Source: a virus
IMG/VR virus record: IMGVR_UViG_3300005253_000055
DNA: 64,000 nucleotides
Strand: one strand, 5' to 3'
Numbering within the stretch: the first letter of the stretch is position 1; the number at the start of each line of letters is the position of its first letter. Below the pieces are notes generated by a model, which worked only from the letters and a program-made list of their open reading frames with translations, was not told the origin of the DNA and ran no database searches. Shown here one piece after another: positions 1 through 64,000 of this stretch. The position numbers and the translations under genes were made by a program.

Positions 1-76
1 AAAAAAATGAGTAGTTCTTGACAGGTATTCCATCAACTAAAAGATTTCCCTCCTTAAAATTTACTAGTGTATACAT
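1..76 (-). CDS. partial CDS (first 25 codons, runs off left edge)
   Basis: ATG at 76-74 on minus strand, open to position 1 (MYTLVNFKEGNLLVDGIPVKNYSFF...); co-oriented with the 129-5974 block. Confidence 0.3.
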   Translation of the reverse strand, partial: MYTLVNFKEGNLLVDGIPVKNYSFF

Positions 77-128
77 TGTTTAATTTTTAGAACATTTAAC
101 TTTCTCCCACCTACCCTATTCTCTCATA

Positions 129-980
129 TTAAGCTGCTTTTAAGTAATATTCAATCATCGCATCTACTTCATCTTTTAAATAAAGCATAGGATACCTCTC
201 TGTATCCAATGGATTAAGCTTACCCTTTTTATCCCTCTTCACATGCTCAATCCACATGTCTCTTACTTTTAGACCATAATATTCTAACATACGACCGTAT
301 AAAGATCCTTGCAACTGATAGTGCATAAAGTTACAGTCCATTATATGAGCTATAGGAGAGTACATCATGTCTTGTTGTCTGGTAGATGGGTTTGTGTAGG
401 ATACCTTATCCAATTTCTTATTCGTCTTATAATCTCCTATATCTACATATGGCTTTTCTACCACTACAAGATCAGCCTGTCCTGCCGTCTTCCACTCATT
501 TACGTAGATCAACAGCTCAGAGTATATACCGTCAGGAATCTGGGAGAAGTCGTAATCTATCATATCCTGAGGTTTCATAACGTGAATTATCCCATCAACC
601 TTATGATACATCTCCTTCTTCCATCCTATCTCTTTCTTAGCATGTAAGTCATGGCCCTCATCTCTCGCAGTATCTCCTATGTCTAACCACATCTTAATAA
701 TCTGAGTCTGGATCTCAGACACTTTTATCTTCTCAGCAGGTTTAGCATAACCCTCAAACCAACGGTTAATGCTCTTATACCCTACCATCCTCTTTATCGC
801 AAGCCACTCACTCTCACCTCCCTTATAGTCTGTCATCCATTTCTGAATAGCCTTATATCGACTCCAATACTTCGTATCAAAAGGTTTATGGAATTTAGAT
901 ATTAAGGTAGTTACTCCTATATAGTCTAGTCCAGTCTCATCCTTATACGTATGGCCTTCCGGCTCAAATGTTACTTTCAT
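129..980 (-). CDS. PD-(D/E)xK-fold nuclease (RecB/Cas4-like phage exonuclease)
   Basis: 283 aa; N-terminal GHTY...GVTTLIS, then D in QADLVVV and DYK in IGDYKT, giving the D...(D/E)xK layout. Confidence 0.55.
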   Translation of the reverse strand: MKVTFEPEGHTYKDETGLDYIGVTTLISKFHKPFDTKYWSRYKAIQKWMTDYKGGESEWLAIKRMVGYKSINRWFEGYAKPAEKIKVSEIQTQIIKMWLDIGDTARDEGHDLHAKKEIGWKKEMYHKVDGIIHVMKPQDMIDYDFSQIPDGIYSELLIYVNEWKTAGQADLVVVEKPYVDIGDYKTNKKLDKVSYTNPSTRQQDMMYSPIAHIMDCNFMHYQLQGSLYGRMLEYYGLKVRDMWIEHVKRDKKGKLNPLDTERYPMLYLKDEVDAMIEYYLKAA

Positions 981-1191
981 GGTTCTTTACTATTCCAGTT
1001 ATCATATCTAATGTTTTTACTCCTTCTTGAGTTTCTACTGTGATAATACGTTCTATAACTGATGTTACGAAGCCAAGCATCCTCAGATTTCTTATAACCT
1101 CTAAAGTACCTATATGCCCTACCATAACATCTGCGTTACCGGTATGTACAGTATATATAGCACCTGGAAATATTTTCTCTTCTAGTGTCAT
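964..1191 (-). CDS. hypothetical protein
   Basis: 75-aa ORF in tightly packed minus-strand array; ends overlap both neighbours. Confidence 0.5.
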   Translation of the reverse strand: MTLEEKIFPGAIYTVHTGNADVMVGHIGTLEVIRNLRMLGFVTSVIERIITVETQEGVKTLDMITGIVKNHESNI

Positions 1192-1436
1192 CCTTGTATT
1201 AGGCTAGAAAAATAGGGAGAGAGTACGCTTAAATCTATAAGACCTATCTCTTGTGCTCTCTCCATAGTCATAACAACTCGCTCTACTCTCATCCCACCCT
1301 CACCTATTATAGTAACCCGACTAGAAGCACTGTCAATATACAATCCAGTTATATATAGAGTTGGTTCTTTCTCCGTTTTTATATCAAAAGTTGGAATTAA
1401 CCACACAACAACGTTATCTTTCTTACTACTTCTCAT
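1188..1436 (-). CDS. hypothetical protein
   Basis: 82-aa ORF; its stop codon overlaps the start of the downstream gene by 4 nt (1188-1191). Confidence 0.5.
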   Translation of the reverse strand: MRSSKKDNVVVWLIPTFDIKTEKEPTLYITGLYIDSASSRVTIIGEGGMRVERVVMTMERAQEIGLIDLSVLSPYFSSLIQG

Positions 1437-1448
1437 TTTCTAAGTTTA

Positions 1449-1763
1449 TCATAATATCAGTTCCTTTTCCATATGTACTAACTTACGAAGTCCATACATC
1501 TTATTAGTATATTTAATCTCCTTCATAGGATCTTTAACTCTAGCACTGTATATAACCCTTTGATCCCTTTTACTAAAAATCACAATAAAGTGTCTACCAT
1601 CTCGGTACCAGTGGTATCTTACAAACCACTTATCTACAGGAGGTACCTTAACCCTTGCTGCTTTCTTCTCAATCTCAATACCCTTGATTTTATCCAATAC
1701 CTCTCTACCTTCCCCCTTCTTACCTACGACAAAAGACTGAGCAAATTTTCCTGAGTTAGTCAT
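1449..1763 (-). CDS. hypothetical protein
   Basis: 104-aa basic ORF, overlaps upstream gene by 8 nt. Confidence 0.55.
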   Translation of the reverse strand: MTNSGKFAQSFVVGKKGEGREVLDKIKGIEIEKKAARVKVPPVDKWFVRYHWYRDGRHFIVIFSKRDQRVIYSARVKDPMKEIKYTNKMYGLRKLVHMEKELIL

Positions 1764-2073
1764 TAAATTCCATTAATTTCTTATTCACTACATATACTCC
1801 ACGACCATCATCTGTAGGTATTAATATCTTTAACATCTTTAATCTCTTTATATGTCTCTCTATTGTAGACTGAGGCATCTTATTAAGTTTTACATGGATT
1901 CTAAGATGATTACCTTGATTAGATACCCACTTATTATCTTCCTTATTCATCTGTTTTAAGATCAATCTTAAAACCTTAATATGAGGTTCATTAAGAGCTT
2001 GAAATAAGTCTGGATTTACGTCCATATAAATCTTAATATACTTTCTTCTTGGTTGTCTAAAGACATTATTCAT
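1756..2073 (-). CDS. putative winged-helix/HTH DNA-binding protein
   Basis: 105 aa; segment KMPQSTIERHIKRLKMLKIL looks like a helix-turn-helix recognition unit. Confidence 0.4.
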   Translation of the reverse strand: MNNVFRQPRRKYIKIYMDVNPDLFQALNEPHIKVLRLILKQMNKEDNKWVSNQGNHLRIHVKLNKMPQSTIERHIKRLKMLKILIPTDDGRGVYVVNKKLMEFND

Positions 2074-2333
2074 TACCTCCCCTCAGTGTCTGTTACTGCA
2101 TCTTCTTCCTTATTTCCACTATATGTTATCTTCACAATTCCAACGTCTAGATTAATATCTATACGATGGATCTTCCCACCCGGAGCTAAGGTAGTTTGAT
2201 CTACCTTAGCTAAACCAGACTCATCAGGAGCGAGGTTACTCATAGACATATAACCGGGACGTACAAAGTGAATAGACTTTATGTCCCCTATATCCTGTAC
2301 CTCTTCCTTTCTAATTGGCCTCTTTTCCTCCAT
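2073..2333 (-). CDS. hypothetical protein
   Basis: 86-aa ORF, 1-nt stop/start overlap with downstream gene. Confidence 0.5.
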   Translation of the reverse strand: MEEKRPIRKEEVQDIGDIKSIHFVRPGYMSMSNLAPDESGLAKVDQTTLAPGGKIHRIDINLDVGIVKITYSGNKEEDAVTDTEGR

Positions 2334-2817
2334 GTATCTTTTGAGCTAGGTTCTTAATAGACTTTTCCTTTACTTTAGTAGAAGACATTAGAACTTCCTT
2401 CCTGTCTTCAGAATAGGAATCATCATGACTTAGCTGAGATACATGATTATCAAGTGTATCTTTAAGTCCCCTTATTTCTCCTTGAAGATCCGATACCTGT
2501 CCAGCTAGGTTCTGACTATCTAACGTATTGATAGTTTCATCAATCTGATTTCCAAGAGAGAGTAATTTTTCTTTCAGACCAGAGATGTCCTCAGCCGTTT
2601 TCTTAAAGAAATCATCCACCGTCTCTCCTAAGTCTACTACATCCTTAGTTAATCCAATTACAGGGTCTTGTTGACCGGTTTCCTTAGTCTCTTCCTGAAT
2701 ATCCTCACTTTCTATTCGTTCAATAGCCCGTTCTAAAACGTCCTCTAATCTATTACTAGTAACAGACGTGTTACCAGCAACAAATTCTTTCCTTAATTCT
2801 TCTAATAATATTTTCAT
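2311..2817 (-). CDS. hypothetical acidic coiled-coil protein
   Basis: 168 aa, E/D/L/K-rich heptad-like sequence. Confidence 0.55.
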   Translation of the reverse strand: MKILLEELRKEFVAGNTSVTSNRLEDVLERAIERIESEDIQEETKETGQQDPVIGLTKDVVDLGETVDDFFKKTAEDISGLKEKLLSLGNQIDETINTLDSQNLAGQVSDLQGEIRGLKDTLDNHVSQLSHDDSYSEDRKEVLMSSTKVKEKSIKNLAQKIHGGKEAN

Positions 2818-2841
2818 TGTCTTTAATTGTTTATGTGAATA

Positions 2842-3108
2842 TTATAACTGTAAACCATCTGCCGTAGGTTCTATCTTAGTTCCCGTAGTAGGGTCTTTGC
2901 TACTAGGATACGGATTAGGAGTATTGAGTCTCTTTAAATCCATTCCTAACCACATTACACCTTCCTGTAACTTGGTAATAGACAAACTACGCTCCCTGGA
3001 GGTAGGTAAGGCTTTAATTCTCTGAATTATTTCATCAGTGTCTTTTCGTAGTTGCTTATCAGCTACTACGTCATCTTCAAATGTCATCATGTTATTTTCT
3101 GTTTCCAT
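2842..3108 (-). CDS. hypothetical protein
   Basis: 88-aa ORF with ATG start in operon context. Confidence 0.55.
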   Translation of the reverse strand: METENNMMTFEDDVVADKQLRKDTDEIIQRIKALPTSRERSLSITKLQEGVMWLGMDLKRLNTPNPYPSSKDPTTGTKIEPTADGLQL

Positions 3109-3111
3109 TAT

Positions 3112-3393
3112 TTAATTGTTTATGTTAAAGTTATAAATTTCTTCCTCAAAAGGTACAGGATCACTCCATGTACCATCATCTTTAGAGTAACAGTACCAAA
3201 GCCTTACTTCATGCGGAGAGGCAGTCCACTCCTTTTTAAAAGGAAGAGTAAATGTCTTTCCTCCAAGTCCGGGAACATCTAATCTGTTATCATGTCCCGC
3301 AGTCAATCTTCTCTTCTTCCAAAGAGATGTTACTATTGTTAGCCCAGCTCCTATAAGAATCAGTACACTAACAAGGAATTTTTTTCTAGTCAT
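3112..3393 (-). CDS. N-terminally anchored small membrane protein
   Basis: MTRKKFLVSVLILIGAGLTIVTSLWKKRR: charged head, about 20 hydrophobic residues, then WKKR; N-terminus resembles that of 3658-3990. Confidence 0.55.
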   Translation of the reverse strand: MTRKKFLVSVLILIGAGLTIVTSLWKKRRLTAGHDNRLDVPGLGGKTFTLPFKKEWTASPHEVRLWYCYSKDDGTWSDPVPFEEEIYNFNINN

Positions 3394-3394
3394 T

Positions 3395-3658
3395 TTAGTA
3401 TCTATATGAATCTAAATGTAGGCCATAAATGTTATACGTATCAAATATCTCTTGTTCCTTCTTTTCCATCCATTCTTCCTGTTTCTGCCAAGCTTCCCAG
3501 TCTATCCAGTACTGTTTATTCTTAAAAGTAACATGAACCTTCCTGCTCTCAAGCTCAGAAACTTCTGGCCAGTTACGATCTGTAGCTAATACAGCAGGAG
3601 TTACGGCAATTACTGCCACTCCTGTTACTAACTCTTTAAAAAATCCTCTCCTCTTCAT
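3395..3658 (-). CDS. small exported protein with twin-arginine-like signal
   Basis: MKRRGFFKELVTGVAVIAVTPAVLA|TD: RRxFxK motif, hydrophobic region and AxA-like site. Confidence 0.5.
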   Translation of the reverse strand: MKRRGFFKELVTGVAVIAVTPAVLATDRNWPEVSELESRKVHVTFKNKQYWIDWEAWQKQEEWMEKKEQEIFDTYNIYGLHLDSYRY

Positions 3659-3990
3659 TATTTAAAAGGTTTATTCATTACAAACACTCTACGGCCTTCT
3701 AATTCTTTTACCTCCTCAGGAGTAACTACCATCCCCGGTTTCGCAGTCATATCATGATGCATAAACGTCACAGTACCTCCATTCGCTAGATGATACCTAA
3801 ACATATCTCCCTCTTTAGGTATATAGCACTCATCCGGTGTCAAAGGATACTTAGCCATGTCATTAGATATTGATACTATCTTATGTCTAGCATCACTTCT
3901 TTTCTTCCACCAACATACAGCTCCAGCTATCCCCGTTATTGCTAACAGAAAAGCGAACCATAAGTCTTTTATAAAGTTCCTTCTAGTCAT
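3658..3990 (-). CDS. small membrane/exported protein with twin-arginine-like N-terminus
   Basis: MTRRNFIKDLWFAFLLAITGIAGAVCWWKKR: T-R-R-x-F-I-K followed by a hydrophobic segment. Confidence 0.5.
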   Translation of the reverse strand: MTRRNFIKDLWFAFLLAITGIAGAVCWWKKRSDARHKIVSISNDMAKYPLTPDECYIPKEGDMFRYHLANGGTVTFMHHDMTAKPGMVVTPEEVKELEGRRVFVMNKPFK

Positions 3991-4202
3991 GGTCGTTCGT
4001 ATAATTTTTCTAGATAAGTCTTACCGTCATACATCTTTTTAACTTCCAGTATAAACAGTGCATTCTCCGAGTTATTCCAACCATGTTCTTCCATACATGC
4101 TGTCATCTCCTTCACAATATCGTCTTTGGTTATATCCCGCTTCCACTCTTGTACAGGTACATCCTGATAACTTGTATAATATATTGTATAGGTATCCGTC
4201 AT
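3987..4202 (-). CDS. hypothetical protein
   Basis: 71-aa ORF, 4-nt overlap with downstream gene. Confidence 0.5.
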   Translation of the reverse strand: MTDTYTIYYTSYQDVPVQEWKRDITKDDIVKEMTACMEEHGWNNSENALFILEVKKMYDGKTYLEKLYERP

Positions 4203-4225
4203 ATTAATTTCTTATAAAGTTTCTT

Positions 4226-5344
4226 CTAGTCATCATTCCTAGGTCCTTTTACTTGTGTTACAACTATACCAATAGTATTAGACCCTCCACCTCGTCCTAC
4301 TCCTTTTACCTTATACCAACGATCCGTATCTTTTGTGTATACAAAGTGACCTACATGAAGATTCTGTACCTCATTTACTATAGGATCAGCAACTAGAATA
4401 AGACCAGTGCCAGTTCCACTTATCATCTTATAGTCTGTAAGAGTAAAGTTTGGGCCTTCATTCTGCTCATTGAATGTAGGTTCCTTTTTAGTAGGCAAAT
4501 AATCTTCATCAGGTACTTTAGTTACCACAAAGGCTTTCTTATTAGAATTTGACTCTTGTTCTATACCTCTAATTATATATACATTACGAAGATTGATGTC
4601 TACTACACTATTCCCTACTTGTGCCTTCTCTAACATCTCTAGGTTATTATGAGGGATTAACACCAAACCCCTACCAGTAATTTCCTTTAAGTCGTAATCA
4701 GTTAACATCCATGTTCCTTTAAGCGGAGTAGGTATCTTACCTATGTAATACATATCAGGATCAGAGTGAGAAGGCCCCGATCCAACAAAAGAACCATCAG
4801 TAGGAGTTACTGTTACCTCCGGCCCATCACAAGTCACTTTAAACGGATTAGGGACACAAGGACATCTACTAGTATAAGGAGACAATCCAGCCCCACATAC
4901 AGGACAAGTCCAGCTTTGAGGACTAAAGAGCCCAGGCATAGGAGTAGTTGGACAAGTACATCGTTCAGGATCAACCGCACTATCTATGGCTAACCAACTA
5001 TATAACTTACCACATTTCTGACATCTTGTTTTATTGTGCATACCACCTTGCAATTCTCCTAGTGCCTCAGTTGTCTTGAACTGCATGTTCTTATCATGTT
5101 CTCGTTTCTTCAGACACTCACATAATGGCCCACCAGAATGTGTACCATCCAGAGTAAAGGGTTTTCCACATACAGAACATATATTAGGCGTGATATAGCT
5201 CGTCTTATCTTCTATTGTTACACCAGTCTCATCTCCGGTTACTTTAGTCTCAAACTTTATTCCCTTCTTATGCATCCCACCTCTTAGCTCAGTCACATTC
5301 TTATTCTCACTAAGAGGAGGATTAGGATTTATTGTCTTTGTCAT
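4226..5344 (-). CDS. multi-zinc-ribbon protein with duplicated C-terminal domain
   Basis: 372 aa; CxxC pairs (CSVCGK..CEC, CQKCGK, CPVCGAG..CPC); repeated ELxGGMHxK; two ~70-aa repeats starting LTDYDLKEITGRGLVL / LTDYKMISGTGTGLIL. Confidence 0.6.
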   Translation of the reverse strand: MTKTINPNPPLSENKNVTELRGGMHKKGIKFETKVTGDETGVTIEDKTSYITPNICSVCGKPFTLDGTHSGGPLCECLKKREHDKNMQFKTTEALGELQGGMHNKTRCQKCGKLYSWLAIDSAVDPERCTCPTTPMPGLFSPQSWTCPVCGAGLSPYTSRCPCVPNPFKVTCDGPEVTVTPTDGSFVGSGPSHSDPDMYYIGKIPTPLKGTWMLTDYDLKEITGRGLVLIPHNNLEMLEKAQVGNSVVDINLRNVYIIRGIEQESNSNKKAFVVTKVPDEDYLPTKKEPTFNEQNEGPNFTLTDYKMISGTGTGLILVADPIVNEVQNLHVGHFVYTKDTDRWYKVKGVGRGGGSNTIGIVVTQVKGPRNDD

Positions 5345-5346
5345 AA

Positions 5347-5589
5347 CTATCTAATTTGTGTCTTTCTTGTATTTATGCGTTGTGCTGAACTGTTAGTAGA
5401 AGTATCAGAAGAACTAATAGCTCTAACTTTAATTGTAAAACCACTATTATACGTGTACGTAGTGTTTCCTCTCCTATTCCTATCTCTTGTTTCCAACTCC
5501 TTACCTATCGCTTCCACAAGAAGTCTCAAATCCTTATCAGAAAGTTGATATAACTGACCTGCTATAGTACCAAAGGTTACGTCTTGCAT
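5347..5589 (-). CDS. hypothetical protein
   Basis: 80-aa ORF in operon context. Confidence 0.45.
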   Translation of the reverse strand: MQDVTFGTIAGQLYQLSDKDLRLLVEAIGKELETRDRNRRGNTTYTYNSGFTIKVRAISSSDTSTNSSAQRINTRKTQIR

Positions 5590-5653
5590 ATTACTAATTA
5601 AACTGTAATCCCAGGTACGTCTGTCTTCTCTATTATAATTGGTTTAGCTACAC

Positions 5654-5974
5654 TCATCCTTCCATTCTTTTATCCCAATCAAAGGAAGCTGTCTTTACTA
5701 CTTCTCCCCCGGTTCCGAAGAATACAGGAGGATTAGACTTAAAAGGAACACAGAAGAAACTACTAGTATCATTCCACAGCTTTAACAACTCTTTTCTCTC
5801 TTCTTCTGTCATCCTACTAGGACACTCATAAGGACTAAACGCTATAATCCCTTCTGTTCTACCTCCTCTTGATCTAACAGCTTCTTCAGGGAATGGCTCA
5901 AGTACTTCTTTCATAGCTTCTATTGATCCAGCTAAAGGTTCCTTCGTTTTATTACTCATATCACTATCTTTCAT
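5654..5974 (-). CDS. hypothetical protein (first gene of leftward block)
   Basis: 106-aa ORF bordering the large non-coding region. Confidence 0.5.
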   Translation of the reverse strand: MKDSDMSNKTKEPLAGSIEAMKEVLEPFPEEAVRSRGGRTEGIIAFSPYECPSRMTEEERKELLKLWNDTSSFFCVPFKSNPPVFFGTGGEVVKTASFDWDKRMEG

Positions 5975-6273
5975 ATGTTAGTTCCAATTTACTCTTAACT
6001 CTAGGAGGAATGCCTCATTTTATCCACTCTATTATTCCTATTACAATTGCTAGTATTATACTATCTACGATTAGACTGGGTAATATAACTATACCCCACT
6101 CTTCCCCTCTATTTGCTTATTCCAAGGATGAAATTCATCAACTATACATATTATAAGCCAAAGTATTGTCATAAGTCTACTATCTTAATAAATTGTGTAT
6201 CCAAAAAATATTTTTTCACCCTTGCAAGTTAAGGGTAAACGGTGATATATCCTAATAATCCGGAAAATAAAAG

Positions 6274-6297
6274 TTATCCACATTCAATTGTGGAAAA
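6274..6297. promoter_or_regulatory. inverted pair of DnaA-box sequences
   Basis: TTATCCACA (6274-6282, perfect consensus) and TGTGGAAAA (6289-6297, reverse complement TTTTCCACA fits TTWTNCACA); a third, TTATCCACT, at 6020-6028. Confidence 0.45.
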
Positions 6298-6335
6298 ATA
6301 AATACGATTTTTATAGTGTTTCAAAATGATACACT

Positions 6336-6428
6336 TTTCACCCTCACATCCTGTAGCTACTACCACCAGGATGTGGTGGTGTGAGCCTCAGAAAGTGATG
6401 TTAGTACCTATAAAAAGTGAGGGTGAAA
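6336..6428. repeat. 12-bp inverted repeat TTTCACCCTCAC / GTGAGGGTGAAA with nested stem
   Basis: Arms at 6336-6347 and 6417-6428; inner stem CATCCTG (6347-6353) / CAGGATG (6367-6373); a third TTTCACCCT copy at 6214-6222. Confidence 0.6.
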
Positions 6429-6709
6429 TTTTAGAACTCCTTGATAATCAGATAGTTACCAAAATTACCAATACTAAAGCAAGACTGCTTTAGCAGTCCT
6501 TCCTGAAGGAACAGGTCTAGTAAGAACAATTCCATCACCGGAACCAGCCTTTCCCCGATAGAAAAAGATACCGAGCGATCATCGGAGATAGAGAAACGGG
6601 TAGAGAAAAAACGATTAGTTCTTACAGTGAACTGGAAGAGAGGAAGATAGTAGAGAAGACAGTAGGTTGATTGAGGAGATAGATGTAGATGGTAGAAAAA
6701 GATAAATTT

Positions 6710-6870
6710 TTTGTGAAATTACAGGCAAATGGGTAGGTATAGAGATAATAGAAGTAGTTAAAAAATCTCTTAAAATTTGAAGTGTAAAGAGCGTTTGGGC
6801 AGATAGTAGACAGAAAGATGAGTTAAATTTCTTATAATTTTTGTAAGGAAAAGAGGCGTTTGGGTAGGTA
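6710..6870 (+). repeat. three bipartite direct repeats, TTTG-N11-12-GCRWWTGGGYAGRTA, about 65-bp period
   Basis: GCAAATGGGTAGGTA 6725-6739, GCGTTTGGGCAGATA 6791-6805, GCGTTTGGGTAGGTA 6856-6870; each has TTTG 11-12 nt upstream (6710, 6776, 6840). Confidence 0.6.
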
Positions 6871-6951
6871 CTAACTCATCGACCCCTTCTCTGGAAAGGC
6901 ATCAAAGTACCCCCGGCATAGTGCGAAAGGTACACTCAAACCTATAAGATT

Positions 6952-7143
6952 ATGGCAAAAGTAACAAGCGTTGACACTATTCCTACTTCAAGAGGCGTTC
7001 AGATTATCATCAACTATGAACCAACTAAGGACAAAGAAGGCAACCGAATTGAGTATGCACCTTCATTCTATCCAGACACTAAGGTGATGCAAGAGTTCTG
7101 GGCTGATGCAGTTGGTAAGGAAGTGAAGAGGAATGCACGATAA
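6952..7143 (+). CDS. hypothetical protein (first rightward gene)
   Basis: 63-aa ORF with ATG start, followed directly by its own intrinsic terminator. Confidence 0.6.
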   Translation: MAKVTSVDTIPTSRGVQIIINYEPTKDKEGNRIEYAPSFYPDTKVMQEFWADAVGKEVKRNAR

Positions 7144-7145
7144 CG

Positions 7146-7176
7146 GAAGGGCTTCGGCCCTTTCTTTCCCTTTGTT
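7146..7176 (+). terminator. rho-independent terminator
   Basis: GAAGGGC-TTCG-GCCCTTT stem-loop (7146-7163) followed by a T-rich tract. Confidence 0.6.
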
Positions 7177-7217
7177 CTTATCATCATACACTATAATACA
7201 CTACAAACACAGACACT

Positions 7218-7439
7218 ATGAAAGAATTCACTGTTACCTATACCTCTCTTCTCTCCTTACATACCAAGGGAAGACTGATTACTGATTCAGCTTGCTCCCC
7301 TCCAATAATCTTAAGTTTAAACTTAGCCAATCCAGGACTAGACAGGAAAGTACAGAGAGCTTTGGAGAAGATAGTACAGAAGGAACTTGAAAAGAGTATA
7401 AGAAGTCATGATCAAACTAGTCAATTTATCACACACTAA
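7218..7439 (+). CDS. hypothetical protein
   Basis: 73-aa ORF with ATG start. Confidence 0.45.
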   Translation: MKEFTVTYTSLLSLHTKGRLITDSACSPPIILSLNLANPGLDRKVQRALEKIVQKELEKSIRSHDQTSQFITH

Positions 7440-7450
7440 ACCTATTTAAT

Positions 7451-7738
7451 ATGGACATAGTATACACAGTAATCAGAGAATCCAGAATCCCCAAAGATAA
7501 TCTCCTAGAGCTTCTAAGAGCTACCTCGGATAGACAGCTTGCAATGCAACATATGTTTGATAATGCTTCTGGGAGTGTAGCGTTGGAAGATGGACATAAA
7601 GAAAACATAGTTGTTTATGTCTTAGAACATAGTATTTCCTTCCCAAGAGGTAATCAAATTGCCTTCATAGAGGTTGAGATTGTGAGGGGGGAAGAGAAGA
7701 AAGATGAGGGAACAGGAGAAGGAGACTATGCTCCGTGA
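7451..7738 (+). CDS. hypothetical protein
   Basis: 95-aa ORF with acidic C-terminus. Confidence 0.55.
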   Translation: MDIVYTVIRESRIPKDNLLELLRATSDRQLAMQHMFDNASGSVALEDGHKENIVVYVLEHSISFPRGNQIAFIEVEIVRGEEKKDEGTGEGDYAP

Positions 7739-8016
7739 GGGGAGATTGAGACTTAAGATGATTAAATTATCAAGGTAACACAGTACTCAGTGGATAGGAA
7801 GGAGTTGAGATGTACTCGGTGGGATAGAGATATTACATTTACCTCCCACTACTCTTCCTCCTTCTATCCACCTACCTGACTGTCCTCCTTGCTAATAGAC
7901 CGTTATCACTACATTAACCTCAATAGTAAATAACAGGAGTCATCTTACTAACATACATTATCAGTACATTGTCTTCACCTTATTAAGATTAATAATACAC
8001 TCAAACCCATATATAA

Positions 8017-8178
8017 ATGAAAACTCTTAAATGTAGTTACTGCGGAAGGCTTCTGGGTAACAGTTATTCTTTCAACTCTATTTTCATTAAACCTACGCTT
8101 TACAGATGTAAAAGATGGCGGTGCAATCTTGCTACAAAACGGGGGTATGTTAAGATTCATATTGAGATTCTACCATGA
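8017..8178 (+). CDS. small zinc-ribbon-like protein (53 aa, absent from ORF track)
   Basis: MKTLKCSYCGRLL...YRCKRWRCNL; ATG preceded by the AATACACTCAAACCC start-region motif; resembles the 8939-9079 product. Confidence 0.5.
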   Translation: MKTLKCSYCGRLLGNSYSFNSIFIKPTLYRCKRWRCNLATKRGYVKIHIEILP

Positions 8179-8253
8179 AAACTGCTTTACTATACACTCT
8201 GCATATTACTACATTCATTATTACCAAATCTTTACATTAATACAAAAGATACT

Positions 8254-8445
8254 ATGAAACACATGAAACCTTCTCTATTCCTATTAATACACATCCTTAA
8301 CTGGACACCATTAGGAGTTATAATCTTTCCTATATTCTTCATAAGGTCGTTATCATGGAGTCCATTAGCTACAATAATACATGGAGCAGTAATGGGAGCT
8401 TGGATAGGTGGTATAGTATATCTATTCCTACATTACTCCCAATAG
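8254..8445 (+). CDS. small membrane protein
   Basis: 63 aa with two hydrophobic segments. Confidence 0.55.
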   Translation: MKHMKPSLFLLIHILNWTPLGVIIFPIFFIRSLSWSPLATIIHGAVMGAWIGGIVYLFLHYSQ

Positions 8446-8536
8446 TAAACTACATCAGACAACTACTTGACATATATTATTAATACACTCTATTTTACAT
8501 TGACTAAAACTAATACTACATTTAAACTACATAAAG

Positions 8537-8866
8537 ATGATAACTCTTAATAGCAAAGAACTAAGAAAGTTTAACATTAATAGAGATATATACATCCAAA
8601 TTAATGAGAAAGGATGGACACATTTAAGGAAGACTGTAGGAGAAGAGTATATAAAGCATTGTATAACTACTGAAGCATATAGAAGAGAGATAGATGGTGA
8701 AGTATGGTATAAATTACAATGTCATACTGTATTTGAGTTACTACCAACAGGAGTAGGACTTAGTACACTATTCAACACCAATATAATGTTTGATGATGAG
8801 TCATTAATTAAGAAATCAATAGAAACTAGTCCAGAAGTTCTTGACGAAGAATCATTTAGCTGGTAG
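8537..8866 (+). CDS. hypothetical protein
   Basis: 109-aa ORF with TTAAACTAC motif upstream. Confidence 0.6.
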   Translation: MITLNSKELRKFNINRDIYIQINEKGWTHLRKTVGEEYIKHCITTEAYRREIDGEVWYKLQCHTVFELLPTGVGLSTLFNTNIMFDDESLIKKSIETSPEVLDEESFSW

Positions 8867-8938
8867 ACTACATCAGTAGTCCTACTGGTACACGTTACTA
8901 ATACATTACACTATTACAACTACTAAAACAATAGACAA

Positions 8939-9079
8939 ATGGAGGCAACAAATAAGTATAAATGTCCATATTGTAAGACGATTCTAATAAGAAGGAGTAC
9001 AAAACGATGGATAAAAGGTTGGTGTAGTGTAGCCGACAAATTTGTAAGAATGCAACTAATACCATCATATAATCACTAA
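8939..9079 (+). CDS. small zinc-ribbon-like protein (46 aa, absent from ORF track)
   Basis: MEATNKYKCPYCKTILIRRSTKRWIKGWCSVADKF...; AACTACTAAAA motif upstream; paralog-like to 8017-8178. Confidence 0.5.
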   Translation: MEATNKYKCPYCKTILIRRSTKRWIKGWCSVADKFVRMQLIPSYNH

Positions 9080-9083
9080 TACA

Positions 9084-9767
9084 ATGAACTATGAAATCAT
9101 AAAAGATCCGGCAATACTCAGGGAGTTTATAGACTGGCTTCCTGAGCTTGAACCTCATGAGACTTACTACCTTGCACTATTTGCACGTAATAAGTATGCC
9201 CGAGATATTAAACATATCCAGACTGATAAGGCTCAACTCAAACGAGTAGTCACTAAGAAAGACCGTATAGAATCTAAAATCAAGCAGATGGAATGTGCAG
9301 TAGGTAGTTACACTCACAAAGGCGACACGATACCTCAAGAAGCATTGGCTTTATATATCACTCCAAATCCTCGTTGTCAAATCAAAGCAGCTAAATATGC
9401 AGCTCGTAGACTTGTAGAACTAGTAACTGAACCTTATAGTAATTACAATACTCATCAAATAGCAATGAGTGAAGTACATAAGGCTTGTAGCCGTAAAGTA
9501 TACTTCGACATGGACTTTGATGGTGTTGACCTTGATCCAATACTACATGAGATGATACACTATATCAATATGGATGCTATTACTGTACTACAAACAAGAG
9601 GAGGCTTTCATATACTTGTTGAGTTAAAGAAGATACGTGACGGATATGTTAAAACATGGTACAAGGGAATGACTACTATTACAGGTTGTGACATCAAAGG
9701 AGATAACATGATACCAGTACCTGGTTGTACACAAGGTAACTTTATTCCTTCTTTCCTTTATACTTAA
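9084..9767 (+). CDS. archaeo-eukaryotic primase (AEP)/primase-polymerase-like protein
   Basis: 227 aa; VYFDMDFD (DxD, motif I-like), TRGGFHILV (GxH, motif II-like), CDIKGDNMIPVPGCTQG (motif III-like), in the canonical order. Confidence 0.4.
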   Translation: MNYEIIKDPAILREFIDWLPELEPHETYYLALFARNKYARDIKHIQTDKAQLKRVVTKKDRIESKIKQMECAVGSYTHKGDTIPQEALALYITPNPRCQIKAAKYAARRLVELVTEPYSNYNTHQIAMSEVHKACSRKVYFDMDFDGVDLDPILHEMIHYINMDAITVLQTRGGFHILVELKKIRDGYVKTWYKGMTTITGCDIKGDNMIPVPGCTQGNFIPSFLYT

Positions 9768-9792
9768 CATTTAACTACTAAACAATACAATA

Positions 9793-9957
9793 ATGAATAA
9801 ACTTAGACGATATATAATAGGTAGTATGATAGGTATGTGTTTTGAATATACTTATCGAGTAGATTCTAATGTATGGTACATACCTTTAATCATAGGTATA
9901 TTGTTGAGTACAGTTGTAGTTCTTGATGTAATAAAAACACCTAGAGATAATAGTTGA
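9793..9957 (+). CDS. small membrane protein (54 aa, absent from ORF track)
   Basis: MNKLRRYIIGSMIGMCF...IPLIIGILLSTVVVL; preceded by AACTACTAAACAATACAATA-ATG. Confidence 0.45.
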   Translation: MNKLRRYIIGSMIGMCFEYTYRVDSNVWYIPLIIGILLSTVVVLDVIKTPRDNS

Positions 9958-9979
9958 CGTATTAATAAACAATACAATA

Positions 9980-10108
9980 ATGAAAGACAGACAACAATCC
10001 CAGACATTACCACCAGCACCACCTGATGATGGTAGTTGCCTTTGGCTAGTTCTTGCTATAATAATGGTGGTCATAATATGTAGCATTCTAATTAAGGTAA
10101 TAGTATAG
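9980..10108 (+). CDS. small membrane protein (42 aa, absent from ORF track)
   Basis: MKDRQQSQTLPPAPPDDGSCLWLVLAIIMVVIICSILIKVIV; preceded by the same AAACAATACAATA-ATG cassette. Confidence 0.45.
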   Translation: MKDRQQSQTLPPAPPDDGSCLWLVLAIIMVVIICSILIKVIV

Positions 10109-10126
10109 TAACTAAACAATACAATA

Positions 10127-10591
10127 ATGGAAACAATTGATATTACACCAAAGAGGATATTAACAAGAGAGGAACTTACACTAGAGGTGAGTAGGCTTAA
10201 TGCTATGTTAGACAGTGATATAATTACGGGGGAACCATTTTTGTTTCCTCATTCAAATCAGATACGAGTAGATCCTTTGATACCAAGAGTAGCTGCATTA
10301 TCAATTAAAGTGAACGAATTAGATCGAAGAAATACAGAAGCAAGTAGAATACCTTCTTCTCCTAAGAAACTATCAAAGAAGAGTAAAGAAATCTTAGCTG
10401 AAATAAATGGAAAAAAGAAACTATGGGAAAATGGTGATAAGACTTGTCATTTTACCTATACTTTAAGCATTAAGGAGTTTAAACCTCTAGTTAGTATTCT
10501 TTCTGATTACTTTTATGTTTATACAGCAGTAGTAAGACACCGTTCCGGTAGAGGAAAGGGAGAGAAAATAGTAACTATTACCTTTAAATAA
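10127..10591 (+). CDS. hypothetical protein
   Basis: 154-aa ORF; same AAACAATACAATA-ATG start cassette. Confidence 0.6.
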   Translation: METIDITPKRILTREELTLEVSRLNAMLDSDIITGEPFLFPHSNQIRVDPLIPRVAALSIKVNELDRRNTEASRIPSSPKKLSKKSKEILAEINGKKKLWENGDKTCHFTYTLSIKEFKPLVSILSDYFYVYTAVVRHRSGRGKGEKIVTITFK

Positions 10592-10686
10592 TATTGATCA
10601 ACAGTGTACTGACGCACCTACAGGAGCTCTACGTTACTCAGTATAGTAACTCCTGGATCATTTTTAAACCATTAACTACTAAACAA

Positions 10687-11124
10687 ATGAAAAAAGGAAC
10701 TTATAAATCACAAGTTATTAAAGCTCTTAAGAAACTCATAGAGCAGTATAGAAACCATGCATATGTACCTGGACGAGAGGTATGTCCTTTATGTAATATC
10801 TTCTCTAAGATCAGAAGGGCCAACCTCTACGCCTCTGAGTGTAATGGATGTCCAATGGCCCCATTATATGCTGGAATCATACAACAGAAAGGAGGTTGTA
10901 GTTCTTTTCACTCCTATCAAAATGTAACACATATGCATCGTTTCGATGACACTCCGTCTAGTCGAAGGACTTTGATTAAAGCACAAGATAAAAGAGCTGA
11001 CTTCCATGAAGAGCTATTAAAACTAGTAAGAACATTACCTACTAGTCAATTTAATCCAAAGACATGGAAGTATTTAGATTTACGATACATAGAAGATAAG
11101 ATTCAAGCTTTAAATAAAGACTGA
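10687..11124 (+). CDS. Cys-rich paralog family A, member 1
   Basis: The track ORF begins at TTG 10594. ATG 10687 follows AACTACTAAAC and aligns with the paralog N-termini. Shares CPLC..CxGCP..GC..F.SY..FHE.L..LP..F..WKYL. Confidence 0.6.
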   Translation: MKKGTYKSQVIKALKKLIEQYRNHAYVPGREVCPLCNIFSKIRRANLYASECNGCPMAPLYAGIIQQKGGCSSFHSYQNVTHMHRFDDTPSSRRTLIKAQDKRADFHEELLKLVRTLPTSQFNPKTWKYLDLRYIEDKIQALNKD

Positions 11125-11459
11125 TGACAAAGAAAGAAAAAACGATAAAGGCACTAATAGAGTTAATTGACTTGTACAGGAATCATAACTATGTACCTCA
11201 TGCAAAATCCAAATGTCCTCTCTGTACGATACATTGGGACTCTGAACATGGCTGTAAAGGATGTCCTTTAGCTAACTCTTATGGGAGCATGGGATGTACG
11301 CATTTTACTTCTTATGTTGACTTTTCTCGGACATCTCAGAAGACTCGTGAAAGAAGAGCTAAGTTTCATGAAGATTTAATTAAGTTTATAAAGCCATTAC
11401 CTACTAAACAGTTCACTAAGGGTGGATGGAAGTTCCTAGACATTGGTTATGAGAAATAA
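11124..11459 (+). CDS. Cys-rich paralog family A, member 2
   Basis: 111 aa; TIKALIELIDLYRNHNYVP, CPLC, CKGCP, GCTHFTSY, FHEDL, LPTKQF, WKFL; ATGA start/stop overlap with member 1. Confidence 0.7.
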   Translation: MTKKEKTIKALIELIDLYRNHNYVPHAKSKCPLCTIHWDSEHGCKGCPLANSYGSMGCTHFTSYVDFSRTSQKTRERRAKFHEDLIKFIKPLPTKQFTKGGWKFLDIGYEK

Positions 11460-11471
11460 ACAATTAAACTA

Positions 11472-11984
11472 ATGAAAAAGATATTAAGATATTACATGAA
11501 TCTCAATGAGCGGGACAGTAACAAGTATTTAATTCATTACCTTGTAACAGCTAGTTTGACAATAGTGCTTTCTATTCTCCTCCTCAAGGATATACTTGTG
11601 GCAAGAGAAATAAGTATAGTTATAGTAGGTATAGTATTATCTACTTATACTTTAACAGTAATGGTCTTCTCTACATGGCCTACATTTAGATTCATAGAGC
11701 CTAAGTATTTCTGGCCTGTTTACGCCAGATTCTATAAAAGATTTATTGATTCAGAAGTAACGCATTATTTCTTTTATAGTAAGAAACAAGAACGAAAAGA
11801 TTATTCATTAGGATATAATTGGTCAACTCCCTGGCTTCCTGCTAGAAATAGTTTAATCTATTTCAAGGGTATGTCCTATACAGAGATGAAAGAAATAGGA
11901 CATGGTTGGTCTAATTATTGTGATGTTAGACTAGTAGGACTTGGGAGCCTCAAAGATATTAATGTATTAAAGTTAACGAAATAA
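11472..11984 (+). CDS. membrane protein
   Basis: 170 aa with two long hydrophobic segments near the N-terminus. Confidence 0.6.
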   Translation: MKKILRYYMNLNERDSNKYLIHYLVTASLTIVLSILLLKDILVAREISIVIVGIVLSTYTLTVMVFSTWPTFRFIEPKYFWPVYARFYKRFIDSEVTHYFFYSKKQERKDYSLGYNWSTPWLPARNSLIYFKGMSYTEMKEIGHGWSNYCDVRLVGLGSLKDINVLKLTK

Positions 11985-12000
11985 TTAAACCACTAATACA

Positions 12001-12405
12001 ATGTGTGAGATATTAGAAGACTTTACAGAGTCTAAGAACTTTACTGGCTACAAAGTAGCTAGAAAAGAAAAAGGAAAATACTACTCTCTTACAACAGGGA
12101 TAGAGTATCGAGAAGGACGTACGATGCCTAAGTTAAGACAGAAACTAGTAAGAGCGGATGTAGAAAGATGGCCTTGGAATCTACTAGAATCGGGTTCTAC
12201 GTTTTATTCACCTGGAATGCAGGGCAGAACAGGAGTATTTGTACACAAACCAACTGTTCATCTTATTCAAAGTCCAGATACAGCAGTGTTATTAAAAATG
12301 ACTATAACTGGGGGACTAAAAAGAGGTAGGTATATCGGTTCAGTTCTTCTTATAGCAGGAAGAAAGATAGTCAAGTTTAAAGAAGTAAAGTTTGCTACTA
12401 TCTAG
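12001..12405 (+). CDS. paralog family B (GYK[IV]A), member 1
   Basis: MCEILEDFTESKNFTGYKVARKEKGKYYSLTTGIEYREG...GRTGVFV...AGRKI; similar to 12516-12959 and the N-terminus of 16601-17140. Confidence 0.6.
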   Translation: MCEILEDFTESKNFTGYKVARKEKGKYYSLTTGIEYREGRTMPKLRQKLVRADVERWPWNLLESGSTFYSPGMQGRTGVFVHKPTVHLIQSPDTAVLLKMTITGGLKRGRYIGSVLLIAGRKIVKFKEVKFATI

Positions 12406-12515
12406 TACTAAGAGTAAACTTACTGTGTAGTAGAAAGACATCCCATCTTTTTCTAGAGGGATAAAACTTAATGCAAAGACAATACAGTTTATTCAAACTA
12501 TTAAACTACAAACAA

Positions 12516-12959
12516 ATGTGTGATTTAACCGAAAACATTTCTAAATCTATAGTCTTTGGCTATAAGATAGCCGTAAAGATTATAAAAGACAATGGTGAGA
12601 TAGAATATAGATCATTAGCTACCCGTATAGCTTATAAGAAAGGTAATGTTGAAGTTCCTGACCAGTCCAAGAATATTACTGCTTATCTTTGTTTTGCTCC
12701 TGACTTACATAGACCTACTTCTCCTGCTTATGTTCCTAGTTTAGTAGGAAGAACTTCCGTCTTTGTTATTCTTAGTGATGCTATATGTCTTGGTTCTAAT
12801 CTACCAAGTTATTTGGGAAAAAATCAAGATAGATTGTCACTTGTAGTAATAAAATTGGGATTAAAAGATGATCTCATGCAAGGATGCTATGCTAGTTCTC
12901 CTGTCTATGCTGGTAGAAGAATAACAAGTGTAAAGGAGATTGAAGAAATAAGGTACTAA
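12516..12959 (+). CDS. paralog family B (GYK[IV]A), member 2
   Basis: Start moved from 12471 to ATG 12516 (TTAAACTACAAACAA-ATG; MCDLTENISKS aligns with MCEILEDFTES); GYKIAVK..YRSLATRIAYKKG..GRTSVFV..AGRRI. Confidence 0.55.
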   Translation: MCDLTENISKSIVFGYKIAVKIIKDNGEIEYRSLATRIAYKKGNVEVPDQSKNITAYLCFAPDLHRPTSPAYVPSLVGRTSVFVILSDAICLGSNLPSYLGKNQDRLSLVVIKLGLKDDLMQGCYASSPVYAGRRITSVKEIEEIRY

Positions 12960-12995
12960 ATTAAAGATAAGTTAAACTACTAAACCCATAAGACA

Positions 12996-13367
12996 ATGAA
13001 AATATACTATACTATTAAACGAAACAATACCAAAGGTCAATGGCGACCACTACAACATAGAAAGCGACAGCAAAGAAAGCCTCGAACAAGAGATTTAAGA
13101 AGTACAGTTAAACATTTCTTTTATCTTGGTACTGTTGAAGGTACAAATAATGGAATAGGAAATACTGAAAAGGAGTTTGAGAAGGCTTTTAAATTAAGTT
13201 ATCATAATATAGGAACAGAAGTATATAAATATAAATATTCCTTATGGAGTATACTATGTGATGCCTTTGTTGCCGGTGTCTTTGTGGGATTTAGTAAATC
13301 CTATTTATGGATTGAAGGTGATCCTTTTAATCATTACTTAGATACTCATAATATATGTTTTATTTAA
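12996..13367 (+). CDS. hypothetical protein
   Basis: 123 aa with basic N-terminus and hydrophobic C-terminal segment; AACTACTAAAC motif upstream. Confidence 0.5.
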   Translation: MKIYYTIKRNNTKGQWRPLQHRKRQQRKPRTRDLRSTVKHFFYLGTVEGTNNGIGNTEKEFEKAFKLSYHNIGTEVYKYKYSLWSILCDAFVAGVFVGFSKSYLWIEGDPFNHYLDTHNICFI

Positions 13368-13379
13368 ACTCATAAGATA

Positions 13380-13598
13380 ATGAAACACTTAATAATAATA
13401 CTACTACTCATTTGTTGTAGTTGTAAAGCTTCAATATTACCAGTTAAGTATTGCACCACACCTGATAGTTGCCCAAGACCAGAAACTACAGCGAGTATGT
13501 TGACAGAAACAACTAAGTGGGAAGGGATCATGGTAACAGGAGTTGGAGGACTTTTGGTTGTGGTCTTTATTGAAGCACTAATTGAAGCTAATAAATAA
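13380..13598 (+). CDS. small lipoprotein-like membrane protein
   Basis: MKHLIIILLLICCSCKAS signal/lipobox-like N-terminus and a C-terminal hydrophobic segment. Confidence 0.5.
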   Translation: MKHLIIILLLICCSCKASILPVKYCTTPDSCPRPETTASMLTETTKWEGIMVTGVGGLLVVVFIEALIEANK

Positions 13599-13641
13599 AG
13601 AATAAAGATAAAACTATATTATAAACTAACTACAAACTACA

Positions 13642-14226
13642 ATGGAAGAGATTAAATTAAGCAACTACGAAAGTACAAAAGTAAATGAGATCTTTGGTAT
13701 ACCTCAGGAAAGAATAGACAGGATAGAGTTCTCACTCTATAAGAACCTATTGGCTTGTCTATTCAGTACAGGTGATGAGTCATTGCAAGTCCTAGAGTGT
13801 ATTATAAACTCCTATGCTAATTCTGCTAAAGAATCTGTAGCTATTACTCTACTATACGCTGAAAAGATGACGGACATTGCGAAAATGAATGTTACTCATA
13901 GAGCAGTACATTGGTTAAAGCTACAAGTTAGTAAAGATGTTACTACTTTGGAAGAGTTTGAATCAGTAGCACCTATTCCTTCTACTCTTAATCAGAACCT
14001 GGTAGAAGACGCAATACGGTCTATGGCAAGAGTACATGTAGAATCTGGAAGCTGTGGACAGCTTGGTACAGGTAACTGTATGTTGGAGGAAATCTATTTA
14101 GGTAAAGAGAGTCCGGGTTTGATTATAAGACAGGACATGGCAAAGGAACATCCACATTCTTCATCTGAGCTTCCCCATATGCCTAGTCTCGCTGGTCTTA
14201 AAAGATTACTAGGAATACGGATATAG
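13642..14226 (+). CDS. hypothetical protein
   Basis: 194-aa ORF with ATG start. Confidence 0.6.
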   Translation: MEEIKLSNYESTKVNEIFGIPQERIDRIEFSLYKNLLACLFSTGDESLQVLECIINSYANSAKESVAITLLYAEKMTDIAKMNVTHRAVHWLKLQVSKDVTTLEEFESVAPIPSTLNQNLVEDAIRSMARVHVESGSCGQLGTGNCMLEEIYLGKESPGLIIRQDMAKEHPHSSSELPHMPSLAGLKRLLGIRI

Positions 14227-14318
14227 TAAAGAAAAAAGAAGATAGCAGAGAAGTTAGCTCAAGCTAGAAAGAAAGAAGCAAATACTAAACTAGGTAAAAA
14301 CTACTAAATATAGACATT

Positions 14319-14663
14319 ATGAACAAGAAAGATAGAACAATCAAAGCAATCGAGTATCTTATAGTTGAGTATAAGGCACATAACTATATTCCTTATATTA
14401 CTAACTGTCCTCTCTGTATCCTTCATCGAAGGCATCCGTTCCCAAAGTCTTGTAAGGGTTGTCCCCAAGCTTGTATAGAAGGCGGCATAGGCTGTATACT
14501 TTTTGACTCCTATCCAAAAAGTCCTTCTTCCCCTACTTATCAAGTAGCTCAAGATATTAGAGCGGCCTTTCACGAAAGACTACTTAAGAAGATTAAGAGA
14601 CTACCTCCCAGTCGATTTACAATAAGAGGCTGGAAATACCTTAAAATGAAATATGACCAATGA
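14319..14663 (+). CDS. Cys-rich paralog family A, member 3
   Basis: 114 aa; TIKAIEYLIVEYKAHNYIP, CPLC, CKGCP, GCILFDSY, FHERL, LPPSRF, WKYL. Confidence 0.7.
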   Translation: MNKKDRTIKAIEYLIVEYKAHNYIPYITNCPLCILHRRHPFPKSCKGCPQACIEGGIGCILFDSYPKSPSSPTYQVAQDIRAAFHERLLKKIKRLPPSRFTIRGWKYLKMKYDQ

Positions 14664-14711
14664 GACATTGTTGATGCCTATTGCTAGTAGGTAGTTTAGT
14701 AGTAGTGGTTG

Positions 14712-14743
14712 AGCAGGAGTCTATTCAGGCTCCTGTTCTTTTT
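14712..14743 (+). terminator. rho-independent terminator
   Basis: AGCAGGAG / CTCCTGTT 8-bp stem, followed by CTTTTT. Confidence 0.5.
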
Positions 14744-14761
14744 ACTTTAAACCCATAAAAA

Positions 14762-15223
14762 ATGAAGATATATTATGCTCACAGCAATAAAGAGATTAAT
14801 TCTCCTGTTCATAGAAGACGGGAGATTTTCCTAAAAGAAACCTTTGGTAAGGTAGCCGAGGTTATAGACCCCTCCCACGATTTACCATTAGGTATGTTAT
14901 CTAACCAGTATATTGATTACGCTCTTAACGAGTGTGGCCTTGTAATAGCTACTGAATATCTAGACTTTATAGGAAGAGGAGTTTATACTATTCTTTCTAA
15001 GTGTATTCAGCAGGATCATAAACCTAGAGCTATCTTAATGAGAGAAGATGAAGATAAATTAGGTGTATCCTTTTATCTTGTAAGAGAGGTAGCATTAGTA
15101 GAACCTTCCGATTGGGTTGTACGATATGGTAAGGTTACTGTAACAAGAGAGGTTAAGTTACTTGACTTGATAGAATTATTAACTAGTAAAAATATACCAG
15201 ATGCCGAAGATAAGAAAGTTTAA
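14762..15223 (+). CDS. hypothetical protein
   Basis: 153-aa ORF with TTTAAACCC motif upstream. Confidence 0.6.
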   Translation: MKIYYAHSNKEINSPVHRRREIFLKETFGKVAEVIDPSHDLPLGMLSNQYIDYALNECGLVIATEYLDFIGRGVYTILSKCIQQDHKPRAILMREDEDKLGVSFYLVREVALVEPSDWVVRYGKVTVTREVKLLDLIELLTSKNIPDAEDKKV

Positions 15224-15398
15224 AGTACTAAAGACTAATAGTGATGAAGAGTTCCAGACTCAGTTAAATCACTACGAGGATGATGGTGGAGATGTAACAG
15301 TACATAGTCATCGGTCTAAGTCTGTACCACCTAAACAGATACCTGGTTACACAAAGCATTCTGCGCTTATCAGTTATTGGACAGATGGTAGTAAGTAG
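15201..15398 (+). CDS. hypothetical protein
   Basis: 65-aa ORF overlapping the upstream gene by 23 nt. Confidence 0.45.
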   Translation: MPKIRKFKVLKTNSDEEFQTQLNHYEDDGGDVTVHSHRSKSVPPKQIPGYTKHSALISYWTDGSK

Positions 15399-15691
15399 AA
15401 AAAATACAACAGAGCAACTTCAAGCAAATGAATTTATCTTCATGGGTTTGAAGAACTAGGCCCTGCCTAGACTAAATACCGGAACTTTAGAAACTACGAT
15501 GTTACTGCAAGGTGAAGTAAGACTAGGGTTGGTGTTAAACCGGGTATGGGAATATTACCTAACTCCCCAAGTATTTAAGATTAAGGAGAGTAAGTTGATG
15601 AGGGACTCCCACCAGAATAGCTAGATACAACTTCAAGAGTAGGCATGCTACGTTTGGAGGAGAAAACGAGGTGAAAAGGGAGCGAAGTCAA
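15399..15691 (+). ncRNA. candidate structured non-coding RNA or decayed gene
   Basis: About 300 nt with no ORF over 41 aa; visibly GC-richer than its flanks; several local and long-range complementary segments; ends at a terminator hairpin. Confidence 0.25.
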
Positions 15692-15731
15692 GAGACATAG
15701 AGAACTGGCTCTCTGTCTCAACTCTCCTTTT
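15692..15731 (+). terminator. rho-independent terminator
   Basis: GAGACA.AGAG-AACTGG-CTCT.TGTCTC stem (15692-15719), with a TTTT tract 8 nt downstream. Confidence 0.45.
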
Positions 15732-15776
15732 AATTACTTATATTCAAACTATTATTAACCTTAAACTCATATTATT

Positions 15777-16097
15777 ATGTCAAACAAAGATAAGAAACTA
15801 GTTGTTATCCTTATGGATATTACCTGTGGATGTAGTACGGAAGTACACAACATTCTAAGAGAAGTTTCAAAGACTTCCAAGATAACTCACCAAGAAAATA
15901 TGGGTGAGGGTATATCCAACTTAAAAATTAGAGATATTGATCTTAAGGATTGGGACCGCTGGAAGGAAGATGAAAGTTTCTTTGGTGAGGCCTGGGAAGA
16001 AATAGAAGAAGAAGAAAAAGAAAAGATCATTCTAAAAATGGGGAAGCAGGGAATTGATAAAGATGGGGATCTTATAATTCATGAGAGTCCAGGATGA
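15777..16097 (+). CDS. hypothetical acidic protein
   Basis: 106 aa with an E-rich stretch (WEEIEEEEKEK). Confidence 0.55.
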   Translation: MSNKDKKLVVILMDITCGCSTEVHNILREVSKTSKITHQENMGEGISNLKIRDIDLKDWDRWKEDESFFGEAWEEIEEEEKEKIILKMGKQGIDKDGDLIIHESPG

Positions 16098-16597
16098 TGG
16101 AACTTCTAACTTATTACATAGTAGGAGCCTTCGCAGTAGGTGCTATTACTTTTACTACTAGTCAAAGTGGTATATTTAAGGAAGTAAGAGATTGGATGGG
16201 TAGATTACACCCTAAGATAGATGATCTAATACATTGTCCTTGGTGTTCTAGCTTCTGGGGATCAGTTATATTTATGTTTATAGCTATGTTCTTAGCTGAT
16301 TTACCTTTGTTTATCATCAGTAGTTATACCTGGTTTAATATACTAGTTATACTATTTGCTTTTCATGCAGTTACTGGATTTGTACATTATATACTTATCC
16401 TAGCGTACGCACCTATAGCAAAGAATGAGATGGCAAGGAAGCAGAGAAGACAACAGGAACTCGCTGCAAGAATAGGAAGCTCCGTTCATCATGAAGATTC
16501 TGAGATTCAGATAGCAAAAGGAAAGAGAAATTTGAAGTTCCCTGAGGTTAAAACAGGAGTAGAGAAGAAAAGATTATATAATAGTCTAAATAGATGA
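16094..16597 (+). CDS. membrane protein with CPWC motif (DUF1360-like)
   Basis: 167 aa; 3-4 hydrophobic segments; HCPWCSSFWGS immediately before a TM segment. Confidence 0.5.
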   Translation: MMELLTYYIVGAFAVGAITFTTSQSGIFKEVRDWMGRLHPKIDDLIHCPWCSSFWGSVIFMFIAMFLADLPLFIISSYTWFNILVILFAFHAVTGFVHYILILAYAPIAKNEMARKQRRQQELAARIGSSVHHEDSEIQIAKGKRNLKFPEVKTGVEKKRLYNSLNR

Positions 16598-16600
16598 ACA

Positions 16601-17140
16601 ATGTACCGTATAACAGAAAAGTTACAAGGACAGTTAGTAGTAGGCTACAAGATAGCATATACTACAAAGGAAGATGGTTACTACAATTCAGTATATACAA
16701 GTATGGTATATGATACTGGTAAGATACCGGATCTTTCTATGTTGATGACTAATAAGGGTATGGTTCCTCTAAATAGTCTTCCTGTTCATCCTCAACTTAC
16801 TTATCTCAGAAGCGAACAGTTCCTTTTAGATGATACTGATATATTTAATGAAGTCTTACGTGACCATTTTAGTAAATATCATCACAAAAAGACGGCTCTT
16901 TATGCTAACCTTCTGGATGCCCAACGACACTTAGGTAAGCTGAAATATTGGCTTGATGACCATCCAACAGATTATAGTTTAGATTATCAACCCCCCAATA
17001 TTATTCTAGTAGTATTACAGATGGAAGGAAGAGCTTGGTGGAGGATACAAAATACAGAAGATCCTTCTAACTATCTAGCCGGAGCAAAAGGGTTCCTAAT
17101 AGGAAACATCAAGTCAATAGAGGAACTAAATAGAATTTAA
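16601..17140 (+). CDS. paralog family B (GYK[IV]A), member 3 (divergent)
   Basis: MYRITEKLQGQLVVGYKIAYTTKEDGYYNSVYTSMVYDTGKIP matches the family B N-terminal pattern. Confidence 0.5.
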   Translation: MYRITEKLQGQLVVGYKIAYTTKEDGYYNSVYTSMVYDTGKIPDLSMLMTNKGMVPLNSLPVHPQLTYLRSEQFLLDDTDIFNEVLRDHFSKYHHKKTALYANLLDAQRHLGKLKYWLDDHPTDYSLDYQPPNIILVVLQMEGRAWWRIQNTEDPSNYLAGAKGFLIGNIKSIEELNRI

Positions 17141-17187
17141 AAGAATCCTAGTTAAATAAAGTTAAAAACAGTTAAAACAAAAGAAAC

Positions 17188-17709
17188 ATGTCAAAGACAG
17201 TTAAAATTATTACGAAAGAAGTTCTTAAGGACAAAACAAAAGTAGATTATGCCAAGTTAGGTATACTTGAAGAAAGAGGTGAGAAGGTTACAGACCCTGT
17301 AACAGGGGAACAGTACTTTGCTCACTCAGATCCGAAGAAAACAAGTTTTAATGCCTGGAGTAAAAAACCCTGGGATAAAGAAGGTGAGGCTAGTCCCGAC
17401 CTTGGATATAACCTAGAAGTAGGTCAACGTATCCTTGGTTCTGTAGTTACTAGAAGAGTAACTCCATACGATATGCCTGTTGACCCAGATTCAGGGGAGA
17501 TACGAAGCGTTGATACCTATAGCTGTTTAGTTAAAGGTGATACAGATAATGCTGAGGAATTTGAGATTGCTATTGAGCGTCAGTTCAGAGCAAATAATCA
17601 TCCTCTTCCAAGTATAGAGGAAGAAGCAAAGATGGAAGAAGAGAAGCTTGCCACTGGAACGGCACTACTCTCTGAAAAAAGCAAAGTTCCAGTAGCCGAG
17701 TTAGGCTAA
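17188..17709 (+). CDS. hypothetical protein (own strong terminator, probably abundant)
   Basis: 173-aa ORF, followed by a strong hairpin plus T tract. Confidence 0.65.
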   Translation: MSKTVKIITKEVLKDKTKVDYAKLGILEERGEKVTDPVTGEQYFAHSDPKKTSFNAWSKKPWDKEGEASPDLGYNLEVGQRILGSVVTRRVTPYDMPVDPDSGEIRSVDTYSCLVKGDTDNAEEFEIAIERQFRANNHPLPSIEEEAKMEEEKLATGTALLSEKSKVPVAELG

Positions 17710-17715
17710 ACAATT

Positions 17716-17756
17716 AGAGAAGGGAGGTAATTAGGATTCACCTCCCTCTTCTTTTA
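17716..17756 (+). terminator. rho-independent terminator
   Basis: GAAGGGAGGT...ACCTCCCT stem with at least 8 GC-rich bp, followed by CTTCTTTT. Confidence 0.7.
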
Positions 17757-17785
17757 CACTAATTTTTAATACTAAACCCAAAGTT

Positions 17786-18133
17786 ATGCGCAATGAAACT
17801 ACAAGTTTAATTCTTAATTGGAGAACGAAGACTGGTGAAATACCAATAACGGAGATGGATTATGATCATTTAACCAAAGCTATATCAACAGTCAGGAGTC
17901 GGTTGAGAGCATACAAGAAACAAATAAATGTTCTTAATGCTCTTAAAGAAGAAAAGGATAGAAGAGAAGAGCAAGCTAAAACAATAGCTCTTCAGGAGAT
18001 AGAGGGGTTAACTTCCGAAAATATCCTTCTTATAGGTAGTGAAAACGAAGTCTTATTAGATTTAGAGGATAGAAAAGAGTACTACCAGAGGGTAGCTCAT
18101 TCGGGGAAGATAGTTAAACTCAATTTTGTATAG
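17786..18133 (+). CDS. hypothetical protein
   Basis: 115-aa ORF. Confidence 0.6.
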   Translation: MRNETTSLILNWRTKTGEIPITEMDYDHLTKAISTVRSRLRAYKKQINVLNALKEEKDRREEQAKTIALQEIEGLTSENILLIGSENEVLLDLEDRKEYYQRVAHSGKIVKLNFV

Positions 18134-18154
18134 TAATTAACTTTTTATTCATTT

Positions 18155-18207
18155 ACTTGACATTTAGTAGGAAAAGTGGTAATTTGCCCTTTCCTACCTT
18201 GTCAAGT
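18155..18207 (+). promoter_or_regulatory. sigma70-like promoter embedded in a palindrome (operator-like)
   Basis: TTGACA (18157-18162), 17-nt spacer, TAATTT (18180-18185); flanked by ACTTGACA / TGTCAAGT (18155-62 / 18200-07) and TAGGAAAAG / CTTTCCTA arms. Confidence 0.4.
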
Positions 18208-18223
18208 TAAACTCATCAACACT

Positions 18224-18460
18224 ATGACAAATCATATATTAATCCAAGGACTACTTTACCTACTTGGATTCTACCTACTAGGAATACTAATCACTCACAT
18301 TGCTATTAGAATAACTTGGACTATCGTAGGTATGAAGATGCGAGAAAGCGAGAAGATATGGCTCCTGAGTACAGCTCATTGGAGTTGGTGGGGTCTTTAT
18401 ACCTATATCAAAGGACATAGACAAGCAATTAGGGAAGCGAACAAGAAAAAAGGAGAGTAG
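18224..18460 (+). CDS. small membrane protein
   Basis: The track start (18176) is a non-ATG codon. ATG 18224 follows TTAAACTCATCAACACT. MTNHILIQGLLYLLGFYLLGILITHIAI is hydrophobic. Confidence 0.5.
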   Translation: MTNHILIQGLLYLLGFYLLGILITHIAIRITWTIVGMKMRESEKIWLLSTAHWSWWGLYTYIKGHRQAIREANKKKGE

Positions 18461-18472
18461 AATTACTCTCCT
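18444..18472 (-). terminator. rho-independent terminator oriented for the minus strand
   Basis: AGGAGAGTA-GAAT-TACTCTCCT 9-bp stem; the T6 tract is on the minus strand only (A6 at 18445-18450 on plus). Confidence 0.5.
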
Positions 18473-18516
18473 GTATATAGAACATGAAGTATAGTTGGAA
18501 ATGTCATTAATCCTTT

Positions 18517-18696
18517 TTATCCTATAATTTGTAAATCAGTATTGATTGTAGCCTTGATACAGCCTATAACCATACGTACTCTATCCCTAGTGATAGTCTC
18601 GATACCTCTTTCTTGGGGGGTAGCTTCCAATTTCCTTGCCTTCTGCCTTGCAACGGCCTCGATTGAAATTACAAATCTGTCTTGTGCAGTAAACAT
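18517..18696 (-). CDS. small ribbon-helix-helix-like protein, lone antisense gene (59 aa, absent from ORF track)
   Basis: ATG at 18696; MFTAQDRFVISIEAVARQKARKLEATPQERGIETITRDRVRMVIGCIKATINTDLQIIG; followed by the minus-strand terminator; divergent from polA. Confidence 0.45.
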   Translation of the reverse strand: MFTAQDRFVISIEAVARQKARKLEATPQERGIETITRDRVRMVIGCIKATINTDLQIIG

Positions 18697-18756
18697 GATG
18701 ATTATTAAATTTAGTTCCTTGTATTATTTAAGCAAGTTATACAAAGTACAGTTAAG

Positions 18757-21700
18757 ATGCAAGTAAAACATAACATTTATTTCCTGACATTAAGAACGCA
18801 TAGTGAGATAAAGCGATTTCCTATTATTCGATCAATAGAACCAGTAATCGAAGCATTAAGAAAAACAGACTCCATCGGATTTGACCGGGAGTTTACTAAT
18901 CTCGATCCAATATTGGCAGAACCCTTACTCAGTCAGATCGCTACACCTGAGGTAGCTTTTATAATTGATGATGTCTCAATAGACCTGGGAGAGATTCTGA
19001 AAGACTTTACACACCTACAGTTCATAGGTCACAATATAAAGATAGACTACCAGATGACCAAGCTAAATAATAATATAGTCTTTAGAAACGTTTGGGATAC
19101 AATGATAGTAGACCAAAGACTATCTCTAGGTTCTGGTAGGTCGAATGCACTTGAAGCAACTGTTGAAAGAAGATTGGGTATACGTCTGGATAAGAGTAGA
19201 GTTAAACTGTTCATAGGTATGACACCTGACAGTACGATCACAGATGAACACTTAGAATATGCTATAGAAGATGTTCTCTATCTACATAATGTACGAGAAA
19301 GTCAACGTAAATCTATTGAGAAACATAAACATGAACTGTTGCTTTACGATATTGAGTTTCCTTTAGTGTCTTTGATAGGAGATACAGAATTAGAAGGAAT
19401 GATACTTCTAGAAAAGTGGAAGGAACAAATTACATATAATGAGAAGATACGACAGGAGATAGAAATAGGATTAGATAAAATACTCTTAGAAATATATGAA
19501 AATCAGAGTGGCTTTGAGGAGCATGAGGGGTTAAAGCCATTAGTTCCTGTCCTTAGAAGGAAAAGAAGATATGAAAAGACATATAAACTTGATCTCTTTG
19601 AAGACTCTGCAATAAGTAAAAATGCTAACGCTCGATTTATAAACTATAACTCATCGAAGCAAGTTCTGGACATATTCAGACTACTCGGTTTATGGATTCC
19701 TACAGCAAAGAAGAAGGATGCTAAGACCGGAGTAAAAAAAGTAATAAATTCTGTAAGTGAAGAGGCTCTACAGCAATATATCATAGACTATGATACAGTT
19801 CTTACTCCTTTTATAAAAGAGTTACTAAAACTTAAAGGAGTAATAAAGGGATTAGATTCATTTGGAGAAAGATTTTTAGTTAGTAAGTATAAGGTATATA
19901 AAGGAGGAAGGAAAGACCAGTCTAAGATAGGATTTAAGAATCCAGTAACGGGAAAGGTTCATACTCTATACAAGCAAGCTATGACTGAGACCGGTAGATT
20001 AGCTAGTGGTAATGAGAAGATAGGGAAGTTCAATTCACAGAATGTACCAAAAGATAATAGATACCGCACCTGTTTCGGAGTAGAAGAAGGTTTTGAGGTA
20101 GTAACAGCAGATCTATCAGGAGCTGAATTAGTAATAGGAGCTTCACTATCTGGTGACAAGAGACTATTAGAGTTGGTAGCTGGAGATGATCCTGATGTAC
20201 ATAGTCCTTTAGCAGAGATATGTTATGATGAAATTACAAGTTATATTCTTAATAATATAAAAGGAGAAAGACAAAGAAAGGAATTAGAGGAGTTATATGA
20301 AGCTGCAGAGTATATTTATGGGGATGAGAGACACGAGATTACCCAAAAACGAGTAAAGGAAGTACTAGAAACCGGTCACTTTGTTCTTAATAAAGAGACA
20401 GCTAAAGACATAAGAGATAAGTTTAAGAACGTTAGCTATGCCTTACCTTATGGAGGAGGCGTAGAAAGAATCATGGATATTCTCAATATGGCTAATGCCT
20501 ATGCAACAATTGTAGAAAGTACATTAAAGAACGAACTTCCCGACTTCTTCAAGTATCTTGAAGGTAGTGCTAAACAAGGAGTTGAGAATGGAGTAGTTTA
20601 CTTCAATTCAAGAACTAATAGTAGAAGATGGTTTCCTAAGGCAATGGAAGCTAATAGCAGACGACAACGACTCTCATTTGCTGATCAAGGTGCAATTGAA
20701 AGAGAGAGTAAGAATGCCGGTATTCAAGGATGCCTACAAGGTCATAGTAAAGTATTAACAGAATTAGGATATATAGAAATAAGTAAAATACATAGGAAGA
20801 TGGAAAAGCCAATGAAAGTATGGAACGGTAACAAGTGGTGTGAATTCAATGTTTTAGACAGAGGATCATGCCAACTAGCTCAGGTGCATCTTTCTAATGG
20901 CCTGATGCTAGACTGTGATACTCGCCATGAATTGTTAGTAGTTACAGAGGAGAGAAGCAGCTTCAAAAAAGTTACCGAACTTACGTCAGAAGATAAAGTA
21001 GCTATGAGTATGCCGGAACCTATGGATGTAGGAATACCTCCTCAATCCTTTAGTTATAAGGCAGGAGTACATAACTCTATTTCTTTTGACTATCAACCTG
21101 ACTCAGAGTTATTCTATTGGATAGGTAGATATTTGGGTGACGGTAATATGTACGACTATCGGCTGGTTATTGTATTTTCTACTAAGCCTAGTGATTTAGA
21201 AGCATTGGCTCGTGCAGAGACATACTTTGCAGGGTTTAATCCAAAGGTAAGGAAAGTAAAAGAGAATCTGTATGAGTTCACAGTAAACTCAAAGGGATTA
21301 GTAAAATTGATAGAGGCACAAGGGTTTAAGCAAAATAAAACTGCTAAAACTAAGAGAATACCAAACAGTATCTTTTCCCTTCCCTTAGAGTATAGGAAAG
21401 AGCTAGTAAGAGGTTTTATGGGAGCAGACGGATGGTTAGGTAGTAGAATAACCTTACATCTTGCTCAACGTGAAATATTAGTAGAAATGATGAGACTTCT
21501 ACGTACCTGTGGTGTTGCTTCTCGTTTGCACGGCCCTTATAAATATAAAGAATTTACTAGCTATAGATTGGATATTAGTAAGCGTTTGTATCTAGAGCAT
21601 ATGGAAGGAATTAAAACTCCTAATACCTATCCTCAAACTTATGCTACAAGAGCAATGAAAGAAAGATTTGCAGAGCACTACAAGTACAAACGAAACTTAT

Positions 21701-22179
21701 TTAAGACTGGGAGTAGTGAAAGATCTTTGTTTAATCGTATGTTGGTTCATGACCCAAGAGACATTTCCGTATATAAACTTAAAGAAATGGATATAGAGGG
21801 AGCAATAGAGATCTACGACTATGATACTTTCGAAAAGCTCGTAGTATTGGAAGAAGAGGCTGTTACTTATACCTTAGAAGTAAAGGACTTATCTCATAGA
21901 TTTGATAGTGAGGGAATTATCTCAAAAAATACTCAAGCTGATATGCTTAAAGAAGCTACAGTAGACTATTTCTATCAATACATTCAACCTAACAACCTAG
22001 AGGAACGTGTTAAGTTTCTTCTATTTGTTCATGACGAGATAGCTATAAAGATACCAAAGGGAGAACATCATCACGCAGATAAATTAAAGTTTCATATGAG
22101 TCAAGCTGCTAATAGATACTTGATACCAAGTATTAAGATGGGAGCTGAATATAAAATAAGAAAGACATGGATAAAGTAG
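18757..22179 (+). CDS. polA: family A DNA polymerase with 3'-5' exonuclease domain, interrupted by an intein
   Basis: Exo motifs GFDREF, HNIKIDY, YAIEDV; pol motif B-like KFKNVSYALPYGGG; NAGIQG|TQAD split by the intein; motif C LLFVHDEIA. Confidence 0.9.
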   Translation: MQVKHNIYFLTLRTHSEIKRFPIIRSIEPVIEALRKTDSIGFDREFTNLDPILAEPLLSQIATPEVAFIIDDVSIDLGEILKDFTHLQFIGHNIKIDYQMTKLNNNIVFRNVWDTMIVDQRLSLGSGRSNALEATVERRLGIRLDKSRVKLFIGMTPDSTITDEHLEYAIEDVLYLHNVRESQRKSIEKHKHELLLYDIEFPLVSLIGDTELEGMILLEKWKEQITYNEKIRQEIEIGLDKILLEIYENQSGFEEHEGLKPLVPVLRRKRRYEKTYKLDLFEDSAISKNANARFINYNSSKQVLDIFRLLGLWIPTAKKKDAKTGVKKVINSVSEEALQQYIIDYDTVLTPFIKELLKLKGVIKGLDSFGERFLVSKYKVYKGGRKDQSKIGFKNPVTGKVHTLYKQAMTETGRLASGNEKIGKFNSQNVPKDNRYRTCFGVEEGFEVVTADLSGAELVIGASLSGDKRLLELVAGDDPDVHSPLAEICYDEITSYILNNIKGERQRKELEELYEAAEYIYGDERHEITQKRVKEVLETGHFVLNKETAKDIRDKFKNVSYALPYGGGVERIMDILNMANAYATIVESTLKNELPDFFKYLEGSAKQGVENGVVYFNSRTNSRRWFPKAMEANSRRQRLSFADQGAIERESKNAGIQGCLQGHSKVLTELGYIEISKIHRKMEKPMKVWNGNKWCEFNVLDRGSCQLAQVHLSNGLMLDCDTRHELLVVTEERSSFKKVTELTSEDKVAMSMPEPMDVGIPPQSFSYKAGVHNSISFDYQPDSELFYWIGRYLGDGNMYDYRLVIVFSTKPSDLEALARAETYFAGFNPKVRKVKENLYEFTVNSKGLVKLIEAQGFKQNKTAKTKRIPNSIFSLPLEYRKELVRGFMGADGWLGSRITLHLAQREILVEMMRLLRTCGVASRLHGPYKYKEFTSYRLDISKRLYLEHMEGIKTPNTYPQTYATRAMKERFAEHYKYKRNLFKTGSSERSLFNRMLVHDPRDISVYKLKEMDIEGAIEIYDYDTFEKLVVLEEEAVTYTLEVKDLSHRFDSEGIISKNTQADMLKEATVDYFYQYIQPNNLEERVKFLLFVHDEIAIKIPKGEHHHADKLKFHMSQAANRYLIPSIKMGAEYKIRKTWIK
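20731..21930 (+). mobile_element. 400-aa intein with LAGLIDADG homing endonuclease domain
   Basis: Starts at Cys659 (CLQGHSKVLT). Block B-like DTRHELL. Two LAGLIDADG motifs (WIGRYLGDGN, LVRGFMGADGW). C-terminal VTYTLEVKDLSHRFDSEGIISKN followed by +1 Thr. Flanks rejoin as NAGIQG-TQADMLKEA. Confidence 0.8.
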
Positions 22180-22433
22180 AAAAATGGAGAAACAACAAGA
22201 CCGGTGACATTTACTGGGAACTTTGTTCTCTAGTTGATGCTACCAATGAACCTAAATATGGAGATATAGTTTTTTATACCAAAGTGATAACATGGAAGGA
22301 TCTTCTTTCTAGAATTACTTATTGGATAAAGGGATATAAGCATCCAGCTAAAACATTCTTCTTTCGAGAGTCAGGGGAGTTCATAGATAAGTTTACTCCT
22401 CTAGATATATGGAAGATGAACAATTACTTGTAG
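22167..22433 (+). CDS. hypothetical protein
   Basis: 88-aa ORF overlapping the polA stop by 13 nt. Confidence 0.55.
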   Translation: MDKVEKWRNNKTGDIYWELCSLVDATNEPKYGDIVFYTKVITWKDLLSRITYWIKGYKHPAKTFFFRESGEFIDKFTPLDIWKMNNYL

Positions 22434-22460
22434 AATAAGTTTTTACCAACTAAGTTATAT

Positions 22461-22820
22461 ATGGAAACTATAAATGATCATTACTTTATTATGACCCTGG
22501 GTAGTTTAATACTCCTAGTAGTCTTTATTTTTCTTTATAGTATGCGTAAACCTACTAAGAAAGTAGAAATTGAGCTAAAGATAGCTCCAGCAGCAATGCA
22601 AGAGCAGGAACTTATAGACCTGCTTCAACTAGGAGAAAATGGAGAGAAGGAAGAAGCAAAAAAATTCTTAAAACAAAACTTTAACTATGCAACTGCAAAA
22701 CTACAAGAATTATCCAACCCTGTACAAGAAAGACAGTCTGGGAAAGATACGAACATTCACGATACGAATAAACCAGATGGACAGTGGGACGGTATTGTCA
22801 CAGACCACAGGACTATTTGA
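22461..22820 (+). CDS. small N-terminally anchored protein (3' end overlaps ligase out of frame)
   Basis: 119 aa with TM segment HYFIMTLGSLILLVVFIFLY; the last 134 nt overlap the ligase gene. Confidence 0.45.
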   Translation: METINDHYFIMTLGSLILLVVFIFLYSMRKPTKKVEIELKIAPAAMQEQELIDLLQLGENGEKEEAKKFLKQNFNYATAKLQELSNPVQERQSGKDTNIHDTNKPDGQWDGIVTDHRTI

Positions 22821-23865
22821 TGGTAAGAAGATAACTACAGAAAGATGGTTTCTTCATGGTACTAATATAGGTAAAGCCAATGAAAAGACTCCTTATGATG
22901 TAGCCATTACAGAAGCAGAACATAGGATTTCTAAGAAGAAGGATGGAGGGTATAAGAAAATAAATGTTCTTGGGCCGGAAAGAAAAACAGAGAGTCTTCG
23001 ATTATTTCTCCTGGACTCTCTTCCAGACACGGCCACAGATGCTCAAGGAGTATCTAAGCCAATGAAGGCAAAGGTTGTTGATTATAGTAAGGTAGACTTT
23101 CCTATATATGTACAACCTAAACTCAATGGTGTTAGACTCACAATACGAGAGATAAACGGAGTAGTAAGAGCACTCAGTATTAGCGGCAAGCCATATGATG
23201 TAGCGGCTGCTCATATAGTTAGTGAGCTTACCCCTCATCTTCTTGGAAGTGGTCTAGTACTCGATGGAGAGTTCTATAAACATGGTTGGACACTAGGTAA
23301 GATAGGTGGTCTTGCTAGAACACAACAATTTTCAATTGAACACCAAGAGTTACAGTTTTGGGTCTTTGATATGGCAATGGAGGGTATCTCTCAAGGAGAG
23401 AGACTTCAACTATTCAATGCTATTCCATTTGAAGAACTAAAGACGTGCCATAGAGTAGCAACTCATATGATATCCGCTAAAGAAGCTATAAAGAAACTAC
23501 ATGACATCTTTGTAAATGATGGCTTTGAAGGGGCCATACTCAGAAACATAGATGCGGAGTATGGCTTTGGAAAAAGAGATTGGAGAATGCAGAAAGTTAA
23601 AGCTTTTATGGATGAGGAGTTTAAGATTACTGGTGGTAAGACTACTCCTGGTGTTTCAATCGAAGATTCCTTCGTGTTCAAGTTTGAGACGAAAGAAGGC
23701 AAGACCTTCTATGCTAAACCAAAAGGTACTGCTGCTGTGAGAAAGAACTATGCCTCACAGGTAGATAGCTTGGTGGGAAAGATGTCAACTGTTAGATTTT
23801 TCGAATGGACAGAGGATGGTCTTCCTCATCAAGGACGTATGGTAGTAATTAGAGATTATGAGTAA
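22687..23865 (+). CDS. ATP-dependent DNA ligase
   Basis: Motif I-like VQPKLNGVR (K-x-[D/N]-G), motif III LVLDGEFY, motif IV FEGAILRN, motif V DWRMQKVK. Confidence 0.85.
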   Translation: MQLQNYKNYPTLYKKDSLGKIRTFTIRINQMDSGTVLSQTTGLFDGKKITTERWFLHGTNIGKANEKTPYDVAITEAEHRISKKKDGGYKKINVLGPERKTESLRLFLLDSLPDTATDAQGVSKPMKAKVVDYSKVDFPIYVQPKLNGVRLTIREINGVVRALSISGKPYDVAAAHIVSELTPHLLGSGLVLDGEFYKHGWTLGKIGGLARTQQFSIEHQELQFWVFDMAMEGISQGERLQLFNAIPFEELKTCHRVATHMISAKEAIKKLHDIFVNDGFEGAILRNIDAEYGFGKRDWRMQKVKAFMDEEFKITGGKTTPGVSIEDSFVFKFETKEGKTFYAKPKGTAAVRKNYASQVDSLVGKMSTVRFFEWTEDGLPHQGRMVVIRDYE

Positions 23866-24061
23866 ACTAGTATTAACAAGAGATGTTTCTATAGGGGAAT
23901 GTCCTTGGCTTGATAAGGATATGAAAAAAGGTGATATGGTCTATGAGTACAAAGAGTATACTTATGGTTGTATAACTAACAACGGAGTAGCCTGTTCTAA
24001 AGAAGAAGAGGAGACTCCTTTCTTTGAATTACCAATAGATTCAGTTAAAGTAATAATATGA
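23858..24061 (+). CDS. hypothetical protein
   Basis: 67-aa ORF overlapping its neighbours by 4-8 nt. Confidence 0.5.
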   Translation: MSKLVLTRDVSIGECPWLDKDMKKGDMVYEYKEYTYGCITNNGVACSKEEEETPFFELPIDSVKVII

Positions 24062-24243
24062 GCGATATATTAGTAAAGGATGGTACGACCATTCTAATTA
24101 AGGAAGACAAGCTACTTGTAGAAGTAACTATAGATCTGGAAGGAATTAAGACGGCTACATATGCTCTTAAGTCTAGAGAACATAATAGAGAAGATACAGA
24201 ACCTATTCAATCTACGTATGTACAGTTTCATGAAGGAGAATAA
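24058..24243 (+). CDS. hypothetical protein
   Basis: 61-aa ORF with ATGA overlap to the upstream gene. Confidence 0.5.
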   Translation: MSDILVKDGTTILIKEDKLLVEVTIDLEGIKTATYALKSREHNREDTEPIQSTYVQFHEGE

Positions 24244-24248
24244 AGACT

Positions 24249-24476
24249 ATGAGTAAGGACAAGCTTCCTTCTAAAATAGTAGTAGCACCAAAAAGTACAG
24301 CCCCTCTTACTATTACTTTTGAAAGTCAAAAAGATGATAAGACATTAGTCACTATTATTAGAAATGACGGAAAAAAGGTACAGAGTCATCTCTGTTCCCC
24401 CTTGGAACGGGATAACTGGTTAATTACTATTCACAATGAGACATTACAAGTAGAAACTAAATATTACTATGAATAG
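24249..24476 (+). CDS. hypothetical protein
   Basis: 75-aa ORF. Confidence 0.5.
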   Translation: MSKDKLPSKIVVAPKSTAPLTITFESQKDDKTLVTIIRNDGKKVQSHLCSPLERDNWLITIHNETLQVETKYYYE

Positions 24477-24792
24477 TATAGGAAAACCAAGGAAGGATGT
24501 ATTTTGGAAGGATGTACCCGAGAAGGAGAAGTACCAATTCCTTCCTAATACATATGCAGATCAATTTAGTCATATATTTGGAACGAGTCCGAAAAAGTAT
24601 GAAGATAGATCAATATCAATGATTGAGTTGCAGTATAGACTCGACCTACTTAAATTTGATGCCGAGTTCTTAGAAGTAAAGTTTCCAAATTACATTAAAG
24701 ACGAAACTTCTATGAAGGCACTTATTCTTAGAGAGTACGGAGAGGATGCAGGGAAGTTAGTTGAAATACTAGCTAATATTAAAGGAAATTGA
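24469..24792 (+). CDS. hypothetical protein
   Basis: 107-aa ORF. Confidence 0.55.
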   Translation: MNSIGKPRKDVFWKDVPEKEKYQFLPNTYADQFSHIFGTSPKKYEDRSISMIELQYRLDLLKFDAEFLEVKFPNYIKDETSMKALILREYGEDAGKLVEILANIKGN

Positions 24793-24793
24793 T

Positions 24794-25036
24794 ATGAGTA
24801 AATACACATTTCAGAACATACTAAGGAAGCAAGAGGACGGGAGTATAACAGGGCCAATGAGCCCTGTTTCCTTTGTTAAAGCCGTAGCTCCTCAGATAGA
24901 CATGATTCCTCATGGTATAGCTAGATGGAACAGAGACAGAAACTCTAGTCACACATTTGACCATCTGATAGTAAAGCAAGCGTTTACGAACTGTAAAAGG
25001 AATAGAGGGTATTCCTGCTGCATTTTGGTTCGATAA
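24794..25036 (+). CDS. hypothetical protein, possibly the 5' part of a frameshifted gene
   Basis: 80-aa ORF. Its last ~15 codons look non-native (NCKRNRGYSCCILVR), while another frame opens at 24975 and reads protein-like sequence to 25250. Confidence 0.4.
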   Translation: MSKYTFQNILRKQEDGSITGPMSPVSFVKAVAPQIDMIPHGIARWNRDRNSSHTFDHLIVKQAFTNCKRNRGYSCCILVR

Positions 25037-25224
25037 TGATAAAGACGTCACGATAACTCCTATTTATAAAAGTCAAACAACAGAAGAAATGCAGGGGGTA
25101 CATAGGCTAGATGTGGAACTTCGTAAGAATGATCCAGAACATCCTATAGCTGTACTAACAGAGAAGGAATTCATTAGTTTATTTAAAGCAGCAGAAGCAA
25201 GTGGAAAATTAGAACTAAATCAAG

Positions 25225-25419
25225 ATGAAGGCAAGCTGGAAACTCTATAAGTGTAAGAAATGCGGCCACGAGAAACGCATACAGACCGACCATTATGGAG
25301 AATGTTATGGGTATATGGACAGTAACATGTGTCATATATGTGGGTCAGAAGAACAGCAGAATTGTACCTGGCTTTGTCAGGAGAAACCACCAGAAGGTGA
25401 AAAGATTCCTGCTTCCTAG
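25225..25419 (+). CDS. small zinc-ribbon protein
   Basis: 64 aa with CKKCGH...CHICGS. Confidence 0.5.
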   Translation: MKASWKLYKCKKCGHEKRIQTDHYGECYGYMDSNMCHICGSEEQQNCTWLCQEKPPEGEKIPAS

Positions 25420-25473
25420 AAGATAGTAACAATAGATAAGATAATTAACTAAAGTAATTTAAATCATAAGATA

Positions 25474-26250
25474 ATGAAAAACCCATTTACAGCAGTAAAA
25501 CAATTAATTGTACCTCCAACTGTAGAAGAGATTCACGAAGACTTTCGTACAGAAGTAGAAAGACTAATAGAGGATGCTAATATCCTTCACTCAGAGGAAA
25601 CTACTAAGGGGGAACTATTGACTAAGGCAGATGCACTTAATACATATGGCTTCTTCAATACTCCAGAAGCTAAGGAAGCAAGTAAGGAGGTAAAACGACT
25701 CTCTGTTCTACAAGAGGAAAATAGGAACAAAGAGCTTCTTAGAGAGGCAATCTACCACTTTAGTTCTAACTATCCTAACTATAAGTTCATTACTGAGTCT
25801 TCAGTAAAAGAACTTTGTAAAAAGTATGGTCTTATCTATGGTACTGTGAATTACTTTATTGGAGATGTACCAGATGTTAACTTGAAACACCTACAGGAGT
25901 TCATAGTAGCGGAAGGGGATGAATGTCATATGTCCTATTCTAAGTATAATGACGGAACCCCATTTAATCTTAAGTATCTTACAAAGAAAGAAGTAGAAAG
26001 AGAAAAAGATATGCGGAGAGTATTTTCAGATATAAAATTTATCCAATGTCCTCTAGAAATAGTTGCTCCTTCCTCAGACTTCAACCTTAAAGGAATGGAT
26101 ATTACTGACTTCGAGATACGTCCTACTCCTATAGAAGATCCTATTGTTCTTCATCCTGTATATTGGAAAGGTACAAAGCATTACCTTATAGGAACTGCAT
26201 GGGGGCCAGAAGCTAGTGATCCATTAGCAATCAATGAAAAGATGAATTAA
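25474..26250 (+). CDS. hypothetical protein
   Basis: 258-aa ORF. Confidence 0.65.
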   Translation: MKNPFTAVKQLIVPPTVEEIHEDFRTEVERLIEDANILHSEETTKGELLTKADALNTYGFFNTPEAKEASKEVKRLSVLQEENRNKELLREAIYHFSSNYPNYKFITESSVKELCKKYGLIYGTVNYFIGDVPDVNLKHLQEFIVAEGDECHMSYSKYNDGTPFNLKYLTKKEVEREKDMRRVFSDIKFIQCPLEIVAPSSDFNLKGMDITDFEIRPTPIEDPIVLHPVYWKGTKHYLIGTAWGPEASDPLAINEKMN

Positions 26251-26370
26251 TGACTTATGATGAATAGAAATTCTTAACCCTAGAAGAGGAACGAAGTTTT
26301 AATGAGGAAGAAGAACTAGACCGTGAGGAAGTTCTTCTTCTACTTAACGAAGATAAAAGAGAACAACAGT

Positions 26371-27768
26371 ATGGAAATGGAAGAAATAACGATGACAGAA
26401 ATACAAGTAACGAAGAGTGAGTCAGAGGAAAATTTAAACAAAGAGACTCTAGAGGTACCAGAACCTAAGTACTTAAAGATACAAAATAGCTCAGTACTTC
26501 CACTAGCCTTACTCTTTATGCTTGGTGCATCTACTAAGAAAGAAGATGCATCAAAGTTTGGAGAGTTTGGTACAGGATTAAAATATTCAATAGCTTACTT
26601 TGCCAGAACCGGAATCAAACTAAGAATGTTTCTTGGTAAAAAAGAGATTACCTATGCTGTTCATCCAAAGACAGTTAGGAAGCGTGTATTTAATCTTATC
26701 TATATTAACAATAGGAGTACAGGATATACTACTGAATATGGATCAGGATGGAAAGCATGGGAAGTAGTAAGAGAGATTTGGTGTAATGCTATTGATGAAA
26801 CTAACATTACCAAAGAAGTTGTAACAAAAGATCAAATAGAAGGTACTGCTAGACATACTACATTTTTTCTAGAATTACAAAAACCTCTCCAGGACGTAGT
26901 AGATAATTGGGAAGATCATTTTCTAGAAACGGCTACTCCCCTTTATACTAGCTTCTCGCTAGACATTTATCAAAGTACCGGATCTCTTAGATTGTATAAA
27001 AACAAAGTGCTAATTCATAGTGCTGGAAAAGATGCACCTAGATCCTTATTCTATTATGACATAAAGGATGCTCCTCTCAATGAGTTAAGAGAATACAGAG
27101 GGTGGACAGAGTACGATATAGTTAAAGCGGTTACTCAGTCTAGTGAGAAAATAGCAGGAATGTTAGTACAAGCATTCCATAGTTACTATGAAGGTACGGA
27201 AAGTAATTCAGAACAGCAAAGTAAATATGACTTTCATGAGCGTAGTTTAGATTATGCGTTCTATTCTTCCTACATCTCAAAGGAAAAGATATACGAAAAC
27301 TTTAAAGGTAAGCTATATGTGTCTAGAGACTCTAGTAGGGGAATAAAACATGGAGCTAAGGTATCTAAGGGACTTCTCAAATTATTAGGAAAATGTGGAC
27401 TGAAGACTAGTGATCTCTTGAGCTATGGAGGTTATGGTGGAGGAGGATACGCTTCACGTATCGAGTATGAAGTTCTTCCTAATCCTAGACTAGAAGAGAA
27501 GATAAACCAGATCTTAAAGAAATACAGTTTATCTCTTAATTTTAATGTAATGATTCCTATTGATGGAAAAGATGTAGACGTGGCTTTGGCCTCTGAATCT
27601 ACTGTCTCCTTTAACACAAGACTAGAAACAGTAGATACTAGAGAGTTAGCCTCCATAGTCTTGACAGGACTTGTATTAGCCAGAGAAAAAAGCTATATTG
27701 TTCTTAAAAGACTAATAAAAACAACTTTATCAAACAATAAGAAACTAAAGGCAGTCTTAGAATTATGA
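26371..27768 (+). CDS. hypothetical protein
   Basis: The track start 26323 is GTG; the first ATG is 26371. 465 aa. Contains GEFGTGLKYS and EIWCNAIDE motifs, which I could not interpret. Confidence 0.6.
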   Translation: MEMEEITMTEIQVTKSESEENLNKETLEVPEPKYLKIQNSSVLPLALLFMLGASTKKEDASKFGEFGTGLKYSIAYFARTGIKLRMFLGKKEITYAVHPKTVRKRVFNLIYINNRSTGYTTEYGSGWKAWEVVREIWCNAIDETNITKEVVTKDQIEGTARHTTFFLELQKPLQDVVDNWEDHFLETATPLYTSFSLDIYQSTGSLRLYKNKVLIHSAGKDAPRSLFYYDIKDAPLNELREYRGWTEYDIVKAVTQSSEKIAGMLVQAFHSYYEGTESNSEQQSKYDFHERSLDYAFYSSYISKEKIYENFKGKLYVSRDSSRGIKHGAKVSKGLLKLLGKCGLKTSDLLSYGGYGGGGYASRIEYEVLPNPRLEEKINQILKKYSLSLNFNVMIPIDGKDVDVALASESTVSFNTRLETVDTRELASIVLTGLVLAREKSYIVLKRLIKTTLSNNKKLKAVLEL

Positions 27769-28202
27769 AAAAATTAATATTTCTAATGCTATTGATACTA
27801 GGAGCAGTATTTATAGCACATAGTCAACTAAAGACGGTTGACATTACCCGTACGGCAATCGGGTATCAGATTGATATTTTAGACTGGGACAGCTATGAAA
27901 TAAGTAGCTATACTTACACTGGTAATTCTACTAGTGGTATTCTATATAACAACTATTCCTACTCACCTGTTCAAATCACAGTAGAGTCAGAATGTTACAA
28001 CAATACAGATAAACTTTTAGACTTAACATATGACACCGAGCGAATTAAAAACACAATGGCAGATTGGAGTAGTAGCAAAATTCAAAACACCTCAGGTAAA
28101 TGGACATGGGACAGTAGTAGCGGGAACAGGAACAGGCAAGACCCGTATAGCTATTATCTTGATCCAAGGCTTAAACCAAAAGTCTCCTGGAAAATCGACT
28201 GA
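27765..28202 (+). CDS. secreted/anchored small protein (3' end overlaps helicase out of frame)
   Basis: MKKLIFLMLLILGAVFIAHSQ signal-like N-terminus; the last 173 nt overlap the helicase gene. Confidence 0.45.
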   Translation: MKKLIFLMLLILGAVFIAHSQLKTVDITRTAIGYQIDILDWDSYEISSYTYTGNSTSGILYNNYSYSPVQITVESECYNNTDKLLDLTYDTERIKNTMADWSSSKIQNTSGKWTWDSSSGNRNRQDPYSYYLDPRLKPKVSWKID

Positions 28203-29574
28203 TGTAGTAGTTCCGAGTAGAAATTTGAAGAGGGATTGGGAGAAGACGGGAGGTCACATAGAGCAATGGGGATTAAAGGATGTTCATGTATTTGTAATAA
28301 ACACATACAAGAACTTACGAAGATCCCCAACGCTTCTAGTTTTAGACGAAATACATAACTACTCAGCTCCTACATATAAGTTATTATTTACTAACTCAAG
28401 CTATAGCTTCTTATTAGGTCTTACTGCAACAATAGAAAGACTTGACCATGAACATTACTTCCTATTAGATAAAGCTCCTGTTTTTGAGAAACTATCTTTA
28501 GAAAAAGCTAGGAAGATGCAATTCGTGTCAAATTACGTTGCCATTAACTATGGAATAGAGCTTAGTGTTGAAGATCAGGATAAATCATCGGAGTGGGATG
28601 CTATGGTAAGTAGTACGTTTTCTAAGTTTTCTCACAATTGGGCACTTGCTAGAGCCTGCGCAGGAGGTTACCTCGTACCTGCTGTTGTATTCTTTCACAA
28701 ATTTGAAGATATAAACAATCTTACGGAGGTATCAGACGGAGCTAAAATAGCTATAACAAAGACTAGTAGAGATTGGAGATTATGGTATGCAACTCAGATG
28801 GGATGGGATGGGTTTACAAAGGAGGCCTACTTTAGTCCTCATACTTTACAACGAGAAGCTAATATTTTTACTCAGGCTACTAAGGCTAGAGAAAATTTCC
28901 TTCACAATCATCCATTAAAGCTAGAAACCATTCAAGAGATTAGGAACTTATTTCCTGGAAAGAAGATGGTTGTGTTCTCACAACGGACAGACTTTGCTGA
29001 TGAAGTAGCTTTAAAAATTCCAAACTCTTTCTCCTACCATAGTAAGACGTGTGGAGAGATAAGAGTACCAAGGAGTTTACCTCATAGTGATATTGTAGTA
29101 GGTCGGGGAATCCGAGTAGAGATTGCTGGAAAGAAGACACCTGTAATTAGGTATCGAGATCTAAATGATGGTACAGTAGAACAGTGGCCTTGGTTTAAGC
29201 AAGAATACCCTGGATGTAAGAGAATAGGTGCTGCAAGTTATAAGGAAGAGATGATGGATAAGTTTAGGGCCAATGAGATTACTACCTTATCAACTGTTGT
29301 AACTCTAGACGAAGGCTTTGATGTGGAAGGAATAGAGATTGCAATTATAGCAAGTGGAACTGGCGTAGGAAGACAAAACATTCAGAGAATGGGACGTGCT
29401 GTTAGATTTGTAGATGGAAAAACTGCTTTTATATTTAATCTCTACTTTAAAGACACCCAAGATGAGAAATGGTTAAACCGTAGACAGTTTGGAAATACTA
29501 ATCCTGTATGGATGAGCTCTTTAAACTATGACAAACTTTTAGATCTAATTACCGATGAAAGAAAAAATATCTAA
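28030..29574 (+). CDS. superfamily 2 DNA helicase (DEAH/DEIH box)
   Basis: Walker A AGTGTGKT, motif II LVLDEIHN, motif III LGLTAT, motif VI QRMGRAVR. Confidence 0.8.
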   Translation: MTPSELKTQWQIGVVAKFKTPQVNGHGTVVAGTGTGKTRIAIILIQGLNQKSPGKSTDVVVPSRNLKRDWEKTGGHIEQWGLKDVHVFVINTYKNLRRSPTLLVLDEIHNYSAPTYKLLFTNSSYSFLLGLTATIERLDHEHYFLLDKAPVFEKLSLEKARKMQFVSNYVAINYGIELSVEDQDKSSEWDAMVSSTFSKFSHNWALARACAGGYLVPAVVFFHKFEDINNLTEVSDGAKIAITKTSRDWRLWYATQMGWDGFTKEAYFSPHTLQREANIFTQATKARENFLHNHPLKLETIQEIRNLFPGKKMVVFSQRTDFADEVALKIPNSFSYHSKTCGEIRVPRSLPHSDIVVGRGIRVEIAGKKTPVIRYRDLNDGTVEQWPWFKQEYPGCKRIGAASYKEEMMDKFRANEITTLSTVVTLDEGFDVEGIEIAIIASGTGVGRQNIQRMGRAVRFVDGKTAFIFNLYFKDTQDEKWLNRRQFGNTNPVWMSSLNYDKLLDLITDERKNI

Positions 29575-30133
29575 TATTCATATACCTAGCTTTGTAGATC
29601 TTCTTGCTGAGTATCAAATAAATGAACACCAGTTCATGATATGCTGGTTTGTTCATACTAAGGATATGAAAACCTATTATAAGTATACTCAGGAAGTATC
29701 TCATGTACGGCGAGCAGATCTAGAAGAACTTGTGGAGAAAGGAGTTCTAATAACTCCGTCCTCCAACCTAAATACCTATGAGTTAGACTCAATGTCCTTA
29801 ACGGGTTCGTTTGCTGAAGGTTTATTTGTTCTAGATGCTAGAGAGGCCGCAATGGAGTTATGGAATAAGTATCCTGTAAGATTTACAAAAGATGATGGTA
29901 CTAACTATCCGGCAAAGACCGTAACTGATAGGGATAAGCTTCTAGAATATTATATTAGACAGGGAATAGGATACAACCTTAATGTACATAAGAACGTTCT
30001 AAAACTAACAGATGTTTATCTTGAGCTAGTGGGAAGAGGAGAGATGACAGGATTAGGAATAGAAAAGTATATAAGAGGGCATTATTGGGAACAGGTTGAG
30101 GTTTTAGCAAAAGAATTAGGGTATGGAATCTAA
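29555..30133 (+). CDS. hypothetical protein
   Basis: 192-aa ORF lying between the two helicase genes. Confidence 0.6.
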   Translation: MKEKISNIHIPSFVDLLAEYQINEHQFMICWFVHTKDMKTYYKYTQEVSHVRRADLEELVEKGVLITPSSNLNTYELDSMSLTGSFAEGLFVLDAREAAMELWNKYPVRFTKDDGTNYPAKTVTDRDKLLEYYIRQGIGYNLNVHKNVLKLTDVYLELVGRGEMTGLGIEKYIRGHYWEQVEVLAKELGYGI

Positions 30134-31121
30134 ACTATTAACGAGAACATTACCTATAGTTACTGCAAAACAGGCAGCAGAATTAGCACTTAAGGAGATA
30201 GAAGAAGGAAGATCTGGTATACAACGATCCCTTCTTACTAGATGGAAGCATGTAAATAATTTACTCGTAGGTGGATTCAGATTTGGCAATACCTATGTAT
30301 TAGGAGGAATGTCTGGTGGAGGAAAGTCTTATAAGCTAAACATGCTAAGAGAAGATTTCTTAAACAAGGAACTCAATAGTATGTTTACTAAACCATTTAG
30401 GCTTATACACTTTGCAATGGAGATGAGTGCTTCTGATGAAGTACTAAGAACAGTAGGAGGTAATATTAAGACCTCCTATCAGTCCTTAATATCTGCCTTT
30501 AGAAAACTTCCGGATCAAAAATTTACAGAAGCTATGGCTTATCTGGAATCCATGAAACATTTGGACATGGACTTTGTCGAAGTAACTGGAAACGTTCTTC
30601 AACTAAAACAGACAATACTAGAGTATCAAGCTAAGTATCCTGGAATAAATCTTATAGTCTCTCTTGATCATACATTACTTACAGATTATCTTAATGAAAA
30701 AGATGAAATACAATTAGTAACAAACGTGTCAAAGATGTTTCTCAGCGCAAGGAAAGAAATAGGTTGCATGGGAATTATAGTTGCTCAGTTAAATGATAAG
30801 ATTGAGGATATAAGTAGAATTGGTAAAGCAAATTTTCATTATCCTACTAAGAAGGATATACATGGAGCAAAGGCAATATACAGAGATGCAGATTGTGTAA
30901 TGGTTCTCCATGATCCTAGTCAACTAGGGATAAGAAGATACGGCCCAGAAAGTAATCCAGATGGACAAGGTGGACTTGGGTATACAACAGAGGATAGAGT
31001 CTTCCTTCATGTACTAAAGATGCGGAAGGGAGTTCCTGGAATGATTGTATTTACTCAAGACTTTAAGAATGGTAATTTACATGAGGAAATAATAAATGCA
31101 CCAAGATTAGTAATAGAATGA
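30123..31121 (+). CDS. DnaB-like replicative helicase (RecA-fold domain)
   Basis: GGMSGGGKS Walker A, HFAMEMS, VSLDHTLL Walker B-like, IIVAQLNDK, RDADCVMVLHDP. Confidence 0.75.
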   Translation: MESKLLTRTLPIVTAKQAAELALKEIEEGRSGIQRSLLTRWKHVNNLLVGGFRFGNTYVLGGMSGGGKSYKLNMLREDFLNKELNSMFTKPFRLIHFAMEMSASDEVLRTVGGNIKTSYQSLISAFRKLPDQKFTEAMAYLESMKHLDMDFVEVTGNVLQLKQTILEYQAKYPGINLIVSLDHTLLTDYLNEKDEIQLVTNVSKMFLSARKEIGCMGIIVAQLNDKIEDISRIGKANFHYPTKKDIHGAKAIYRDADCVMVLHDPSQLGIRRYGPESNPDGQGGLGYTTEDRVFLHVLKMRKGVPGMIVFTQDFKNGNLHEEIINAPRLVIE

Positions 31122-31855
31122 CAGAAATAGCAACACAGCCGAAACCAACGGCAAAACCTGCAAGATTTAGATCATTACTTATAGATACAATTAGTCAACT
31201 ACAAGACGATCAGTATCTAGCAGAATTAGCTGCGGCTAAATCAAAGAAATTGGAGTATGATGAATGGAGGAATCATGGAGTGAGTATCTTAACTCTGTAT
31301 AAAACAATAAAATCTCTTTCGGATACTACAGTAATTCAAGTCTTAGGATACGAAGGTACGGGGAAGAGTATGGGTGGGTACTATTTAGATCCAACTGAAA
31401 CCTTTTGGTTAAATATTGATAAGAAACCACTACCCTGGGCCGGATGGAAGAAGACTTATGGGGATAAGCACAAAAACTACGCAGTGTCTTCAAGTTATTC
31501 AGAAGTAGAAGAGTTCATTACAGAGGCGCATTCTAGAGCTAAGAAACCGTTTGTAGTCTTTATACTAGGTCATTTGGAAGACTTCACCAGTGTAAGAGGA
31601 GAAAAAAGACAACAGCTTAGAGTGATAGGTAAGATGGCACATAAGCACAATATAGAAGGAGCACTTGTTCATAACTACTATACTCGTATAGATGAGACTA
31701 AGGATGCGCTTGATCCCGAAAGGTATCTACTATCTACTCAAAACTCGGGACTTAATACAGCAAGATCACCCTTTTTATTGTGGGATAAGATGCATATACC
31801 TACCAATTTCCAGAATATCGTTGATGCAGTCGTCAAAGATTGGAATGAAATTTAG
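31118..31855 (+). CDS. hypothetical protein with P-loop-like motif
   Basis: 245 aa; GYEGTGKS. The motif order does not fit a standard ATPase, so no function is called. Confidence 0.5.
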   Translation: MTEIATQPKPTAKPARFRSLLIDTISQLQDDQYLAELAAAKSKKLEYDEWRNHGVSILTLYKTIKSLSDTTVIQVLGYEGTGKSMGGYYLDPTETFWLNIDKKPLPWAGWKKTYGDKHKNYAVSSSYSEVEEFITEAHSRAKKPFVVFILGHLEDFTSVRGEKRQQLRVIGKMAHKHNIEGALVHNYYTRIDETKDALDPERYLLSTQNSGLNTARSPFLLWDKMHIPTNFQNIVDAVVKDWNEI

Positions 31856-31880
31856 GAGGATAAATCTTCAGGAATAGGCA

Positions 31881-31927
31881 AATTACTTGACCTTTTCCTT
31901 GCATCTTAATAGTAAAAGTGGTAACTT
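31881..31927 (+). promoter_or_regulatory. promoter-like element sharing a 21-nt block with 18165-18185
   Basis: ATTACTTGACC...TAATAGTAAAAGTGGTAACTT (31907-31927) versus TAGTAGGAAAAGTGGTAATTT (18165-18185), 18/21 identical; both are preceded by TTACTTGAC. Confidence 0.35.
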
Positions 31928-31971
31928 CATATTTCTAATTAATTATTTTTAACTCTAAACAAGTACAGATT

Positions 31972-32547
31972 ATGTCTTTTGATTTTAGACAAACAAGAGT
32001 GGTAAAGAAGACTTACACCAAAGAAGGTGGAGCTTCTACACAAAACTGGGACTTTAGGTATAAGGCCAGTGGTAGTAAACTAGGTAAAGCAGAGTTCTAC
32101 ATTTCTAACAACTTGTACGACTTGCTTGATCTTGAAAATACAGCGTTACTAGAAAGGGACGCTTTTGACGATGATGGTAACATTACTGCGGTTGCCCTTG
32201 CAGTAGTACCAGACATTCCTAAGGAGGATGGAGGCATTGGAACAATCAAATGTCGAAGATTTATGAAAGGTGCCAAAATGGATAAGACTAAGAAATTCAG
32301 TGCTGATGTACTGGAATCTGCACTCGACTCTATAGGTGTCATTGATAAGACTAAGGAAGGAAATCAATACATGACCCTTAATCTTATTGGCAAATTTGAA
32401 GATGCCGGAGCAGACGAGTTAGTACCGGTAGATGAAGATGAAGAAGGTCACGACATTCGTGAGATCGTTGCCGTTGAAGCACCAGTTGATGGGGCTACTG
32501 GAACCGATGATGCTAATGATCCTAAAGAAGGACCAGCAGAAGAATAA
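31972..32547 (+). CDS. hypothetical acidic protein (own promoter-like element and terminator)
   Basis: 191 aa with a strongly acidic C-terminal third. Confidence 0.65.
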   Translation: MSFDFRQTRVVKKTYTKEGGASTQNWDFRYKASGSKLGKAEFYISNNLYDLLDLENTALLERDAFDDDGNITAVALAVVPDIPKEDGGIGTIKCRRFMKGAKMDKTKKFSADVLESALDSIGVIDKTKEGNQYMTLNLIGKFEDAGADELVPVDEDEEGHDIREIVAVEAPVDGATGTDDANDPKEGPAEE

Positions 32548-32573
32548 AAAAATCTCTCGGTACAGTAAAGTAA

Positions 32574-32602
32574 AAGGGGTAGACTGCTATCCCTTCTTTT
32601 TC
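32574..32602 (+). terminator. rho-independent terminator
   Basis: AAGGGGTAG-ACTG-CTATCCCTT 9-bp stem, followed by CTTTTT. Confidence 0.65.
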
Positions 32603-32628
32603 TAATTTAAACTCTAATTATATTTTTA

Positions 32629-33456
32629 ATGAAAACACACGACAGTAAGGAAAAGGTTGTAGCGGAAAGAAGACTATTCACAGGACTAGCTCTTGTGAAG
32701 GTCATTGCAATTAATCCTACTATGGAAGAAATGGATGTCTTAGGAATTAGACAACCTAAGAAAGCCCCAGTTTATACTGAGGAAATGGATGATGGAGCCG
32801 GAGGAAAGTATATGAGAACAAGACTAGACTTCTACTTGAAGAATGAAGCAGTCTCTACAAGAATGGCTCTATTCGTAGATGAACAGCAAGTACGAAGTAA
32901 GGATAAGACAAAACACCAATACATTAACAATCATGCTCAAGTAACATGGGCAGAAGATCCAAAGGCGTTTATGTCATGGTACGTAGCTGAAACTGCAAGA
33001 ATTGCTATCACAGGAGAAGAACGACTTCACAATTTCTTATGGGCTTGGGGGAATATAAAGACCTTCGTAAGTAAAGAAGAAGAAATGGACGGAAAGACTC
33101 AAGCCTCTATCGATGCTTCTCTAAATAGCCCGGCTAAGATAGCTGCTGGTGAGATCAAGGAACTTCGAGGTTACTTAAAGAACATCGCTAATAACGAGGT
33201 ACGAGTACTCTTAGGAGTTAAGGATTACCAGTTTCAAGATGTTTATACAGGTTACTTTGGTAGGGCTTCTACGGAATCTCATGCACAGTGGCTGAAGGCA
33301 CTACAGAGTTCCTATTCACAGTACAGGAATGACTATCAAGGTAATCTTGCCTTTAAGGTATATGTACCCCCTAATGAAGTAGACATTGCTCAGGATACCG
33401 GTGGAGCTACAGCAACGTCAGAGGAGAAGGCAAATGTATCAGATTCTTTTGATTAA
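32629..33456 (+). CDS. putative single-stranded DNA-binding protein
   Basis: 275 aa, monocistronic between two terminators; acidic tail ending SDSFD, similar in style to phage SSB C-termini. Weak evidence. Confidence 0.3.
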   Translation: MKTHDSKEKVVAERRLFTGLALVKVIAINPTMEEMDVLGIRQPKKAPVYTEEMDDGAGGKYMRTRLDFYLKNEAVSTRMALFVDEQQVRSKDKTKHQYINNHAQVTWAEDPKAFMSWYVAETARIAITGEERLHNFLWAWGNIKTFVSKEEEMDGKTQASIDASLNSPAKIAAGEIKELRGYLKNIANNEVRVLLGVKDYQFQDVYTGYFGRASTESHAQWLKALQSSYSQYRNDYQGNLAFKVYVPPNEVDIAQDTGGATATSEEKANVSDSFD

Positions 33457-33493
33457 GCAACTTGAAGTTGCCAACTGTTGTAGATGCAGAAAG

Positions 33494-33523
33494 AAGGAGG
33501 ACGAAAGTCCTCCTTTTGTATTT
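33494..33523 (+). terminator. rho-independent terminator
   Basis: AAGGAGGAC-GAAA-GTCCTCCTT 9-bp stem, followed by TTGTATTT. Confidence 0.7.
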
Positions 33524-33629
33524 AATTAAACTACAAGATGAGAATCAAAATAGAATTATCCGATTTTACATTCTTGCCAGCAGGCTACGGCCGCTATAAA
33601 GAACTTAACCAATAGCAACATAGAGAAAT

Positions 33630-33926
33630 ATGGAAAATTTTAAAAAATTTACAACTGAAGAAAGTGGAAGTACAGAAATAACAGATAATACAGATATAGC
33701 ACAAGAGAAACAAGATGTATTTACAGAATTGCAGGAATGGATTAACGAATTAGAAAAAGACTGGCCTTTAACAAGCGGAACAGGGAAAAAATTAATCAAT
33801 GCCTTTGCATTACAGGTTGGTAAGGAGGCAATTCAAGCAACACGTACAGCGTTTATTAATTATCCGAGTAATATAAGAAGGTTGATAATTGATGAATACA
33901 AACCACAGATAAAACAACTGAAATGA
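33630..33926 (+). CDS. hypothetical protein
   Basis: 98-aa ORF. Confidence 0.55.
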   Translation: MENFKKFTTEESGSTEITDNTDIAQEKQDVFTELQEWINELEKDWPLTSGTGKKLINAFALQVGKEAIQATRTAFINYPSNIRRLIIDEYKPQIKQLK

Positions 33927-34234
33927 AGAATAGTACAAAGTATAAGATAGTTCAGTGGGTGGAAAGACTAATTGGCTATAAGCCAGATCCTATCATAATC
34001 CAGGATAAAGAAAGACGGGAAATACAAGTAATTAAGTATTCGTTCAGTCTACACGAGTACAATCTTCTTGGTTTTAATTTAACTAAGAAAATGACAGTAG
34101 GTATAGTAGAGGAATTAATTAAGAACAATGAGCTTTTAGTAATTACAACAAGGAAACATTCAGAAGACACAGTCGTTGCTACTGCTCTATTATTTTGCAT
34201 TAAACCTATAAAACAATGGAAAGAGTCAGACTAG
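33923..34234 (+). CDS. hypothetical protein
   Basis: 103-aa ORF with ATGA overlap. Confidence 0.55.
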   Translation: MKNSTKYKIVQWVERLIGYKPDPIIIQDKERREIQVIKYSFSLHEYNLLGFNLTKKMTVGIVEELIKNNELLVITTRKHSEDTVVATALLFCIKPIKQWKESD

Positions 34235-34407
34235 AACAATTTATTAGAATGTGGTTAAAGGATAACGGGGTAGAGTCTGTACACTACCAGGATCTTGTTC
34301 AACAAGGATTTGACAGTAGTATAGATCTACAGATAAATGCACGACAACTACTTCTTTTAACGGAAGCAGTACTAGAAGAGAATGAAAGCAATACTAATAC
34401 TGGATAG
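34216..34407 (+). CDS. hypothetical protein
   Basis: 63-aa ORF overlapping both neighbours. Confidence 0.45.
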   Translation: MERVRLEQFIRMWLKDNGVESVHYQDLVQQGFDSSIDLQINARQLLLLTEAVLEENESNTNTG

Positions 34408-35371
34408 AAAAACGGTCTTAGAGCACGTCTCGCAGGAAGAAATATTTGAGAAGTATCTAGGACTACGCCCGCAATACGGAGTATCCTTTACTAACCCGCT
34501 TAGACAAGACAAGTATGCTGGATGCAGATTCTATGACAAATATGGTAGGATAAGATTCAAGGACTTTAGTAGAGGTTGGAATTGGGATTGTTTTGATGTA
34601 ATTATGTTTGACTTCGGGTGTAACTACAATGAAGCTCTAAAGATTGTGGCTACTGACTTTAATATCCAGACCTATGAGATTGGAGGATTCAGACGGAAGC
34701 CTTCAAGTGTTAGACTAAGCCGAAGGGAGTCCTTTTCTAGCGGGAATTCTTCTATAATCATAAAACAAAAAAAGTTCAGCCGGAAGGAACTTACTTTTTG
34801 GGGACAATATGGCATAGATGAACCTACACTAGAAAGATTTCGAGTTATGTCAGTAGAGAAAGCTTGGTTACAGTATCCTGATAAGTATAAGGTAGAAGTA
34901 TACTCTTATAGCTACAGCGATATCTGTTTCTGTTATGACTTAGGATGGGAAATTAGGAAACTATACTTTCCTGAAAGAAAAGAGGATAGGTTTATGCAAG
35001 TTACTGCTAAAGTAGCTGAGGGTTACGTAATGCTTCCAGACTTTGGGAGTCACTTAATAATAACTAAGTCATATAAAGACGTAATAGCACTATGGCTATA
35101 CGATTTACTCTCCATTGCTCCGGCCTCTGAGACAGTAATTTTCCCTGAGAAGTTTATGGCTATCGTATTAAAGAGCTTTGATCAGCTCTTCACACTTTTT
35201 GATAACGATAAGGCAGGTAAGATAGCCAGTATAAAATACAGGGATCAATATAACACAACACCTCTGCTTTTTCCTTCTGACATGGAAAAGGATTTCACAG
35301 ATAATCTAGTCTCCTATGGAAATAATTTTATGATTGACTATGCGGAAGATTTTAAACAAAGATTTCTCTGA
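34382..35371 (+). CDS. Toprim-domain DNA primase (DnaG/T7 gp4-like)
   Basis: 329 aa; LFDNDKAGK (DxD..AG Toprim motif); IITKSYKDVIAL at the position of the Toprim Glu motif; degenerate N-terminal Zn-finger-like region. Confidence 0.55.
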   Translation: MKAILILDRKTVLEHVSQEEIFEKYLGLRPQYGVSFTNPLRQDKYAGCRFYDKYGRIRFKDFSRGWNWDCFDVIMFDFGCNYNEALKIVATDFNIQTYEIGGFRRKPSSVRLSRRESFSSGNSSIIIKQKKFSRKELTFWGQYGIDEPTLERFRVMSVEKAWLQYPDKYKVEVYSYSYSDICFCYDLGWEIRKLYFPERKEDRFMQVTAKVAEGYVMLPDFGSHLIITKSYKDVIALWLYDLLSIAPASETVIFPEKFMAIVLKSFDQLFTLFDNDKAGKIASIKYRDQYNTTPLLFPSDMEKDFTDNLVSYGNNFMIDYAEDFKQRFL

Positions 35372-35392
35372 GAAATTTGGTTTTTTCTCAGA
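35367..35392 (+). terminator. hairpin at the primase stop (weak terminator candidate)
   Basis: TCTGAGAAA / TTTCTCAGA 9-bp stem with a T-rich loop; no trailing T tract. Confidence 0.3.
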
Positions 35393-35492
35393 AAATTTGT
35401 AACTTACCTAATAGTCTGGAAATCAAGCAGTTAGAATCAAGGGAAGTTAGAACGTCTAGCTTTAAGTTATTACTTACTAAACAAAGACAACA

Positions 35493-35729
35493 ATGAATCG
35501 TAACTATTATCTTACATTTGGACAGACCCATTACTATCCGGACACTGATATTAAGCTAAACGACTATTGGATCTTGATTAAGGCTCCTACCTATGCAATA
35601 GCTAGAGCTGCGGCATGGGATAAGTTTGGAGATAAGTTCTTTACCCTATATGAAGAAAGTGAGTTCTTAGACGATAAGAAGGAATACTTTCCTGGAGGAG
35701 AATATGAAGTAATTGAAGTAGACGAATAA
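35493..35729 (+). CDS. hypothetical protein
   Basis: 78-aa ORF. Confidence 0.55.
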   Translation: MNRNYYLTFGQTHYYPDTDIKLNDYWILIKAPTYAIARAAAWDKFGDKFFTLYEESEFLDDKKEYFPGGEYEVIEVDE

Positions 35730-35736
35730 TGAAACT

Positions 35737-36105
35737 ATGATGAAAAATTCAAAAGAAATAGAAGCTAATCGAGATTATGCTAAGAAGCATTACAATAATG
35801 CGACTAAGATAATAAGAACAAGTAATCCCTTTACATATAATGCTATTGAAGACTATGAACCCTGGCGGGAGACAGAGTATGATTTACCTCCCAAAGGAAG
35901 AGAGATAATAGGCTTCCGGACAGAATGGATACTGGAAGACTACAACCCTAACGGAACTAGACTTTGCTTCTACGGTGATTTTGGTTGGACAACTGCTAGA
36001 TGGTGTAACGACCAAGACTCCTGGTATACAGATAACAGTGAAGATGACAAAGATGGTAAAGAGACTATACCTACACACTGGAAACCAAAGCCTAAACATC
36101 CGTAA
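35737..36105 (+). CDS. hypothetical protein (DUF551-like WxxxxxLPP pattern)
   Basis: 122 aa; EPWRETEYDLPPKGREIIGF. Confidence 0.5.
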   Translation: MMKNSKEIEANRDYAKKHYNNATKIIRTSNPFTYNAIEDYEPWRETEYDLPPKGREIIGFRTEWILEDYNPNGTRLCFYGDFGWTTARWCNDQDSWYTDNSEDDKDGKETIPTHWKPKPKHP

Positions 36106-36107
36106 CT

Positions 36108-36506
36108 ATGGGATACTCGGTAAATCTACGTACTTTAACTCGTAAGTCTGTTCTTGGATTTGGTCAATATAGTGATATACCTATACAAGGAATCTTGAAT
36201 CAAGATCATGCAGGCTATCTAAGATGGATTTACTACAATTATACTAAGATTACATTCCTTCCTGAAATTCTAGAAGAGATTTCTGTTAAGGAGGAGGAAT
36301 ATAAGGTAGATAAACCGGGTAAAGATCCTGAATTAGGTCATAAACTAGCCAGATCAATAACTCAGAGTAGGAGTAGTGAGGAATGGATAAAGATAATGAA
36401 ACATAAAAGAAAACAAACAAAACTAACTCAGAGGAATTTAGAAAGAAATGAAGCCGTTCAACCAAAAGGAAAATTACAATGGATAAATCAAGGACGTAAG
36501 AAATAA
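36108..36506 (+). CDS. hypothetical protein (DUF3820-like N-terminus)
   Basis: 132 aa; LGFGQYSDIPIQGIL...YLRWI. Confidence 0.5.
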   Translation: MGYSVNLRTLTRKSVLGFGQYSDIPIQGILNQDHAGYLRWIYYNYTKITFLPEILEEISVKEEEYKVDKPGKDPELGHKLARSITQSRSSEEWIKIMKHKRKQTKLTQRNLERNEAVQPKGKLQWINQGRKK

Positions 36507-36507
36507 G

Positions 36508-36783
36508 ATGAAAAAATTAAATATAAAGATGGACAAAGCAATAATAATGGATACCGCTAACAATGGCTTAATGATAATACCCGAAGCTCTAAACAATGAT
36601 CTAGAACCTACTATTACATTTAGGGCAAAGGATCAATGTTTCATAAGACACTTCAGGAACTATATTGAAGATTGTCAGAATGAAGGTTCTTCTGCCAAGA
36701 ATATAGAGGAACTTAACAGAATCCATAACGAGTTCTCACGATGGCAATTAAAGCATACAGAACAAGTTAAAGTACCACAATGA
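36508..36783 (+). CDS. hypothetical protein
   Basis: 91-aa ORF. Confidence 0.55.
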   Translation: MKKLNIKMDKAIIMDTANNGLMIIPEALNNDLEPTITFRAKDQCFIRHFRNYIEDCQNEGSSAKNIEELNRIHNEFSRWQLKHTEQVKVPQ

Positions 36784-37439
36784 TACCGAGAAATAGATTT
36801 GACAGTGACGAAGAATGGTACTTTAGCTGGTACTTGGATGATCTGAAGGAAGCTGGTTTTATTAGTGACTATCAGTATCCAGGTAAGACGTTTGCTTTAT
36901 CCGAGAAAGTTAGAAAGAAATATGATGAAGTACTTAAGACTAAGATCAAGCGAGTAGATAGGGAATTACTTAGATCTCATACATACACCTGTGACTTCTT
37001 AATCTGGTGGGAAAGTAGGGCTTATAAAACTTTATTCACTACTTTAAAAATAGTTGATTCAAGATATAAATATATTCCTTTTACTGCTAATATAGAAGTT
37101 CCACGTCATTATGAGGTAAATCCTTCTCCCGTTCGTATGAGCTACATAGATGTTAAGCCGGAAGTAGCTCGAAGGTTTACCGGAAAATTAGCGTCCTTCC
37201 ACACGTTTCCTATTGATCAAAAATGGGTAATGAAAAAGTACAATATCTACGTACAGAAGATAGCAGTACCTAAGGTATTTAAGCAAACCTTTACACCTAG
37301 TAGGTATCTTAGAACTGATGGAGATAGACAGGATAGAGTTATGGACTACGAACCAAAGGAACTACATCGGTACTTAATTGAACAAAAGAATAAGAAAGAT
37401 GCCATACAAGGAGAAGGAGATCAAACAAAAATATTTTGA
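36780..37439 (+). CDS. hypothetical protein, possible PD-(D/E)xK-like nuclease fold
   Basis: 219 aa; TCDFLIWWES ... YIDVKPE could supply a D...DxK motif. Weak evidence. Confidence 0.3.
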   Translation: MIPRNRFDSDEEWYFSWYLDDLKEAGFISDYQYPGKTFALSEKVRKKYDEVLKTKIKRVDRELLRSHTYTCDFLIWWESRAYKTLFTTLKIVDSRYKYIPFTANIEVPRHYEVNPSPVRMSYIDVKPEVARRFTGKLASFHTFPIDQKWVMKKYNIYVQKIAVPKVFKQTFTPSRYLRTDGDRQDRVMDYEPKELHRYLIEQKNKKDAIQGEGDQTKIF

Positions 37440-37689
37440 TATAAACGAAGTAGCCAAACTTACTAAAATACGTAATACGTCTAAGATAAGATACTGGGGA
37501 AGGGAGATGGATAGGGTTATAGAGAAGAGAAAGAGAAAAGGCTCCAGGATGTTTACGATAAAGGATATTAAGACTATAGCTACTATTAAGTTTATGATAA
37601 AGGAGGGCTATACTCTTGAAGGAGTTCGTAAGAACTTTAGTAAGTACAAATGTAATGAAGAATTTAAAGTAAAAAGAATAAAGTTATGA
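37399..37689 (+). CDS. MerR-type HTH DNA-binding protein
   Basis: YFDINEVAKLTKIRNTSKIRYWGREMD matches the MerR N-terminal HTH pattern; start set at ATG 37399. Confidence 0.5.
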   Translation: MPYKEKEIKQKYFDINEVAKLTKIRNTSKIRYWGREMDRVIEKRKRKGSRMFTIKDIKTIATIKFMIKEGYTLEGVRKNFSKYKCNEEFKVKRIKL

Positions 37690-37943
37690 TTATTCAAATT
37701 TGGATGGAGGGCTATAGGGCCACAGAAGAACACGGTATAGCACAGATGATAGGAAGTTATGAAGCTGACGACTTTGATGAGGCTGTGAAGAAGTATATGG
37801 AAGAAAATCCTGGTGACGTAAGAATTAATGGTAGAAACCGGTATCCTAGTGATACTGCTTATGAGAACAGACCTTCCAAATACAACATCTGGGCATGTAA
37901 CTTATTTGATAACGAAGCAGATGCACGCAAAGCATTTGGGTAA
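37686..37943 (+). CDS. hypothetical protein
   Basis: 85-aa ORF with ATGA overlap. Confidence 0.55.
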   Translation: MIIQIWMEGYRATEEHGIAQMIGSYEADDFDEAVKKYMEENPGDVRINGRNRYPSDTAYENRPSKYNIWACNLFDNEADARKAFG

Positions 37944-37971
37944 TAGATTATACACAATAAATTAAAGAATT

Positions 37972-38613
37972 ATGAATGCATATGGATTATACAAGATAAG
38001 TGAGCAGTTACTAATAACTCTCTCACAAATAGAAGAAGATGAAGGAGTATTAACGCCTGAGACAGAATCTGCACTAGCTATAAATCAAGAAGAACTTACA
38101 CAGAAATGTACAGACTTTGACAAGGCTGGTAAGCTCTTTGATAGCCAAGTTGCTATGATAGACCAAGAGATAGAAAGACTTGGAAAGATGAAGAAGATTA
38201 TTAACAATGGAACTAATCGTCTTGATGAAGCACTACTCCAAGCTGTCTTACTATTTGGTGAACAAAAGAAGCCTACTAAAGCTCAGATAGAGAAGAACAA
38301 GGAAGGTACTAAATTCATTGAAGTACACGATGAGAGTACTAACTTCAAGCTATCTAATACTCAGAGAGACGTACTAATAGGACCAGAAGAGTATCCAGAT
38401 GAGATACAGATAAATTATGGAAAGCGATCAGTAGAGGTACAAATGCTAGATCTACAAGATGTTGTTAGCCTTCTTCAAGAAGCTAATATTGAACATAGAA
38501 TAGTCGGAAACCTTCCTACTGTATCTCGTACTGCTTTGAAACAGGCTATTGAAGAAGGTAAAGACTGTGGTCCTTATAGTATACAGAATAAGCATTACTT
38601 GAGGAAGACATAA
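37972..38613 (+). CDS. hypothetical coiled-coil protein (Gp157-like pattern)
   Basis: 213 aa with an N-terminal helical/coiled region. Confidence 0.5.
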   Translation: MNAYGLYKISEQLLITLSQIEEDEGVLTPETESALAINQEELTQKCTDFDKAGKLFDSQVAMIDQEIERLGKMKKIINNGTNRLDEALLQAVLLFGEQKKPTKAQIEKNKEGTKFIEVHDESTNFKLSNTQRDVLIGPEEYPDEIQINYGKRSVEVQMLDLQDVVSLLQEANIEHRIVGNLPTVSRTALKQAIEEGKDCGPYSIQNKHYLRKT

Positions 38614-38632
38614 CATTAGAATAACTTGTAAA

Positions 38633-38788
38633 ATGAAAGAGCAAATAGAAGAAGTAACTAAAAGACTTGAAATTGAAATTAATAGAACTCCTACGGGGAA
38701 ATTAAGAGAGTTATTGTGTGATGCAAACATCTTATTACAGGCATTGAACTCAGGTAATGACAGTACTAGTAAACAAATAGATGATTGA
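38633..38788 (+). CDS. small hypothetical protein (51 aa, absent from ORF track)
   Basis: MKEQIEEVTKRLEIEINRTPTGKLRELLCDANILLQALNSGNDSTSKQIDD; fills the gap before ung; stop overlaps the ung start. Confidence 0.45.
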   Translation: MKEQIEEVTKRLEIEINRTPTGKLRELLCDANILLQALNSGNDSTSKQIDD

Positions 38789-39500
38789 CTTTAAAAAAGA
38801 ACTGGAAAGAAGCAGGAAAAGAAAAGACATGCTTGGAGAGTCCTGGGCAAAGCTACTAGGTAGTCAATTTGATTCACCTTATATGAAGGATCTTGGTAAG
38901 TATATTACAGTACGTAGAAGTAAAGCTACCGTATACCCACTGCAAGAGGAACTCTTCAAGGCGTTTCAATTGACTCCCTATGAAGACGTGAAGGTTGTTA
39001 TACTAGGACAAGATCCGTATAATGACGGAGCTGCACATGGATTAGCCTTCTCAAAGAAACCGGGATTTAAATCTAATTCTTGGTTACCTCCTTCTCTTGA
39101 GGTTATCTTTAAAGCGATACAGGAGGAGATTTCCGCCTCGTTCAGTTCTGCCCTTAGCGGAGACTTAACATCATGGGCAAAACAGGGCATCCTATTGCTT
39201 AATCCTATTCTTACTGTAGAACACAAACGACCTACGGCACATGAGAGTAAGGGTTGGGAGAAGTTTACTAGTCGAGTTATAGATGTTCTCAATGATCATC
39301 CTAAGAGATTAGTATTTCTTCTATGGGGTAACTATGCTAAGTCTTACTATAATAGAATTAGCGTACCTAAGAATCTTGTGATACAAGCATCACATCCTGT
39401 CTCCTCTAAGTATAATGATACAGAGTGGAACAGTAACGAGTCCTTTAAAAGGACAAACGAGTTTTTAAAAACAATAGAACGGAAACAAATAGAATGGTAA
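38781..39500 (+). CDS. ung: uracil-DNA glycosylase, family 1
   Basis: VVILGQDPYNDGAAHGLAFS (GQDPY water-activating motif), LLLNPILTV, ASHPVSS (HPSPLS-like). Confidence 0.9.
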   Translation: MIDFKKELERSRKRKDMLGESWAKLLGSQFDSPYMKDLGKYITVRRSKATVYPLQEELFKAFQLTPYEDVKVVILGQDPYNDGAAHGLAFSKKPGFKSNSWLPPSLEVIFKAIQEEISASFSSALSGDLTSWAKQGILLLNPILTVEHKRPTAHESKGWEKFTSRVIDVLNDHPKRLVFLLWGNYAKSYYNRISVPKNLVIQASHPVSSKYNDTEWNSNESFKRTNEFLKTIERKQIEW

Positions 39501-40030
39501 TTGAAACAAACCAAGATGCACAAGACCTACTAGATGGGTTAGGGCAATCAAAGCAAACCCCTGTTACTAAGATAGAATATGCCGTAATCAGGACAGAAGC
39601 TAAGTTAAAGAAGTATTTTCACAACCTCTTTCAGCCTATTACAGGAGCAGTAAAAGGCTGGAAGGAATGGGACAAGGGACGTATTACTCTGTTAGAAAGA
39701 CACTGCAAGAAAGATGAAAAAGGAGATCCTGTTATGGTACCTAGTCCAGAAGGACAGGTCTATGATTTTACTCCAGAAAATAAAATTATTGCTAGAGAAG
39801 AGATGACCAAGTTAGATCTCAAACACAAGGACTATAATGATGAAGTAAAGAGAAGAGAGAAGGAGAGTGTACGACTACTAAAAGAACCATTCACTGGAAA
39901 TCAAGAGATCTACAAATTTGATCCTAAGTTCCTTCCTTCTAACCTAACAGGAGATCAACTAACCTGGTTACAGTTCCTTATGAAAGGAACAGAAAAAGAA
40001 ATTGATGAAATTATTGAGAACTTAAACTAA
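39494..40030 (+). CDS. hypothetical protein
   Basis: 178-aa ORF. Confidence 0.6.
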   Translation: MVIETNQDAQDLLDGLGQSKQTPVTKIEYAVIRTEAKLKKYFHNLFQPITGAVKGWKEWDKGRITLLERHCKKDEKGDPVMVPSPEGQVYDFTPENKIIAREEMTKLDLKHKDYNDEVKRREKESVRLLKEPFTGNQEIYKFDPKFLPSNLTGDQLTWLQFLMKGTEKEIDEIIENLN

Positions 40031-40037
40031 AAAGATC

Positions 40038-40346
40038 ATGATGACTGATGCAAAACAAAAACAGAATAGATCTATTCGAAAGAATTTATTCGGCGCTTTA
40101 GACACAACTAATTCCTTTCCAAGGGTCATGGCCGGTAATCTAAACAGAGTACTAGAGAATTTAGATGGCAGTCTTGTACCAAGAGACGAGGAAAAAGAGA
40201 AAGAAGGTAATGAGATACTTGCTGGCTCTGCAGCCGAATCCGAACCTATGGAAAATGTTATCTTTCTACATTCTAGAGAAATGGAGATAACAAAAAGACA
40301 GATAGAGGTACAAGTTAAGATACTAATAGAAAAATTTGAAGCATAA
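40038..40346 (+). CDS. hypothetical protein
   Basis: 102-aa ORF. Confidence 0.5.
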   Translation: MMTDAKQKQNRSIRKNLFGALDTTNSFPRVMAGNLNRVLENLDGSLVPRDEEKEKEGNEILAGSAAESEPMENVIFLHSREMEITKRQIEVQVKILIEKFEA

Positions 40347-41077
40347 TGGAACTACAAGAAGTATTAGACTCAAAAGTATTTGTTAAAGGCAGTTCAATAT
40401 CCTTTAACTCTCCAAAGAAGTATATAGAGCCTTTCATGGAAAGAGTGGAAAAACTTTCTCCTAGTTGGATTACCGATGTTTCTGCCGTAGTCAGTAATGC
40501 AGAGGAAGAAGGAGATATGAACACTGCCTATGGTAGAGTTCTCGTACAGGGACTTCTTCCTGGACTTGGAACAGATGATAGTAGAGGTATAATTGGGATG
40601 GTGTATGCTCTTGATACGGTCAAGCCAGTTGTCAGGGTATTTACTGGTCAGAACGTGAGTGTATGCATGAATCTTTGTATCTTCGGAACTAGTCACCTGT
40701 TCTCAGCAGATCTTCTTGGCGGTGGTATGGATGCTGCCTACAAAAAAGTAGAAGAGTATGTGGAAGGAAAGGAAGAAGAGGTTAAGTTCTATGTTGATAC
40801 CATAGGAGAACTAAAATCTACTGAATATGATTCAAAGCAAGTAGATGAAATTGTAGGTGCTCTTTTAAGAGAAGCTTTAACTGGTAAGTTAGGTTCCTCT
40901 TCTATCATAGCTGCTACAAGGAAATTGAATAATCCCAGTTCACGATACTCTATGGTAGACGGACATACAACAGGTTGGAATATTTACAATGCTGTCACTG
41001 AACATATATCACATAAGGTAGATATATTTGACCGGGCAGTAAAGACGCAAATTCTTTCTAGCTTAATGCTAAACTGA
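40346..41077 (+). CDS. hypothetical protein (DUF932-like CxN segment)
   Basis: 243 aa; VRVFTGQNVSVCMNLCIFG. Confidence 0.5.
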   Translation: MELQEVLDSKVFVKGSSISFNSPKKYIEPFMERVEKLSPSWITDVSAVVSNAEEEGDMNTAYGRVLVQGLLPGLGTDDSRGIIGMVYALDTVKPVVRVFTGQNVSVCMNLCIFGTSHLFSADLLGGGMDAAYKKVEEYVEGKEEEVKFYVDTIGELKSTEYDSKQVDEIVGALLREALTGKLGSSSIIAATRKLNNPSSRYSMVDGHTTGWNIYNAVTEHISHKVDIFDRAVKTQILSSLMLN

Positions 41078-41079
41078 TA

Positions 41080-41271
41080 ATGGGTAATCAAGAAGAACTC
41101 TATACAGAAGAGGATGTCCAAGCAATGTATATTGCTGGACTCCTTGCCGGCATGGGCAGACCCAGAGACACAAGTAGTGTAGACTATCTTAGTGACCATC
41201 TCAACAATCATGGTTGGAAATGGATAAGACAACTGTTAGATAATAGAAGGAACAAGAGACATGAGGAATAA
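41080..41271 (+). CDS. hypothetical protein
   Basis: 63-aa ORF. Confidence 0.5.
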   Translation: MGNQEELYTEEDVQAMYIAGLLAGMGRPRDTSSVDYLSDHLNNHGWKWIRQLLDNRRNKRHEE

Positions 41272-41519
41272 TGGGGGAAATAACAAAGAACTGGAACTCA
41301 AGTACTCCTGCAAAGAAAGGGGAAAAGGAAGAGGTCAAAGAGGTAGTTAAGCAGGAGACTAAGAAAGTAAATAAGAAAGCTTACACTACTGGTATGTGTA
41401 ACACATGCAGAAGCTGGAAAAAGTTTAATCTGTATCAAGGAGACTGTTCTGATTCTGAGCAGGTACATGGTAAGCAAACGAATATAGGTAATTACTGTAG
41501 AAATCATGACAATGGATAA
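41271..41519 (+). CDS. hypothetical Cys-containing protein
   Basis: 82 aa; CNTCRSW...CSDS...CRNH. Confidence 0.5.
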   Translation: MGEITKNWNSSTPAKKGEKEEVKEVVKQETKKVNKKAYTTGMCNTCRSWKKFNLYQGDCSDSEQVHGKQTNIGNYCRNHDNG

Positions 41520-41625
41520 GAAAAAGCGATCAATTGGACAGAAGCTATTTGGACAGCATTACGTGGGATTAGTAATAATTCTTTTAATATATTGCTTGTT
41601 CTATGTAGCTAGCAGATGGTTTTAA
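41512..41625 (+). CDS. small membrane protein (37 aa, absent from ORF track)
   Basis: MDKKKRSIGQKLFGQHYVGLVIILLIYCLFYVASRWF; overlaps both neighbours by a few nt. Confidence 0.35.
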   Translation: MDKKKRSIGQKLFGQHYVGLVIILLIYCLFYVASRWF

Positions 41626-41924
41626 AATTTAAGATTCAAGGAATAATGAATATAGATATAGAAGAGTTAAAAGAGTTAGTAGAAAAACTTGAAATTGCCT
41701 ATGGTTGCCTGATAGGTAGCCATACAGGCAACACAACGGCAGAACAACAGTTTAAGCCTATAATAAAGGAGCTAAAAAAGCAGATTAAACAATCTCTATC
41801 TGATCAATCAGAAGTAGTAACCGAGAAGGAAATAAATAAAATCGTTAAGGAAGCTATGGATAAGTCTGAAAAACAGTCAAAGGTATTTGATAAAATGACA
41901 GAGATTAACCCTAAAGATTTATGA
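41616..41924 (+). CDS. hypothetical protein
   Basis: 102-aa ORF; the true start may be the internal Met of MNIDIEEL. Confidence 0.5.
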   Translation: MVLKFKIQGIMNIDIEELKELVEKLEIAYGCLIGSHTGNTTAEQQFKPIIKELKKQIKQSLSDQSEVVTEKEINKIVKEAMDKSEKQSKVFDKMTEINPKDL

Positions 41925-41959
41925 AAGCAATATATTAAGTAACTACAAGCTAAAAGACA

Positions 41960-42313
41960 ATGGATAAGTTAAAAGAAGTAAGACGGAAAGTCTTAGTGGC
42001 ATGGGGTAGCCACCAAAAAGGTCACAGTTCAGAGTCCAAATGGATAGAAAACTTTAATAGCCTTCTTGAATGCTATCATAAAGGAAGAAAGTTAGAAGAA
42101 CAAAGAGAAACAATTAAGAAATTATTATCTCATACAAAGAAGAAACCCTGGTGGGCCTGGAACCAATGGAACTTTGGCTGGTTTACCTTAACTCAAGACT
42201 TCGAGAGGATAAACTTTAATCTCTTATTTGATATCTGCTGGACAGGAGAAGATAGACCGCTTATTGGAATAAGTATTCTCTTCTGGAACCTTGAATTAAC
42301 ATTTGGAAACTAA
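41960..42313 (+). CDS. hypothetical protein
   Basis: 117-aa, Trp-rich ORF. Confidence 0.55.
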   Translation: MDKLKEVRRKVLVAWGSHQKGHSSESKWIENFNSLLECYHKGRKLEEQRETIKKLLSHTKKKPWWAWNQWNFGWFTLTQDFERINFNLLFDICWTGEDRPLIGISILFWNLELTFGN

Positions 42314-42319
42314 AAGACA

Positions 42320-42691
42320 ATGGATAAAACAATAAAAATTATGAATGATATAAAAGAATTTTTACTTGGTGTTCTTTCTAACTATAAGAGCAGGTACAAT
42401 GCTCAAGTAGAGGCAAGAGAAGACAAAATTGATGTCACCCTCTTTGTAGGACTTAAACCGCAGGCATACTTTCTTCCATCAATGGTAATTACAACTAAAG
42501 CTGCACGTGCAGAGAAGCGAGTCCTTACGTATGCTGAGATATGGGTAGATCATACGTGTATCTTTCGAGTGTCCGGCCCTTCTGGAGAATCAGATGACGT
42601 AGCTATAAATAGACTTCTTATTGAAGTGTTACTGATTGGTCTAAGTAATGCACATATTCTTTCTGAAGACTTAAAAGCTAATCAGGAATGA
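42320..42691 (+). CDS. hypothetical protein
   Basis: 123-aa ORF. Confidence 0.55.
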   Translation: MDKTIKIMNDIKEFLLGVLSNYKSRYNAQVEAREDKIDVTLFVGLKPQAYFLPSMVITTKAARAEKRVLTYAEIWVDHTCIFRVSGPSGESDDVAINRLLIEVLLIGLSNAHILSEDLKANQE

Positions 42692-43038
42692 TATACTTAA
42701 TAATTTACATCGTAGGATTTATAGTATCTATATACCTATTTATGAATCCTCCCGGTCGTGTTGTCAATGATATGAGTGGAGACGACTATCCCGAGTATGA
42801 GAAAGAAACAAGGGACTTTAGCTGGTGGGGTAGTGTATTAACCTTCTCCCTAGCTTGGCCTATTATCTTCTTCCTTATGATTCTTTCTATAACAAGGATT
42901 CTTATAATGGAGATAGAAATATTATCAGTTAAACTTTATCTAAAAATTACAAAGAAATGGAAAAAGATAAAAAGACCTATCCTGCCAGAACTTGGGAAGA
43001 GACTGCTGACGTGGTTGAGAAGACGATTACGGAAATAA
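42688..43038 (+). CDS. membrane protein (3' end overlaps next gene out of frame)
   Basis: 116 aa with 2-3 hydrophobic segments; the last 82 nt overlap 42957-43205. Confidence 0.5.
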   Translation: MIYLIIYIVGFIVSIYLFMNPPGRVVNDMSGDDYPEYEKETRDFSWWGSVLTFSLAWPIIFFLMILSITRILIMEIEILSVKLYLKITKKWKKIKRPILPELGKRLLTWLRRRLRK

Positions 43039-43205
43039 TATTAGCTTATAGAGATAGTAACATTGCGAAGATAGAAGATCTTATTCGTGAGTTTTCTCTA
43101 AGAAATGAGGTATCAGCACAGCACATAAAAACTGTGATGAGAATAGACGTAGAGCCTTACATTGGAAGGTATGTTCAAGAGGCAGGAAATAATTTAAAGT
43201 GGTAA
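42957..43205 (+). CDS. hypothetical protein
   Basis: 82-aa ORF. Confidence 0.5.
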   Translation: MEKDKKTYPARTWEETADVVEKTITEIILAYRDSNIAKIEDLIREFSLRNEVSAQHIKTVMRIDVEPYIGRYVQEAGNNLKW

Positions 43206-43483
43206 CTAATCCTAAAAGAATGACTAAAATAGAAGACTTTCAAAAATTTCTGGTTGCCGTTACATCCGATCCAGAGGCTCGTCCGGATGAAGCATTTATG
43301 CTTCTAGAAAATCCAAAGGAGCTAGAGGAATTTGACATCAAGTGGAAATTAGCTGTACTAGAGGTATTCAAGATGGGATATGCTCTTGGTAAGTACGGAA
43401 TGACAGATACAGATACTCTTAATCGAGCTAGACTAGATAGAGAGTTTTTAGACGGACAGAAGAAACTAAACTTAGACAACTAA
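43199..43483 (+). CDS. hypothetical protein
   Basis: 94-aa ORF. Confidence 0.55.
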   Translation: MVTNPKRMTKIEDFQKFLVAVTSDPEARPDEAFMLLENPKELEEFDIKWKLAVLEVFKMGYALGKYGMTDTDTLNRARLDREFLDGQKKLNLDN

Positions 43484-43495
43484 TTAATAAATAAT

Positions 43496-43987
43496 ATGGA
43501 TGATTTACAAAAACAACTCAATGACATCGTACTCGAACATCTGCCTAAGCAGATGGGAGAGACGCTTATTAAACGATTTGACGAACTAGAGGCTATTGGG
43601 AAGGAGCATAAAGAGCTTACTGTAACCTACAATAATCTCAAAATACAGGACGAGGCAAATAGGAAGGCTCTTCAAAAGGTTAAAGAAAAACTATCCGCTA
43701 TTGAAACACGAGAAGAAAAAGCCGTGAAGAAAGACCGTGAATTACTCGAGCGTGAGAAGTTGATGGATAAAACTATGTTAGAAAAGGAACTCGAATTAAC
43801 TAAACTGGCTAAAGAAGAGCAACTGGGACTTATCCAAACTGTCTTCAGGTGGCCTGTTATCAAAAAGAGTTATGCCATTTCGGGAGGACAAACAACAGCT
43901 GGATATACCGATTCTACTGGAGTGTGGCACGATGAGAGTCGTCCGGATGGAACTCGAGTAGGAACAAAAACTAAGGAGACAGAATAA
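43496..43987 (+). CDS. hypothetical coiled-coil protein (last rightward gene)
   Basis: 163 aa, E/K/L-rich. Confidence 0.6.
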   Translation: MDDLQKQLNDIVLEHLPKQMGETLIKRFDELEAIGKEHKELTVTYNNLKIQDEANRKALQKVKEKLSAIETREEKAVKKDRELLEREKLMDKTMLEKELELTKLAKEEQLGLIQTVFRWPVIKKSYAISGGQTTAGYTDSTGVWHDESRPDGTRVGTKTKETE

Positions 43988-44115
43988 GCTTAATCAAACA
44001 AGGAAAATGAGGAAAGGAAGCTACACTTAAGATAATATTTTTAGCTATTTGAGTAGTTCTGTTAGATTGGGTTAGAAGCGGGATTTGAACCCTTCTACAG
44101 TTGCCTAAAATCGGG

Positions 44116-44150
44116 AGCGTAATAGGAGAACCTTTACGCTTCCACTTTTT
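44116..44150 (+). terminator. hairpin plus T5 in the convergent intergenic region
   Basis: AGCGTAA / TTACGCT 7-bp stem (44116-44140), then TCCACTTTTT. Confidence 0.35.
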
Positions 44151-44192
44151 CCTCCTTAGTTGATTGATATAACCATGTCCGTTTAACTATAA

Positions 44193-47100
44193 CTAGAATG
44201 TCTTCATATAGTTGATACGTTCTTCTAAATGCTTCAATCCCCTGATCTGATTCCATAATGGAACTACATCCAGTATCTTATCCCCTTTCCAACGTCCCTT
44301 CTTATCTCCCTTCTCATATCTCTGCCACTCGATACCATCAAAGGTAACGGCTGGTAGCATAGAGTATATTCCCTTACCTAACTTCTCTACTACACTGATA
44401 GTAGCCATAGGAGTTCTTAATATCTTACCTGCTTCTATAGGATTGATAAAGAACCATAGCTCTGAATTAAGTCTATATGCCTGGTACACGGCTAAGTCCC
44501 AGAAGAACCTCTTGACTGTTCCTTCCTCTGGTTCATCTCCAGCTTCTAAACTACTTAGAGCTGTTACAAAAATCAATGTTCCTAGCATCAAGACCCCTTC
44601 CTTTATAGTTTGCTGTATAAACATTTTTCTCCAAGCCGGCATTTCATTCCAGTTCTTACTACTAGCAGCAACTATTCCTCCCAATCTCTTATAATCCTGT
44701 ACTACTTCCATCAAAAAGTTTTTGGTAACTACATATCTACCCGGAAGATTAGCTCCAATTGCTTCATTGAATACTGTCTTACCTGCAAATTTCTCCCTAC
44801 CAAATCTAGCATCCCATCCTGGAGCTAACCATCGTCTAAAGAGCATACTCATTCTACCAAGGACTGTTCTTTGCCATACAGTTGTATCCTTTTTGTTATA
44901 GTTACCATGAAGGTGTCTGTAAAGCTCTTTAATCCTCCCTGCAAACTCATATAAGTCTTTAGACAGAATACCTCCTTCCACCAATATACTTCCATCATCC
45001 TTCTTAGATATACTGCTATAGACATCGGGTAGTTCGTTGAATACTTTCTTATTTGCTTTGTCCATAGGCTTATTGTGCTTCTCAGCCCAGTCCATGAAGG
45101 AGTATATCTTCCCTCCTTCTATTCTATGTGATTTAGCAAGAGACAGAGCTAGTTGAGTCTGCATCGTATGTTCCCCCATGTTGATCATAAACATGGAAGC
45201 TCCCATATTCAATCTTTTTAGTATTGACTCCTCCTTTAACGGATTACCAAATTCATCAAAGGTCTGGTATATATCATATGCTTCCATATATCTACCAAAT
45301 GTAGACTCTGTAAACCTTTTGGTAGTATCTGACATAAACTCAGGAAGTAATTTTATATACTCCTTAGTCGCCCATCTATAATCTGCACCAGTATAGAACA
45401 AGCCACCTGCCGTCATGATTGAGTTCATGAACTGACCTATTGTCATGTTATTAATTCCGGCTGACAGGTTGAATCCTAGTTGTAGTAATGCAGTAGATCT
45501 AGTTATTGTATCTAATACCTTAGCTTTATTAATCTTAGTTCCAAACAAGTCCCCCTCAAACTCCTTGTACTCCCCATATACAACCATGTCCAGATAAGAA
45601 CTGATTCTCCTATATGCATTAGATGTTCGAGGATTGATAGGAGATTGCTTTGGAGCAGGAGCACCTTCTGGAGTAACGGTTTTAATACTGCCCTTAGAGT
45701 CTACAACCGTTCTCATTCCTACTAAGTATTTGACTGCATGTAAATCAGGAGCTATAGAACTCATAGCACTGTAGTTCCTGCTCATGGTCATGAACCTAAC
45801 TAAGTTTGATACCATATCCAAAGAAATTGCATTAGTATCCATTCCATTTTCCCCTCCTACCGTACTAACATATTTAACAGGAACCAGTTTGAATGGTCGA
45901 TCCTGTCCATCTCTTCGTTCAATTGCATATTCCGTATTCTCTTCAGTTATCTGACTAGCCAATCTTAGTTCATGCTTCATAACACTAAGAGGCCCTTGAC
46001 CTTCTGACAATCGTTCTTGTGTTGGTTTAAGAATAGGTATAAGCTGATTACCCTTTCTATATATTGCAGGAAGCTTTTCTTGTGCACTTCCGTAAAACTT
46101 ATTGAAGAAAGTAATAAACTCCTGCTCCTCTTTAGCTAATTTCTTAAACTCGGAAGTTCCAGGAATAATATAATCTCCAGTAAGTTCTCCATCTTGCTTT
46201 ATAAGCATGAAGTCATAGAACTTTCTGTAATTAAATTCACTTACTCCTTGAGACTTCTTATACTTTCTAAGAGCTTCTGATTGTTTTTGTAACTCTCCAT
46301 GAACAAAGCTATTCATACTCTTTGCTATAATAGCTCTCTTACGTTCTACAGCCTTCGCTGTGAGAGCTAAGATAGGATCTACGGAACTAACCATTGCTCC
46401 GACCCGGTGCATTCCCTCTGTTATATCTTCACCTATGCTGTTAAGAGAATTACGTAAGTCCTCCTTAGTTAAATTCACATCTCTAGTATAAGGAAATAGA
46501 AACTCTACACTATTTTCCAGAGCTACTTCCCGGTATATAGATTGTACGTCCTGGACAGCCTTAAGTACTGGTGAAATATATTTATCTCTATATTGTCTGT
46601 CAATCTTTAATCCTTCCTCTCCAAACTCCCCATACATCTCCTTAAATCCTTCTTCGATTAATCCAAAGGAACTTGCATAATCTAAGAGCTTTTCAAGCTT
46701 CACTAGCTTCTCTCTAGGAGTACCAGCCGCAGCTTCTATCTCATCTAAGTCTTCTATTACGGCTCCCGCTTGGGCATTAGCGAACCGGGTATACTCTAGT
46801 ATACCCTCTTTATATTGTACTTCCTCAAGTCTTCTTTCCAATTGCTCCCTCAATTTAACGAGGCTTGCATGGCTTTTTCCCTCTCCAATTTGCCGCTTAT
46901 AGATCGCTAATTTGTGTTTGAGACTATCTATCACTTTTTGGAGAACGTCTAGCTGTCGTGAAATTTGATTATCTCTGGTGGCAAATACAGCGTATCTGAG
47001 TTCGTCAGATTCCGGGGCTATCTTACCCTCCTGTCTGTTCATAGCTTCTTGCGTCTTTCCAAACAACTCTTCTAAGACACTGCCACTTATATCAACTCCA

Positions 47101-50100
47101 AGTACAGTATTCAAAGCCTTGATCATAAGATCAACAAACTCACTCCATATTGTAGTGTTCTCTTTCTTACCTTCTATGTAACTCAGTTGCCGTTGGAAAT
47201 TTCTATCACTATATGCAGCAGTTATGAACTCCTCTGGACTACTCAATCCTTGATGATCCGCAGGAAACCTATCCGCTTTCTTAACTCTATCCAGCATATC
47301 TACTACCTCTGCACTATACTGTCCATCTCTTGATAGTAAAGGCATTGTTGCATAGTGTACAGCTTCATGTGTTAAGGCAAGAGTAAACTCCTCTATACCT
47401 AAATCCTCTCTGACTACCATACTCCGTTCTCGTAGATAGGCTAGAGCATCGGCCCTCTCTCCTTTTACTTTCTCCGTATTTACCTCAAAAGTCCCCTCCC
47501 TAAAGTCTACTTCTTCCCTTAATTTATCTATAAGTAACTGTATATCTTCATCAGCAGATAAAAAGTCAGTAGTATTAAAGAAGGTCTGTAGATTCATCTC
47601 CCCCTTTTGTCGTCTTCGAGTAGCAACAGTATTGGTTCTCAGTGAGAATATAATCCGATTATCTCTATCCTCATGTATATTATAGTTCTTTAACTTATAA
47701 GAATCTGTTATAATCTTCACTCTTTTAAATAGACCTTGGTCATTGAGCTTCTTAAGTAAAACTCTCTTATTAAGTCCTCTATCGAAAGCTACCATAGCTC
47801 CAGGCCAATCTGTTGTCACACCTAAGCCAGGAAGATACGTCTTACTTGACCCTCTTTTGGCAATAAATGACTTAGAAGTATCCTCATAAGATCCTCCATA
47901 AGGTACTAAGTCCTTAACGTGAGCATTATTTTCTATAAACTGCTCCATAAAGGGTTCCCCAAATACTTGTTCCTTCTCAAATTGTATCATGGAATCCCGG
48001 AAGTAGTCAGCCATAGACTCTTGAGTGAAAGAATACTGGGGATCACTCCATACTTCTATTGGTACTAAGTCAATGATTGAATCAACAGTAGGGGTCATAC
48101 CTTTGGAAAGAATAGTATAATGAATCAAGTTTTTTCCAAACTCTTTAGTTTCAGAATTTTTAAGAATCTCTCGGAAGGCAATTGTTAGATCATCTTGTTC
48201 TCTCTGAGATAATCCATATCCTCTTTCTACTGATACAGTATTGTATCTATTGTCCCTATCCATATTATCTCTATGAGGTAACAATCTAGCAAGTAGTCTG
48301 TTATCCTTCATAGCTGGCAGTTCCTTCACTTTTTGCAATTGTATATCAATCGAATTAGTTCCTACCAGTAGCTCTTGTACCTTCTTCTCCGTGAATAGAC
48401 CTTGTAACGGCCCCCCTTCTATTGTCATAAGCCAGAGGAAGGAGTCGTTGTTGATCAAGTTCATTTGATCTGCTGTAAGGTTATCTTTATTGAGATGAGA
48501 GACCATTCTACGCTTTATGTTAGTTAGTCCATCTCTAGTAAAAGGAAAGAACTGAGTTGAGAAATCTTTAGCCGCATTTATAACACCGTTAAAGGTTGAA
48601 GTCATTGGATAATCTCTTCCGTCTAGAACTCCTTCTACTCCTGTAATAATATCATTCCTTCTTTTTCTTCCCTCTCGTTCTTCTACTGGTGTACCATTTG
48701 TTACAGAGTCAATCAAGTCATCTCTTGCCTCAATAGCTGCAATAGTATTGATAGTTCCAGGAGTATCAGAACTAAAAACTCTGTTTACTTCTACTAACTT
48801 TCTCCCTGCTATATGAAGGAAATAGAAGGTAGATAGAAGTTCCATCTGTCCCTCAGCTTCACTTATCTCCTTTCCTATATTTCTTGCTAATACCTCTGTA
48901 TCTATATTATATAGCCGATCTGTTCTACCTCCTAGCTTTTCTATTAAACTCTTTAAGTTTGCTGGAGTATTATCCCCACGTAGGTATTTCGTAGTCAACT
49001 CTAGAATAACTGGTTGATTAGTTAGAAGTACTGCTAGATTATTAGCGGCTGCCTCCCATTCACTAGAGGCTACGTTAACTACACCTAGTCTTAGTAGTAA
49101 GTTAATGACAGGAGTAGTAAACTCATTATCATTAATAGATCCAAGTACAGGGTCTTTAGTATTATCTAAAGCCGCTGACAGTCTAATAGATAAATTGTCA
49201 GTAATCAAACGACCATTAGTATCCTTAACTCTATTGAGCTTAGTATACTTTTCTCCATCTACTATAACGGTGAAGTTACCTTGCAACCTTAACCCCCCAT
49301 CTGATCTAGCATATTGTCCGATAGTCTGTCCTTTTAAAGCACTAGCATAGGTACTGATACCCCTACTTGCTGCCTTATTACGTATACTCATTTCTATCTC
49401 TGTTCCCGGACTATTTACATTTGCAAAAGGGTTACCTTTTGACTTCTTGGGTCTGAGTTTATTTGCAGCTTCGGTTAATACAGAACTATCTACACTTTCC
49501 AACATTTCCTCTAAGTGAGCAGGATTAGTCAGAATCGAAGTATTAATATCTATTATCAGATTCTCAAGTCCTTCTCTAGTATTATCCTCTAAGTCTTCCG
49601 TGTTGTATTCAATCTTAGTTATAGTAGGATTAGTTGCACCTAGTCGTTGTTTTTCTGATTCTAGTTTGGATAAAGCATATTGTACTGATAGTGCGAAGTG
49701 ACCTTTGAATTTTTCGGGATATTCAAGGGCAATGTCCTTTGCACTTTCCGGTGTGTGCATTAAACGGCTTAGAATATGGCTCTCCGAGGAATCAAACTTA
49801 TAACCCTGTTTTTCTAAGGTGGCTGCAAAGTTACCCATTGGGTTCCACTTTTCCCCTGTCTTAGTAGTGTATTCCACTTTAGCATTAGGCATCATAAGGA
49901 ATACCTTATCCATATCGAAGTCTGTACCCATTTGAGTAGTGATCTCGCCAGGAACTAGGATTACCTTACCCATTGACTCAGGCAAAATTCTAACTATTCT
50001 AAGTGGAATCATAGAGTTCTTACCATGTCCAGGAATTCTATACCCCACAAGGGTTCTTAACTCTCCCGGTATCCCTTCAATATTCGTTATACCGAGTTTT

Positions 50101-53100
50101 TGAGCTAACTTATAAGGAAGAGCTACTTCGGCTCCTATTACCTTCCCATCTTTATTTCTTACAAACCCTAACTCTTTAGTTCCTTTTTCTTCCTGTACTC
50201 CTCCTAACTCTGCTATCTGTACTAAACTAGCACCGTTAATAGTCTGATTAATAACATTCTTCTTGAATAAAGAAAGTATTATCTGTTCAAATCTCTTCTG
50301 ATAAGCTGGAAATGCAAGGGGTAATTCAAAGGTAACATCATTCTCCGTTTTTATAATGTTTAAGGCCCTTTCATAATTCTCCGGTAAATCTCTCTCTTCT
50401 ATACTCCTCTTTATTACCCTTCCTAAGTTCGTATAAAACTTCTCTTTCTCTTCCAACCCCTTTATCTCTTCTTTAATAATCTGAACTTGATCTGGATGAT
50501 AAACTACAATTTCGTCTACGTCCTTAATACCATAAGTAGTCTTAGTCTTAGCTTCTGCATCCGTAGTTACCCACTTTGAGATATTTAATTTTACCTCATA
50601 GATATGTGTACCATAGACCTTAGCATCTTCTCGTGTAAGCGCAAAGTTTATTCCTCGTCCTTCATGTGCTTTACCTTGAAGACTCAGATCGAAGTTCTTT
50701 ATATCCGGACTGTTCGACCCATGATAATACGTCTCTTGTGTAATAGAATTAGGAAAAGGAGTTTCTGTAACAATTTCTTTAGTATAACCTAACTGCTTGT
50801 TTAAATCGTCAAGTGACCTACCTACAAGTTGTTCTGTTACATTATGATAAAGATCAAAGAGTTCTTCTCCCCCTATCTTCTTACCGCCTAAGATGTATCC
50901 CTGTGTCCATTGTCCTTTCTTACCTCCAACTTCATCTGACAGCATATTAGATATTATATGCTTCCTTGCCTGAGTACTCATCATAACAGGCTTATCATTT
51001 TCCGGAACTATCTGAGGAATCCTTTGAAACCTTGTTTCTAACTCAACTGTTTTCCAGTTACTAAGATCATCATTTATATCCTTTATACCACTGAGATCAA
51101 GACCAACCTTTCGGGCTGATTCCATGTTAACCTCGTCTATTCCCTGCTCCTCCATCGCCAGTCTCAGTTTCTCAAAAGCAGGAGAGGCTTTAGTAAATTC
51201 TCTAAGAAGAGGAAAGACAACGTGTTTATCTACAACCCGAACTACTCTGTTATCAACATCTAAATGGAATCCATCATAGATAGTTTTAATAGGATTTAAC
51301 AAAGGTCTTATTCCATCTGGAGTTACAAATTCCCCTCCAGCTTGATAATTCTTATAAGCTGCTTCGTGTTCATCAAGCCATGTTCCTTGCCCCTCCATCT
51401 TATGCCTGTGCTTATCTAAACTAATAAAGCCCATCGAGTCTGTTTTATTAGCCCCCTTTCTATTAGGATTACCGGGTTCTTTTCTATAAGGAGCGATAAC
51501 CTTTGCAGCTTCCTCAGTCGTAGTAGGAATAATCTTTTCAAGCCCGTCCAGTGTCTCAATATCCTCTTTAAATACATCCTTAAGAATAGAAGTAGTGTAC
51601 GTCCTCTTGTCTCCATAAGAGTCATTTAAGTCACTTAACTCCAGAGTTTCCATACCAGGAGTGGTAAGGGTTGCTGCTCTCTTATTAAAGTTATCGTAAT
51701 CAGTATAAAAAGCCAAATCCCCTGCTATCAATCTCCTAAGTTCATTTTTAACTATAATGTCAGAAATCACATAATCTCTAACCATCTCCCTCCAAGGATC
51801 TGTGTTCTTATCTGCTGGATACAACTTCCTCCAGTCAGGAGATACCGACTTCTTGTTTATCTTAAGGTTGTCTAATCTTGCTAATTCCGTAGTTAATTCA
51901 TTTTCAATAAATTGATTAATCTCCTTTTGAAGATCTCCCATGAGATTCTTATTAGCATCAGTAGCTAACTCAACTTCAATCTGCTTTGCAGTCATATCTT
52001 CAACCATCTTCCGAATTTGCTGTGCAGTCTTAGATTTATTAAGAAAGGGGAGTAAAGTGAATTGCTGAGAGTTCTCTGTATAGTTCTTATATGTACTAGG
52101 AGTTCTTTTCTCCCTCTGCATCTTAGCAATATCTTGATAGAAGTAACTCATTAACATAGCTCTAACACCCATTGTATAGGTATTATGTTTGAGACTATCT
52201 TTCATACTTAGTCTAGGTACTACTGCAAACAGTAACTTCGACCTATCAGCAAAGAGGGGAAAGGCTATATGCATTACGTTTGGAGCCGCACCATTGACAA
52301 AAGCATTGTATCTTAAAACAGTTTCGTCTATCTCATTTAGGTTAGCAAATGTCTTCTTAGCTTCTATTTCTCCTTTGCGTTTATATGCACTGAATTGATA
52401 CTTGCGAAGGATTCGTCTAAACTCCGGTTGCTCTAAGATTTGATCTAAGAATATAGATTTATACAATCTATTACCTGTAGGATTATACCATACATCCTTA
52501 TCGTACATTTCTACGAAGCTAGATCCTTCCTTCTTAAACTCCTCAAATACCCTATCAAGAGTACTAGGCATGTTTATAGGATAAACTGTCTTCCCCTCTT
52601 CATTTATATAGGAGTCTGTAGTGTTAGATTCAAAGTTCTTTTGTACTGAAATAGGACGGGTAAGGATACTTATATCTACATCATAGATATTCTGACCGTT
52701 CTTTAAGTCAGTGACTAGCTTACTAAACCCATATGTTTCCCCTATTCCTATAATATATCTGTATAAATTAGCACCAGAATAGTAACTTCCATCTGCCTCA
52801 ACACCAGTTTCAAGTGCTAGTTCTAGGTTTTCTTGACTAATATCAGCACCTATAATCTCTAAGAACTCCTGAAGAACGGGAGCTCTCTTAAGTACCTCAG
52901 ATAGATCTTCAATTACCTTTGCTCTATCCTCTAAAAGAGGAAGCAAGGTTTCAAGTTTCTGTACCTGTCTCTGATCAACTTCATACTCTAGATTCTCTCC
53001 CTTAATAAACAAGTTGTCCTTTGCATTCCCTCTCCATCTCTCTAATATACGTCCCTCTGGTCTGGAAGCATTACTGTTGTAGGATCTTACAGTGACAGTC

Positions 53101-56100
53101 TTTGTATCGTCTTCATACGTCTCCTTCTCTATAAAGCCCATAAACTCATTAGAAACTAACATCATGTTTCTATAAAAATCTGCCATGAGTCTGGGATCGT
53201 ACTCTGGAGAAGACACCTCACTCTTTCTCCTCAATGCTTCTCCTACCTTTCGGAGCTTCTCTAGTTTAGACGATGTTAGTCTAAATATTGCATCTTCAAG
53301 TTTCCTTGAAGTCGTTGTTATTTGTAAGACATCTGAGTATAGCTCATTGAAAGGTAGGTAGTTATATTGTTTCTTTTCAGGAGTTGAAAGATAACTTTCC
53401 TGATCAGTTTTTATAGTAGATAGAAACAACTTAACTTGACCACTCAGTTTATCTTTCATTGATTCTTCTAAATGAGAACCGATAAGATGATCTTTCTCGT
53501 ATCTTTCAGGATCATCTGCTGCTTCTACATCATCATATCTTACCCTATGACCAAACTCTTTTAATTGTCTCTCTGCTTCTTCTCTCCATCCTCTTCCCTC
53601 TGGAGGTAAGTTCCCGTAAGGTTGTTCACTTGTATTCCAATTCTCATATATATGTCTGAATAGGAAGAAGTTCTTACTAAGTCTTACTCCTTTACTTGTT
53701 TGCATAATCTTTAAAGACGGAACAGTAAAGGATTTTATTGAATCATAAACCTTCTTGGCCTCGTCTACACCTAGATTATTACCTGTCTTAGCATCCAGAA
53801 TAGCATTACTAAGTAAGCCATTACGTATCCTTTCGTAGGTTATGAGAGGAGACTCTACTCTGCCTTCCGCAGCAATCTTCTTCTGCTCATCTAGAAATGC
53901 CGAGTTGATAGTTCTAAGAAGATCCTCCTTAGCTTGAGAGCTAACAGAAAACTGCAGGGAGAATACTGTATTGAAGTCACCCTCAGGGCCTAGTATGTCC
54001 GCCGGCTCCTCTTTTTCTAGCGGGGCTTCTCCAAGTGTAATATCAGAAGGCTTCCCAATGTTCTCTTCTAACAAAAGTTGTATGTCCTGGTATATACTAC
54101 CATTCTTGTTTACAGCATTCGTTAGAAGAATACCGCCAGCAGGATGTTCCTTAGATGAAGTTAGATAGTTAATATAACTATCGTAGGTATCGTCAAAGGT
54201 TACTCTACTCTTATACTTTCCTACACTATTTATTAAGTCCTTTCTTACATTATATCTCTTGTTTTTAAGAAAGTTTCTTAGATTTTGTTCTATAGGATAA
54301 GTACTTATAGCTTTACTAGATATAAACTTCTCAGTTTCTTCATCGTACTTTTGAGGATAAACCGTTCCCTTAACCTTTGTTAGTTCTTCCTGATCTATCT
54401 TTATAACTTCTCCCTTTCCACCTTTTCCAGCAGATGTAGTATCATTAAAGAGAATAAACATTCCTTCCGTTCCTTCTCTTACTTGAAGGAAGAACTTATT
54501 ATCTCTAGTCTCTATAGCAGAATCCGTAAACAAAATATGTTCCAACTCCGTTATGTCCCCTTTTCTTAAAAGATTGATCGCTGTATCTACAGCATCATCA
54601 GATAGGAAAGAGGTATGTAGTTGAAGTGCTTTATATATACCGGATGGAGACATAAAGGCTGTATAGATAAGTCCCTGTTTTGACATTTCTGGACCGCCTT
54701 CTAAATAGACTGCTCCAAGATCCGAGATCATCTTCTCGTCACTGAGATTACTTTTGTCTAATTCAATCTTTGTACCTTCTGCAAACTGACTACCTTTAGT
54801 GGTAAGTATAGTAAGAGGAACTGACTCTAATTCAAACTTATTTCCCTTCTTCGGAACCCATTGAGTTTGGAGAGTGGTTATAGAAATATTAGCTCTAGGA
54901 ACGGTCATGATGTTTGCGTTACCAACTACCTTGCTATAATCTCTATGGTTTTGATTATCTTTGGTAGTAGTACGCATTTCCACTTTCTCACCTGCCTGAA
55001 GTCTGCGGTATAATTCCTTTCTCCCAAGATTGATCGATTCTCCTTCTACTTCCTTATTCCCTGCTAACTTAGCAGCTCTGATTCCACTTTCTTTTATTAC
55101 TACGAAGATAGGATGTTGATTCCATTCTTCTCCTTTAAACTCTTCTTTATGCTCATCCCACCACTTGCTTTCTCCTTCTTTTACTAACTCTAGTTCTACA
55201 ACAGTACCAAGAGGTAGGTTAGGACTAGCTATAATATCCCAATTAATTTCTTCTTCTGGATTAGCTACGATTGGTTCACCATTCGCTAAGACAATTTTCT
55301 TGTCGTAGAACTCTCCTTCGTTTTTATAGTAACCTCCAGATGTAAGTACAGTAGTAGAAGATGTTTCTGGTTTTGTCTTAGGTTCATAGGTATCAGGTGC
55401 AGTTTCTTGACTACGCTCCAGAGCGTCTTCTATCTGTGGAGCTACAATCTCTATATCCTCTCCTGTTATAATCCCAAGCCCCTCTTCTACCATCTCCTGT
55501 TCTCGGTCAGTAATTTCCTTAAGGAGTTTTTCTTTCTGTTCTAGTGTTTCTTCTGTAGTTATATCTATTACGTTACCTGTCTCCGGATGTTTCCAAAGTT
55601 GTACTCCCCCCTCATCATACTCCTTTATATAACCTTGTTCTATTAACTCAGTATCTGTAAGTGGAACTTCGGTAGGAGAAACATGCTCTTCTACTAATTC
55701 ATCTATAGCCTCCTGAGCTTCTTCACTAGTAGTCTCTTTTTTTAACTCTTCTAGAGTCTCAGGTTTTGTCCCTTCAAGGTCTTTCTTTACCCGTTCCTTT
55801 GTTGTTGCTTTCTTTTTCTCTCTTTCTGATTTAATCCTAGCTGCCTCTTCTTTGACAGCCTGTTCTGTTGCCTTTTCTTTACTTTCTAATCTCTTTAGCA
55901 TAGACTCTCGACTAGCTTCTGCGATCTTAGCAGATTGTATTTTATTTCTAGCTTCCGTAAGAAGTTTACTTCGATCTGCTACACTAAGCTCATTAAAGTT
56001 CTCAAATTGCTCATTAAGGTAATCGGCAACTTCTTTCCTAGCTGCCAACTGTTTCTTAGTTATATCTTCCTTCAACATTACCATTACCTCACTATTCTCA

Positions 56101-57983
56101 GCAATATTGAGTTCATTGAGATATTTTCTGGAAACCAGGTTATTCAACTGATCATGACTTACTACATTATATAGTAACTTTTGATCTTCCTCGGTTGGCT
56201 TTAGTTTGTCGTACTCTGTCTGTATAGACTTAAGATCTACCTTGGCTTGTTTAAGTTGCTTTGTTAGATCTGTTTTTTCCTTCTTCTTTGCTTGCTCTAA
56301 ATTCTTTTCTAAGATTTGAATTCCTCCTTTTACTCCCATCTCAGTACGGAGAAGCTCCGCTGCCAATACTCCATCGGCACTCAACTTACTTATGTCCAGA
56401 GACTTAAGACTTATATCCGCCATTTGTTTGCTGACCTTTCCATTCTGGGCTAGTAACTGTTCATTTTCAAACTGCCTTCTAACAAGAGAATCTGTTATCT
56501 TAGGGCCATGCTTATTTATACTAGCATCCCACAATTGACCTATTCTCTTAGTATTAGCTATAATAGTATCAATTGATTGGATATACTCAGGAGAGAAATC
56601 AGCTTGTTCCTCTTTAGGAGCAGTCTTAAGGATACTGAGATCTTCTACCATCTTGTCTATCTCTCCTAGTGAGGCATTCTTGAGAGCTAGTTCTGCCATC
56701 ATCTGATCTCTGGTAAACTCTGCGTTATAAGGATCATCAGTCTTTAACGATTCTACATAGGCATTATTTGCTTGTATGAAGGATGCTTGTCTAGTATTAA
56801 TTGCATCTATTCTAGCATCGTCATAAGACTGTTCACCTGGCTTTACTCCACGCTCAAACAGTTTTTGCTTTAACCCTCGTCCTGCTGTCTGCATAACACC
56901 AGCACCGATAGCACCAAAGAACATAGCAGTGTGCATCTCAGGTTCTTTAAGATACTGTCCTATTCTATCATGAAACTCTGAATCTTCTGCTAATCCATTC
57001 CTAAGATCAGCTAGGTATTTACTCTCTCTTGCAACTACGTATTGATAGCCTTCTTCAAAACCTTCACCAGCCATATCAATTCCTATTGCTGTTGCCATTT
57101 TCCTTCTACTAACTCCTAGTGAACCTATATCCCCCACACCCTTAGATGTTTTTGTTGATCTAGCAGTAGCCGATTTCCCAATACCTCTAGATAGTAACAT
57201 GTACTGTGGTATGTCTTGAAGAAGCATAGCGTAGTTAGCTATGTATGAAGTATGCGCAGCTTCTGAAGCAATTGATCTAGCCTTATCCTCATTTCCTGTT
57301 TTCCTAAGAGCATCATCATAGGTCTCTTTCCATGTCTGACTAGCTTCCATCATATTCTCCATATGTCTGGAAATAGTAGCCTGTGCAATAGGTTCGGCAA
57401 ATCTCATAACTCTGCCCATCTTTGTGCCTATTCCCATCACCTTTCCTAATGCGGCAAGTCCTCTCGTAGCTCCTACAGCTGGTAACATAAGAGATATAGA
57501 ACTAGCTATACTTGAGCCATTAGCAGCCCACCATTCAAAGGATAGAGGATGAAATCCACCTGGATCGTGCTCATACACGGGAGTAACTTCCTTAGCTCCT
57601 TCCCTGAGCCCCTTACCTATATCTGATAACCAATTACCCCACTCATCATTTTGTCCTTTAACTGTCTCTGCTATTTCTTGAAAGTCTAGGAGATAGCCTA
57701 TACCTTCTAGTGTTCCACCAAGGAGTTCCCCTACAATAGTTTGATTAGCAAATCCCCCAAGTTCACTTAAGAAACCCTGTTGTTCTGCTCTGAATATTCC
57801 TCTATCTCCGGCGGTAGGTAGATATCCTACATCATATCCAGATACATCTCCCCTATAACCTAAGGGGTCAAAGTCATTAGTAGGAACACTAGAACTTCTC
57901 TTACCAAATAAAGCTTCTTCATTCTTCTCCTTATCTTCAACTAAAGGAGTAGAACTTCTTTTACCAAATCCAGAATCTTGCAT
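44193..57983 (-). CDS. giant virion-type RNA polymerase polyprotein (two-barrel RNAP with ART-like and metallopeptidase-like modules)
   Basis: Uninterrupted 4,596-aa ORF. TLVGYRIPGHGKNSMIPLRIVRILPESMGKVILVPGEITTQMGTDFDMDKVFLM parallels the beta-prime segment ...NRAPTLHRLGIQAF...NADFDGDQMAVH. TAATG coupling to the upstream gene. Confidence 0.75.
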   Translation of the reverse strand: MQDSGFGKRSSTPLVEDKEKNEEALFGKRSSSVPTNDFDPLGYRGDVSGYDVGYLPTAGDRGIFRAEQQGFLSELGGFANQTIVGELLGGTLEGIGYLLDFQEIAETVKGQNDEWGNWLSDIGKGLREGAKEVTPVYEHDPGGFHPLSFEWWAANGSSIASSISLMLPAVGATRGLAALGKVMGIGTKMGRVMRFAEPIAQATISRHMENMMEASQTWKETYDDALRKTGNEDKARSIASEAAHTSYIANYAMLLQDIPQYMLLSRGIGKSATARSTKTSKGVGDIGSLGVSRRKMATAIGIDMAGEGFEEGYQYVVARESKYLADLRNGLAEDSEFHDRIGQYLKEPEMHTAMFFGAIGAGVMQTAGRGLKQKLFERGVKPGEQSYDDARIDAINTRQASFIQANNAYVESLKTDDPYNAEFTRDQMMAELALKNASLGEIDKMVEDLSILKTAPKEEQADFSPEYIQSIDTIIANTKRIGQLWDASINKHGPKITDSLVRRQFENEQLLAQNGKVSKQMADISLKSLDISKLSADGVLAAELLRTEMGVKGGIQILEKNLEQAKKKEKTDLTKQLKQAKVDLKSIQTEYDKLKPTEEDQKLLYNVVSHDQLNNLVSRKYLNELNIAENSEVMVMLKEDITKKQLAARKEVADYLNEQFENFNELSVADRSKLLTEARNKIQSAKIAEASRESMLKRLESKEKATEQAVKEEAARIKSEREKKKATTKERVKKDLEGTKPETLEELKKETTSEEAQEAIDELVEEHVSPTEVPLTDTELIEQGYIKEYDEGGVQLWKHPETGNVIDITTEETLEQKEKLLKEITDREQEMVEEGLGIITGEDIEIVAPQIEDALERSQETAPDTYEPKTKPETSSTTVLTSGGYYKNEGEFYDKKIVLANGEPIVANPEEEINWDIIASPNLPLGTVVELELVKEGESKWWDEHKEEFKGEEWNQHPIFVVIKESGIRAAKLAGNKEVEGESINLGRKELYRRLQAGEKVEMRTTTKDNQNHRDYSKVVGNANIMTVPRANISITTLQTQWVPKKGNKFELESVPLTILTTKGSQFAEGTKIELDKSNLSDEKMISDLGAVYLEGGPEMSKQGLIYTAFMSPSGIYKALQLHTSFLSDDAVDTAINLLRKGDITELEHILFTDSAIETRDNKFFLQVREGTEGMFILFNDTTSAGKGGKGEVIKIDQEELTKVKGTVYPQKYDEETEKFISSKAISTYPIEQNLRNFLKNKRYNVRKDLINSVGKYKSRVTFDDTYDSYINYLTSSKEHPAGGILLTNAVNKNGSIYQDIQLLLEENIGKPSDITLGEAPLEKEEPADILGPEGDFNTVFSLQFSVSSQAKEDLLRTINSAFLDEQKKIAAEGRVESPLITYERIRNGLLSNAILDAKTGNNLGVDEAKKVYDSIKSFTVPSLKIMQTSKGVRLSKNFFLFRHIYENWNTSEQPYGNLPPEGRGWREEAERQLKEFGHRVRYDDVEAADDPERYEKDHLIGSHLEESMKDKLSGQVKLFLSTIKTDQESYLSTPEKKQYNYLPFNELYSDVLQITTTSRKLEDAIFRLTSSKLEKLRKVGEALRRKSEVSSPEYDPRLMADFYRNMMLVSNEFMGFIEKETYEDDTKTVTVRSYNSNASRPEGRILERWRGNAKDNLFIKGENLEYEVDQRQVQKLETLLPLLEDRAKVIEDLSEVLKRAPVLQEFLEIIGADISQENLELALETGVEADGSYYSGANLYRYIIGIGETYGFSKLVTDLKNGQNIYDVDISILTRPISVQKNFESNTTDSYINEEGKTVYPINMPSTLDRVFEEFKKEGSSFVEMYDKDVWYNPTGNRLYKSIFLDQILEQPEFRRILRKYQFSAYKRKGEIEAKKTFANLNEIDETVLRYNAFVNGAAPNVMHIAFPLFADRSKLLFAVVPRLSMKDSLKHNTYTMGVRAMLMSYFYQDIAKMQREKRTPSTYKNYTENSQQFTLLPFLNKSKTAQQIRKMVEDMTAKQIEVELATDANKNLMGDLQKEINQFIENELTTELARLDNLKINKKSVSPDWRKLYPADKNTDPWREMVRDYVISDIIVKNELRRLIAGDLAFYTDYDNFNKRAATLTTPGMETLELSDLNDSYGDKRTYTTSILKDVFKEDIETLDGLEKIIPTTTEEAAKVIAPYRKEPGNPNRKGANKTDSMGFISLDKHRHKMEGQGTWLDEHEAAYKNYQAGGEFVTPDGIRPLLNPIKTIYDGFHLDVDNRVVRVVDKHVVFPLLREFTKASPAFEKLRLAMEEQGIDEVNMESARKVGLDLSGIKDINDDLSNWKTVELETRFQRIPQIVPENDKPVMMSTQARKHIISNMLSDEVGGKKGQWTQGYILGGKKIGGEELFDLYHNVTEQLVGRSLDDLNKQLGYTKEIVTETPFPNSITQETYYHGSNSPDIKNFDLSLQGKAHEGRGINFALTREDAKVYGTHIYEVKLNISKWVTTDAEAKTKTTYGIKDVDEIVVYHPDQVQIIKEEIKGLEEKEKFYTNLGRVIKRSIEERDLPENYERALNIIKTENDVTFELPLAFPAYQKRFEQIILSLFKKNVINQTINGASLVQIAELGGVQEEKGTKELGFVRNKDGKVIGAEVALPYKLAQKLGITNIEGIPGELRTLVGYRIPGHGKNSMIPLRIVRILPESMGKVILVPGEITTQMGTDFDMDKVFLMMPNAKVEYTTKTGEKWNPMGNFAATLEKQGYKFDSSESHILSRLMHTPESAKDIALEYPEKFKGHFALSVQYALSKLESEKQRLGATNPTITKIEYNTEDLEDNTREGLENLIIDINTSILTNPAHLEEMLESVDSSVLTEAANKLRPKKSKGNPFANVNSPGTEIEMSIRNKAASRGISTYASALKGQTIGQYARSDGGLRLQGNFTVIVDGEKYTKLNRVKDTNGRLITDNLSIRLSAALDNTKDPVLGSINDNEFTTPVINLLLRLGVVNVASSEWEAAANNLAVLLTNQPVILELTTKYLRGDNTPANLKSLIEKLGGRTDRLYNIDTEVLARNIGKEISEAEGQMELLSTFYFLHIAGRKLVEVNRVFSSDTPGTINTIAAIEARDDLIDSVTNGTPVEEREGRKRRNDIITGVEGVLDGRDYPMTSTFNGVINAAKDFSTQFFPFTRDGLTNIKRRMVSHLNKDNLTADQMNLINNDSFLWLMTIEGGPLQGLFTEKKVQELLVGTNSIDIQLQKVKELPAMKDNRLLARLLPHRDNMDRDNRYNTVSVERGYGLSQREQDDLTIAFREILKNSETKEFGKNLIHYTILSKGMTPTVDSIIDLVPIEVWSDPQYSFTQESMADYFRDSMIQFEKEQVFGEPFMEQFIENNAHVKDLVPYGGSYEDTSKSFIAKRGSSKTYLPGLGVTTDWPGAMVAFDRGLNKRVLLKKLNDQGLFKRVKIITDSYKLKNYNIHEDRDNRIIFSLRTNTVATRRRQKGEMNLQTFFNTTDFLSADEDIQLLIDKLREEVDFREGTFEVNTEKVKGERADALAYLRERSMVVREDLGIEEFTLALTHEAVHYATMPLLSRDGQYSAEVVDMLDRVKKADRFPADHQGLSSPEEFITAAYSDRNFQRQLSYIEGKKENTTIWSEFVDLMIKALNTVLGVDISGSVLEELFGKTQEAMNRQEGKIAPESDELRYAVFATRDNQISRQLDVLQKVIDSLKHKLAIYKRQIGEGKSHASLVKLREQLERRLEEVQYKEGILEYTRFANAQAGAVIEDLDEIEAAAGTPREKLVKLEKLLDYASSFGLIEEGFKEMYGEFGEEGLKIDRQYRDKYISPVLKAVQDVQSIYREVALENSVEFLFPYTRDVNLTKEDLRNSLNSIGEDITEGMHRVGAMVSSVDPILALTAKAVERKRAIIAKSMNSFVHGELQKQSEALRKYKKSQGVSEFNYRKFYDFMLIKQDGELTGDYIIPGTSEFKKLAKEEQEFITFFNKFYGSAQEKLPAIYRKGNQLIPILKPTQERLSEGQGPLSVMKHELRLASQITEENTEYAIERRDGQDRPFKLVPVKYVSTVGGENGMDTNAISLDMVSNLVRFMTMSRNYSAMSSIAPDLHAVKYLVGMRTVVDSKGSIKTVTPEGAPAPKQSPINPRTSNAYRRISSYLDMVVYGEYKEFEGDLFGTKINKAKVLDTITRSTALLQLGFNLSAGINNMTIGQFMNSIMTAGGLFYTGADYRWATKEYIKLLPEFMSDTTKRFTESTFGRYMEAYDIYQTFDEFGNPLKEESILKRLNMGASMFMINMGEHTMQTQLALSLAKSHRIEGGKIYSFMDWAEKHNKPMDKANKKVFNELPDVYSSISKKDDGSILVEGGILSKDLYEFAGRIKELYRHLHGNYNKKDTTVWQRTVLGRMSMLFRRWLAPGWDARFGREKFAGKTVFNEAIGANLPGRYVVTKNFLMEVVQDYKRLGGIVAASSKNWNEMPAWRKMFIQQTIKEGVLMLGTLIFVTALSSLEAGDEPEEGTVKRFFWDLAVYQAYRLNSELWFFINPIEAGKILRTPMATISVVEKLGKGIYSMLPAVTFDGIEWQRYEKGDKKGRWKGDKILDVVPLWNQIRGLKHLEERINYMKTF
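47184..47426 (-). other. zincin-like HExxH metallopeptidase module inside the giant ORF
   Basis: LALTHEAVHYATMP (H3539-E-x-x-H3543; codons at 47355-47369), with SPEEFITAAY 41 residues downstream. Confidence 0.45.
49908..49922 (-). other. DxDxD catalytic metal-binding motif (D2688, D2690, D2692)
   Basis: The minus strand reads GAC TTC GAT ATG GAT, encoding DFDMD. Confidence 0.7.
50475..50740 (-). other. ADP-ribosyltransferase-like module (H-Y-E pattern) inside the giant ORF
   Basis: YYHGSNSPDIKNFD...GRGINFALTREDAKVYGTHIYEVKLNI...VDEIVVYHPDQVQII, with H2421, Y2457 and E2491. Confidence 0.5.
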
Positions 57984-59728
57984 TACTTGTTTTTAGTTTT
58001 GTATACGTCTAGAATGTCTGATAGTAGATCAGCAAAGTTACTATATTCTAAGTTATAAGTCTTTCCATCAAACTCTTCAATAAAGTATCCACTTGTCTCT
58101 ACTTGACCTTGTGAATTTCTTCTTGTCTTCTTTCGTCCCTTTATCTTCATTTCGGGAAGTACCTCCCCCTCATTAGTTATACCAGGAGTAGTATCAAATA
58201 GATTAAACAGGGAAGTAGTAGCTATGTTTTGAACTTTAGGACTTGACTCACTCATAACGTACTGCTTCTGTCCTGTACTAGTACGTATATTAACTACATT
58301 TCCATCTAGTATAGAAGGGTTATCAGCTATATTTCCTAAATAGCTAATAGGATTAAGTCCTCCTACATAGGTAAGATCTTCTAAATCAGAATAGAGTTCG
58401 CTTCTTTCTTCCTTCCTCACCTGTTTAATATTGCTAAGATCATCTATTTCAAAGAGCGTCCTTTGTAAAAAAGCAGCAGTTAATTCATCCTCCTTGTTTC
58501 GTCTAATTGCTGGATCACTTGTACCAATGATATAATTTTGACTAACTCCAGGAAGTACATCCTTTTGATACTGATCCCACATATCTAGCATAGAGGAGCT
58601 AGTATAATCAAAGTTTTTAGGTGCTTCTTCTCCTGTCATTACTCTAAATACTTCAGAACTCTTATCTAAGTATTCCTTATTAAGTTTTATATTACTCTCC
58701 TGTTGAACAGTCTCATCAAATTTTCCTCCTATACTTGTATCAGCAAGAAACTTTGAGTACTCAGTAAGTGACTCTACGTCACCTTTAAACTGAACTGCTG
58801 ATCTAGGATTAAACCCAAACTTAGTCTTAATGCTAGGTTTTACTGGTATATCCCCTAAACGTTCTAATGTCAAAGTACTTGGATCCCCTGGTTTCTCTAC
58901 TCTATTCAGGAAAGAAGGAAAAGAATAGGAACTTATATCATTGCTACGAACTTGTCTGGAAGCTACACCCTGTAAGTAGGTCAGTACACTCATCTCTTTT
59001 TCCTCTTCTGTCATCTGTCTTCCTAACTGTTCCTCATGTACCCTCAGAAGTTGTTTTCCTTCATCTGAATTTAAGAAGTGAAATATAGACTGTTTAGCTC
59101 TCTCATCTGTTCTGGCCTCTGTTACTCTTCCTGTATATCTTCCTGTTCTTATACCAGCAACAGCATCATCAAATAATGAAACTAATTCTGGTGGCATTTC
59201 CCCGCTCTCCCCTAATATCTTACCTAAAGACTTTTCTGCCTGTCCTAACCAATCTAACTGTTGCTGTCCCCCAAATCGTCCAGGTATATATCTACCAGTC
59301 TCGGGATTAATAGTAGTTGTTGGATCTCCTGTATCAAAGAGTAGACTTTCACCTGCAAAATCAGCCTGTTGTCGTAGTTTCTGTGCCTGCTTGTAGTTTG
59401 CGGAAGTCTGGGCAAGGGCTAGTAGTCGGGGGTCACTAACTAACTGCCTAGTCAGTCCTCGTGCCCTTGTTTGAAAGTCAGGATTATAAAGACCTCCCTT
59501 GGAGGAGTCTATCAACTCCCTATATGCTTGATCAACCCCCCCTGCGATCTCACTTCTCAGTTCAACGTCCCCAGGAGCTACATCCAATGTACCGAAGTAA
59601 TCAAGGATAGTTTGCTCTTGTTCAGAATTTTTTGCGTACCTATTCTCCATTGTTCCGAGTAGGTTACCAAATTGATCCACAGGCTGCTCTTGACTAGCAT
59701 ACTGCGTTGGTCTAAATTGTAAAGGCAT
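57983..59728 (-). CDS. virion-module protein, function unknown
   Basis: 581-aa ORF, translationally coupled (TAATG) to the giant gene. Confidence 0.65.
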   Translation of the reverse strand: MPLQFRPTQYASQEQPVDQFGNLLGTMENRYAKNSEQEQTILDYFGTLDVAPGDVELRSEIAGGVDQAYRELIDSSKGGLYNPDFQTRARGLTRQLVSDPRLLALAQTSANYKQAQKLRQQADFAGESLLFDTGDPTTTINPETGRYIPGRFGGQQQLDWLGQAEKSLGKILGESGEMPPELVSLFDDAVAGIRTGRYTGRVTEARTDERAKQSIFHFLNSDEGKQLLRVHEEQLGRQMTEEEKEMSVLTYLQGVASRQVRSNDISSYSFPSFLNRVEKPGDPSTLTLERLGDIPVKPSIKTKFGFNPRSAVQFKGDVESLTEYSKFLADTSIGGKFDETVQQESNIKLNKEYLDKSSEVFRVMTGEEAPKNFDYTSSSMLDMWDQYQKDVLPGVSQNYIIGTSDPAIRRNKEDELTAAFLQRTLFEIDDLSNIKQVRKEERSELYSDLEDLTYVGGLNPISYLGNIADNPSILDGNVVNIRTSTGQKQYVMSESSPKVQNIATTSLFNLFDTTPGITNEGEVLPEMKIKGRKKTRRNSQGQVETSGYFIEEFDGKTYNLEYSNFADLLSDILDVYKTKNK

Positions 59729-59730
59729 AT

Positions 59731-62163
59731 CTATTCTAGTCTATTTCTATACTTAGGTTTAACTCCTGCTAATTCCAGTAATTCTGACTTTGTCATACCA
59801 AGAGACGCAGCTAGTTCATCAGGGTCTGTAGTCGATAATAACTGCAATAGCATTGCTCTTGACTGCATATCCCCTTGTTGAGCATTAGCCACTAAGTTCT
59901 GTATTTCTTGTGAAGTAGCTTCTGTTGCGGATACCCTAGCTGCAACAGCTTGGTTCTGCATCATAGCACTAACTTGAGCAGCTCTATTAGCTTCTGCTAC
60001 ATTTCGTGCTCCTACTTGAGTACCAATTCGTTGTTGTCCTAACTCAAACTGGCCTCTTGCTTGTTCATCTGCAATAGCTGCTGATGTATTAGCATTAACC
60101 ATCTTACCAAATGTAGCTGCTCTTCCCAATGTTCCTGCTGTTCCTGTTACATTAGCCATACTCTCAGCACTTGCTAAATATGATTGTTCATTTCTACGTT
60201 GTATAGAAGGGAGTCTACTTCTGTATCTTAAAGGATTGAAAGATTGATAAGTAGGATCATATCCAGTTTGTAAATTCTTTAAAGCTCGGTTTCTACTAAT
60301 TGCACTAATTCCTACATTAGCTATGTTAATTAGATCTCCTGCATTGTCTTTTGCAAAATTTCCAACTCCCTGACCTATATCACTATTCACAAGATTGAAT
60401 CCTCTCCTTTTAAACCTGCTCATGTTAGCAGGATCTCTTCCTAAGCCTTCTACAGTATCAAATGGAAGAGATGAAGATTGTGGCGCTCCTCCATTAGGAT
60501 CTATTTCATAAGTTCCAAATCCTTTTCCTGTCTGTACTGCTCCTAAATTTGCTACTGGATCTTCTATACCATACTTATATTGATTGGCTATTTGCTGCCA
60601 GTCAGGTATCTCCAATCCATCTTGTCCTTTCTTCTTTAATCTACCTCCGTATTTCTTTTTATCCTTTGTTGGACTAAAAAGATCTTGTAGTTCTTGATTC
60701 CCACCAAAACTTTCTTCATCCTCTACTCTCTTAAAAGGAGCATTCAATCTCTGTTGGTAGTCAAGCAATTTTTGATCCTGAATATTATCAAATATTATCT
60801 TTCGTAAAGAAATCTTATCATCAACAAACAACTTACCTGCATCAAAAGAGGGAGGAATAGATGTAAGGGGAGTAAGCTCTCCACCATCCTGTCTTTTTTT
60901 ACCTCCGAAGTTCTTAGCAAAGTTAGCTTTCTTCACTATAGCAGGAGAGTACCTATCTTTATTTGACATTACTGCATTAGCAGCAGCCTGAACACTATCA
61001 TGACCATGCCTCTTAGCCCATCTAGTAAAGGAACCTCTTCTAGAAGGCTCAATATACATACTTCCTCCCTTCTTCCGTAACGGCACACTACCTCTACTTC
61101 CCATTGGAGCCAGAGGAGTATTAGGATCAAAATCAACCGTAGGTCTATTCAGATCACTATTGAACTTGTTCCACCAATCTTGTACAGGAGTACCAGGAAT
61201 AGTTACAGGCATATTAGAATTCATCATAGGATGACTATACCTATAGTTTAATGCATCTGTTGGATTTATCTGACCTCTCGTTGGAAGCTGATCATAATAT
61301 CCTTTTACTTGGGGAAGTTCTTTACCTACTGTTTGTTGTCTAGCCATTGGATTATTATTAAATTCTGATTCATAAAATCTATCATATATCTCAAAAGGAT
61401 AATTAAGTTGATCTACGTCAATTCCTTTATCTTTTAAAAAAGGAGGATCTATATCCCACTTATCATATACAGAAATATATCTACCCTTTTCGTCCGTTCC
61501 CGTACTAAGTTGATGTTTACCTAGTAAATCGCCAAAAAGAAGACGGGGTTCCTCATAGTTCTCCAAGAGTTCCATATTTGCTTTATACATTTGTCTTCTC
61601 TTTTGAAAGATATTTCGGGAAGGATTCTGTGCAGATTCATAGGCATAATCAAAGGCACCAGGAGTATTCATCCGTCTCTTGGCTCTCTCTTTCATTGTAG
61701 CACCAATCGTATAGTATGTTGCGTCTGGATCTGTTGCTCTTGTGGGTTTGTACTGAGATTTTACTAAGTGACGAGGACGATCTTCTGGAATACCATAGTA
61801 CTTGTTTATAAACTCCTTTCTAGCCTTCTGTACCTTCCTATCAGGAGGAATAAAGAAACCCTGTTTCTTTCCGGCTTTAACTCTATCCACAAACCTAGTA
61901 AGGTCTTTCAAACTCGTTGGGTAACCAAAAGACTGAGCTTCTGCTATTCTCTTTCTTAAATCTAATTCTTCGGGAGAAAATTCACCATCTCCTCTACGAT
62001 TCTTAAAATCTACTAGCGCATTATATAGGTCTACTAAAGGTTCTTTTTTATCTTTTGGTATTAATCCATATAGAAGACTATTAATTGTAGACAGGCGTTC
62101 TGGTGTAAATTTAGGAATTTCACCGCCATCTTGATACCTACGCTGACTTCTTTTATAAGCCAT
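59731..62163 (-). CDS. virion-module protein with repeated basic-QDGxE motif
   Basis: 810 aa; RRYQDGGEIP, KKRQDGGELTP, KKGQDGLEIP; Ala/Gln-rich helical C-terminus. Confidence 0.65.
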   Translation of the reverse strand: MAYKRSQRRYQDGGEIPKFTPERLSTINSLLYGLIPKDKKEPLVDLYNALVDFKNRRGDGEFSPEELDLRKRIAEAQSFGYPTSLKDLTRFVDRVKAGKKQGFFIPPDRKVQKARKEFINKYYGIPEDRPRHLVKSQYKPTRATDPDATYYTIGATMKERAKRRMNTPGAFDYAYESAQNPSRNIFQKRRQMYKANMELLENYEEPRLLFGDLLGKHQLSTGTDEKGRYISVYDKWDIDPPFLKDKGIDVDQLNYPFEIYDRFYESEFNNNPMARQQTVGKELPQVKGYYDQLPTRGQINPTDALNYRYSHPMMNSNMPVTIPGTPVQDWWNKFNSDLNRPTVDFDPNTPLAPMGSRGSVPLRKKGGSMYIEPSRRGSFTRWAKRHGHDSVQAAANAVMSNKDRYSPAIVKKANFAKNFGGKKRQDGGELTPLTSIPPSFDAGKLFVDDKISLRKIIFDNIQDQKLLDYQQRLNAPFKRVEDEESFGGNQELQDLFSPTKDKKKYGGRLKKKGQDGLEIPDWQQIANQYKYGIEDPVANLGAVQTGKGFGTYEIDPNGGAPQSSSLPFDTVEGLGRDPANMSRFKRRGFNLVNSDIGQGVGNFAKDNAGDLINIANVGISAISRNRALKNLQTGYDPTYQSFNPLRYRSRLPSIQRRNEQSYLASAESMANVTGTAGTLGRAATFGKMVNANTSAAIADEQARGQFELGQQRIGTQVGARNVAEANRAAQVSAMMQNQAVAARVSATEATSQEIQNLVANAQQGDMQSRAMLLQLLSTTDPDELAASLGMTKSELLELAGVKPKYRNRLE

Positions 62164-62211
62164 ACTAAGATCTGTTTAAGAATTATTTACGTATACTAAT
62201 ATAAGATATAA

Positions 62212-62228
62212 AGTTGGAGTTTCCAACT
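62212..62228 (-). terminator. hairpin downstream of the 269-aa gene
   Basis: AGTTGGA-AAC-TCCAACT on the minus strand, followed by TTATATCTTATATT. Confidence 0.35.
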
Positions 62229-62259
62229 CTATACCATTTCTTTAATAACTACGTACGGT

Positions 62260-63069
62260 CTACTGAGTTTCTAAGTAATAAACATTAGCAATTAGCTCAC
62301 CAGCACTGATATTATCCCAGTCTGCACCACCAGTTATAGTTATTCTAGGTGTCTGTACAGCAGCCATTCCATCTGCACCATCAGTAGCAGGAACAGAACC
62401 AACAACACCAGCTGCAAGTACTGATTGATCTACGTTTAAAGTAAATCTATCTAAATCACTAGATACACCACATTGAATTATTGCAGTAGTGTCGCCTGTG
62501 AACCCAGTAGTAACTTCAAACCTACAGCCTAATGGAATACCACCAACAGGAACGTCTGTACCAAGATCTATATTTCCAAGAGCAGTTCCTGTCTCATTAG
62601 TGAAAGCACCAAATGCTACTGTCTCTGTTATAACTCCTATCTTCGGAACAGCCAACTTAGCGACAGTCCATATATCATCAGCAAATAACGCACGAGTTGC
62701 GGCATTATCTGCAAATGCACCATCTGCAACCTTCAATAAAAGAGTAGCAGCATCAACAAAATCTGTTGCTACTAAAGCTCTACCAGGTGCATCAGCAGAC
62801 AATATACCTGCTATTAACTTTGTATTAGGAATACTACCAGCTAACTTAGTAGCTAGAATACTACCCGCTAAGTTAGCAGATGTAATACTACCTGCTAATT
62901 GAGCATTGGTAATAGAACCGGCTCCTATATCCGTTGCTGCGTTAAAGAACTCATCATACATAGCGTCGATTATGTCTGTAACAGCGTCTAAAGCCTCGAC
63001 TCTTGACTTAGAGGTAAGTCCTTGTTGTTTTACCTTTGCAATTTTTGCTTTTAATATTGATTCACTCAT
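62260..63069 (-). CDS. structural protein with 9-aa tandem repeats (fibre/decoration-like)
   Basis: 269 aa, Ala/Gly/Thr-rich, visibly GC-richer; LAGSITSAN/LAGSILATK/LAGSIPNTK repeats; own hairpin downstream. Confidence 0.6.
   Translation of the reverse strand: MSESILKAKIAKVKQQGLTSKSRVEALDAVTDIIDAMYDEFFNAATDIGAGSITNAQLAGSITSANLAGSILATKLAGSIPNTKLIAGILSADAPGRALVATDFVDAATLLLKVADGAFADNAATRALFADDIWTVAKLAVPKIGVITETVAFGAFTNETGTALGNIDLGTDVPVGGIPLGCRFEVTTGFTGDTTAIIQCGVSSDLDRFTLNVDQSVLAAGVVGSVPATDGADGMAAVQTPRITITGGADWDNISAGELIANVYYLETQ
62830..62937 (-). repeat. 27-bp in-frame tandem repeat, about 4 units
   Basis: Units at 62830-62856, 62857-62883, 62884-62910 and a degenerate one at 62911-62937, each beginning AATACTACC (plus strand). 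Confidence 0.7.
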
Positions 63070-63086
63070 TTTCTTAAAGTTTAAAT

Positions 63087-63752
63087 TTATAGTTTAGTTT
63101 CTTCTTGTATAGAGAATAATCCTTCTATTACATTGCTTATACGTTCTAACATCAAGTTAGCTGTAGTTGTAGCTGTAGGGTCATAAAGTTCTAGCTTATC
63201 CTCCATCTTCTTTTCTATTAACCCCAGCTTCTTAACAGCATCAGCATAAGATAGCTTATTAAATCCGTTAGTAAATCCATTTTCCTCTAAGTAGTCTACA
63301 GCTTCACTAGGTAGCTTCCTTCTCTTGGAAAATACCATCTCTCCAGAAACCGCTTCCATACTTTCTAATTCTATATCTTCTTGTCCATCCTGATTTACAT
63401 CAACGCCAATGCCCCCTTGCTCATGTGAATTCCCGGTAAGAAAAGATACCCCGGATGAAATCTGGTTTAAGCCACCTCCACCAAGTATAGTTGCAGGAGT
63501 ACCCGGCAACCTGATCCCCTGAGCAGCCGTAGCTCTAATTCCCTCTGTATTGTTATAGTTATTGTATTGTTCTAATTGGCTAAGGTCACTTTGATACAAA
63601 GCACCTCGATCTGTCTCTCTCCGATCCCGTCTGTCTCGATTATCCTGGTCAAACTGCTGTTTCTGCTGTACAAGCTTCGATATAAAACTCAAGGCTACGC
63701 CAGCAAATCCTTTTCTACTAGTTCTCGTTTTACGTCTTTTATAATTGCTCAT
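63087..63752 (-). CDS. virion-module protein, function unknown
   Basis: 221 aa; basic N-terminus, Gly-rich centre (GNSHEQGGIGVDVNQDG). Confidence 0.6.
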   Translation of the reverse strand: MSNYKRRKTRTSRKGFAGVALSFISKLVQQKQQFDQDNRDRRDRRETDRGALYQSDLSQLEQYNNYNNTEGIRATAAQGIRLPGTPATILGGGGLNQISSGVSFLTGNSHEQGGIGVDVNQDGQEDIELESMEAVSGEMVFSKRRKLPSEAVDYLEENGFTNGFNKLSYADAVKKLGLIEKKMEDKLELYDPTATTTANLMLERISNVIEGLFSIQEETKL

Positions 63753-63994
63753 CTTGGTACTATATCAAAGTTTGAACTCATTTCCCATATATTGATGTCT
63801 TTATCCTGTACATCTGTATACTTAAAGGAGATCTTCATATATCTATCTTGTAGATCTATATTGTCTCCACTATTTCTAAACCCGTTATGGTTCCATGCAG
63901 ACTTTACTCGTCTAGTATTTGCTGTGAGCATATCAACTAAGTCTGTATACTGTTGTACGGCTATCCAACCAGTATCTTGCTCTGCGGTCTGCAT
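63749..63994 (-). CDS. hypothetical protein (may extend beyond the right edge)
   Basis: 81 aa from the first Met; the frame stays open to position 64000. Confidence 0.45.
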   Translation of the reverse strand: MQTAEQDTGWIAVQQYTDLVDMLTANTRRVKSAWNHNGFRNSGDNIDLQDRYMKISFKYTDVQDKDINIWEMSSNFDIVPR

Positions 63995-64000
63995 TCTTAT

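Follow-up and report, generated by a model that had tools for sequence, protein, structure and literature searches.

A 4,596-residue open reading frame predicted to join three crAss-like phage cargo proteins, with an ADP-ribosyltransferase-type domain nested in the polymerase Connector

Introduction

The best described relatives of the locus reported here come from crAss-like phages. In phage phi14:2, gp66 is a virion protein that transcribes the early genes (Drobysheva et al.), and in crAss001 gp47, gp49 and gp50 have been detected in virions by mass spectrometry. Fusions of such proteins into 'a single huge polyprotein' have already been described, although proteolytic processing of the polyprotein is only a proposal even for phi14:2 (Drobysheva et al.). 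RNA polymerase (RNAP) genes reaching ~6,000 aa have been reviewed (PMC10136315). In p-crAssphage (Carjivirus communis) the RNAP and the gp65-type module are already fused in gp44 (4,070 aa), and both gp44 and gp45 are annotated as RNAP fusion proteins.

Comparable cargo is known from other phages. Iyer et al. (2017, PMC5512222) describe N4-like virion RNAPs (vRNAPs) that carry fused ART and zincin metallopeptidase (MPTase) domains. The T4 protein Alt is an ADP-ribosyltransferase that is packaged in the head, injected with the DNA, and modifies the host RNA polymerase (PMC5512222).

Here we describe a giant open reading frame (ORF) in a 64,000-nucleotide stretch of viral DNA (IMG/VR record IMGVR_UViG_3300005253_000055), referred to below as the window. 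The ORF belongs to an already known class, the packaged and injected crAss-like RNAP polyprotein, in this case from a marine sediment phage, and it is what Iyer and Aravind call a 'polyvalent protein', here with a crAss-type RNAP as its base. An earlier note on this DNA overstated how surprising the fusion is, as polyprotein fusions have been published, gp44 alone has 4,070 aa, and larger colinear fusions exist in IMG/VR. As a divergent environmental example of the giant virion RNAP polyproteins typical of crAss-like phages, the ORF therefore mostly confirms existing knowledge; its only new element is the placement of an ART domain in the polymerase Connector.

Extent and genomic context of the giant ORF

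The ORF starts with ATG and runs for 4,596 aa with no internal stop, in keeping with the single 13.8-kb minus-strand frame reported earlier (Table 1). Given the base composition of the window, the probability of meeting no stop over 4,596 codons is ~1e-158, and the other five frames contain ORFs of at most 147 aa. A chance origin is ruled out and the ORF is real. The identical protein in GenBank (KKN88747.1) comes from a 100.6-kb marine sediment metagenome contig; its UniRef entry carries the name 'Large polyvalent protein associated domain-containing protein', which was given independently of the present analysis.

The stop of an upstream 581-aa ORF overlaps the start of the giant ORF, so the two are probably co-translated within the same cargo block; homologue searches with the 581-aa ORF found none. 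The giant ORF forms the end of a minus-strand block that converges on the replication module, whose DNA polymerase, ligase and helicase genes lie on the plus strand. This layout, a cargo ORF converging on the replication module, is common to p-crAssphage, phi14:2 and the contigs L003 and L005. No terminator-like site was found between the convergent blocks, and the neighbouring ORFs were unmatched when compared with phi14:2 gp68-71, p-crAssphage gp46/47 and crAss001 gp45/46. Near-identical DNA was absent among GenBank phages, and a single-sequence scan of IMG/VR returned no close relative. With the whole ORF as query PHROGs gave nothing and Pfam nothing meaningful, while six pieces of 600-800 aa drew only weak, sub-threshold and spurious Pfam matches.

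Table 1. Positions of the giant ORF, its modules and its upstream neighbour in the window
Feature	Residues	Position (nt)	Strand	Basis or remark
Whole ORF, 4,596 aa + stop	1-4596	44193..57983	-	identical to KKN88747.1 / UniRef A0A0F9UMM7
Upstream 581-aa ORF		57983..59728	-	stop overlaps giant ORF start, TAATG
Duplicated FGKRSS	6-11, 26-31	57891..57968	-	variable N-terminal leader
N-terminal cargo module, Gly-rich, hydrophobic	~60-460	56604..57806	-	homologous to p-crAssphage gp45 N-terminus
E/K-rich spacer, probably coiled coil	~500-1000	54984..56486	-	composition only
gp66-type RNAP module (predicted)	~1339-3456	47616..53969	-	colinear with L010, phi14:2 gp66 and crAss001 gp50
DPBB1 (double-psi beta-barrel 1)	2066-2352	50928..51788	-	aligned to gp66 about 858-1143
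Compact ART-PolyVal-type domain (putative)	~2403-2512	50448..50777	-	in Connector, gp66 ~1167/1168
DPBB2 (double-psi beta-barrel 2) core	2639-2700	49884..50069	-	catalytic DFDMD
Zincin-like (gluzincin) domain	~3500-3640	47064..47486	-	HEAVH 3539-3543 (nt 47355-47369)
gp65 / crAss001 gp49-type 'RNAP-associated' C-terminal module	3666-4596	44196..46988	-	sequence matches
Transmembrane-like helix	4463-4481	44541..44597	-	hydrophobicity; acidic patch next

Domain organisation

Judged by its matches, the ORF is a colinear fusion of three crAss-like transcription/cargo-block proteins in one chain. The modules follow in the order N-terminal cargo module, coiled-coil spacer, gp66-type RNAP, zincin-like domain and gp65/gp49-type C-terminal module. 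Residues 60-375 match p-crAssphage gp45, residues 2066-2996 match gp66 and gp50, and residues 3666-4594 match crAss001 gp49, phi14:2 gp65 and the C-terminus of gp44. The ORF had been remarked on as about twice the size of gp66, and the extra length can be put down to fusion with two neighbouring crAss-like cargo proteins. Three predicted enzymatic domains (RNAP, ART and zincin) lie in a single chain inside the structural/cargo block. The best explanation of the whole, which we hold to be highly probable, is a virion-delivered crAss-like cargo block in one chain with an ART-PolyVal domain nested in the Connector.

Homologues of the N-terminal module also stand at the N-termini of giant IMG/VR RNAP ORFs, and the module is always N-terminal in the relatives compared. 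The first 400 residues are rich in Gly; taken in blocks of 100, three of the four contain 13-17%. Neither a profile of the module nor its single sequence found a match in the PDB. Homology to phi14:2 gp67 and crAss001 gp47 was not detectable, so that 'gp67-like' is a positional statement only for this module. The FGKRSS motif is duplicated as had been seen before, with copies starting at residues 6 and 26; its duplication was considered as a conserved signal or cleavage site and dropped, as relatives show no conservation. The E/K-rich stretch is likewise present by composition, and its E+K content peaks at 38% in residues 701-800.

The RNA polymerase core

Sequence comparison identifies the polymerase module as a crAss-like gp66-type single-chain two-barrel RNAP, the identity proposed for it in the earlier note. 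A phmmer search of the PDB matched 6VR4 (phi14:2 gp66) with E 4.5e-23, placing residues 2639-2968 on gp66 1327-1654 and residues 2066-2352 on gp66 872-1143, and blastp E values were 1.6e-28 to gp66 and 2.9e-38 to crAss001 gp50. The module is 31-36% identical to the RNAP part of L010, and tblastn recovered 120 phage records, every one a crAss-like RNAP.

The stretch carrying the catalytic motif, TLVGYRIPGHGKN, begins at residue 2644 (nt 50054), where it had been placed. The motif itself, DFDMD (residues 2688-2692, nt 49908-49922), aligns exactly with gp66 1361-DFDID-1365, with all three Asp present. Met stands at its fourth position, where 77 relatives have Val (57) or Ile (20), and the gp66 paper gives Ile or Val at this position in all crAss-like RNAPs. 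The partner barrel had been sought in the right place: the region aligning to the first barrel of gp66 includes an ANKTDSMGFIS motif and a KVG motif (residue 2292). The basic motif suggested for it, RKGANKTDSMGFIS (residues 2175-2188), does lie 469 residues upstream of the start of the first stretch, but its nucleotide positions are 51420-51461 and not 51425-51480, a slight displacement.

A MAFFT alignment of six cores holds the GYRIP...DFDxD, N..D..[WYF]I[ST] and KVG motifs in register. By sequence, the predicted second barrel of the ORF lies in the same chain as the first, and the Connector can be aligned across the six cores on either side of the ART insert. The first-barrel variant NKTD[SAG]MG is lineage-specific, being common to the ORF, L010 and L011. 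Its 'DSM' form was considered as a sign of decay and dropped; the closest relatives L010 and L011 carry D[AG]M, which makes the variant a lineage trait.

The ART-PolyVal insert

The ART-like module pointed out earlier is borne out by profile matches, by hhalign, and by AF2 modelling with Foldseek. It contains YYHGSNS at residue 2419, and motif alignment gives the putative triad H2421 (YYHGS), Y2457 (AKVYG) and E2491 (DVDEIVVY). Within the subfamily the Glu is invariant and the His is found in all six members that span the site, while the Tyr is replaced by Phe in one member. The ART segment of the ORF itself had no Pfam match at E<=10, and is hence below the gathering score of PF18760 (ART-PolyVal); all ten scanned homologues match PF18760, six of them above the gathering score. 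Alignment to ART-PolyVal with hhalign gave 99.3% probability and E 2.6e-20 over the N-terminal half, and an HMM built from classical ART-PolyVal members only matched residues 2416-2511 (E 3e-18).

A single-sequence AF2 model of the module was uninformative (pLDDT 36), which was remedied by a 7-sequence alignment (pLDDT 78, pTM 0.72). The top 50 PDB matches listed by Foldseek are all ART domains of the PARP family (PARP/tankyrase), with probability up to 0.99, a TM-score of about 0.55 and a modest E of about 0.025. In BFVD the top matches were PolyVal ARTs, led by 'PolyVal ADP-Ribosyltransferase' (E 1.4e-4), with an N4-like vRNAP at rank 26. On the modelled fold, the insert is an ART-fold domain of PolyVal type (H-Y-E clade) and a putative ADP-ribosyltransferase.

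A protein homologue search with residues 2000-3000 returned two proteins only, both matching just the ART insert. The same search with the module alone returned nothing, despite the existence of proteins 57-65% identical to it (a word-index limit), and tblastn of the module against GenBank phages gave no match. Elsewhere the module adjoins the zincin domain in gp65-like proteins. It was found between the barrels in none of the 85 related RNAP loci compared, the scan covering the best 80 crAss-like RNAP loci, against >500 relatives in IMG/VR. A recent foreign acquisition was rejected: the GC content of the insert (0.37) matches that of the ORF (0.38) and its DNA is only 67-75% identical to other copies, which indicates that the acquisition is not recent.

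The zincin-like domain and C-terminal module

The HExxH module reported earlier proves to be a conserved zincin domain with a downstream Glu. H3539, E3540, H3543 and the third ligand E3585 are invariant in 12 of 12 aligned sequences, and a conserved W..h...h..G helix follows. The zincin segment of the ORF had no Pfam match (E<=0.1). The 12 relatives gave sub-threshold Pfam matches only, to SprT-like (five of the 12) and to ATLF, MPTase-PolyVal and Peptidase_M91 (one each). Compared with the PDB, a profile of the domain matched anthrax lethal factor (8e-4), and large internal/ejection proteins of podophages of T7/KP34 type (9sfn_G, E 1.8e-7; 23sg_S, E 4e-6; PhiM1 gp48, 8VB2, E 9.5e-5).

A 700-residue profile of the C-terminal module, and its single sequence, had no match in the PDB. 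Of the hydrophobic C-terminal segments suggested before, one clear transmembrane-like helix stands, the plural does not: residues 4463-4481 are the only strongly hydrophobic 19-mer in the ORF. Equivalent hydrophobic stretches are present in relatives of the module.

Proposed mechanism

We infer by analogy that the protein is packaged, ejected and perhaps processed, and that its three enzyme domains are active; the host modification and membrane insertion suggested earlier may likewise occur. On the model of the separate homologues in phi14:2 and crAss001, which are virion proteins, the chain would travel inside the capsid and, at infection, leave through the tail in a partly unfolded state. 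The injected polymerase would then use its DFDMD site to transcribe the phage early genes. Entering the cell along with it, the ART domain could ADP-ribosylate a host or phage target, as T4 Alt does. The zincin domain could serve in cutting the modules apart, as a processing protease, or belong to the ejection machinery that crosses the envelope.

Alternative explanations

The stretch derives from a metagenome assembly, and many relatives encode the modules in separate ORFs (phi14:2 gp65/66/67, crAss001 gp47/49/50, L003 and L010), as would be expected if the single ORF were an artefact of assembly or gene calling and the modules were truly separate genes, as they are in phi14:2 and crAss001. 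We give this hardly any credence, as a 13.8-kb frame is not kept open by chance (P about 1e-158) and joining three genes needs in-frame junctions plus the loss of both stops. The same colinear triple fusion is found in five independent IMG/VR contigs, such fusions are reported in the literature, and the junction regions are coding-like, one of them housing the zincin domain. If the chain is accepted as real, its end could still have another role. The profile matches to podophage ejection proteins span the HExxH, the downstream E-F and the next helix, a transmembrane-like helix is conserved in the C-terminal module, and by one account (PMC13434306) N4 vRNAP is expelled along with ejection proteins. 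The zincin domain and the gp65-like C-terminal part might on these grounds be mainly an ejectosome component, forming an envelope-spanning channel, rather than a subunit of the RNAP or a processing protease, in which case the polyprotein would tie the polymerase physically to the ejection machinery. This role is possible but doubtful. The 700-residue C-terminal profile is without any PDB match, which confines the similarity to ejection proteins to one ~110-residue domain, and the crAss001 authors see gp45 and gp46 as the channel-forming proteins, and not the RNAP-associated ones.

The ART insert could in turn lack catalytic activity and serve the RNAP as a structural or regulatory domain, for example as an NAD/nucleotide sensor or in docking, instead of being a host-modifying enzyme. 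The entire subfamily has Asn where classical ART-PolyVal has the Tyr of the G-x-Y-F motif, so that activity could be altered or lost, and is ~40 residues shorter than classical ART-PolyVal. The ORF also has Ala at a position with Thr in most subfamily members, its segment goes unrecognised by Pfam, and the insert is located within the catalytic core and not at a terminus. We nevertheless regard loss of catalysis as unlikely: each residue of the putative H-Y-E triad is present (the His, the second Tyr and the Glu), at a PARP-like spacing. Seven subfamily members, only 21-35% identical across the rest of the protein, share 19 invariant columns, indicating strong purifying selection, and in gp65-like proteins the module adjoins the zincin domain, the usual context of active polyvalent-protein effectors. 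An active domain might owe its place between the barrels to an action in cis on the polymerase, and not be a diffusing effector, which we think quite improbable. Such an activity may consist of self-ADP-ribosylation relieving the self-inhibited state seen in gp66, may modify the template DNA or the 5' end of the nascent RNA, or may act on host RNAP or on defence proteins encountering the incoming genome. If true, an NAD+-dependent modifying activity would be built into a two-barrel RNAP, a combination undescribed so far.

Comparison with related systems

Read as a one-chain crAss-like cargo block, the ORF has counterparts in IMG/VR. Colinear triple fusions occur in the contigs L012, L014, L015, L016 and L038 (5,420-5,641 aa), and L010, L020 and L033 have a double fusion with a separate gp65-like ORF. 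The five triple fusions and L010, the closest relative, share the colinearity of N-module, RNAP and gp65-type module with the ORF, but theirs are longer ORFs that are only 20-46% identical to it. Every alignment to these contigs skips ORF residues ~2400-2513, showing that they have no ART insert. The gp65-like ORFs of L010, L011 and L020 are without HExxH.

The likeness to phi14:2 extends to gene order and to the place at the end of the structural block. Its gp66 (6VR4) is also a single-chain two-barrel RNAP with DFDxD, Connector and bridge-helix/trigger-loop region, and its gp65 has the HExxH zincin domain and C-terminal module in common with the ORF. [quoted passage not shown] In p-crAssphage two genes correspond to the one found here, and no ART module was detected. 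Its gp45 (1,957 aa) begins with the same N-module and has a zincin domain, which lies at the gp45 C-terminus, before the RNAP, whereas it follows the RNAP here.

The N4-like polyvalent proteins likewise combine a giant virion-delivered RNAP with a zincin metallopeptidase and an ART domain. Their polymerase is T7-like and single-subunit, unrelated to the two-barrel fold of the ORF, which makes their common architecture a case of convergence, with virion polymerases of crAss and N4 type arriving at the same package of RNAP, metallopeptidase and ART. The ART domain is appended in N4-like proteins and nested in the polymerase core here. T4 Alt offers a functional model for the ART domain, although it is a separate protein, unlike the nested domain here, and belongs to the R-S-E clade, whereas the domain here is of the H-Y-E (PARP-like) type.

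Across these lineages the three cargo proteins are freely shuffled, as are the accessory domains they carry: zincin, ART-PolyVal and, in one relative, NADAR. The link between the gp65-type zincin and a T7/KP34-type ejection-protein domain may help to assign a role to the 'RNAP-associated' proteins. The ORF also offers a natural case in which a whole enzyme domain is tolerated within the Connector of a two-barrel RNAP.

Integrity and identity of the giant ORF

The earlier note had described a single open frame of 4,596 aa (the giant ORF), and this observation was confirmed. At the base composition of the window, stops should occur roughly once in 13 codons, which gives a probability of ~1e-158 for 4,596 open codons, and the longest ORF in the remaining five frames at this locus is 147 aa. 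The motifs quoted from it were all recovered, no more than a few bases from the positions reported. The N-terminus is Gly-rich and residues ~500-1000 are E/K-rich by composition. Hydrophobic C-terminal segments had also been claimed; one transmembrane-like helix was found (4463-4481), and no more than that one. Its ATG shares the sequence TAATG with the stop codon of an upstream 581-aa ORF, an overlap that probably couples the two translationally. Comparison of the 581-aa ORF with PHROGs, GenBank phages and the reference crAss proteins found no homologue; in length and location it corresponds to gp68 (579 aa) of Cellulophaga phage phi14:2.

An identical protein is in GenBank as KKN88747.1 (hypothetical protein), encoded on a marine sediment metagenome contig of 100,621 bp. 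The window matches a public contig of this kind (locus tags LCGC14_0246380/390), also 100,621 bp long, which is a usual length for an entire crAss-like genome. UniRef names it 'Large polyvalent protein associated domain-containing protein', the sole member of its 90%-identity cluster. No close relative of the window (at least 85% DNA identity) was found among GenBank phages.

Features of the giant ORF and its upstream neighbour
Feature	Residues	Window position	Strand	Match or motif
Giant ORF, 4,596 aa		44193..57983	minus	ATG start
FGKRSS, two copies	6 and 26
N-terminal region	60-375			p-crAssphage gp45 residues 87-457 (blastp)
RNAP region	2066-2403 and 2520-2996			phi14:2 gp66 / crAss001 gp50 (blastp)
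RKGANKTDSMGFIS	2175-2188	51420-51461	minus
ART-like module	~2403-2512		minus
YYHGSNS	2419
TLVGYRIPGHGKN	from 2644
DFDMD	2688-2692	49908-49922	minus
Zincin-like domain		47064-47486	minus	HEAVH 3539-3543, E3585
C-terminal region	3666-4594			crAss001 gp49, phi14:2 gp65, C-terminal part of p-crAss gp44 (blastp)
581-aa ORF		57983-59728	minus

RNA polymerase core

Comparison of the whole giant ORF with PDB sequences (phmmer) gave one real match, 6VR4, the virion RNA polymerase (RNAP) gp66 of phi14:2 (E 4.5e-23), with residues 2639-2968 aligned to gp66 1327-1654 and 2066-2352 to gp66 872-1143. Residues 1800-3300 matched 120 phage records by tblastn, all crAss-like and annotated as putative RNA polymerase. 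When six cores were aligned (window, gp66, crAss001 gp50, p-crAss gp44 and two metagenomic relatives), the GYRIP...G[ST]DFDxD barrel lined up, as did the N..D..[WYF]I[ST] and KVG motifs upstream. The proposal of a crAss-like two-barrel virion RNAP is supported by the 6VR4 match and by the alignment of core motifs from both barrels; judged from the aligned residues, the predicted catalytic Asp triad and first-barrel motifs are conserved within the lineage.

Position 4 of DFDMD is Met, where 77 of 77 relatives have Val or Ile and where Ile or Val has been reported for all crAss-like RNAPs (Drobysheva et al.). The first-barrel motif reads NKTDSMG, i.e. D-S-M, and that of most relatives D-A-Q; since the closest relatives, the IMG/VR loci L010 and L011, carry D-A-M and D-G-M, D-S-M is a lineage trait.

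Fusion of three cargo proteins

Local blastp against annotated reference proteins places homologues of three large transcription/cargo-block proteins of crAss-like phages along the giant ORF (see table), which on this map is their head-to-tail fusion. These proteins are encoded apart in phi14:2 (gp67, gp66, gp65) and crAss001 (gp47, gp50, gp49) and are partially fused in p-crAssphage (gp45, 1,957 aa; gp44, 4,070 aa), whereas in the window they form one chain.

That the fusion is an assembly artefact is very unlikely, because independent IMG/VR contigs show such fusions. Scanning IMG/VR with a profile of the second-barrel alignment gave 561 relatives, and among the best 80 of these, 62 complete ORFs contained DFDxD (median 2,612 aa, maximum 5,641 aa), six of them of at least 4,596 aa. 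Colinear triple fusions of 5,420-5,641 aa occur in L012, L014, L015, L016 and L038. In L010 (the closest relative among those compared, at 31-36% identity), L020 and L033, one ORF joins the N-terminal module (N-module) to the RNAP, and the ORF next to it encodes the gp65-type protein. The N-module is always N-terminal, on the RNAP ORF or on a separate ~1,900-aa protein. Both it and the C-terminal gp65-type module are conserved across crAss-like phages, with no match for either in PDB or Pfam. Fusions of this sort have been reported before, as 'a single huge polyprotein' (Drobysheva et al., bioRxiv 10.1101/2020.03.07.982082), and RNAP genes of 'up to ~6000 aa' are given in a review (PMC10136315). 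Fusion of cargo proteins in one giant ORF is not unusual, and the protein is a new, divergent example of a known crAss-like giant RNAP type, not a new kind.

ADP-ribosyltransferase domain between the barrels

The ADP-ribosyltransferase (ART)-like module shares 57-65% identity with part of P0001 and P0002, gp65-type proteins from other crAss-like contigs, against 21-30% for the rest of those loci. Searching 1.84 billion representative proteins in full with HMMER yielded no more than 12 relatives. Pfam ART-PolyVal (PF18760) is matched by all ten relatives scanned, six above the gathering score; the window's own segment has no Pfam match. The compact subfamily aligns with classical ART-PolyVal sequences at 99.3% probability (hhalign, E 2.6e-20), and an HMM from the classical sequences alone matches only residues 2416-2511 in the window (E 3e-18). 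An AF2 model from a seven-sequence alignment (pLDDT 78, pTM 0.72) was compared with PDB by Foldseek, where all top 50 matches listed are PARP-family ART domains (tankyrase 1/2, ARTD13, PARP4; probability up to 0.99, TM-score about 0.55, E about 0.025); its best BFVD match is 'PolyVal ADP-Ribosyltransferase' (E 1.4e-4). The predicted structure thus shows an ART fold, and the ART-like module of the earlier note is upheld by both hhalign and the model. H2421, Y2457 and E2491 fit a putative H-Y-E triad, and in the subfamily Asn replaces the first aromatic residue of G-x-Y-F. This Asn, the Met of DFDMD and the D-S-M variant are oddities which leave the verdict unaltered.

BFVD matches listed for the model also include the N4-like virion RNAP of Roseobacter phage RD-1410W1-01 (A0A191VYL0_1) and a protein of gut crAss-like phage cr130_1 auto-annotated as ART-PolyVal-like (A0A7M1RT64_1), so databases already show ART domains in proteins of the virion RNAP block.

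In the six-sequence alignment the module is an insertion at gp66 ~1167/1168, present only in the window protein. The Connector, which joins the barrels, spans gp66 residues 1095-1238 (Drobysheva et al.), and the aligned insertion point falls inside it. The blastp alignments to ten IMG/VR relatives all break off between ~2386 and ~2407 (mostly 2399-2402) and restart at ~2478-2530, the subject skipping at most ~35 residues or overlapping where coordinates are traceable. Elsewhere in the cargo block the ART profile usually matches near HExxH: at the N-terminus of the RNAP ORF (L018, L067), in the gp65-type ORF (L079, L043, P0001, P0002, P0005) or in a small separate ORF (L030). Across 85 related RNAP loci this profile was not found between the barrels in any relative, and the ART nested in the Connector is the sole element not found elsewhere.

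Locus L003 encodes a related 2,414-aa crAss-like virion RNAP (2266-9510, plus strand) with a NADAR (ADP-ribose-processing) domain near its C-terminus (residues 2207-2321; Pfam 56.6 bits, cut-off 35.1). The next large gene, after a small ferritin-like ORF, encodes P0002, which has an ART module and a zincin domain; NAD/ADP-ribose domains thus recur in the cargo block.

Zincin-like domain

A zincin-like protease domain has been reported in orthologues of gp65 (bioRxiv 10.1101/2020.03.07.982082). The HExxH module of the earlier note is supported likewise: HEAVH and the downstream E3585 are invariant across 12 aligned sequences, including gp65, p-crAss gp45, crAss001 gp47 and metagenomic relatives, and make up the predicted zinc-ligand pattern. 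Pfam gave only sub-threshold matches for these relatives, mainly SprT-like, also ATLF and MPTase-PolyVal. Four solved structures have a ~110-residue domain that the profile matches, namely 9sfn_G ('Internal virion protein', E 1.8e-7), 23sg_S (gp10, E 4e-6), 8VB2_A (tetrameric ejection protein gp48 of phage PhiM1, E 9.5e-5) and anthrax lethal factor (E 8e-4). HExxH, a downstream E-F and then an amphipathic helix are all spanned by these alignments. Large internal/ejection proteins of T7/KP34-type podophages, and anthrax lethal factor, have a domain homologous at profile level to that of gp65-type proteins, a hint that the crAss gp65-type 'RNAP-associated' protein may be related to ejectosome components. 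The domain sits in residues 3457-3679, a stretch without counterpart in L010, and HExxH is absent from the gp65-like ORFs in L010, L011 and L020, which marks the domain as a mobile accessory, like the ART.

Proposed mode of action

These comparisons establish the domain content and order of the giant ORF. The phi14:2 proteins gp65, gp66 and gp67 (bioRxiv 10.1101/2020.03.07.982082) and crAss001 gp47, gp49 and gp50 are virion proteins, and phi14:2 gp66 passes into the cell, where it transcribes early genes (bioRxiv 10.1101/2020.03.07.982082). The cargo proteins of both phages must cross the tail partly unfolded. By analogy, we infer that the giant ORF protein would be packaged, ejected before or with the DNA, and refolded in the cell to transcribe early genes. 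The ART domain would arrive with the polymerase and could modify a host or phage target, as does T4 Alt, a head-packaged ART injected with the DNA (PMC5512222), and the zincin domain may cut the polyprotein into parts or help in crossing the envelope. N4-like virion polymerases likewise combine an RNAP with a zincin metallopeptidase (MPTase) and an ART domain (Iyer et al. 2017, PMC5512222), on an unrelated polymerase fold, so the architecture is convergent. The protein fits the 'polyvalent protein' class of the same authors.

Other ORFs of the window

An 810-aa ORF (59731-62163, minus strand) has a ~100-residue segment within ~349-483 that is 37-50% identical to several gut crAss-like phage proteins, one of them annotated as a putative endolysin/lysozyme (cr127_1), and its residues 122-264 are similar to the very C-terminal end of the L043 ORF of 5,420 aa. 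It may be a lytic or cargo protein. The 1,140-aa DNA polymerase ORF (18757-22179, plus strand) matches polymerases over residues 26-681 and 1059-1109 and, between them, an endonuclease family (phrog_4645, 784-899), an arrangement that suggests an inserted homing-endonuclease or intein-like element.

Follow-up and report, generated by a model that had tools for sequence, protein, structure and literature searches.

An ADP-ribosyltransferase (ART) joined to a virion RNA polymerase is already known from N4-like phages. The ART-PolyVal family of polyvalent proteins (Pfam PF18760) belongs to the Tox-ART-HYD2-like clade. Its prototype comes from Roseovarius Plymouth podovirus 1, where the domain is joined to an N4-like virion RNA polymerase (Iyer et al. 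2017, PMC5512222), and an Alt-like logic has been proposed for this ART-bearing polymerase (PMC5512222). Alt of phage T4 is an injected ART that modifies the host RNA polymerase. It is delivered from the capsid, enters with the DNA and acts at the onset of infection (PMC5512222, PMC9503650), but it is a separate internal head protein and not a part of the polymerase. A second group of related systems is formed by the two-barrel virion polymerases of crAss-like phages, such as gp66 of Cellulophaga phage phi14:2 (PDB 6VR4) and gp50 of crAss001, whose neighbouring proteins are fused to the polymerase in some phages; three-protein fusions of this kind are mentioned by Drobysheva et al. (bioRxiv 10.1101/2020.03.07.982082).

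The locus described here has something of each of these systems. Like the N4-like system it has a homologous ART in a very large and probably packaged protein that combines an RNA polymerase with a putative HExxH peptidase-like region, and the same logic can be proposed for it, with host molecules modified as viral transcription begins (PMC5512222). The polymerase, however, is of the two-barrel crAss/QDE-1 type rather than the T7-like single-subunit type, and the ART is an internal insertion in a linker of the polymerase core, whereas in the N4-like system it is an accessory domain beside the polymerase module. Compared to the N4-like ART, the module here is without about 64 residues, has Asn in place of the strand-2 Tyr and stays below the Pfam threshold. 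Our protein has the two-barrel polymerase of gp66 and crAss001 gp50, with their DFDxD motif and Connector and, further downstream, their bridge-helix/trigger-loop region. The likeness to T4 Alt is functional only. The first-pass annotation of this DNA knew of no description of such an arrangement. That view cannot be kept, since an ART on an N4-like virion polymerase was described in PMC5512222 and others lie beside or are fused to crAss-like polymerases. The general theme is known from the N4-like phages; the position in the Connector and the minimal form of the ART have not been described before.

The giant open reading frame

The window, by which we mean the whole stretch of 64,000 nucleotides that was analysed, holds one giant open reading frame with the following parts.

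44193..57983, minus strand: giant ORF of 4596 aa (ORF list and translation)
47601..52274, minus strand: RNAP-homologous span, residues ~1904-3461 (tblastn, BLASTP)
49908..49922, minus strand: DFDMD, residues 2688-2692, metal-binding motif of the catalytic barrel DPBB2 (alignment with gp66)
44205..47393, minus strand: C-terminal cargo-protein part, residues 3531-4593 (BLASTP)

Judged by sequence comparison, the ORF joins a crAss-like virion RNA polymerase to the cargo-type proteins that flank it: an N-terminal part without assigned function is followed by the polymerase core and then by a C-terminal HExxH protein. A tblastn search with the giant ORF matched 120 crAss-like genes annotated as putative RNA polymerase, and phmmer matched it to the gp66 structure 6VR4 with E=4.5e-23. 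The polymerase span takes in both barrels, the Connector and the bridge-helix/trigger-loop region, and its BLASTP matches are gp66, crAss001 gp50 and the RNAP of L001; the C-terminus of the L006 RNAP aligns to residues 3257-3461. The DFDMD motif aligns with 1361-DFDID-1365 of gp66, differing in its fourth residue, a Met where gp66 and crAss001 gp50 have Ile or Val. The homology to gp66 and the DFDxD motif together place the protein among the crAss-like two-barrel virion RNA polymerases. Single-protein pattern scans of IMG/VR and the JGI metagenomes found no close relatives, and an alignment-based scan of IMG/VR found 482 polymerase relatives. The closest of these (L007/L011) are 35% identical in a tblastn search with residues 1900-3500, over residues 1904-2402 and 2513-3456.

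The C-terminal part carries HEAVH at residues 3539-3543 (window 47355-47369). It is homologous by BLASTP to P0001, P0002, P0004, P0007 and P0141, which are separate proteins with an N-terminal ART module, and two of these homologs (P0001 and P0002) have weak SprT-like matches. A zincin domain has been reported in gp65 orthologs (bioRxiv 10.1101/2020.03.07.982082). An AlphaFold2 model of the HExxH region (residues 3440-3700) made from a 3-sequence alignment reached a pLDDT of 36, too low to be of use. The presence of polymerase and ART in one very large protein, along with HEAVH and its weakly SprT-like homologs, may be that of a polyvalent, virion-delivered multidomain effector. The genes adjoining the giant ORF have no PHROG match, and when gp67-gp71 of phi14:2 were compared by BLASTP with the giant ORF and with the genes upstream of it there were no matches, so that gene-by-gene synteny with phi14:2 is not demonstrable at the sequence level. 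Going by phi14:2 and other distant homologs, the giant polyprotein is probably packaged in the virion.

The insertion site

The homology to other polymerases is interrupted by an additional module, which divides the segment equivalent to the Connector in two.

50448..50777, minus strand: inserted ART-PolyVal-like module, residues 2403-2512 (homology break, HMM, hhalign, AlphaFold2, Foldseek)
50778..51026, minus strand: Connector-equivalent segment upstream of the insertion, residues ~2320-2402, boundaries approximate (BLASTP)
50199..50447, minus strand: Connector-equivalent segment downstream of the insertion, residues ~2513-2595, boundaries approximate (BLASTP, junction MAFFT)

The module consists of a compact six-strand ART core and two short linkers. 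The peptide and motifs that the first-pass annotation had quoted are present in the translation under the same residue numbers, and the domain does lie in the range it gave, 50475-50740, of which the lower end is where QVQII ends (residue 2503, window 50475), but its true extent is slightly wider. The homology of the relatives ends at residues ~2400-2406 and restarts at ~2510-2523. In BLASTP, residues 2066-2403 aligned with 858-1171 of gp66 and residues 2520-2996 with 1166-1657, which puts the break at ~1166-1171 of gp66, within the Connector at 1095-1238 (bioRxiv 10.1101/2020.03.07.982082). At this site there is no domain in gp66 or in any of the 12 closest IMG/VR relatives, all 12 of which have only ~6-25 codons there, and among 114 GenBank crAss-like RNAPs the match to the giant protein starts only at residue ~2516. 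From these alignments, mapped on 6VR4 and the 12 IMG/VR relatives, the module has been inserted cleanly into the Connector that links the two DPBB barrels, in agreement with the location that had been proposed, and the survey of homologous polymerases shows it to be specific to this lineage. Since the closest polymerase relatives function without the module, it is an accessory one.

Family and fold of the inserted module

The module is difficult to recognize directly. No ART match came up in a Pfam scan even at E<=10, whether the query was the entire protein of 4596 aa or the module alone, and PHROG scans gave none for the segment. A single-sequence search with the module against an index of 5.8 billion proteins returned nothing, and neither tblastn with the module nor megablast with its region found a match in 50,697 GenBank phages. 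The link to the family therefore came only through profiles of relatives. Taken alone, the negative Pfam and PHROG scans of the segment and the empty search of 5.8 billion proteins would suit a coincidental resemblance of motifs in an unrelated, lineage-specific loop. However, the profile, profile-profile and fold comparisons described below all converge on ART-PolyVal and PARP, and with this the idea of coincidence is effectively refuted.

Searched against 1.84 billion representatives, a profile of 3 module sequences retrieved 157 proteins with E<=1e-3. Of the short proteins from this search, 101 of 108 match PF18760 (ART-PolyVal) with a best E of 4e-38, and among those profile matches 46 also match DUF3990 and 8 match PARP. 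With a profile of 12 short-form sequences we found 381 proteins, in which those annotated as PF18760 reach E 1e-21; about 85% of the best 120 of the 381 are PF18760. A local HMM built from 74 standalone members gives the giant protein 65.8 bits, and hhalign of the module subgroup against the same 74 members gives a probability of 99.8% and E=1.6e-29. The check by HMMER and HHpred that had been suggested for this domain thus comes out differently by method, empty in the direct Pfam scan and at 99.8% when profile is compared with profile. These searches establish homology to bona fide ART-PolyVal members. The nearest relatives (P0003, P0007, P0008 and P0153) score 26-28.5 bits on PF18760, in matches confined to model positions 7/8-66 to 89. 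Neither the excised module nor the whole protein reaches the gathering score (31.2 bits). On the same model gp80 of cr130_1 (UniProt A0A7M1RT64) scores 96 bits.

A full-length ART-PolyVal domain has ~140 model positions and carries a helical segment that leads from strand 3 to the GYDG strand; the module is shorter than this. The giant protein has nothing to align with positions 87-150 of the local model (181 positions), and hhalign shows the same gap. Directly after beta3 the module is thus ~64 residues short of the normal helical stretch. The Asp column of GYDG holds Y2484. Profile searches against the PDB gave sub-significant matches to PARP and tankyrase (E 0.5-2.7), which we used for the register and not as proof. 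The HMM scan found only one module in the giant protein, which rejects a second ART copy. T4 Alt belongs to the R-S-E clade, whose active site is formed by Arg, Ser-x-Ser and Glu. Membership of the module in this group (Alt/ModA/ModB) was also rejected, as its strand-1 residue is His and neither sequence nor structure gave a match to Alt in Pfam, PDB or BFVD.

The AlphaFold2 model of the module, built on an alignment of ART-PolyVal homologs, has a mean pLDDT of 82, with the core above 90, a pTM of 0.73 and six core strands. In a Foldseek search of the PDB, catalytic domains of tankyrase 1/2 fill all of the best 50 places (E 1.6e-3, probability 1.0, TM 0.45-0.53). In BFVD the best matches are PolyVal ARTs (E 5.6e-5), with PARP-like proteins as well, and they include an N4-like vRNAP (rank 20) and the crAss-like cr130_1 gp80. 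The Foldseek E-values are modest, and at the fold level the model predicts the six-stranded split beta-sheet of an ART core. The structural check proposed earlier agrees with the profiles, and with the position of the insertion as a third independent line the earlier reading of an ART of the PolyVal type holds: by profiles and fold the module is a minimal and divergent member of the ART-PolyVal branch in the H-Y-[ED] (PARP/diphtheria-toxin-like) ADP-ribosyltransferase superfamily.

The predicted active site

The elements of the putative active site lie on the strands and motifs listed here.

50715..50732, minus strand: strand beta1 TYYHGS, residues 2418-2423, bearing H2421 (homolog alignment, model strand 24-29)
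50640..50660, minus strand: strand beta2 G-R-G-I-N-F-A, residues 2442-2448 (column counts, tankyrase alignment)
50610..50624, minus strand: A-K-V-Y-G, residues 2454-2458, with the second aromatic Y2457 (column counts, profile alignment)
50586..50606, minus strand: strand beta3 HIYEVKL, residues 2460-2466 (model strand 66-72)
50466..50534, minus strand: beta4 YGIKD 2484-2488, beta5 EIVV 2491-2494 and beta6 VQIIKEE 2500-2506 (model strands 90-94, 97-100 and 106-112)

The comparison with PARP and tankyrase, the best structural matches in the PDB, sets the register: HG[ST], then G-x-G-x-[Y]-F-[AT], then a second Tyr 11 residues on. The E-[IY]-[IV]-V-Y strand of these enzymes is one which we take to resemble that of the module. 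The identity is only 15-20% and the TM-score ~0.5, however. At less than half the size of these domains, the module has Asn for the triad Tyr and is without their helical and acceptor subdomains. In strand 1, YYHGS (2419-2423) aligns with LFHGS of tankyrase and LYHGT of PARP10, and the column of H2421 (window 50721-50723) is His in 122 of 123 aligned homologs. H2421 is therefore the predicted NAD-binding His of the triad, the HG[ST] position of the H-Y-[EDQ] pattern. In strand 2, GRGINF (2442-2447) stands where the family consensus GpGiYFt aligns with GAGIYFA of tankyrase, and the Tyr of G-x-G-x-Y-F is replaced by N2446. This column counts Y82 F18 W14 N5 H3 M1 in the 123 homologs, with Asn common only to the closest relatives (P0001-4, P0006-8 and P0153).

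The first-pass annotation had proposed H2421, Y2457 and E2491 as catalytic residues. The His and the acidic residue stand, but Y2457 (window 50613-50615) aligns with the second aromatic and not with the triad Tyr: the family profile set against ...SKSNQY pairs it with the Tyr of SNQY in tankyrase. Its column is Y68 F37 W4 in the 123 homologs, and the next position, G2458, is Gly in 104 of them. From this alignment Y2457 is the second NAD-stacking Tyr, and the predicted site reads H-N-(Y)-E. The acidic residue of strand 5 is supplied by D2490-E2491, which open the EIVV strand within DEIVVY (2490-2495; E2491 at window 50511-50513). E2491 is the candidate catalytic Glu and, going by motif similarity only, would be equivalent to E988 of PARP. 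Among the 12 members of the short-form subgroup both acidic residues are almost invariant. The E2491 column is less uniform across the wider IFPxSK...HILGSK branch, with Glu in just 71 of 123 sequences (58%), so parts of that branch may be non-catalytic.

Such departures from the canonical site could also mean that the ART fold has been kept and ADP-ribose transfer lost. The module would then be a sensor of NAD+/ADP-ribose that regulates the polymerase, an interaction or packaging module, or an inert passenger in a Connector loop that tolerates it. Besides the Tyr-to-Asn change in beta2 (the short-form relatives vary between N, D, M and Y at this position), this would fit the deleted 64-residue segment of the family model, the 58% Glu column of the wider branch, the lack of a direct Pfam match and the closest polymerase relatives being entirely without the module. 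It would also fit the variant in L032, an ART-PolyVal that is a C-terminal fusion to the polymerase and has Arg replacing His. The Asn subgroup, however, has kept H2421, D2490-E2491 and an aromatic at 2457 throughout. The module is under strong purifying selection, with dN 0.37 and dS ~2 (saturated) against the L001 copy, that is, dN/dS ~0.2 or less. It is 57-64% identical to the copies in P0001, P0002 and P0004 while the remainder of those proteins is 21-27% identical, which exceeds the need of a passive linker. In diphtheria toxin and exotoxin A it is the second Tyr that matters more, which also counts against a loss of transfer. We consider a pseudo-enzyme unlikely on this balance, though well worth keeping in mind. 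The first-pass annotation had said that it would give up the ART reading if there were no significant match to the fold, if the predicted fold lacked the split beta-sheet NAD pocket, or if the three residues were not conserved in homologs with the insert; none of these was found.

Arrangements in relatives and origin of the insertion

In most relatives the module is not inside the polymerase. L001, L006 and cr130_1 have ART-PolyVal at the N-terminus of the protein downstream of the RNAP, and P0001/P0002 (metagenomic), P0004, P0007, P0141 and cr130_1 gp80 have the same module and gene block with the ART N-terminal in a separate protein. P0123 carries ART and NADAR in tandem, upstream of DFDGD, and L001 has a NADAR domain at the RNAP C-terminus. 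NADAR takes the place of Macro in DarT-DarG-like toxin-antitoxin systems, and on this ground it is predicted to free ADP-ribose from macromolecular conjugates (PMC9503650). These pairings, with the placement of our module inside the polymerase core linker instead of at a terminus, could point to an ART that acts in cis on the transcription complex, namely on the template DNA, on the 5' ends of nascent early transcripts or on the polymerase itself. Self-modification might release a packaged, self-inhibited state of the polymerase, and gp66 is indeed packaged self-inhibited and must be relieved (bioRxiv 10.1101/2020.03.07.982082). The window, though, has no NADAR: tblastn found no homologs of the NADAR and ferritin genes of L001 in it, and a Pfam sweep of 74 ORFs in it found no NADAR, Macro or other ADP-ribose-handling partner. 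The nearest structural relatives are protein-modifying PARPs, and as most relatives carry the module at the N-terminus of a different protein, closeness to the polymerase active site is not needed for its function. Action in cis appears improbable to us. If it were true, the polymerase would carry its own ADP-ribosylation activity, directed at nucleic acid or at itself, and the NADAR domains of L001 and P0123 would be the matching erasers.

As for the origin of the insertion, no second ART copy is left in the giant protein at the ancestral position, the N-terminus of the downstream protein. The sequence comparisons indicate that three genes are fused here and that the ART has moved into the polymerase Connector. 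A recent transfer was ruled out, given that the base composition of the module (GC and GC3) equals that of the rest of the gene, that there are no junction repeats longer than 7 nt and that dS against L001 is saturated.

Discussion

Our preferred explanation, to which we would give a probability of roughly 0.6, is that the insertion is a minimal ART-PolyVal domain in a surface loop of the Connector of a fused two-barrel polymerase, and that it transfers ADP-ribose to a host macromolecule at the start of infection. By analogy with phi14:2 gp65-67, the polyprotein would be made late, packaged in the capsid and brought into the cell with the DNA, where the polymerase part would transcribe the early genes. 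The tethered ART would bind NAD+ through H2421, the HG backbone and Y2457, and may use E2491 to move ADP-ribose to the host macromolecule at the very start of infection, a step modelled on T4 Alt and on the proposal made for the ART-bearing N4-like virion polymerases. The change of Tyr to Asn at 2446 and the loss of ~64 residues probably alter the substrate range or the regulation rather than abolish function, because the module is kept under purifying selection. With the ART inside a probably packaged polymerase, the phage probably injects a host-modifying enzyme and a polymerase as one molecule.

This finding extends to two-barrel polymerases a theme that was earlier described only for the T7-type virion polymerases of N4-like phages. 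The cargo block of the crAss-like polymerase recruits ART-PolyVal repeatedly, beside, after or upstream of the polymerase in the relatives and inside its core linker here, and this points to ADP-ribosylation as a general tool for takeover or counter-defence in the first minutes of infection. The crAss-like phages rank with the most abundant viruses of the animal gut and are also present in environmental viromes, including marine ones. To our knowledge, little is understood of how the injected polymerase of these phages takes the cell over. With ~90 residues and an H-N-(Y)-E site, the module ranks among the smallest ART cores observed. An active module would set the minimal requirements of the H-Y-E clade and, being simple to excise, could be used to look for the host molecules that a crAss-like phage targets first.

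The giant ORF and the insertion site

G+C makes up 37% of the window. Phage replication genes are grouped on its plus strand (family A DNA polymerase, DnaB-type and SF2 helicases, primase, ligase and UDG), and its minus strand holds large genes. The 1140-aa DNA polymerase ORF (18757-22179, plus) seems to be split by a homing element, with a match to a PHROG endonuclease at residues 784-899 and polymerase matches on either side of it; Intein_splicing and LAGLIDADG_3 Pfam matches also occur among the window ORFs. The features of concern are:

44193-57983, minus: single 4596-aa ORF (ORF list and translation)
49908-49922, minus: DFDMD, catalytic motif, residues 2688-2692 (translation)

The only PDB-sequence match of this giant protein is gp66, the virion RNA polymerase of Cellulophaga phage phi14:2 (6VR4; phmmer, E=4.5e-23), and the alignment flanks the inserted module (residues 2403-2512) on both sides. 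With tblastn, residues 1830-2930 match 120 phage records, the majority of them crAss-like and a few from Flavobacterium or Cellulophaga phages; every match listed falls within a gene labelled putative RNA polymerase, with identity near 26%. In gp66 a Connector (1095-1238) links two double-psi beta-barrels, and the catalytic motif is 1361-DFDID-1365; the protein is packaged and injected, and the adjacent gp65 (zincin-like) and gp67 are virion proteins too; in some phages neighbours of this type and the polymerase are fused as one polyprotein (Drobysheva et al., bioRxiv 10.1101/2020.03.07.982082). The 4596-aa ORF is a polyprotein of this kind, uniting three cargo-block proteins that are normally separate. 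Homologues of its C-terminal third (3531-4593, HEAVH at 3539) are separate proteins of 1456-2212 aa in other phages, and L007, one of the two closest IMG/VR relatives, encodes the polymerase (2978 aa) in one ORF and the downstream protein (1209 aa) in another. Neither phi14:2 gp67 nor the upstream protein of L001, a related metagenomic crAss-like contig, shows detectable homology to the N-terminal ~1900 residues. The fourth motif position, Ile or Val in crAss-like RNAPs (Drobysheva et al., bioRxiv 10.1101/2020.03.07.982082), is Met here, which adds another variant; the motif of the giants P0123 and P0073 is DFDGD, the cellular type.

BLASTP aligns giant residues 2066-2403 with gp66 858-1171 and 2520-2996 with gp66 1166-1657, so the module site corresponds to gp66 ~1166-1171, within the Connector, and gp66 has no counterpart of the module. 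An alignment-based scan found 482 IMG/VR relatives, the closest (L007 and L011) with 35% identity across ~1550 residues. In 12 of 12 relatives examined, these two included, homology ends at giant 2394-2406 and restarts at 2510-2523, with only ~6-25 codons between the blocks, and 114 GenBank crAss-like polymerases match from residue ~2516 onward only. The first-pass annotation had proposed an insertion between the two RNAP barrels, which the broken gp66 alignment and these 12 domain-free relatives bear out, and the homolog survey that it suggested finds the module missing from the site in the 12 relatives and no ART at this position in any of the 80 loci fetched. In base composition the module does not differ from the gene, and no repeats longer than 7 nt were found at its junctions. 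The comparison with the copy in L001 gives a dN of 0.37 and a saturated dS of ~2, from which it follows that the insertion is old and evolves under purifying selection.

Identity of the module

The peptide described earlier is present at the same numbering: YYHGS 2419-2423, GRGINF 2442-2447, AKVYG 2454-2458 and DEIVVY 2490-2495, with the QVQII end at residue 2503 (window 50475). The suggested search against Pfam ART-clan models succeeded only indirectly, as a direct scan of the whole giant protein or the excised module gave no match and the link to PF18760 (ART-PolyVal) came through profiles of relatives. Close module matches in a 5.8-billion-protein index are P0001 and P0002 only, in which the match to the polymerase query is confined to the module (57-61% identity) and lies at their own N-terminus. 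A 3-sequence module profile gave 157 matches at E<=1e-3 among 1.84 billion representatives, and the proposed ART-PolyVal relationship is upheld by PF18760 in 101 of the 108 short matches (best E 4e-38; DUF3990 in 46, PARP in 8). PF18760 is also found on ~85% of the best 120 of 381 matches to a 12-sequence profile of the short-form subgroup (E down to 1e-21). The giant protein scores 65.8 bits against a local HMM from 74 standalone members, and hhalign of the module subgroup against these gives a probability of 99.8% (E=1.6e-29), a comparison that is partly circular because the 74 came from the module's own profile, their PF18760 membership being independent of it.

The AlphaFold2 model (123 sequences) has a mean pLDDT of 82, a core above 90 and a pTM of 0.73, with strands at 2418-2423, 2445-2448, 2460-2466, 2484-2488, 2491-2494 and 2500-2506. 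The expected resemblance to PARP catalytic cores was recovered by Foldseek, whose best 50 PDB matches are exclusively tankyrase 1/2 catalytic domains (E 1.6e-3, probability 1.0, TM 0.45-0.53). Against BFVD the best matches are "PolyVal ADP-ribosyltransferase" proteins (E 5.6e-5), with an N4-like vRNAP and a protein from the crAss-like phage cr130_1 also among the matches. The module between the barrels is almost certainly an inserted domain of ART fold that is related to ART-PolyVal.

ART-PolyVal around related polymerases

ART-PolyVal occurs alongside the crAss-like polymerase block in several arrangements.

Arrangements of ART-PolyVal in related loci and proteins
L001, L006 (metagenomic), cr130_1 gp80: ART at N-terminus of downstream protein
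L032 (IMG/VR), 1486-9876, ART 8989-9591: ART-PolyVal-like domain at polymerase-ORF C-terminus
L025 (related locus): ART in ORF further downstream of polymerase
P0123 (metagenomic, 5558 aa): ART and NADAR tandem, ~280-490 residues upstream of DFDGD
P0073 (5837 aa): two ART copies far upstream

gp80 scores 96 bits against PF18760. The L032 polymerase ORF has 2796 aa with DFDID at 1675, and its ART has Arg for the strand-1 His (VYRGV). Residues ~2660-3153 of P0123 hold a full-length ART-PolyVal (35.5 bits) directly followed by NADAR (49.4 bits), with DFDGD at 3149, and this looks like an independent ART insertion beside the catalytic barrel. The L001 contig (99 kb) has a NADAR domain at the C-terminus of its polymerase (2266-9510; domain at residues 2207-2321, E=5e-15), and the polymerase gene is separated from that of the ART-bearing P0002 by a ferritin-like gene (9503-9997). 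Under code 11, cr130_1 (NC_055901.1, 1-23426) has 73 in-frame stops in its 5801-aa RNAP polyprotein, annotated as 'DprA-like DNA recombination-mediator protein', and 32 in gp80, which fits reports of stop-codon reassignment in some crAss-like phages.

The 64-kb window yielded neither a NADAR nor a Macro domain. One of 74 scanned ORFs (within 129-43987 or 57983-63994) matches the Acb2/Tad1 hairpin domain (Pfam, E=2.6e-7), the fold of phage sponges that take up cyclic-nucleotide and NAD-derived immune signals, and this match suggests that the phage may have a second tool for NAD+/ADP-ribose-related conflicts.

Active-site residues

Residues in module columns over 123 homologs
H2421: His in 122
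N2446: Y82, F18, W14, N5, H3, M1
Y2457: Y68, F37, W4
G2458: Gly in 104
E2491: E71, S19, D5

The family consensus "lYHGS...GpGiYFtddiedAkrY" aligns to tankyrase "LFHGS...GAGIYFAENSSKSNQY" and to PARP10 "LYHGT...GKGVYFA", which puts N2446 at the triad Tyr position. Among the catalytic candidates named earlier, H2421 thus stands and Y2457 as triad Tyr does not; by alignment, Y2457 is the predicted second, nicotinamide-stacking Tyr position. E2491 is equated with the PARP catalytic Glu by motif similarity (DEIVVY versus NEYIVY of PARP), and D2490 and E2491 are nearly invariant within the short-form subgroup. The giant module lacks HMM positions 87-150, a helical segment ahead of the GYDG strand, and Y2484 occupies the conserved Asp column of GYDG. 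Asn at 2446 is common to the nearest relatives only. W2471 (ISKWV, residues 2468-2472, window 50568-50582, minus) is conserved alongside N2446 in all six of the closest copies of the module (giant, P0001-4, P0006). Most of the family has Pro or Leu in this column, and the Trp may supply an aromatic that compensates for the lost Tyr. The main rival to an active enzyme is a non-catalytic binding or regulatory module, which we regard as less likely.

Known and new aspects

The concept is known, since Iyer et al. 2017 (PMC5512222) based their definition of the ART family on the copy that Roseovarius Plymouth podovirus 1 carries in fusion with its N4-like virion polymerase, described an H-Y-D site for it, and suggested a role like that of Alt, tied to the onset of viral transcription. 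The present case differs in that the ART lies in the Connector of a two-barrel polymerase and has an H-N-(Y)-E site. The first-pass annotation knew of no ART in an injected phage RNAP; this gives way to the N4-like precedent and holds for the Connector insertion, of which no description was found in the searchable literature. The same is true of the association of ART-PolyVal with two-barrel crAss-like polymerases and of the minimal H-N-(Y)-E form, and one crAss-like case, cr130_1 gp80, already has the UniProt label "ART-PolyVal-like". Our preferred reading, with a probability of roughly 0.6, is that the module is an active, injected ADP-ribosyltransferase that would act early on host targets.
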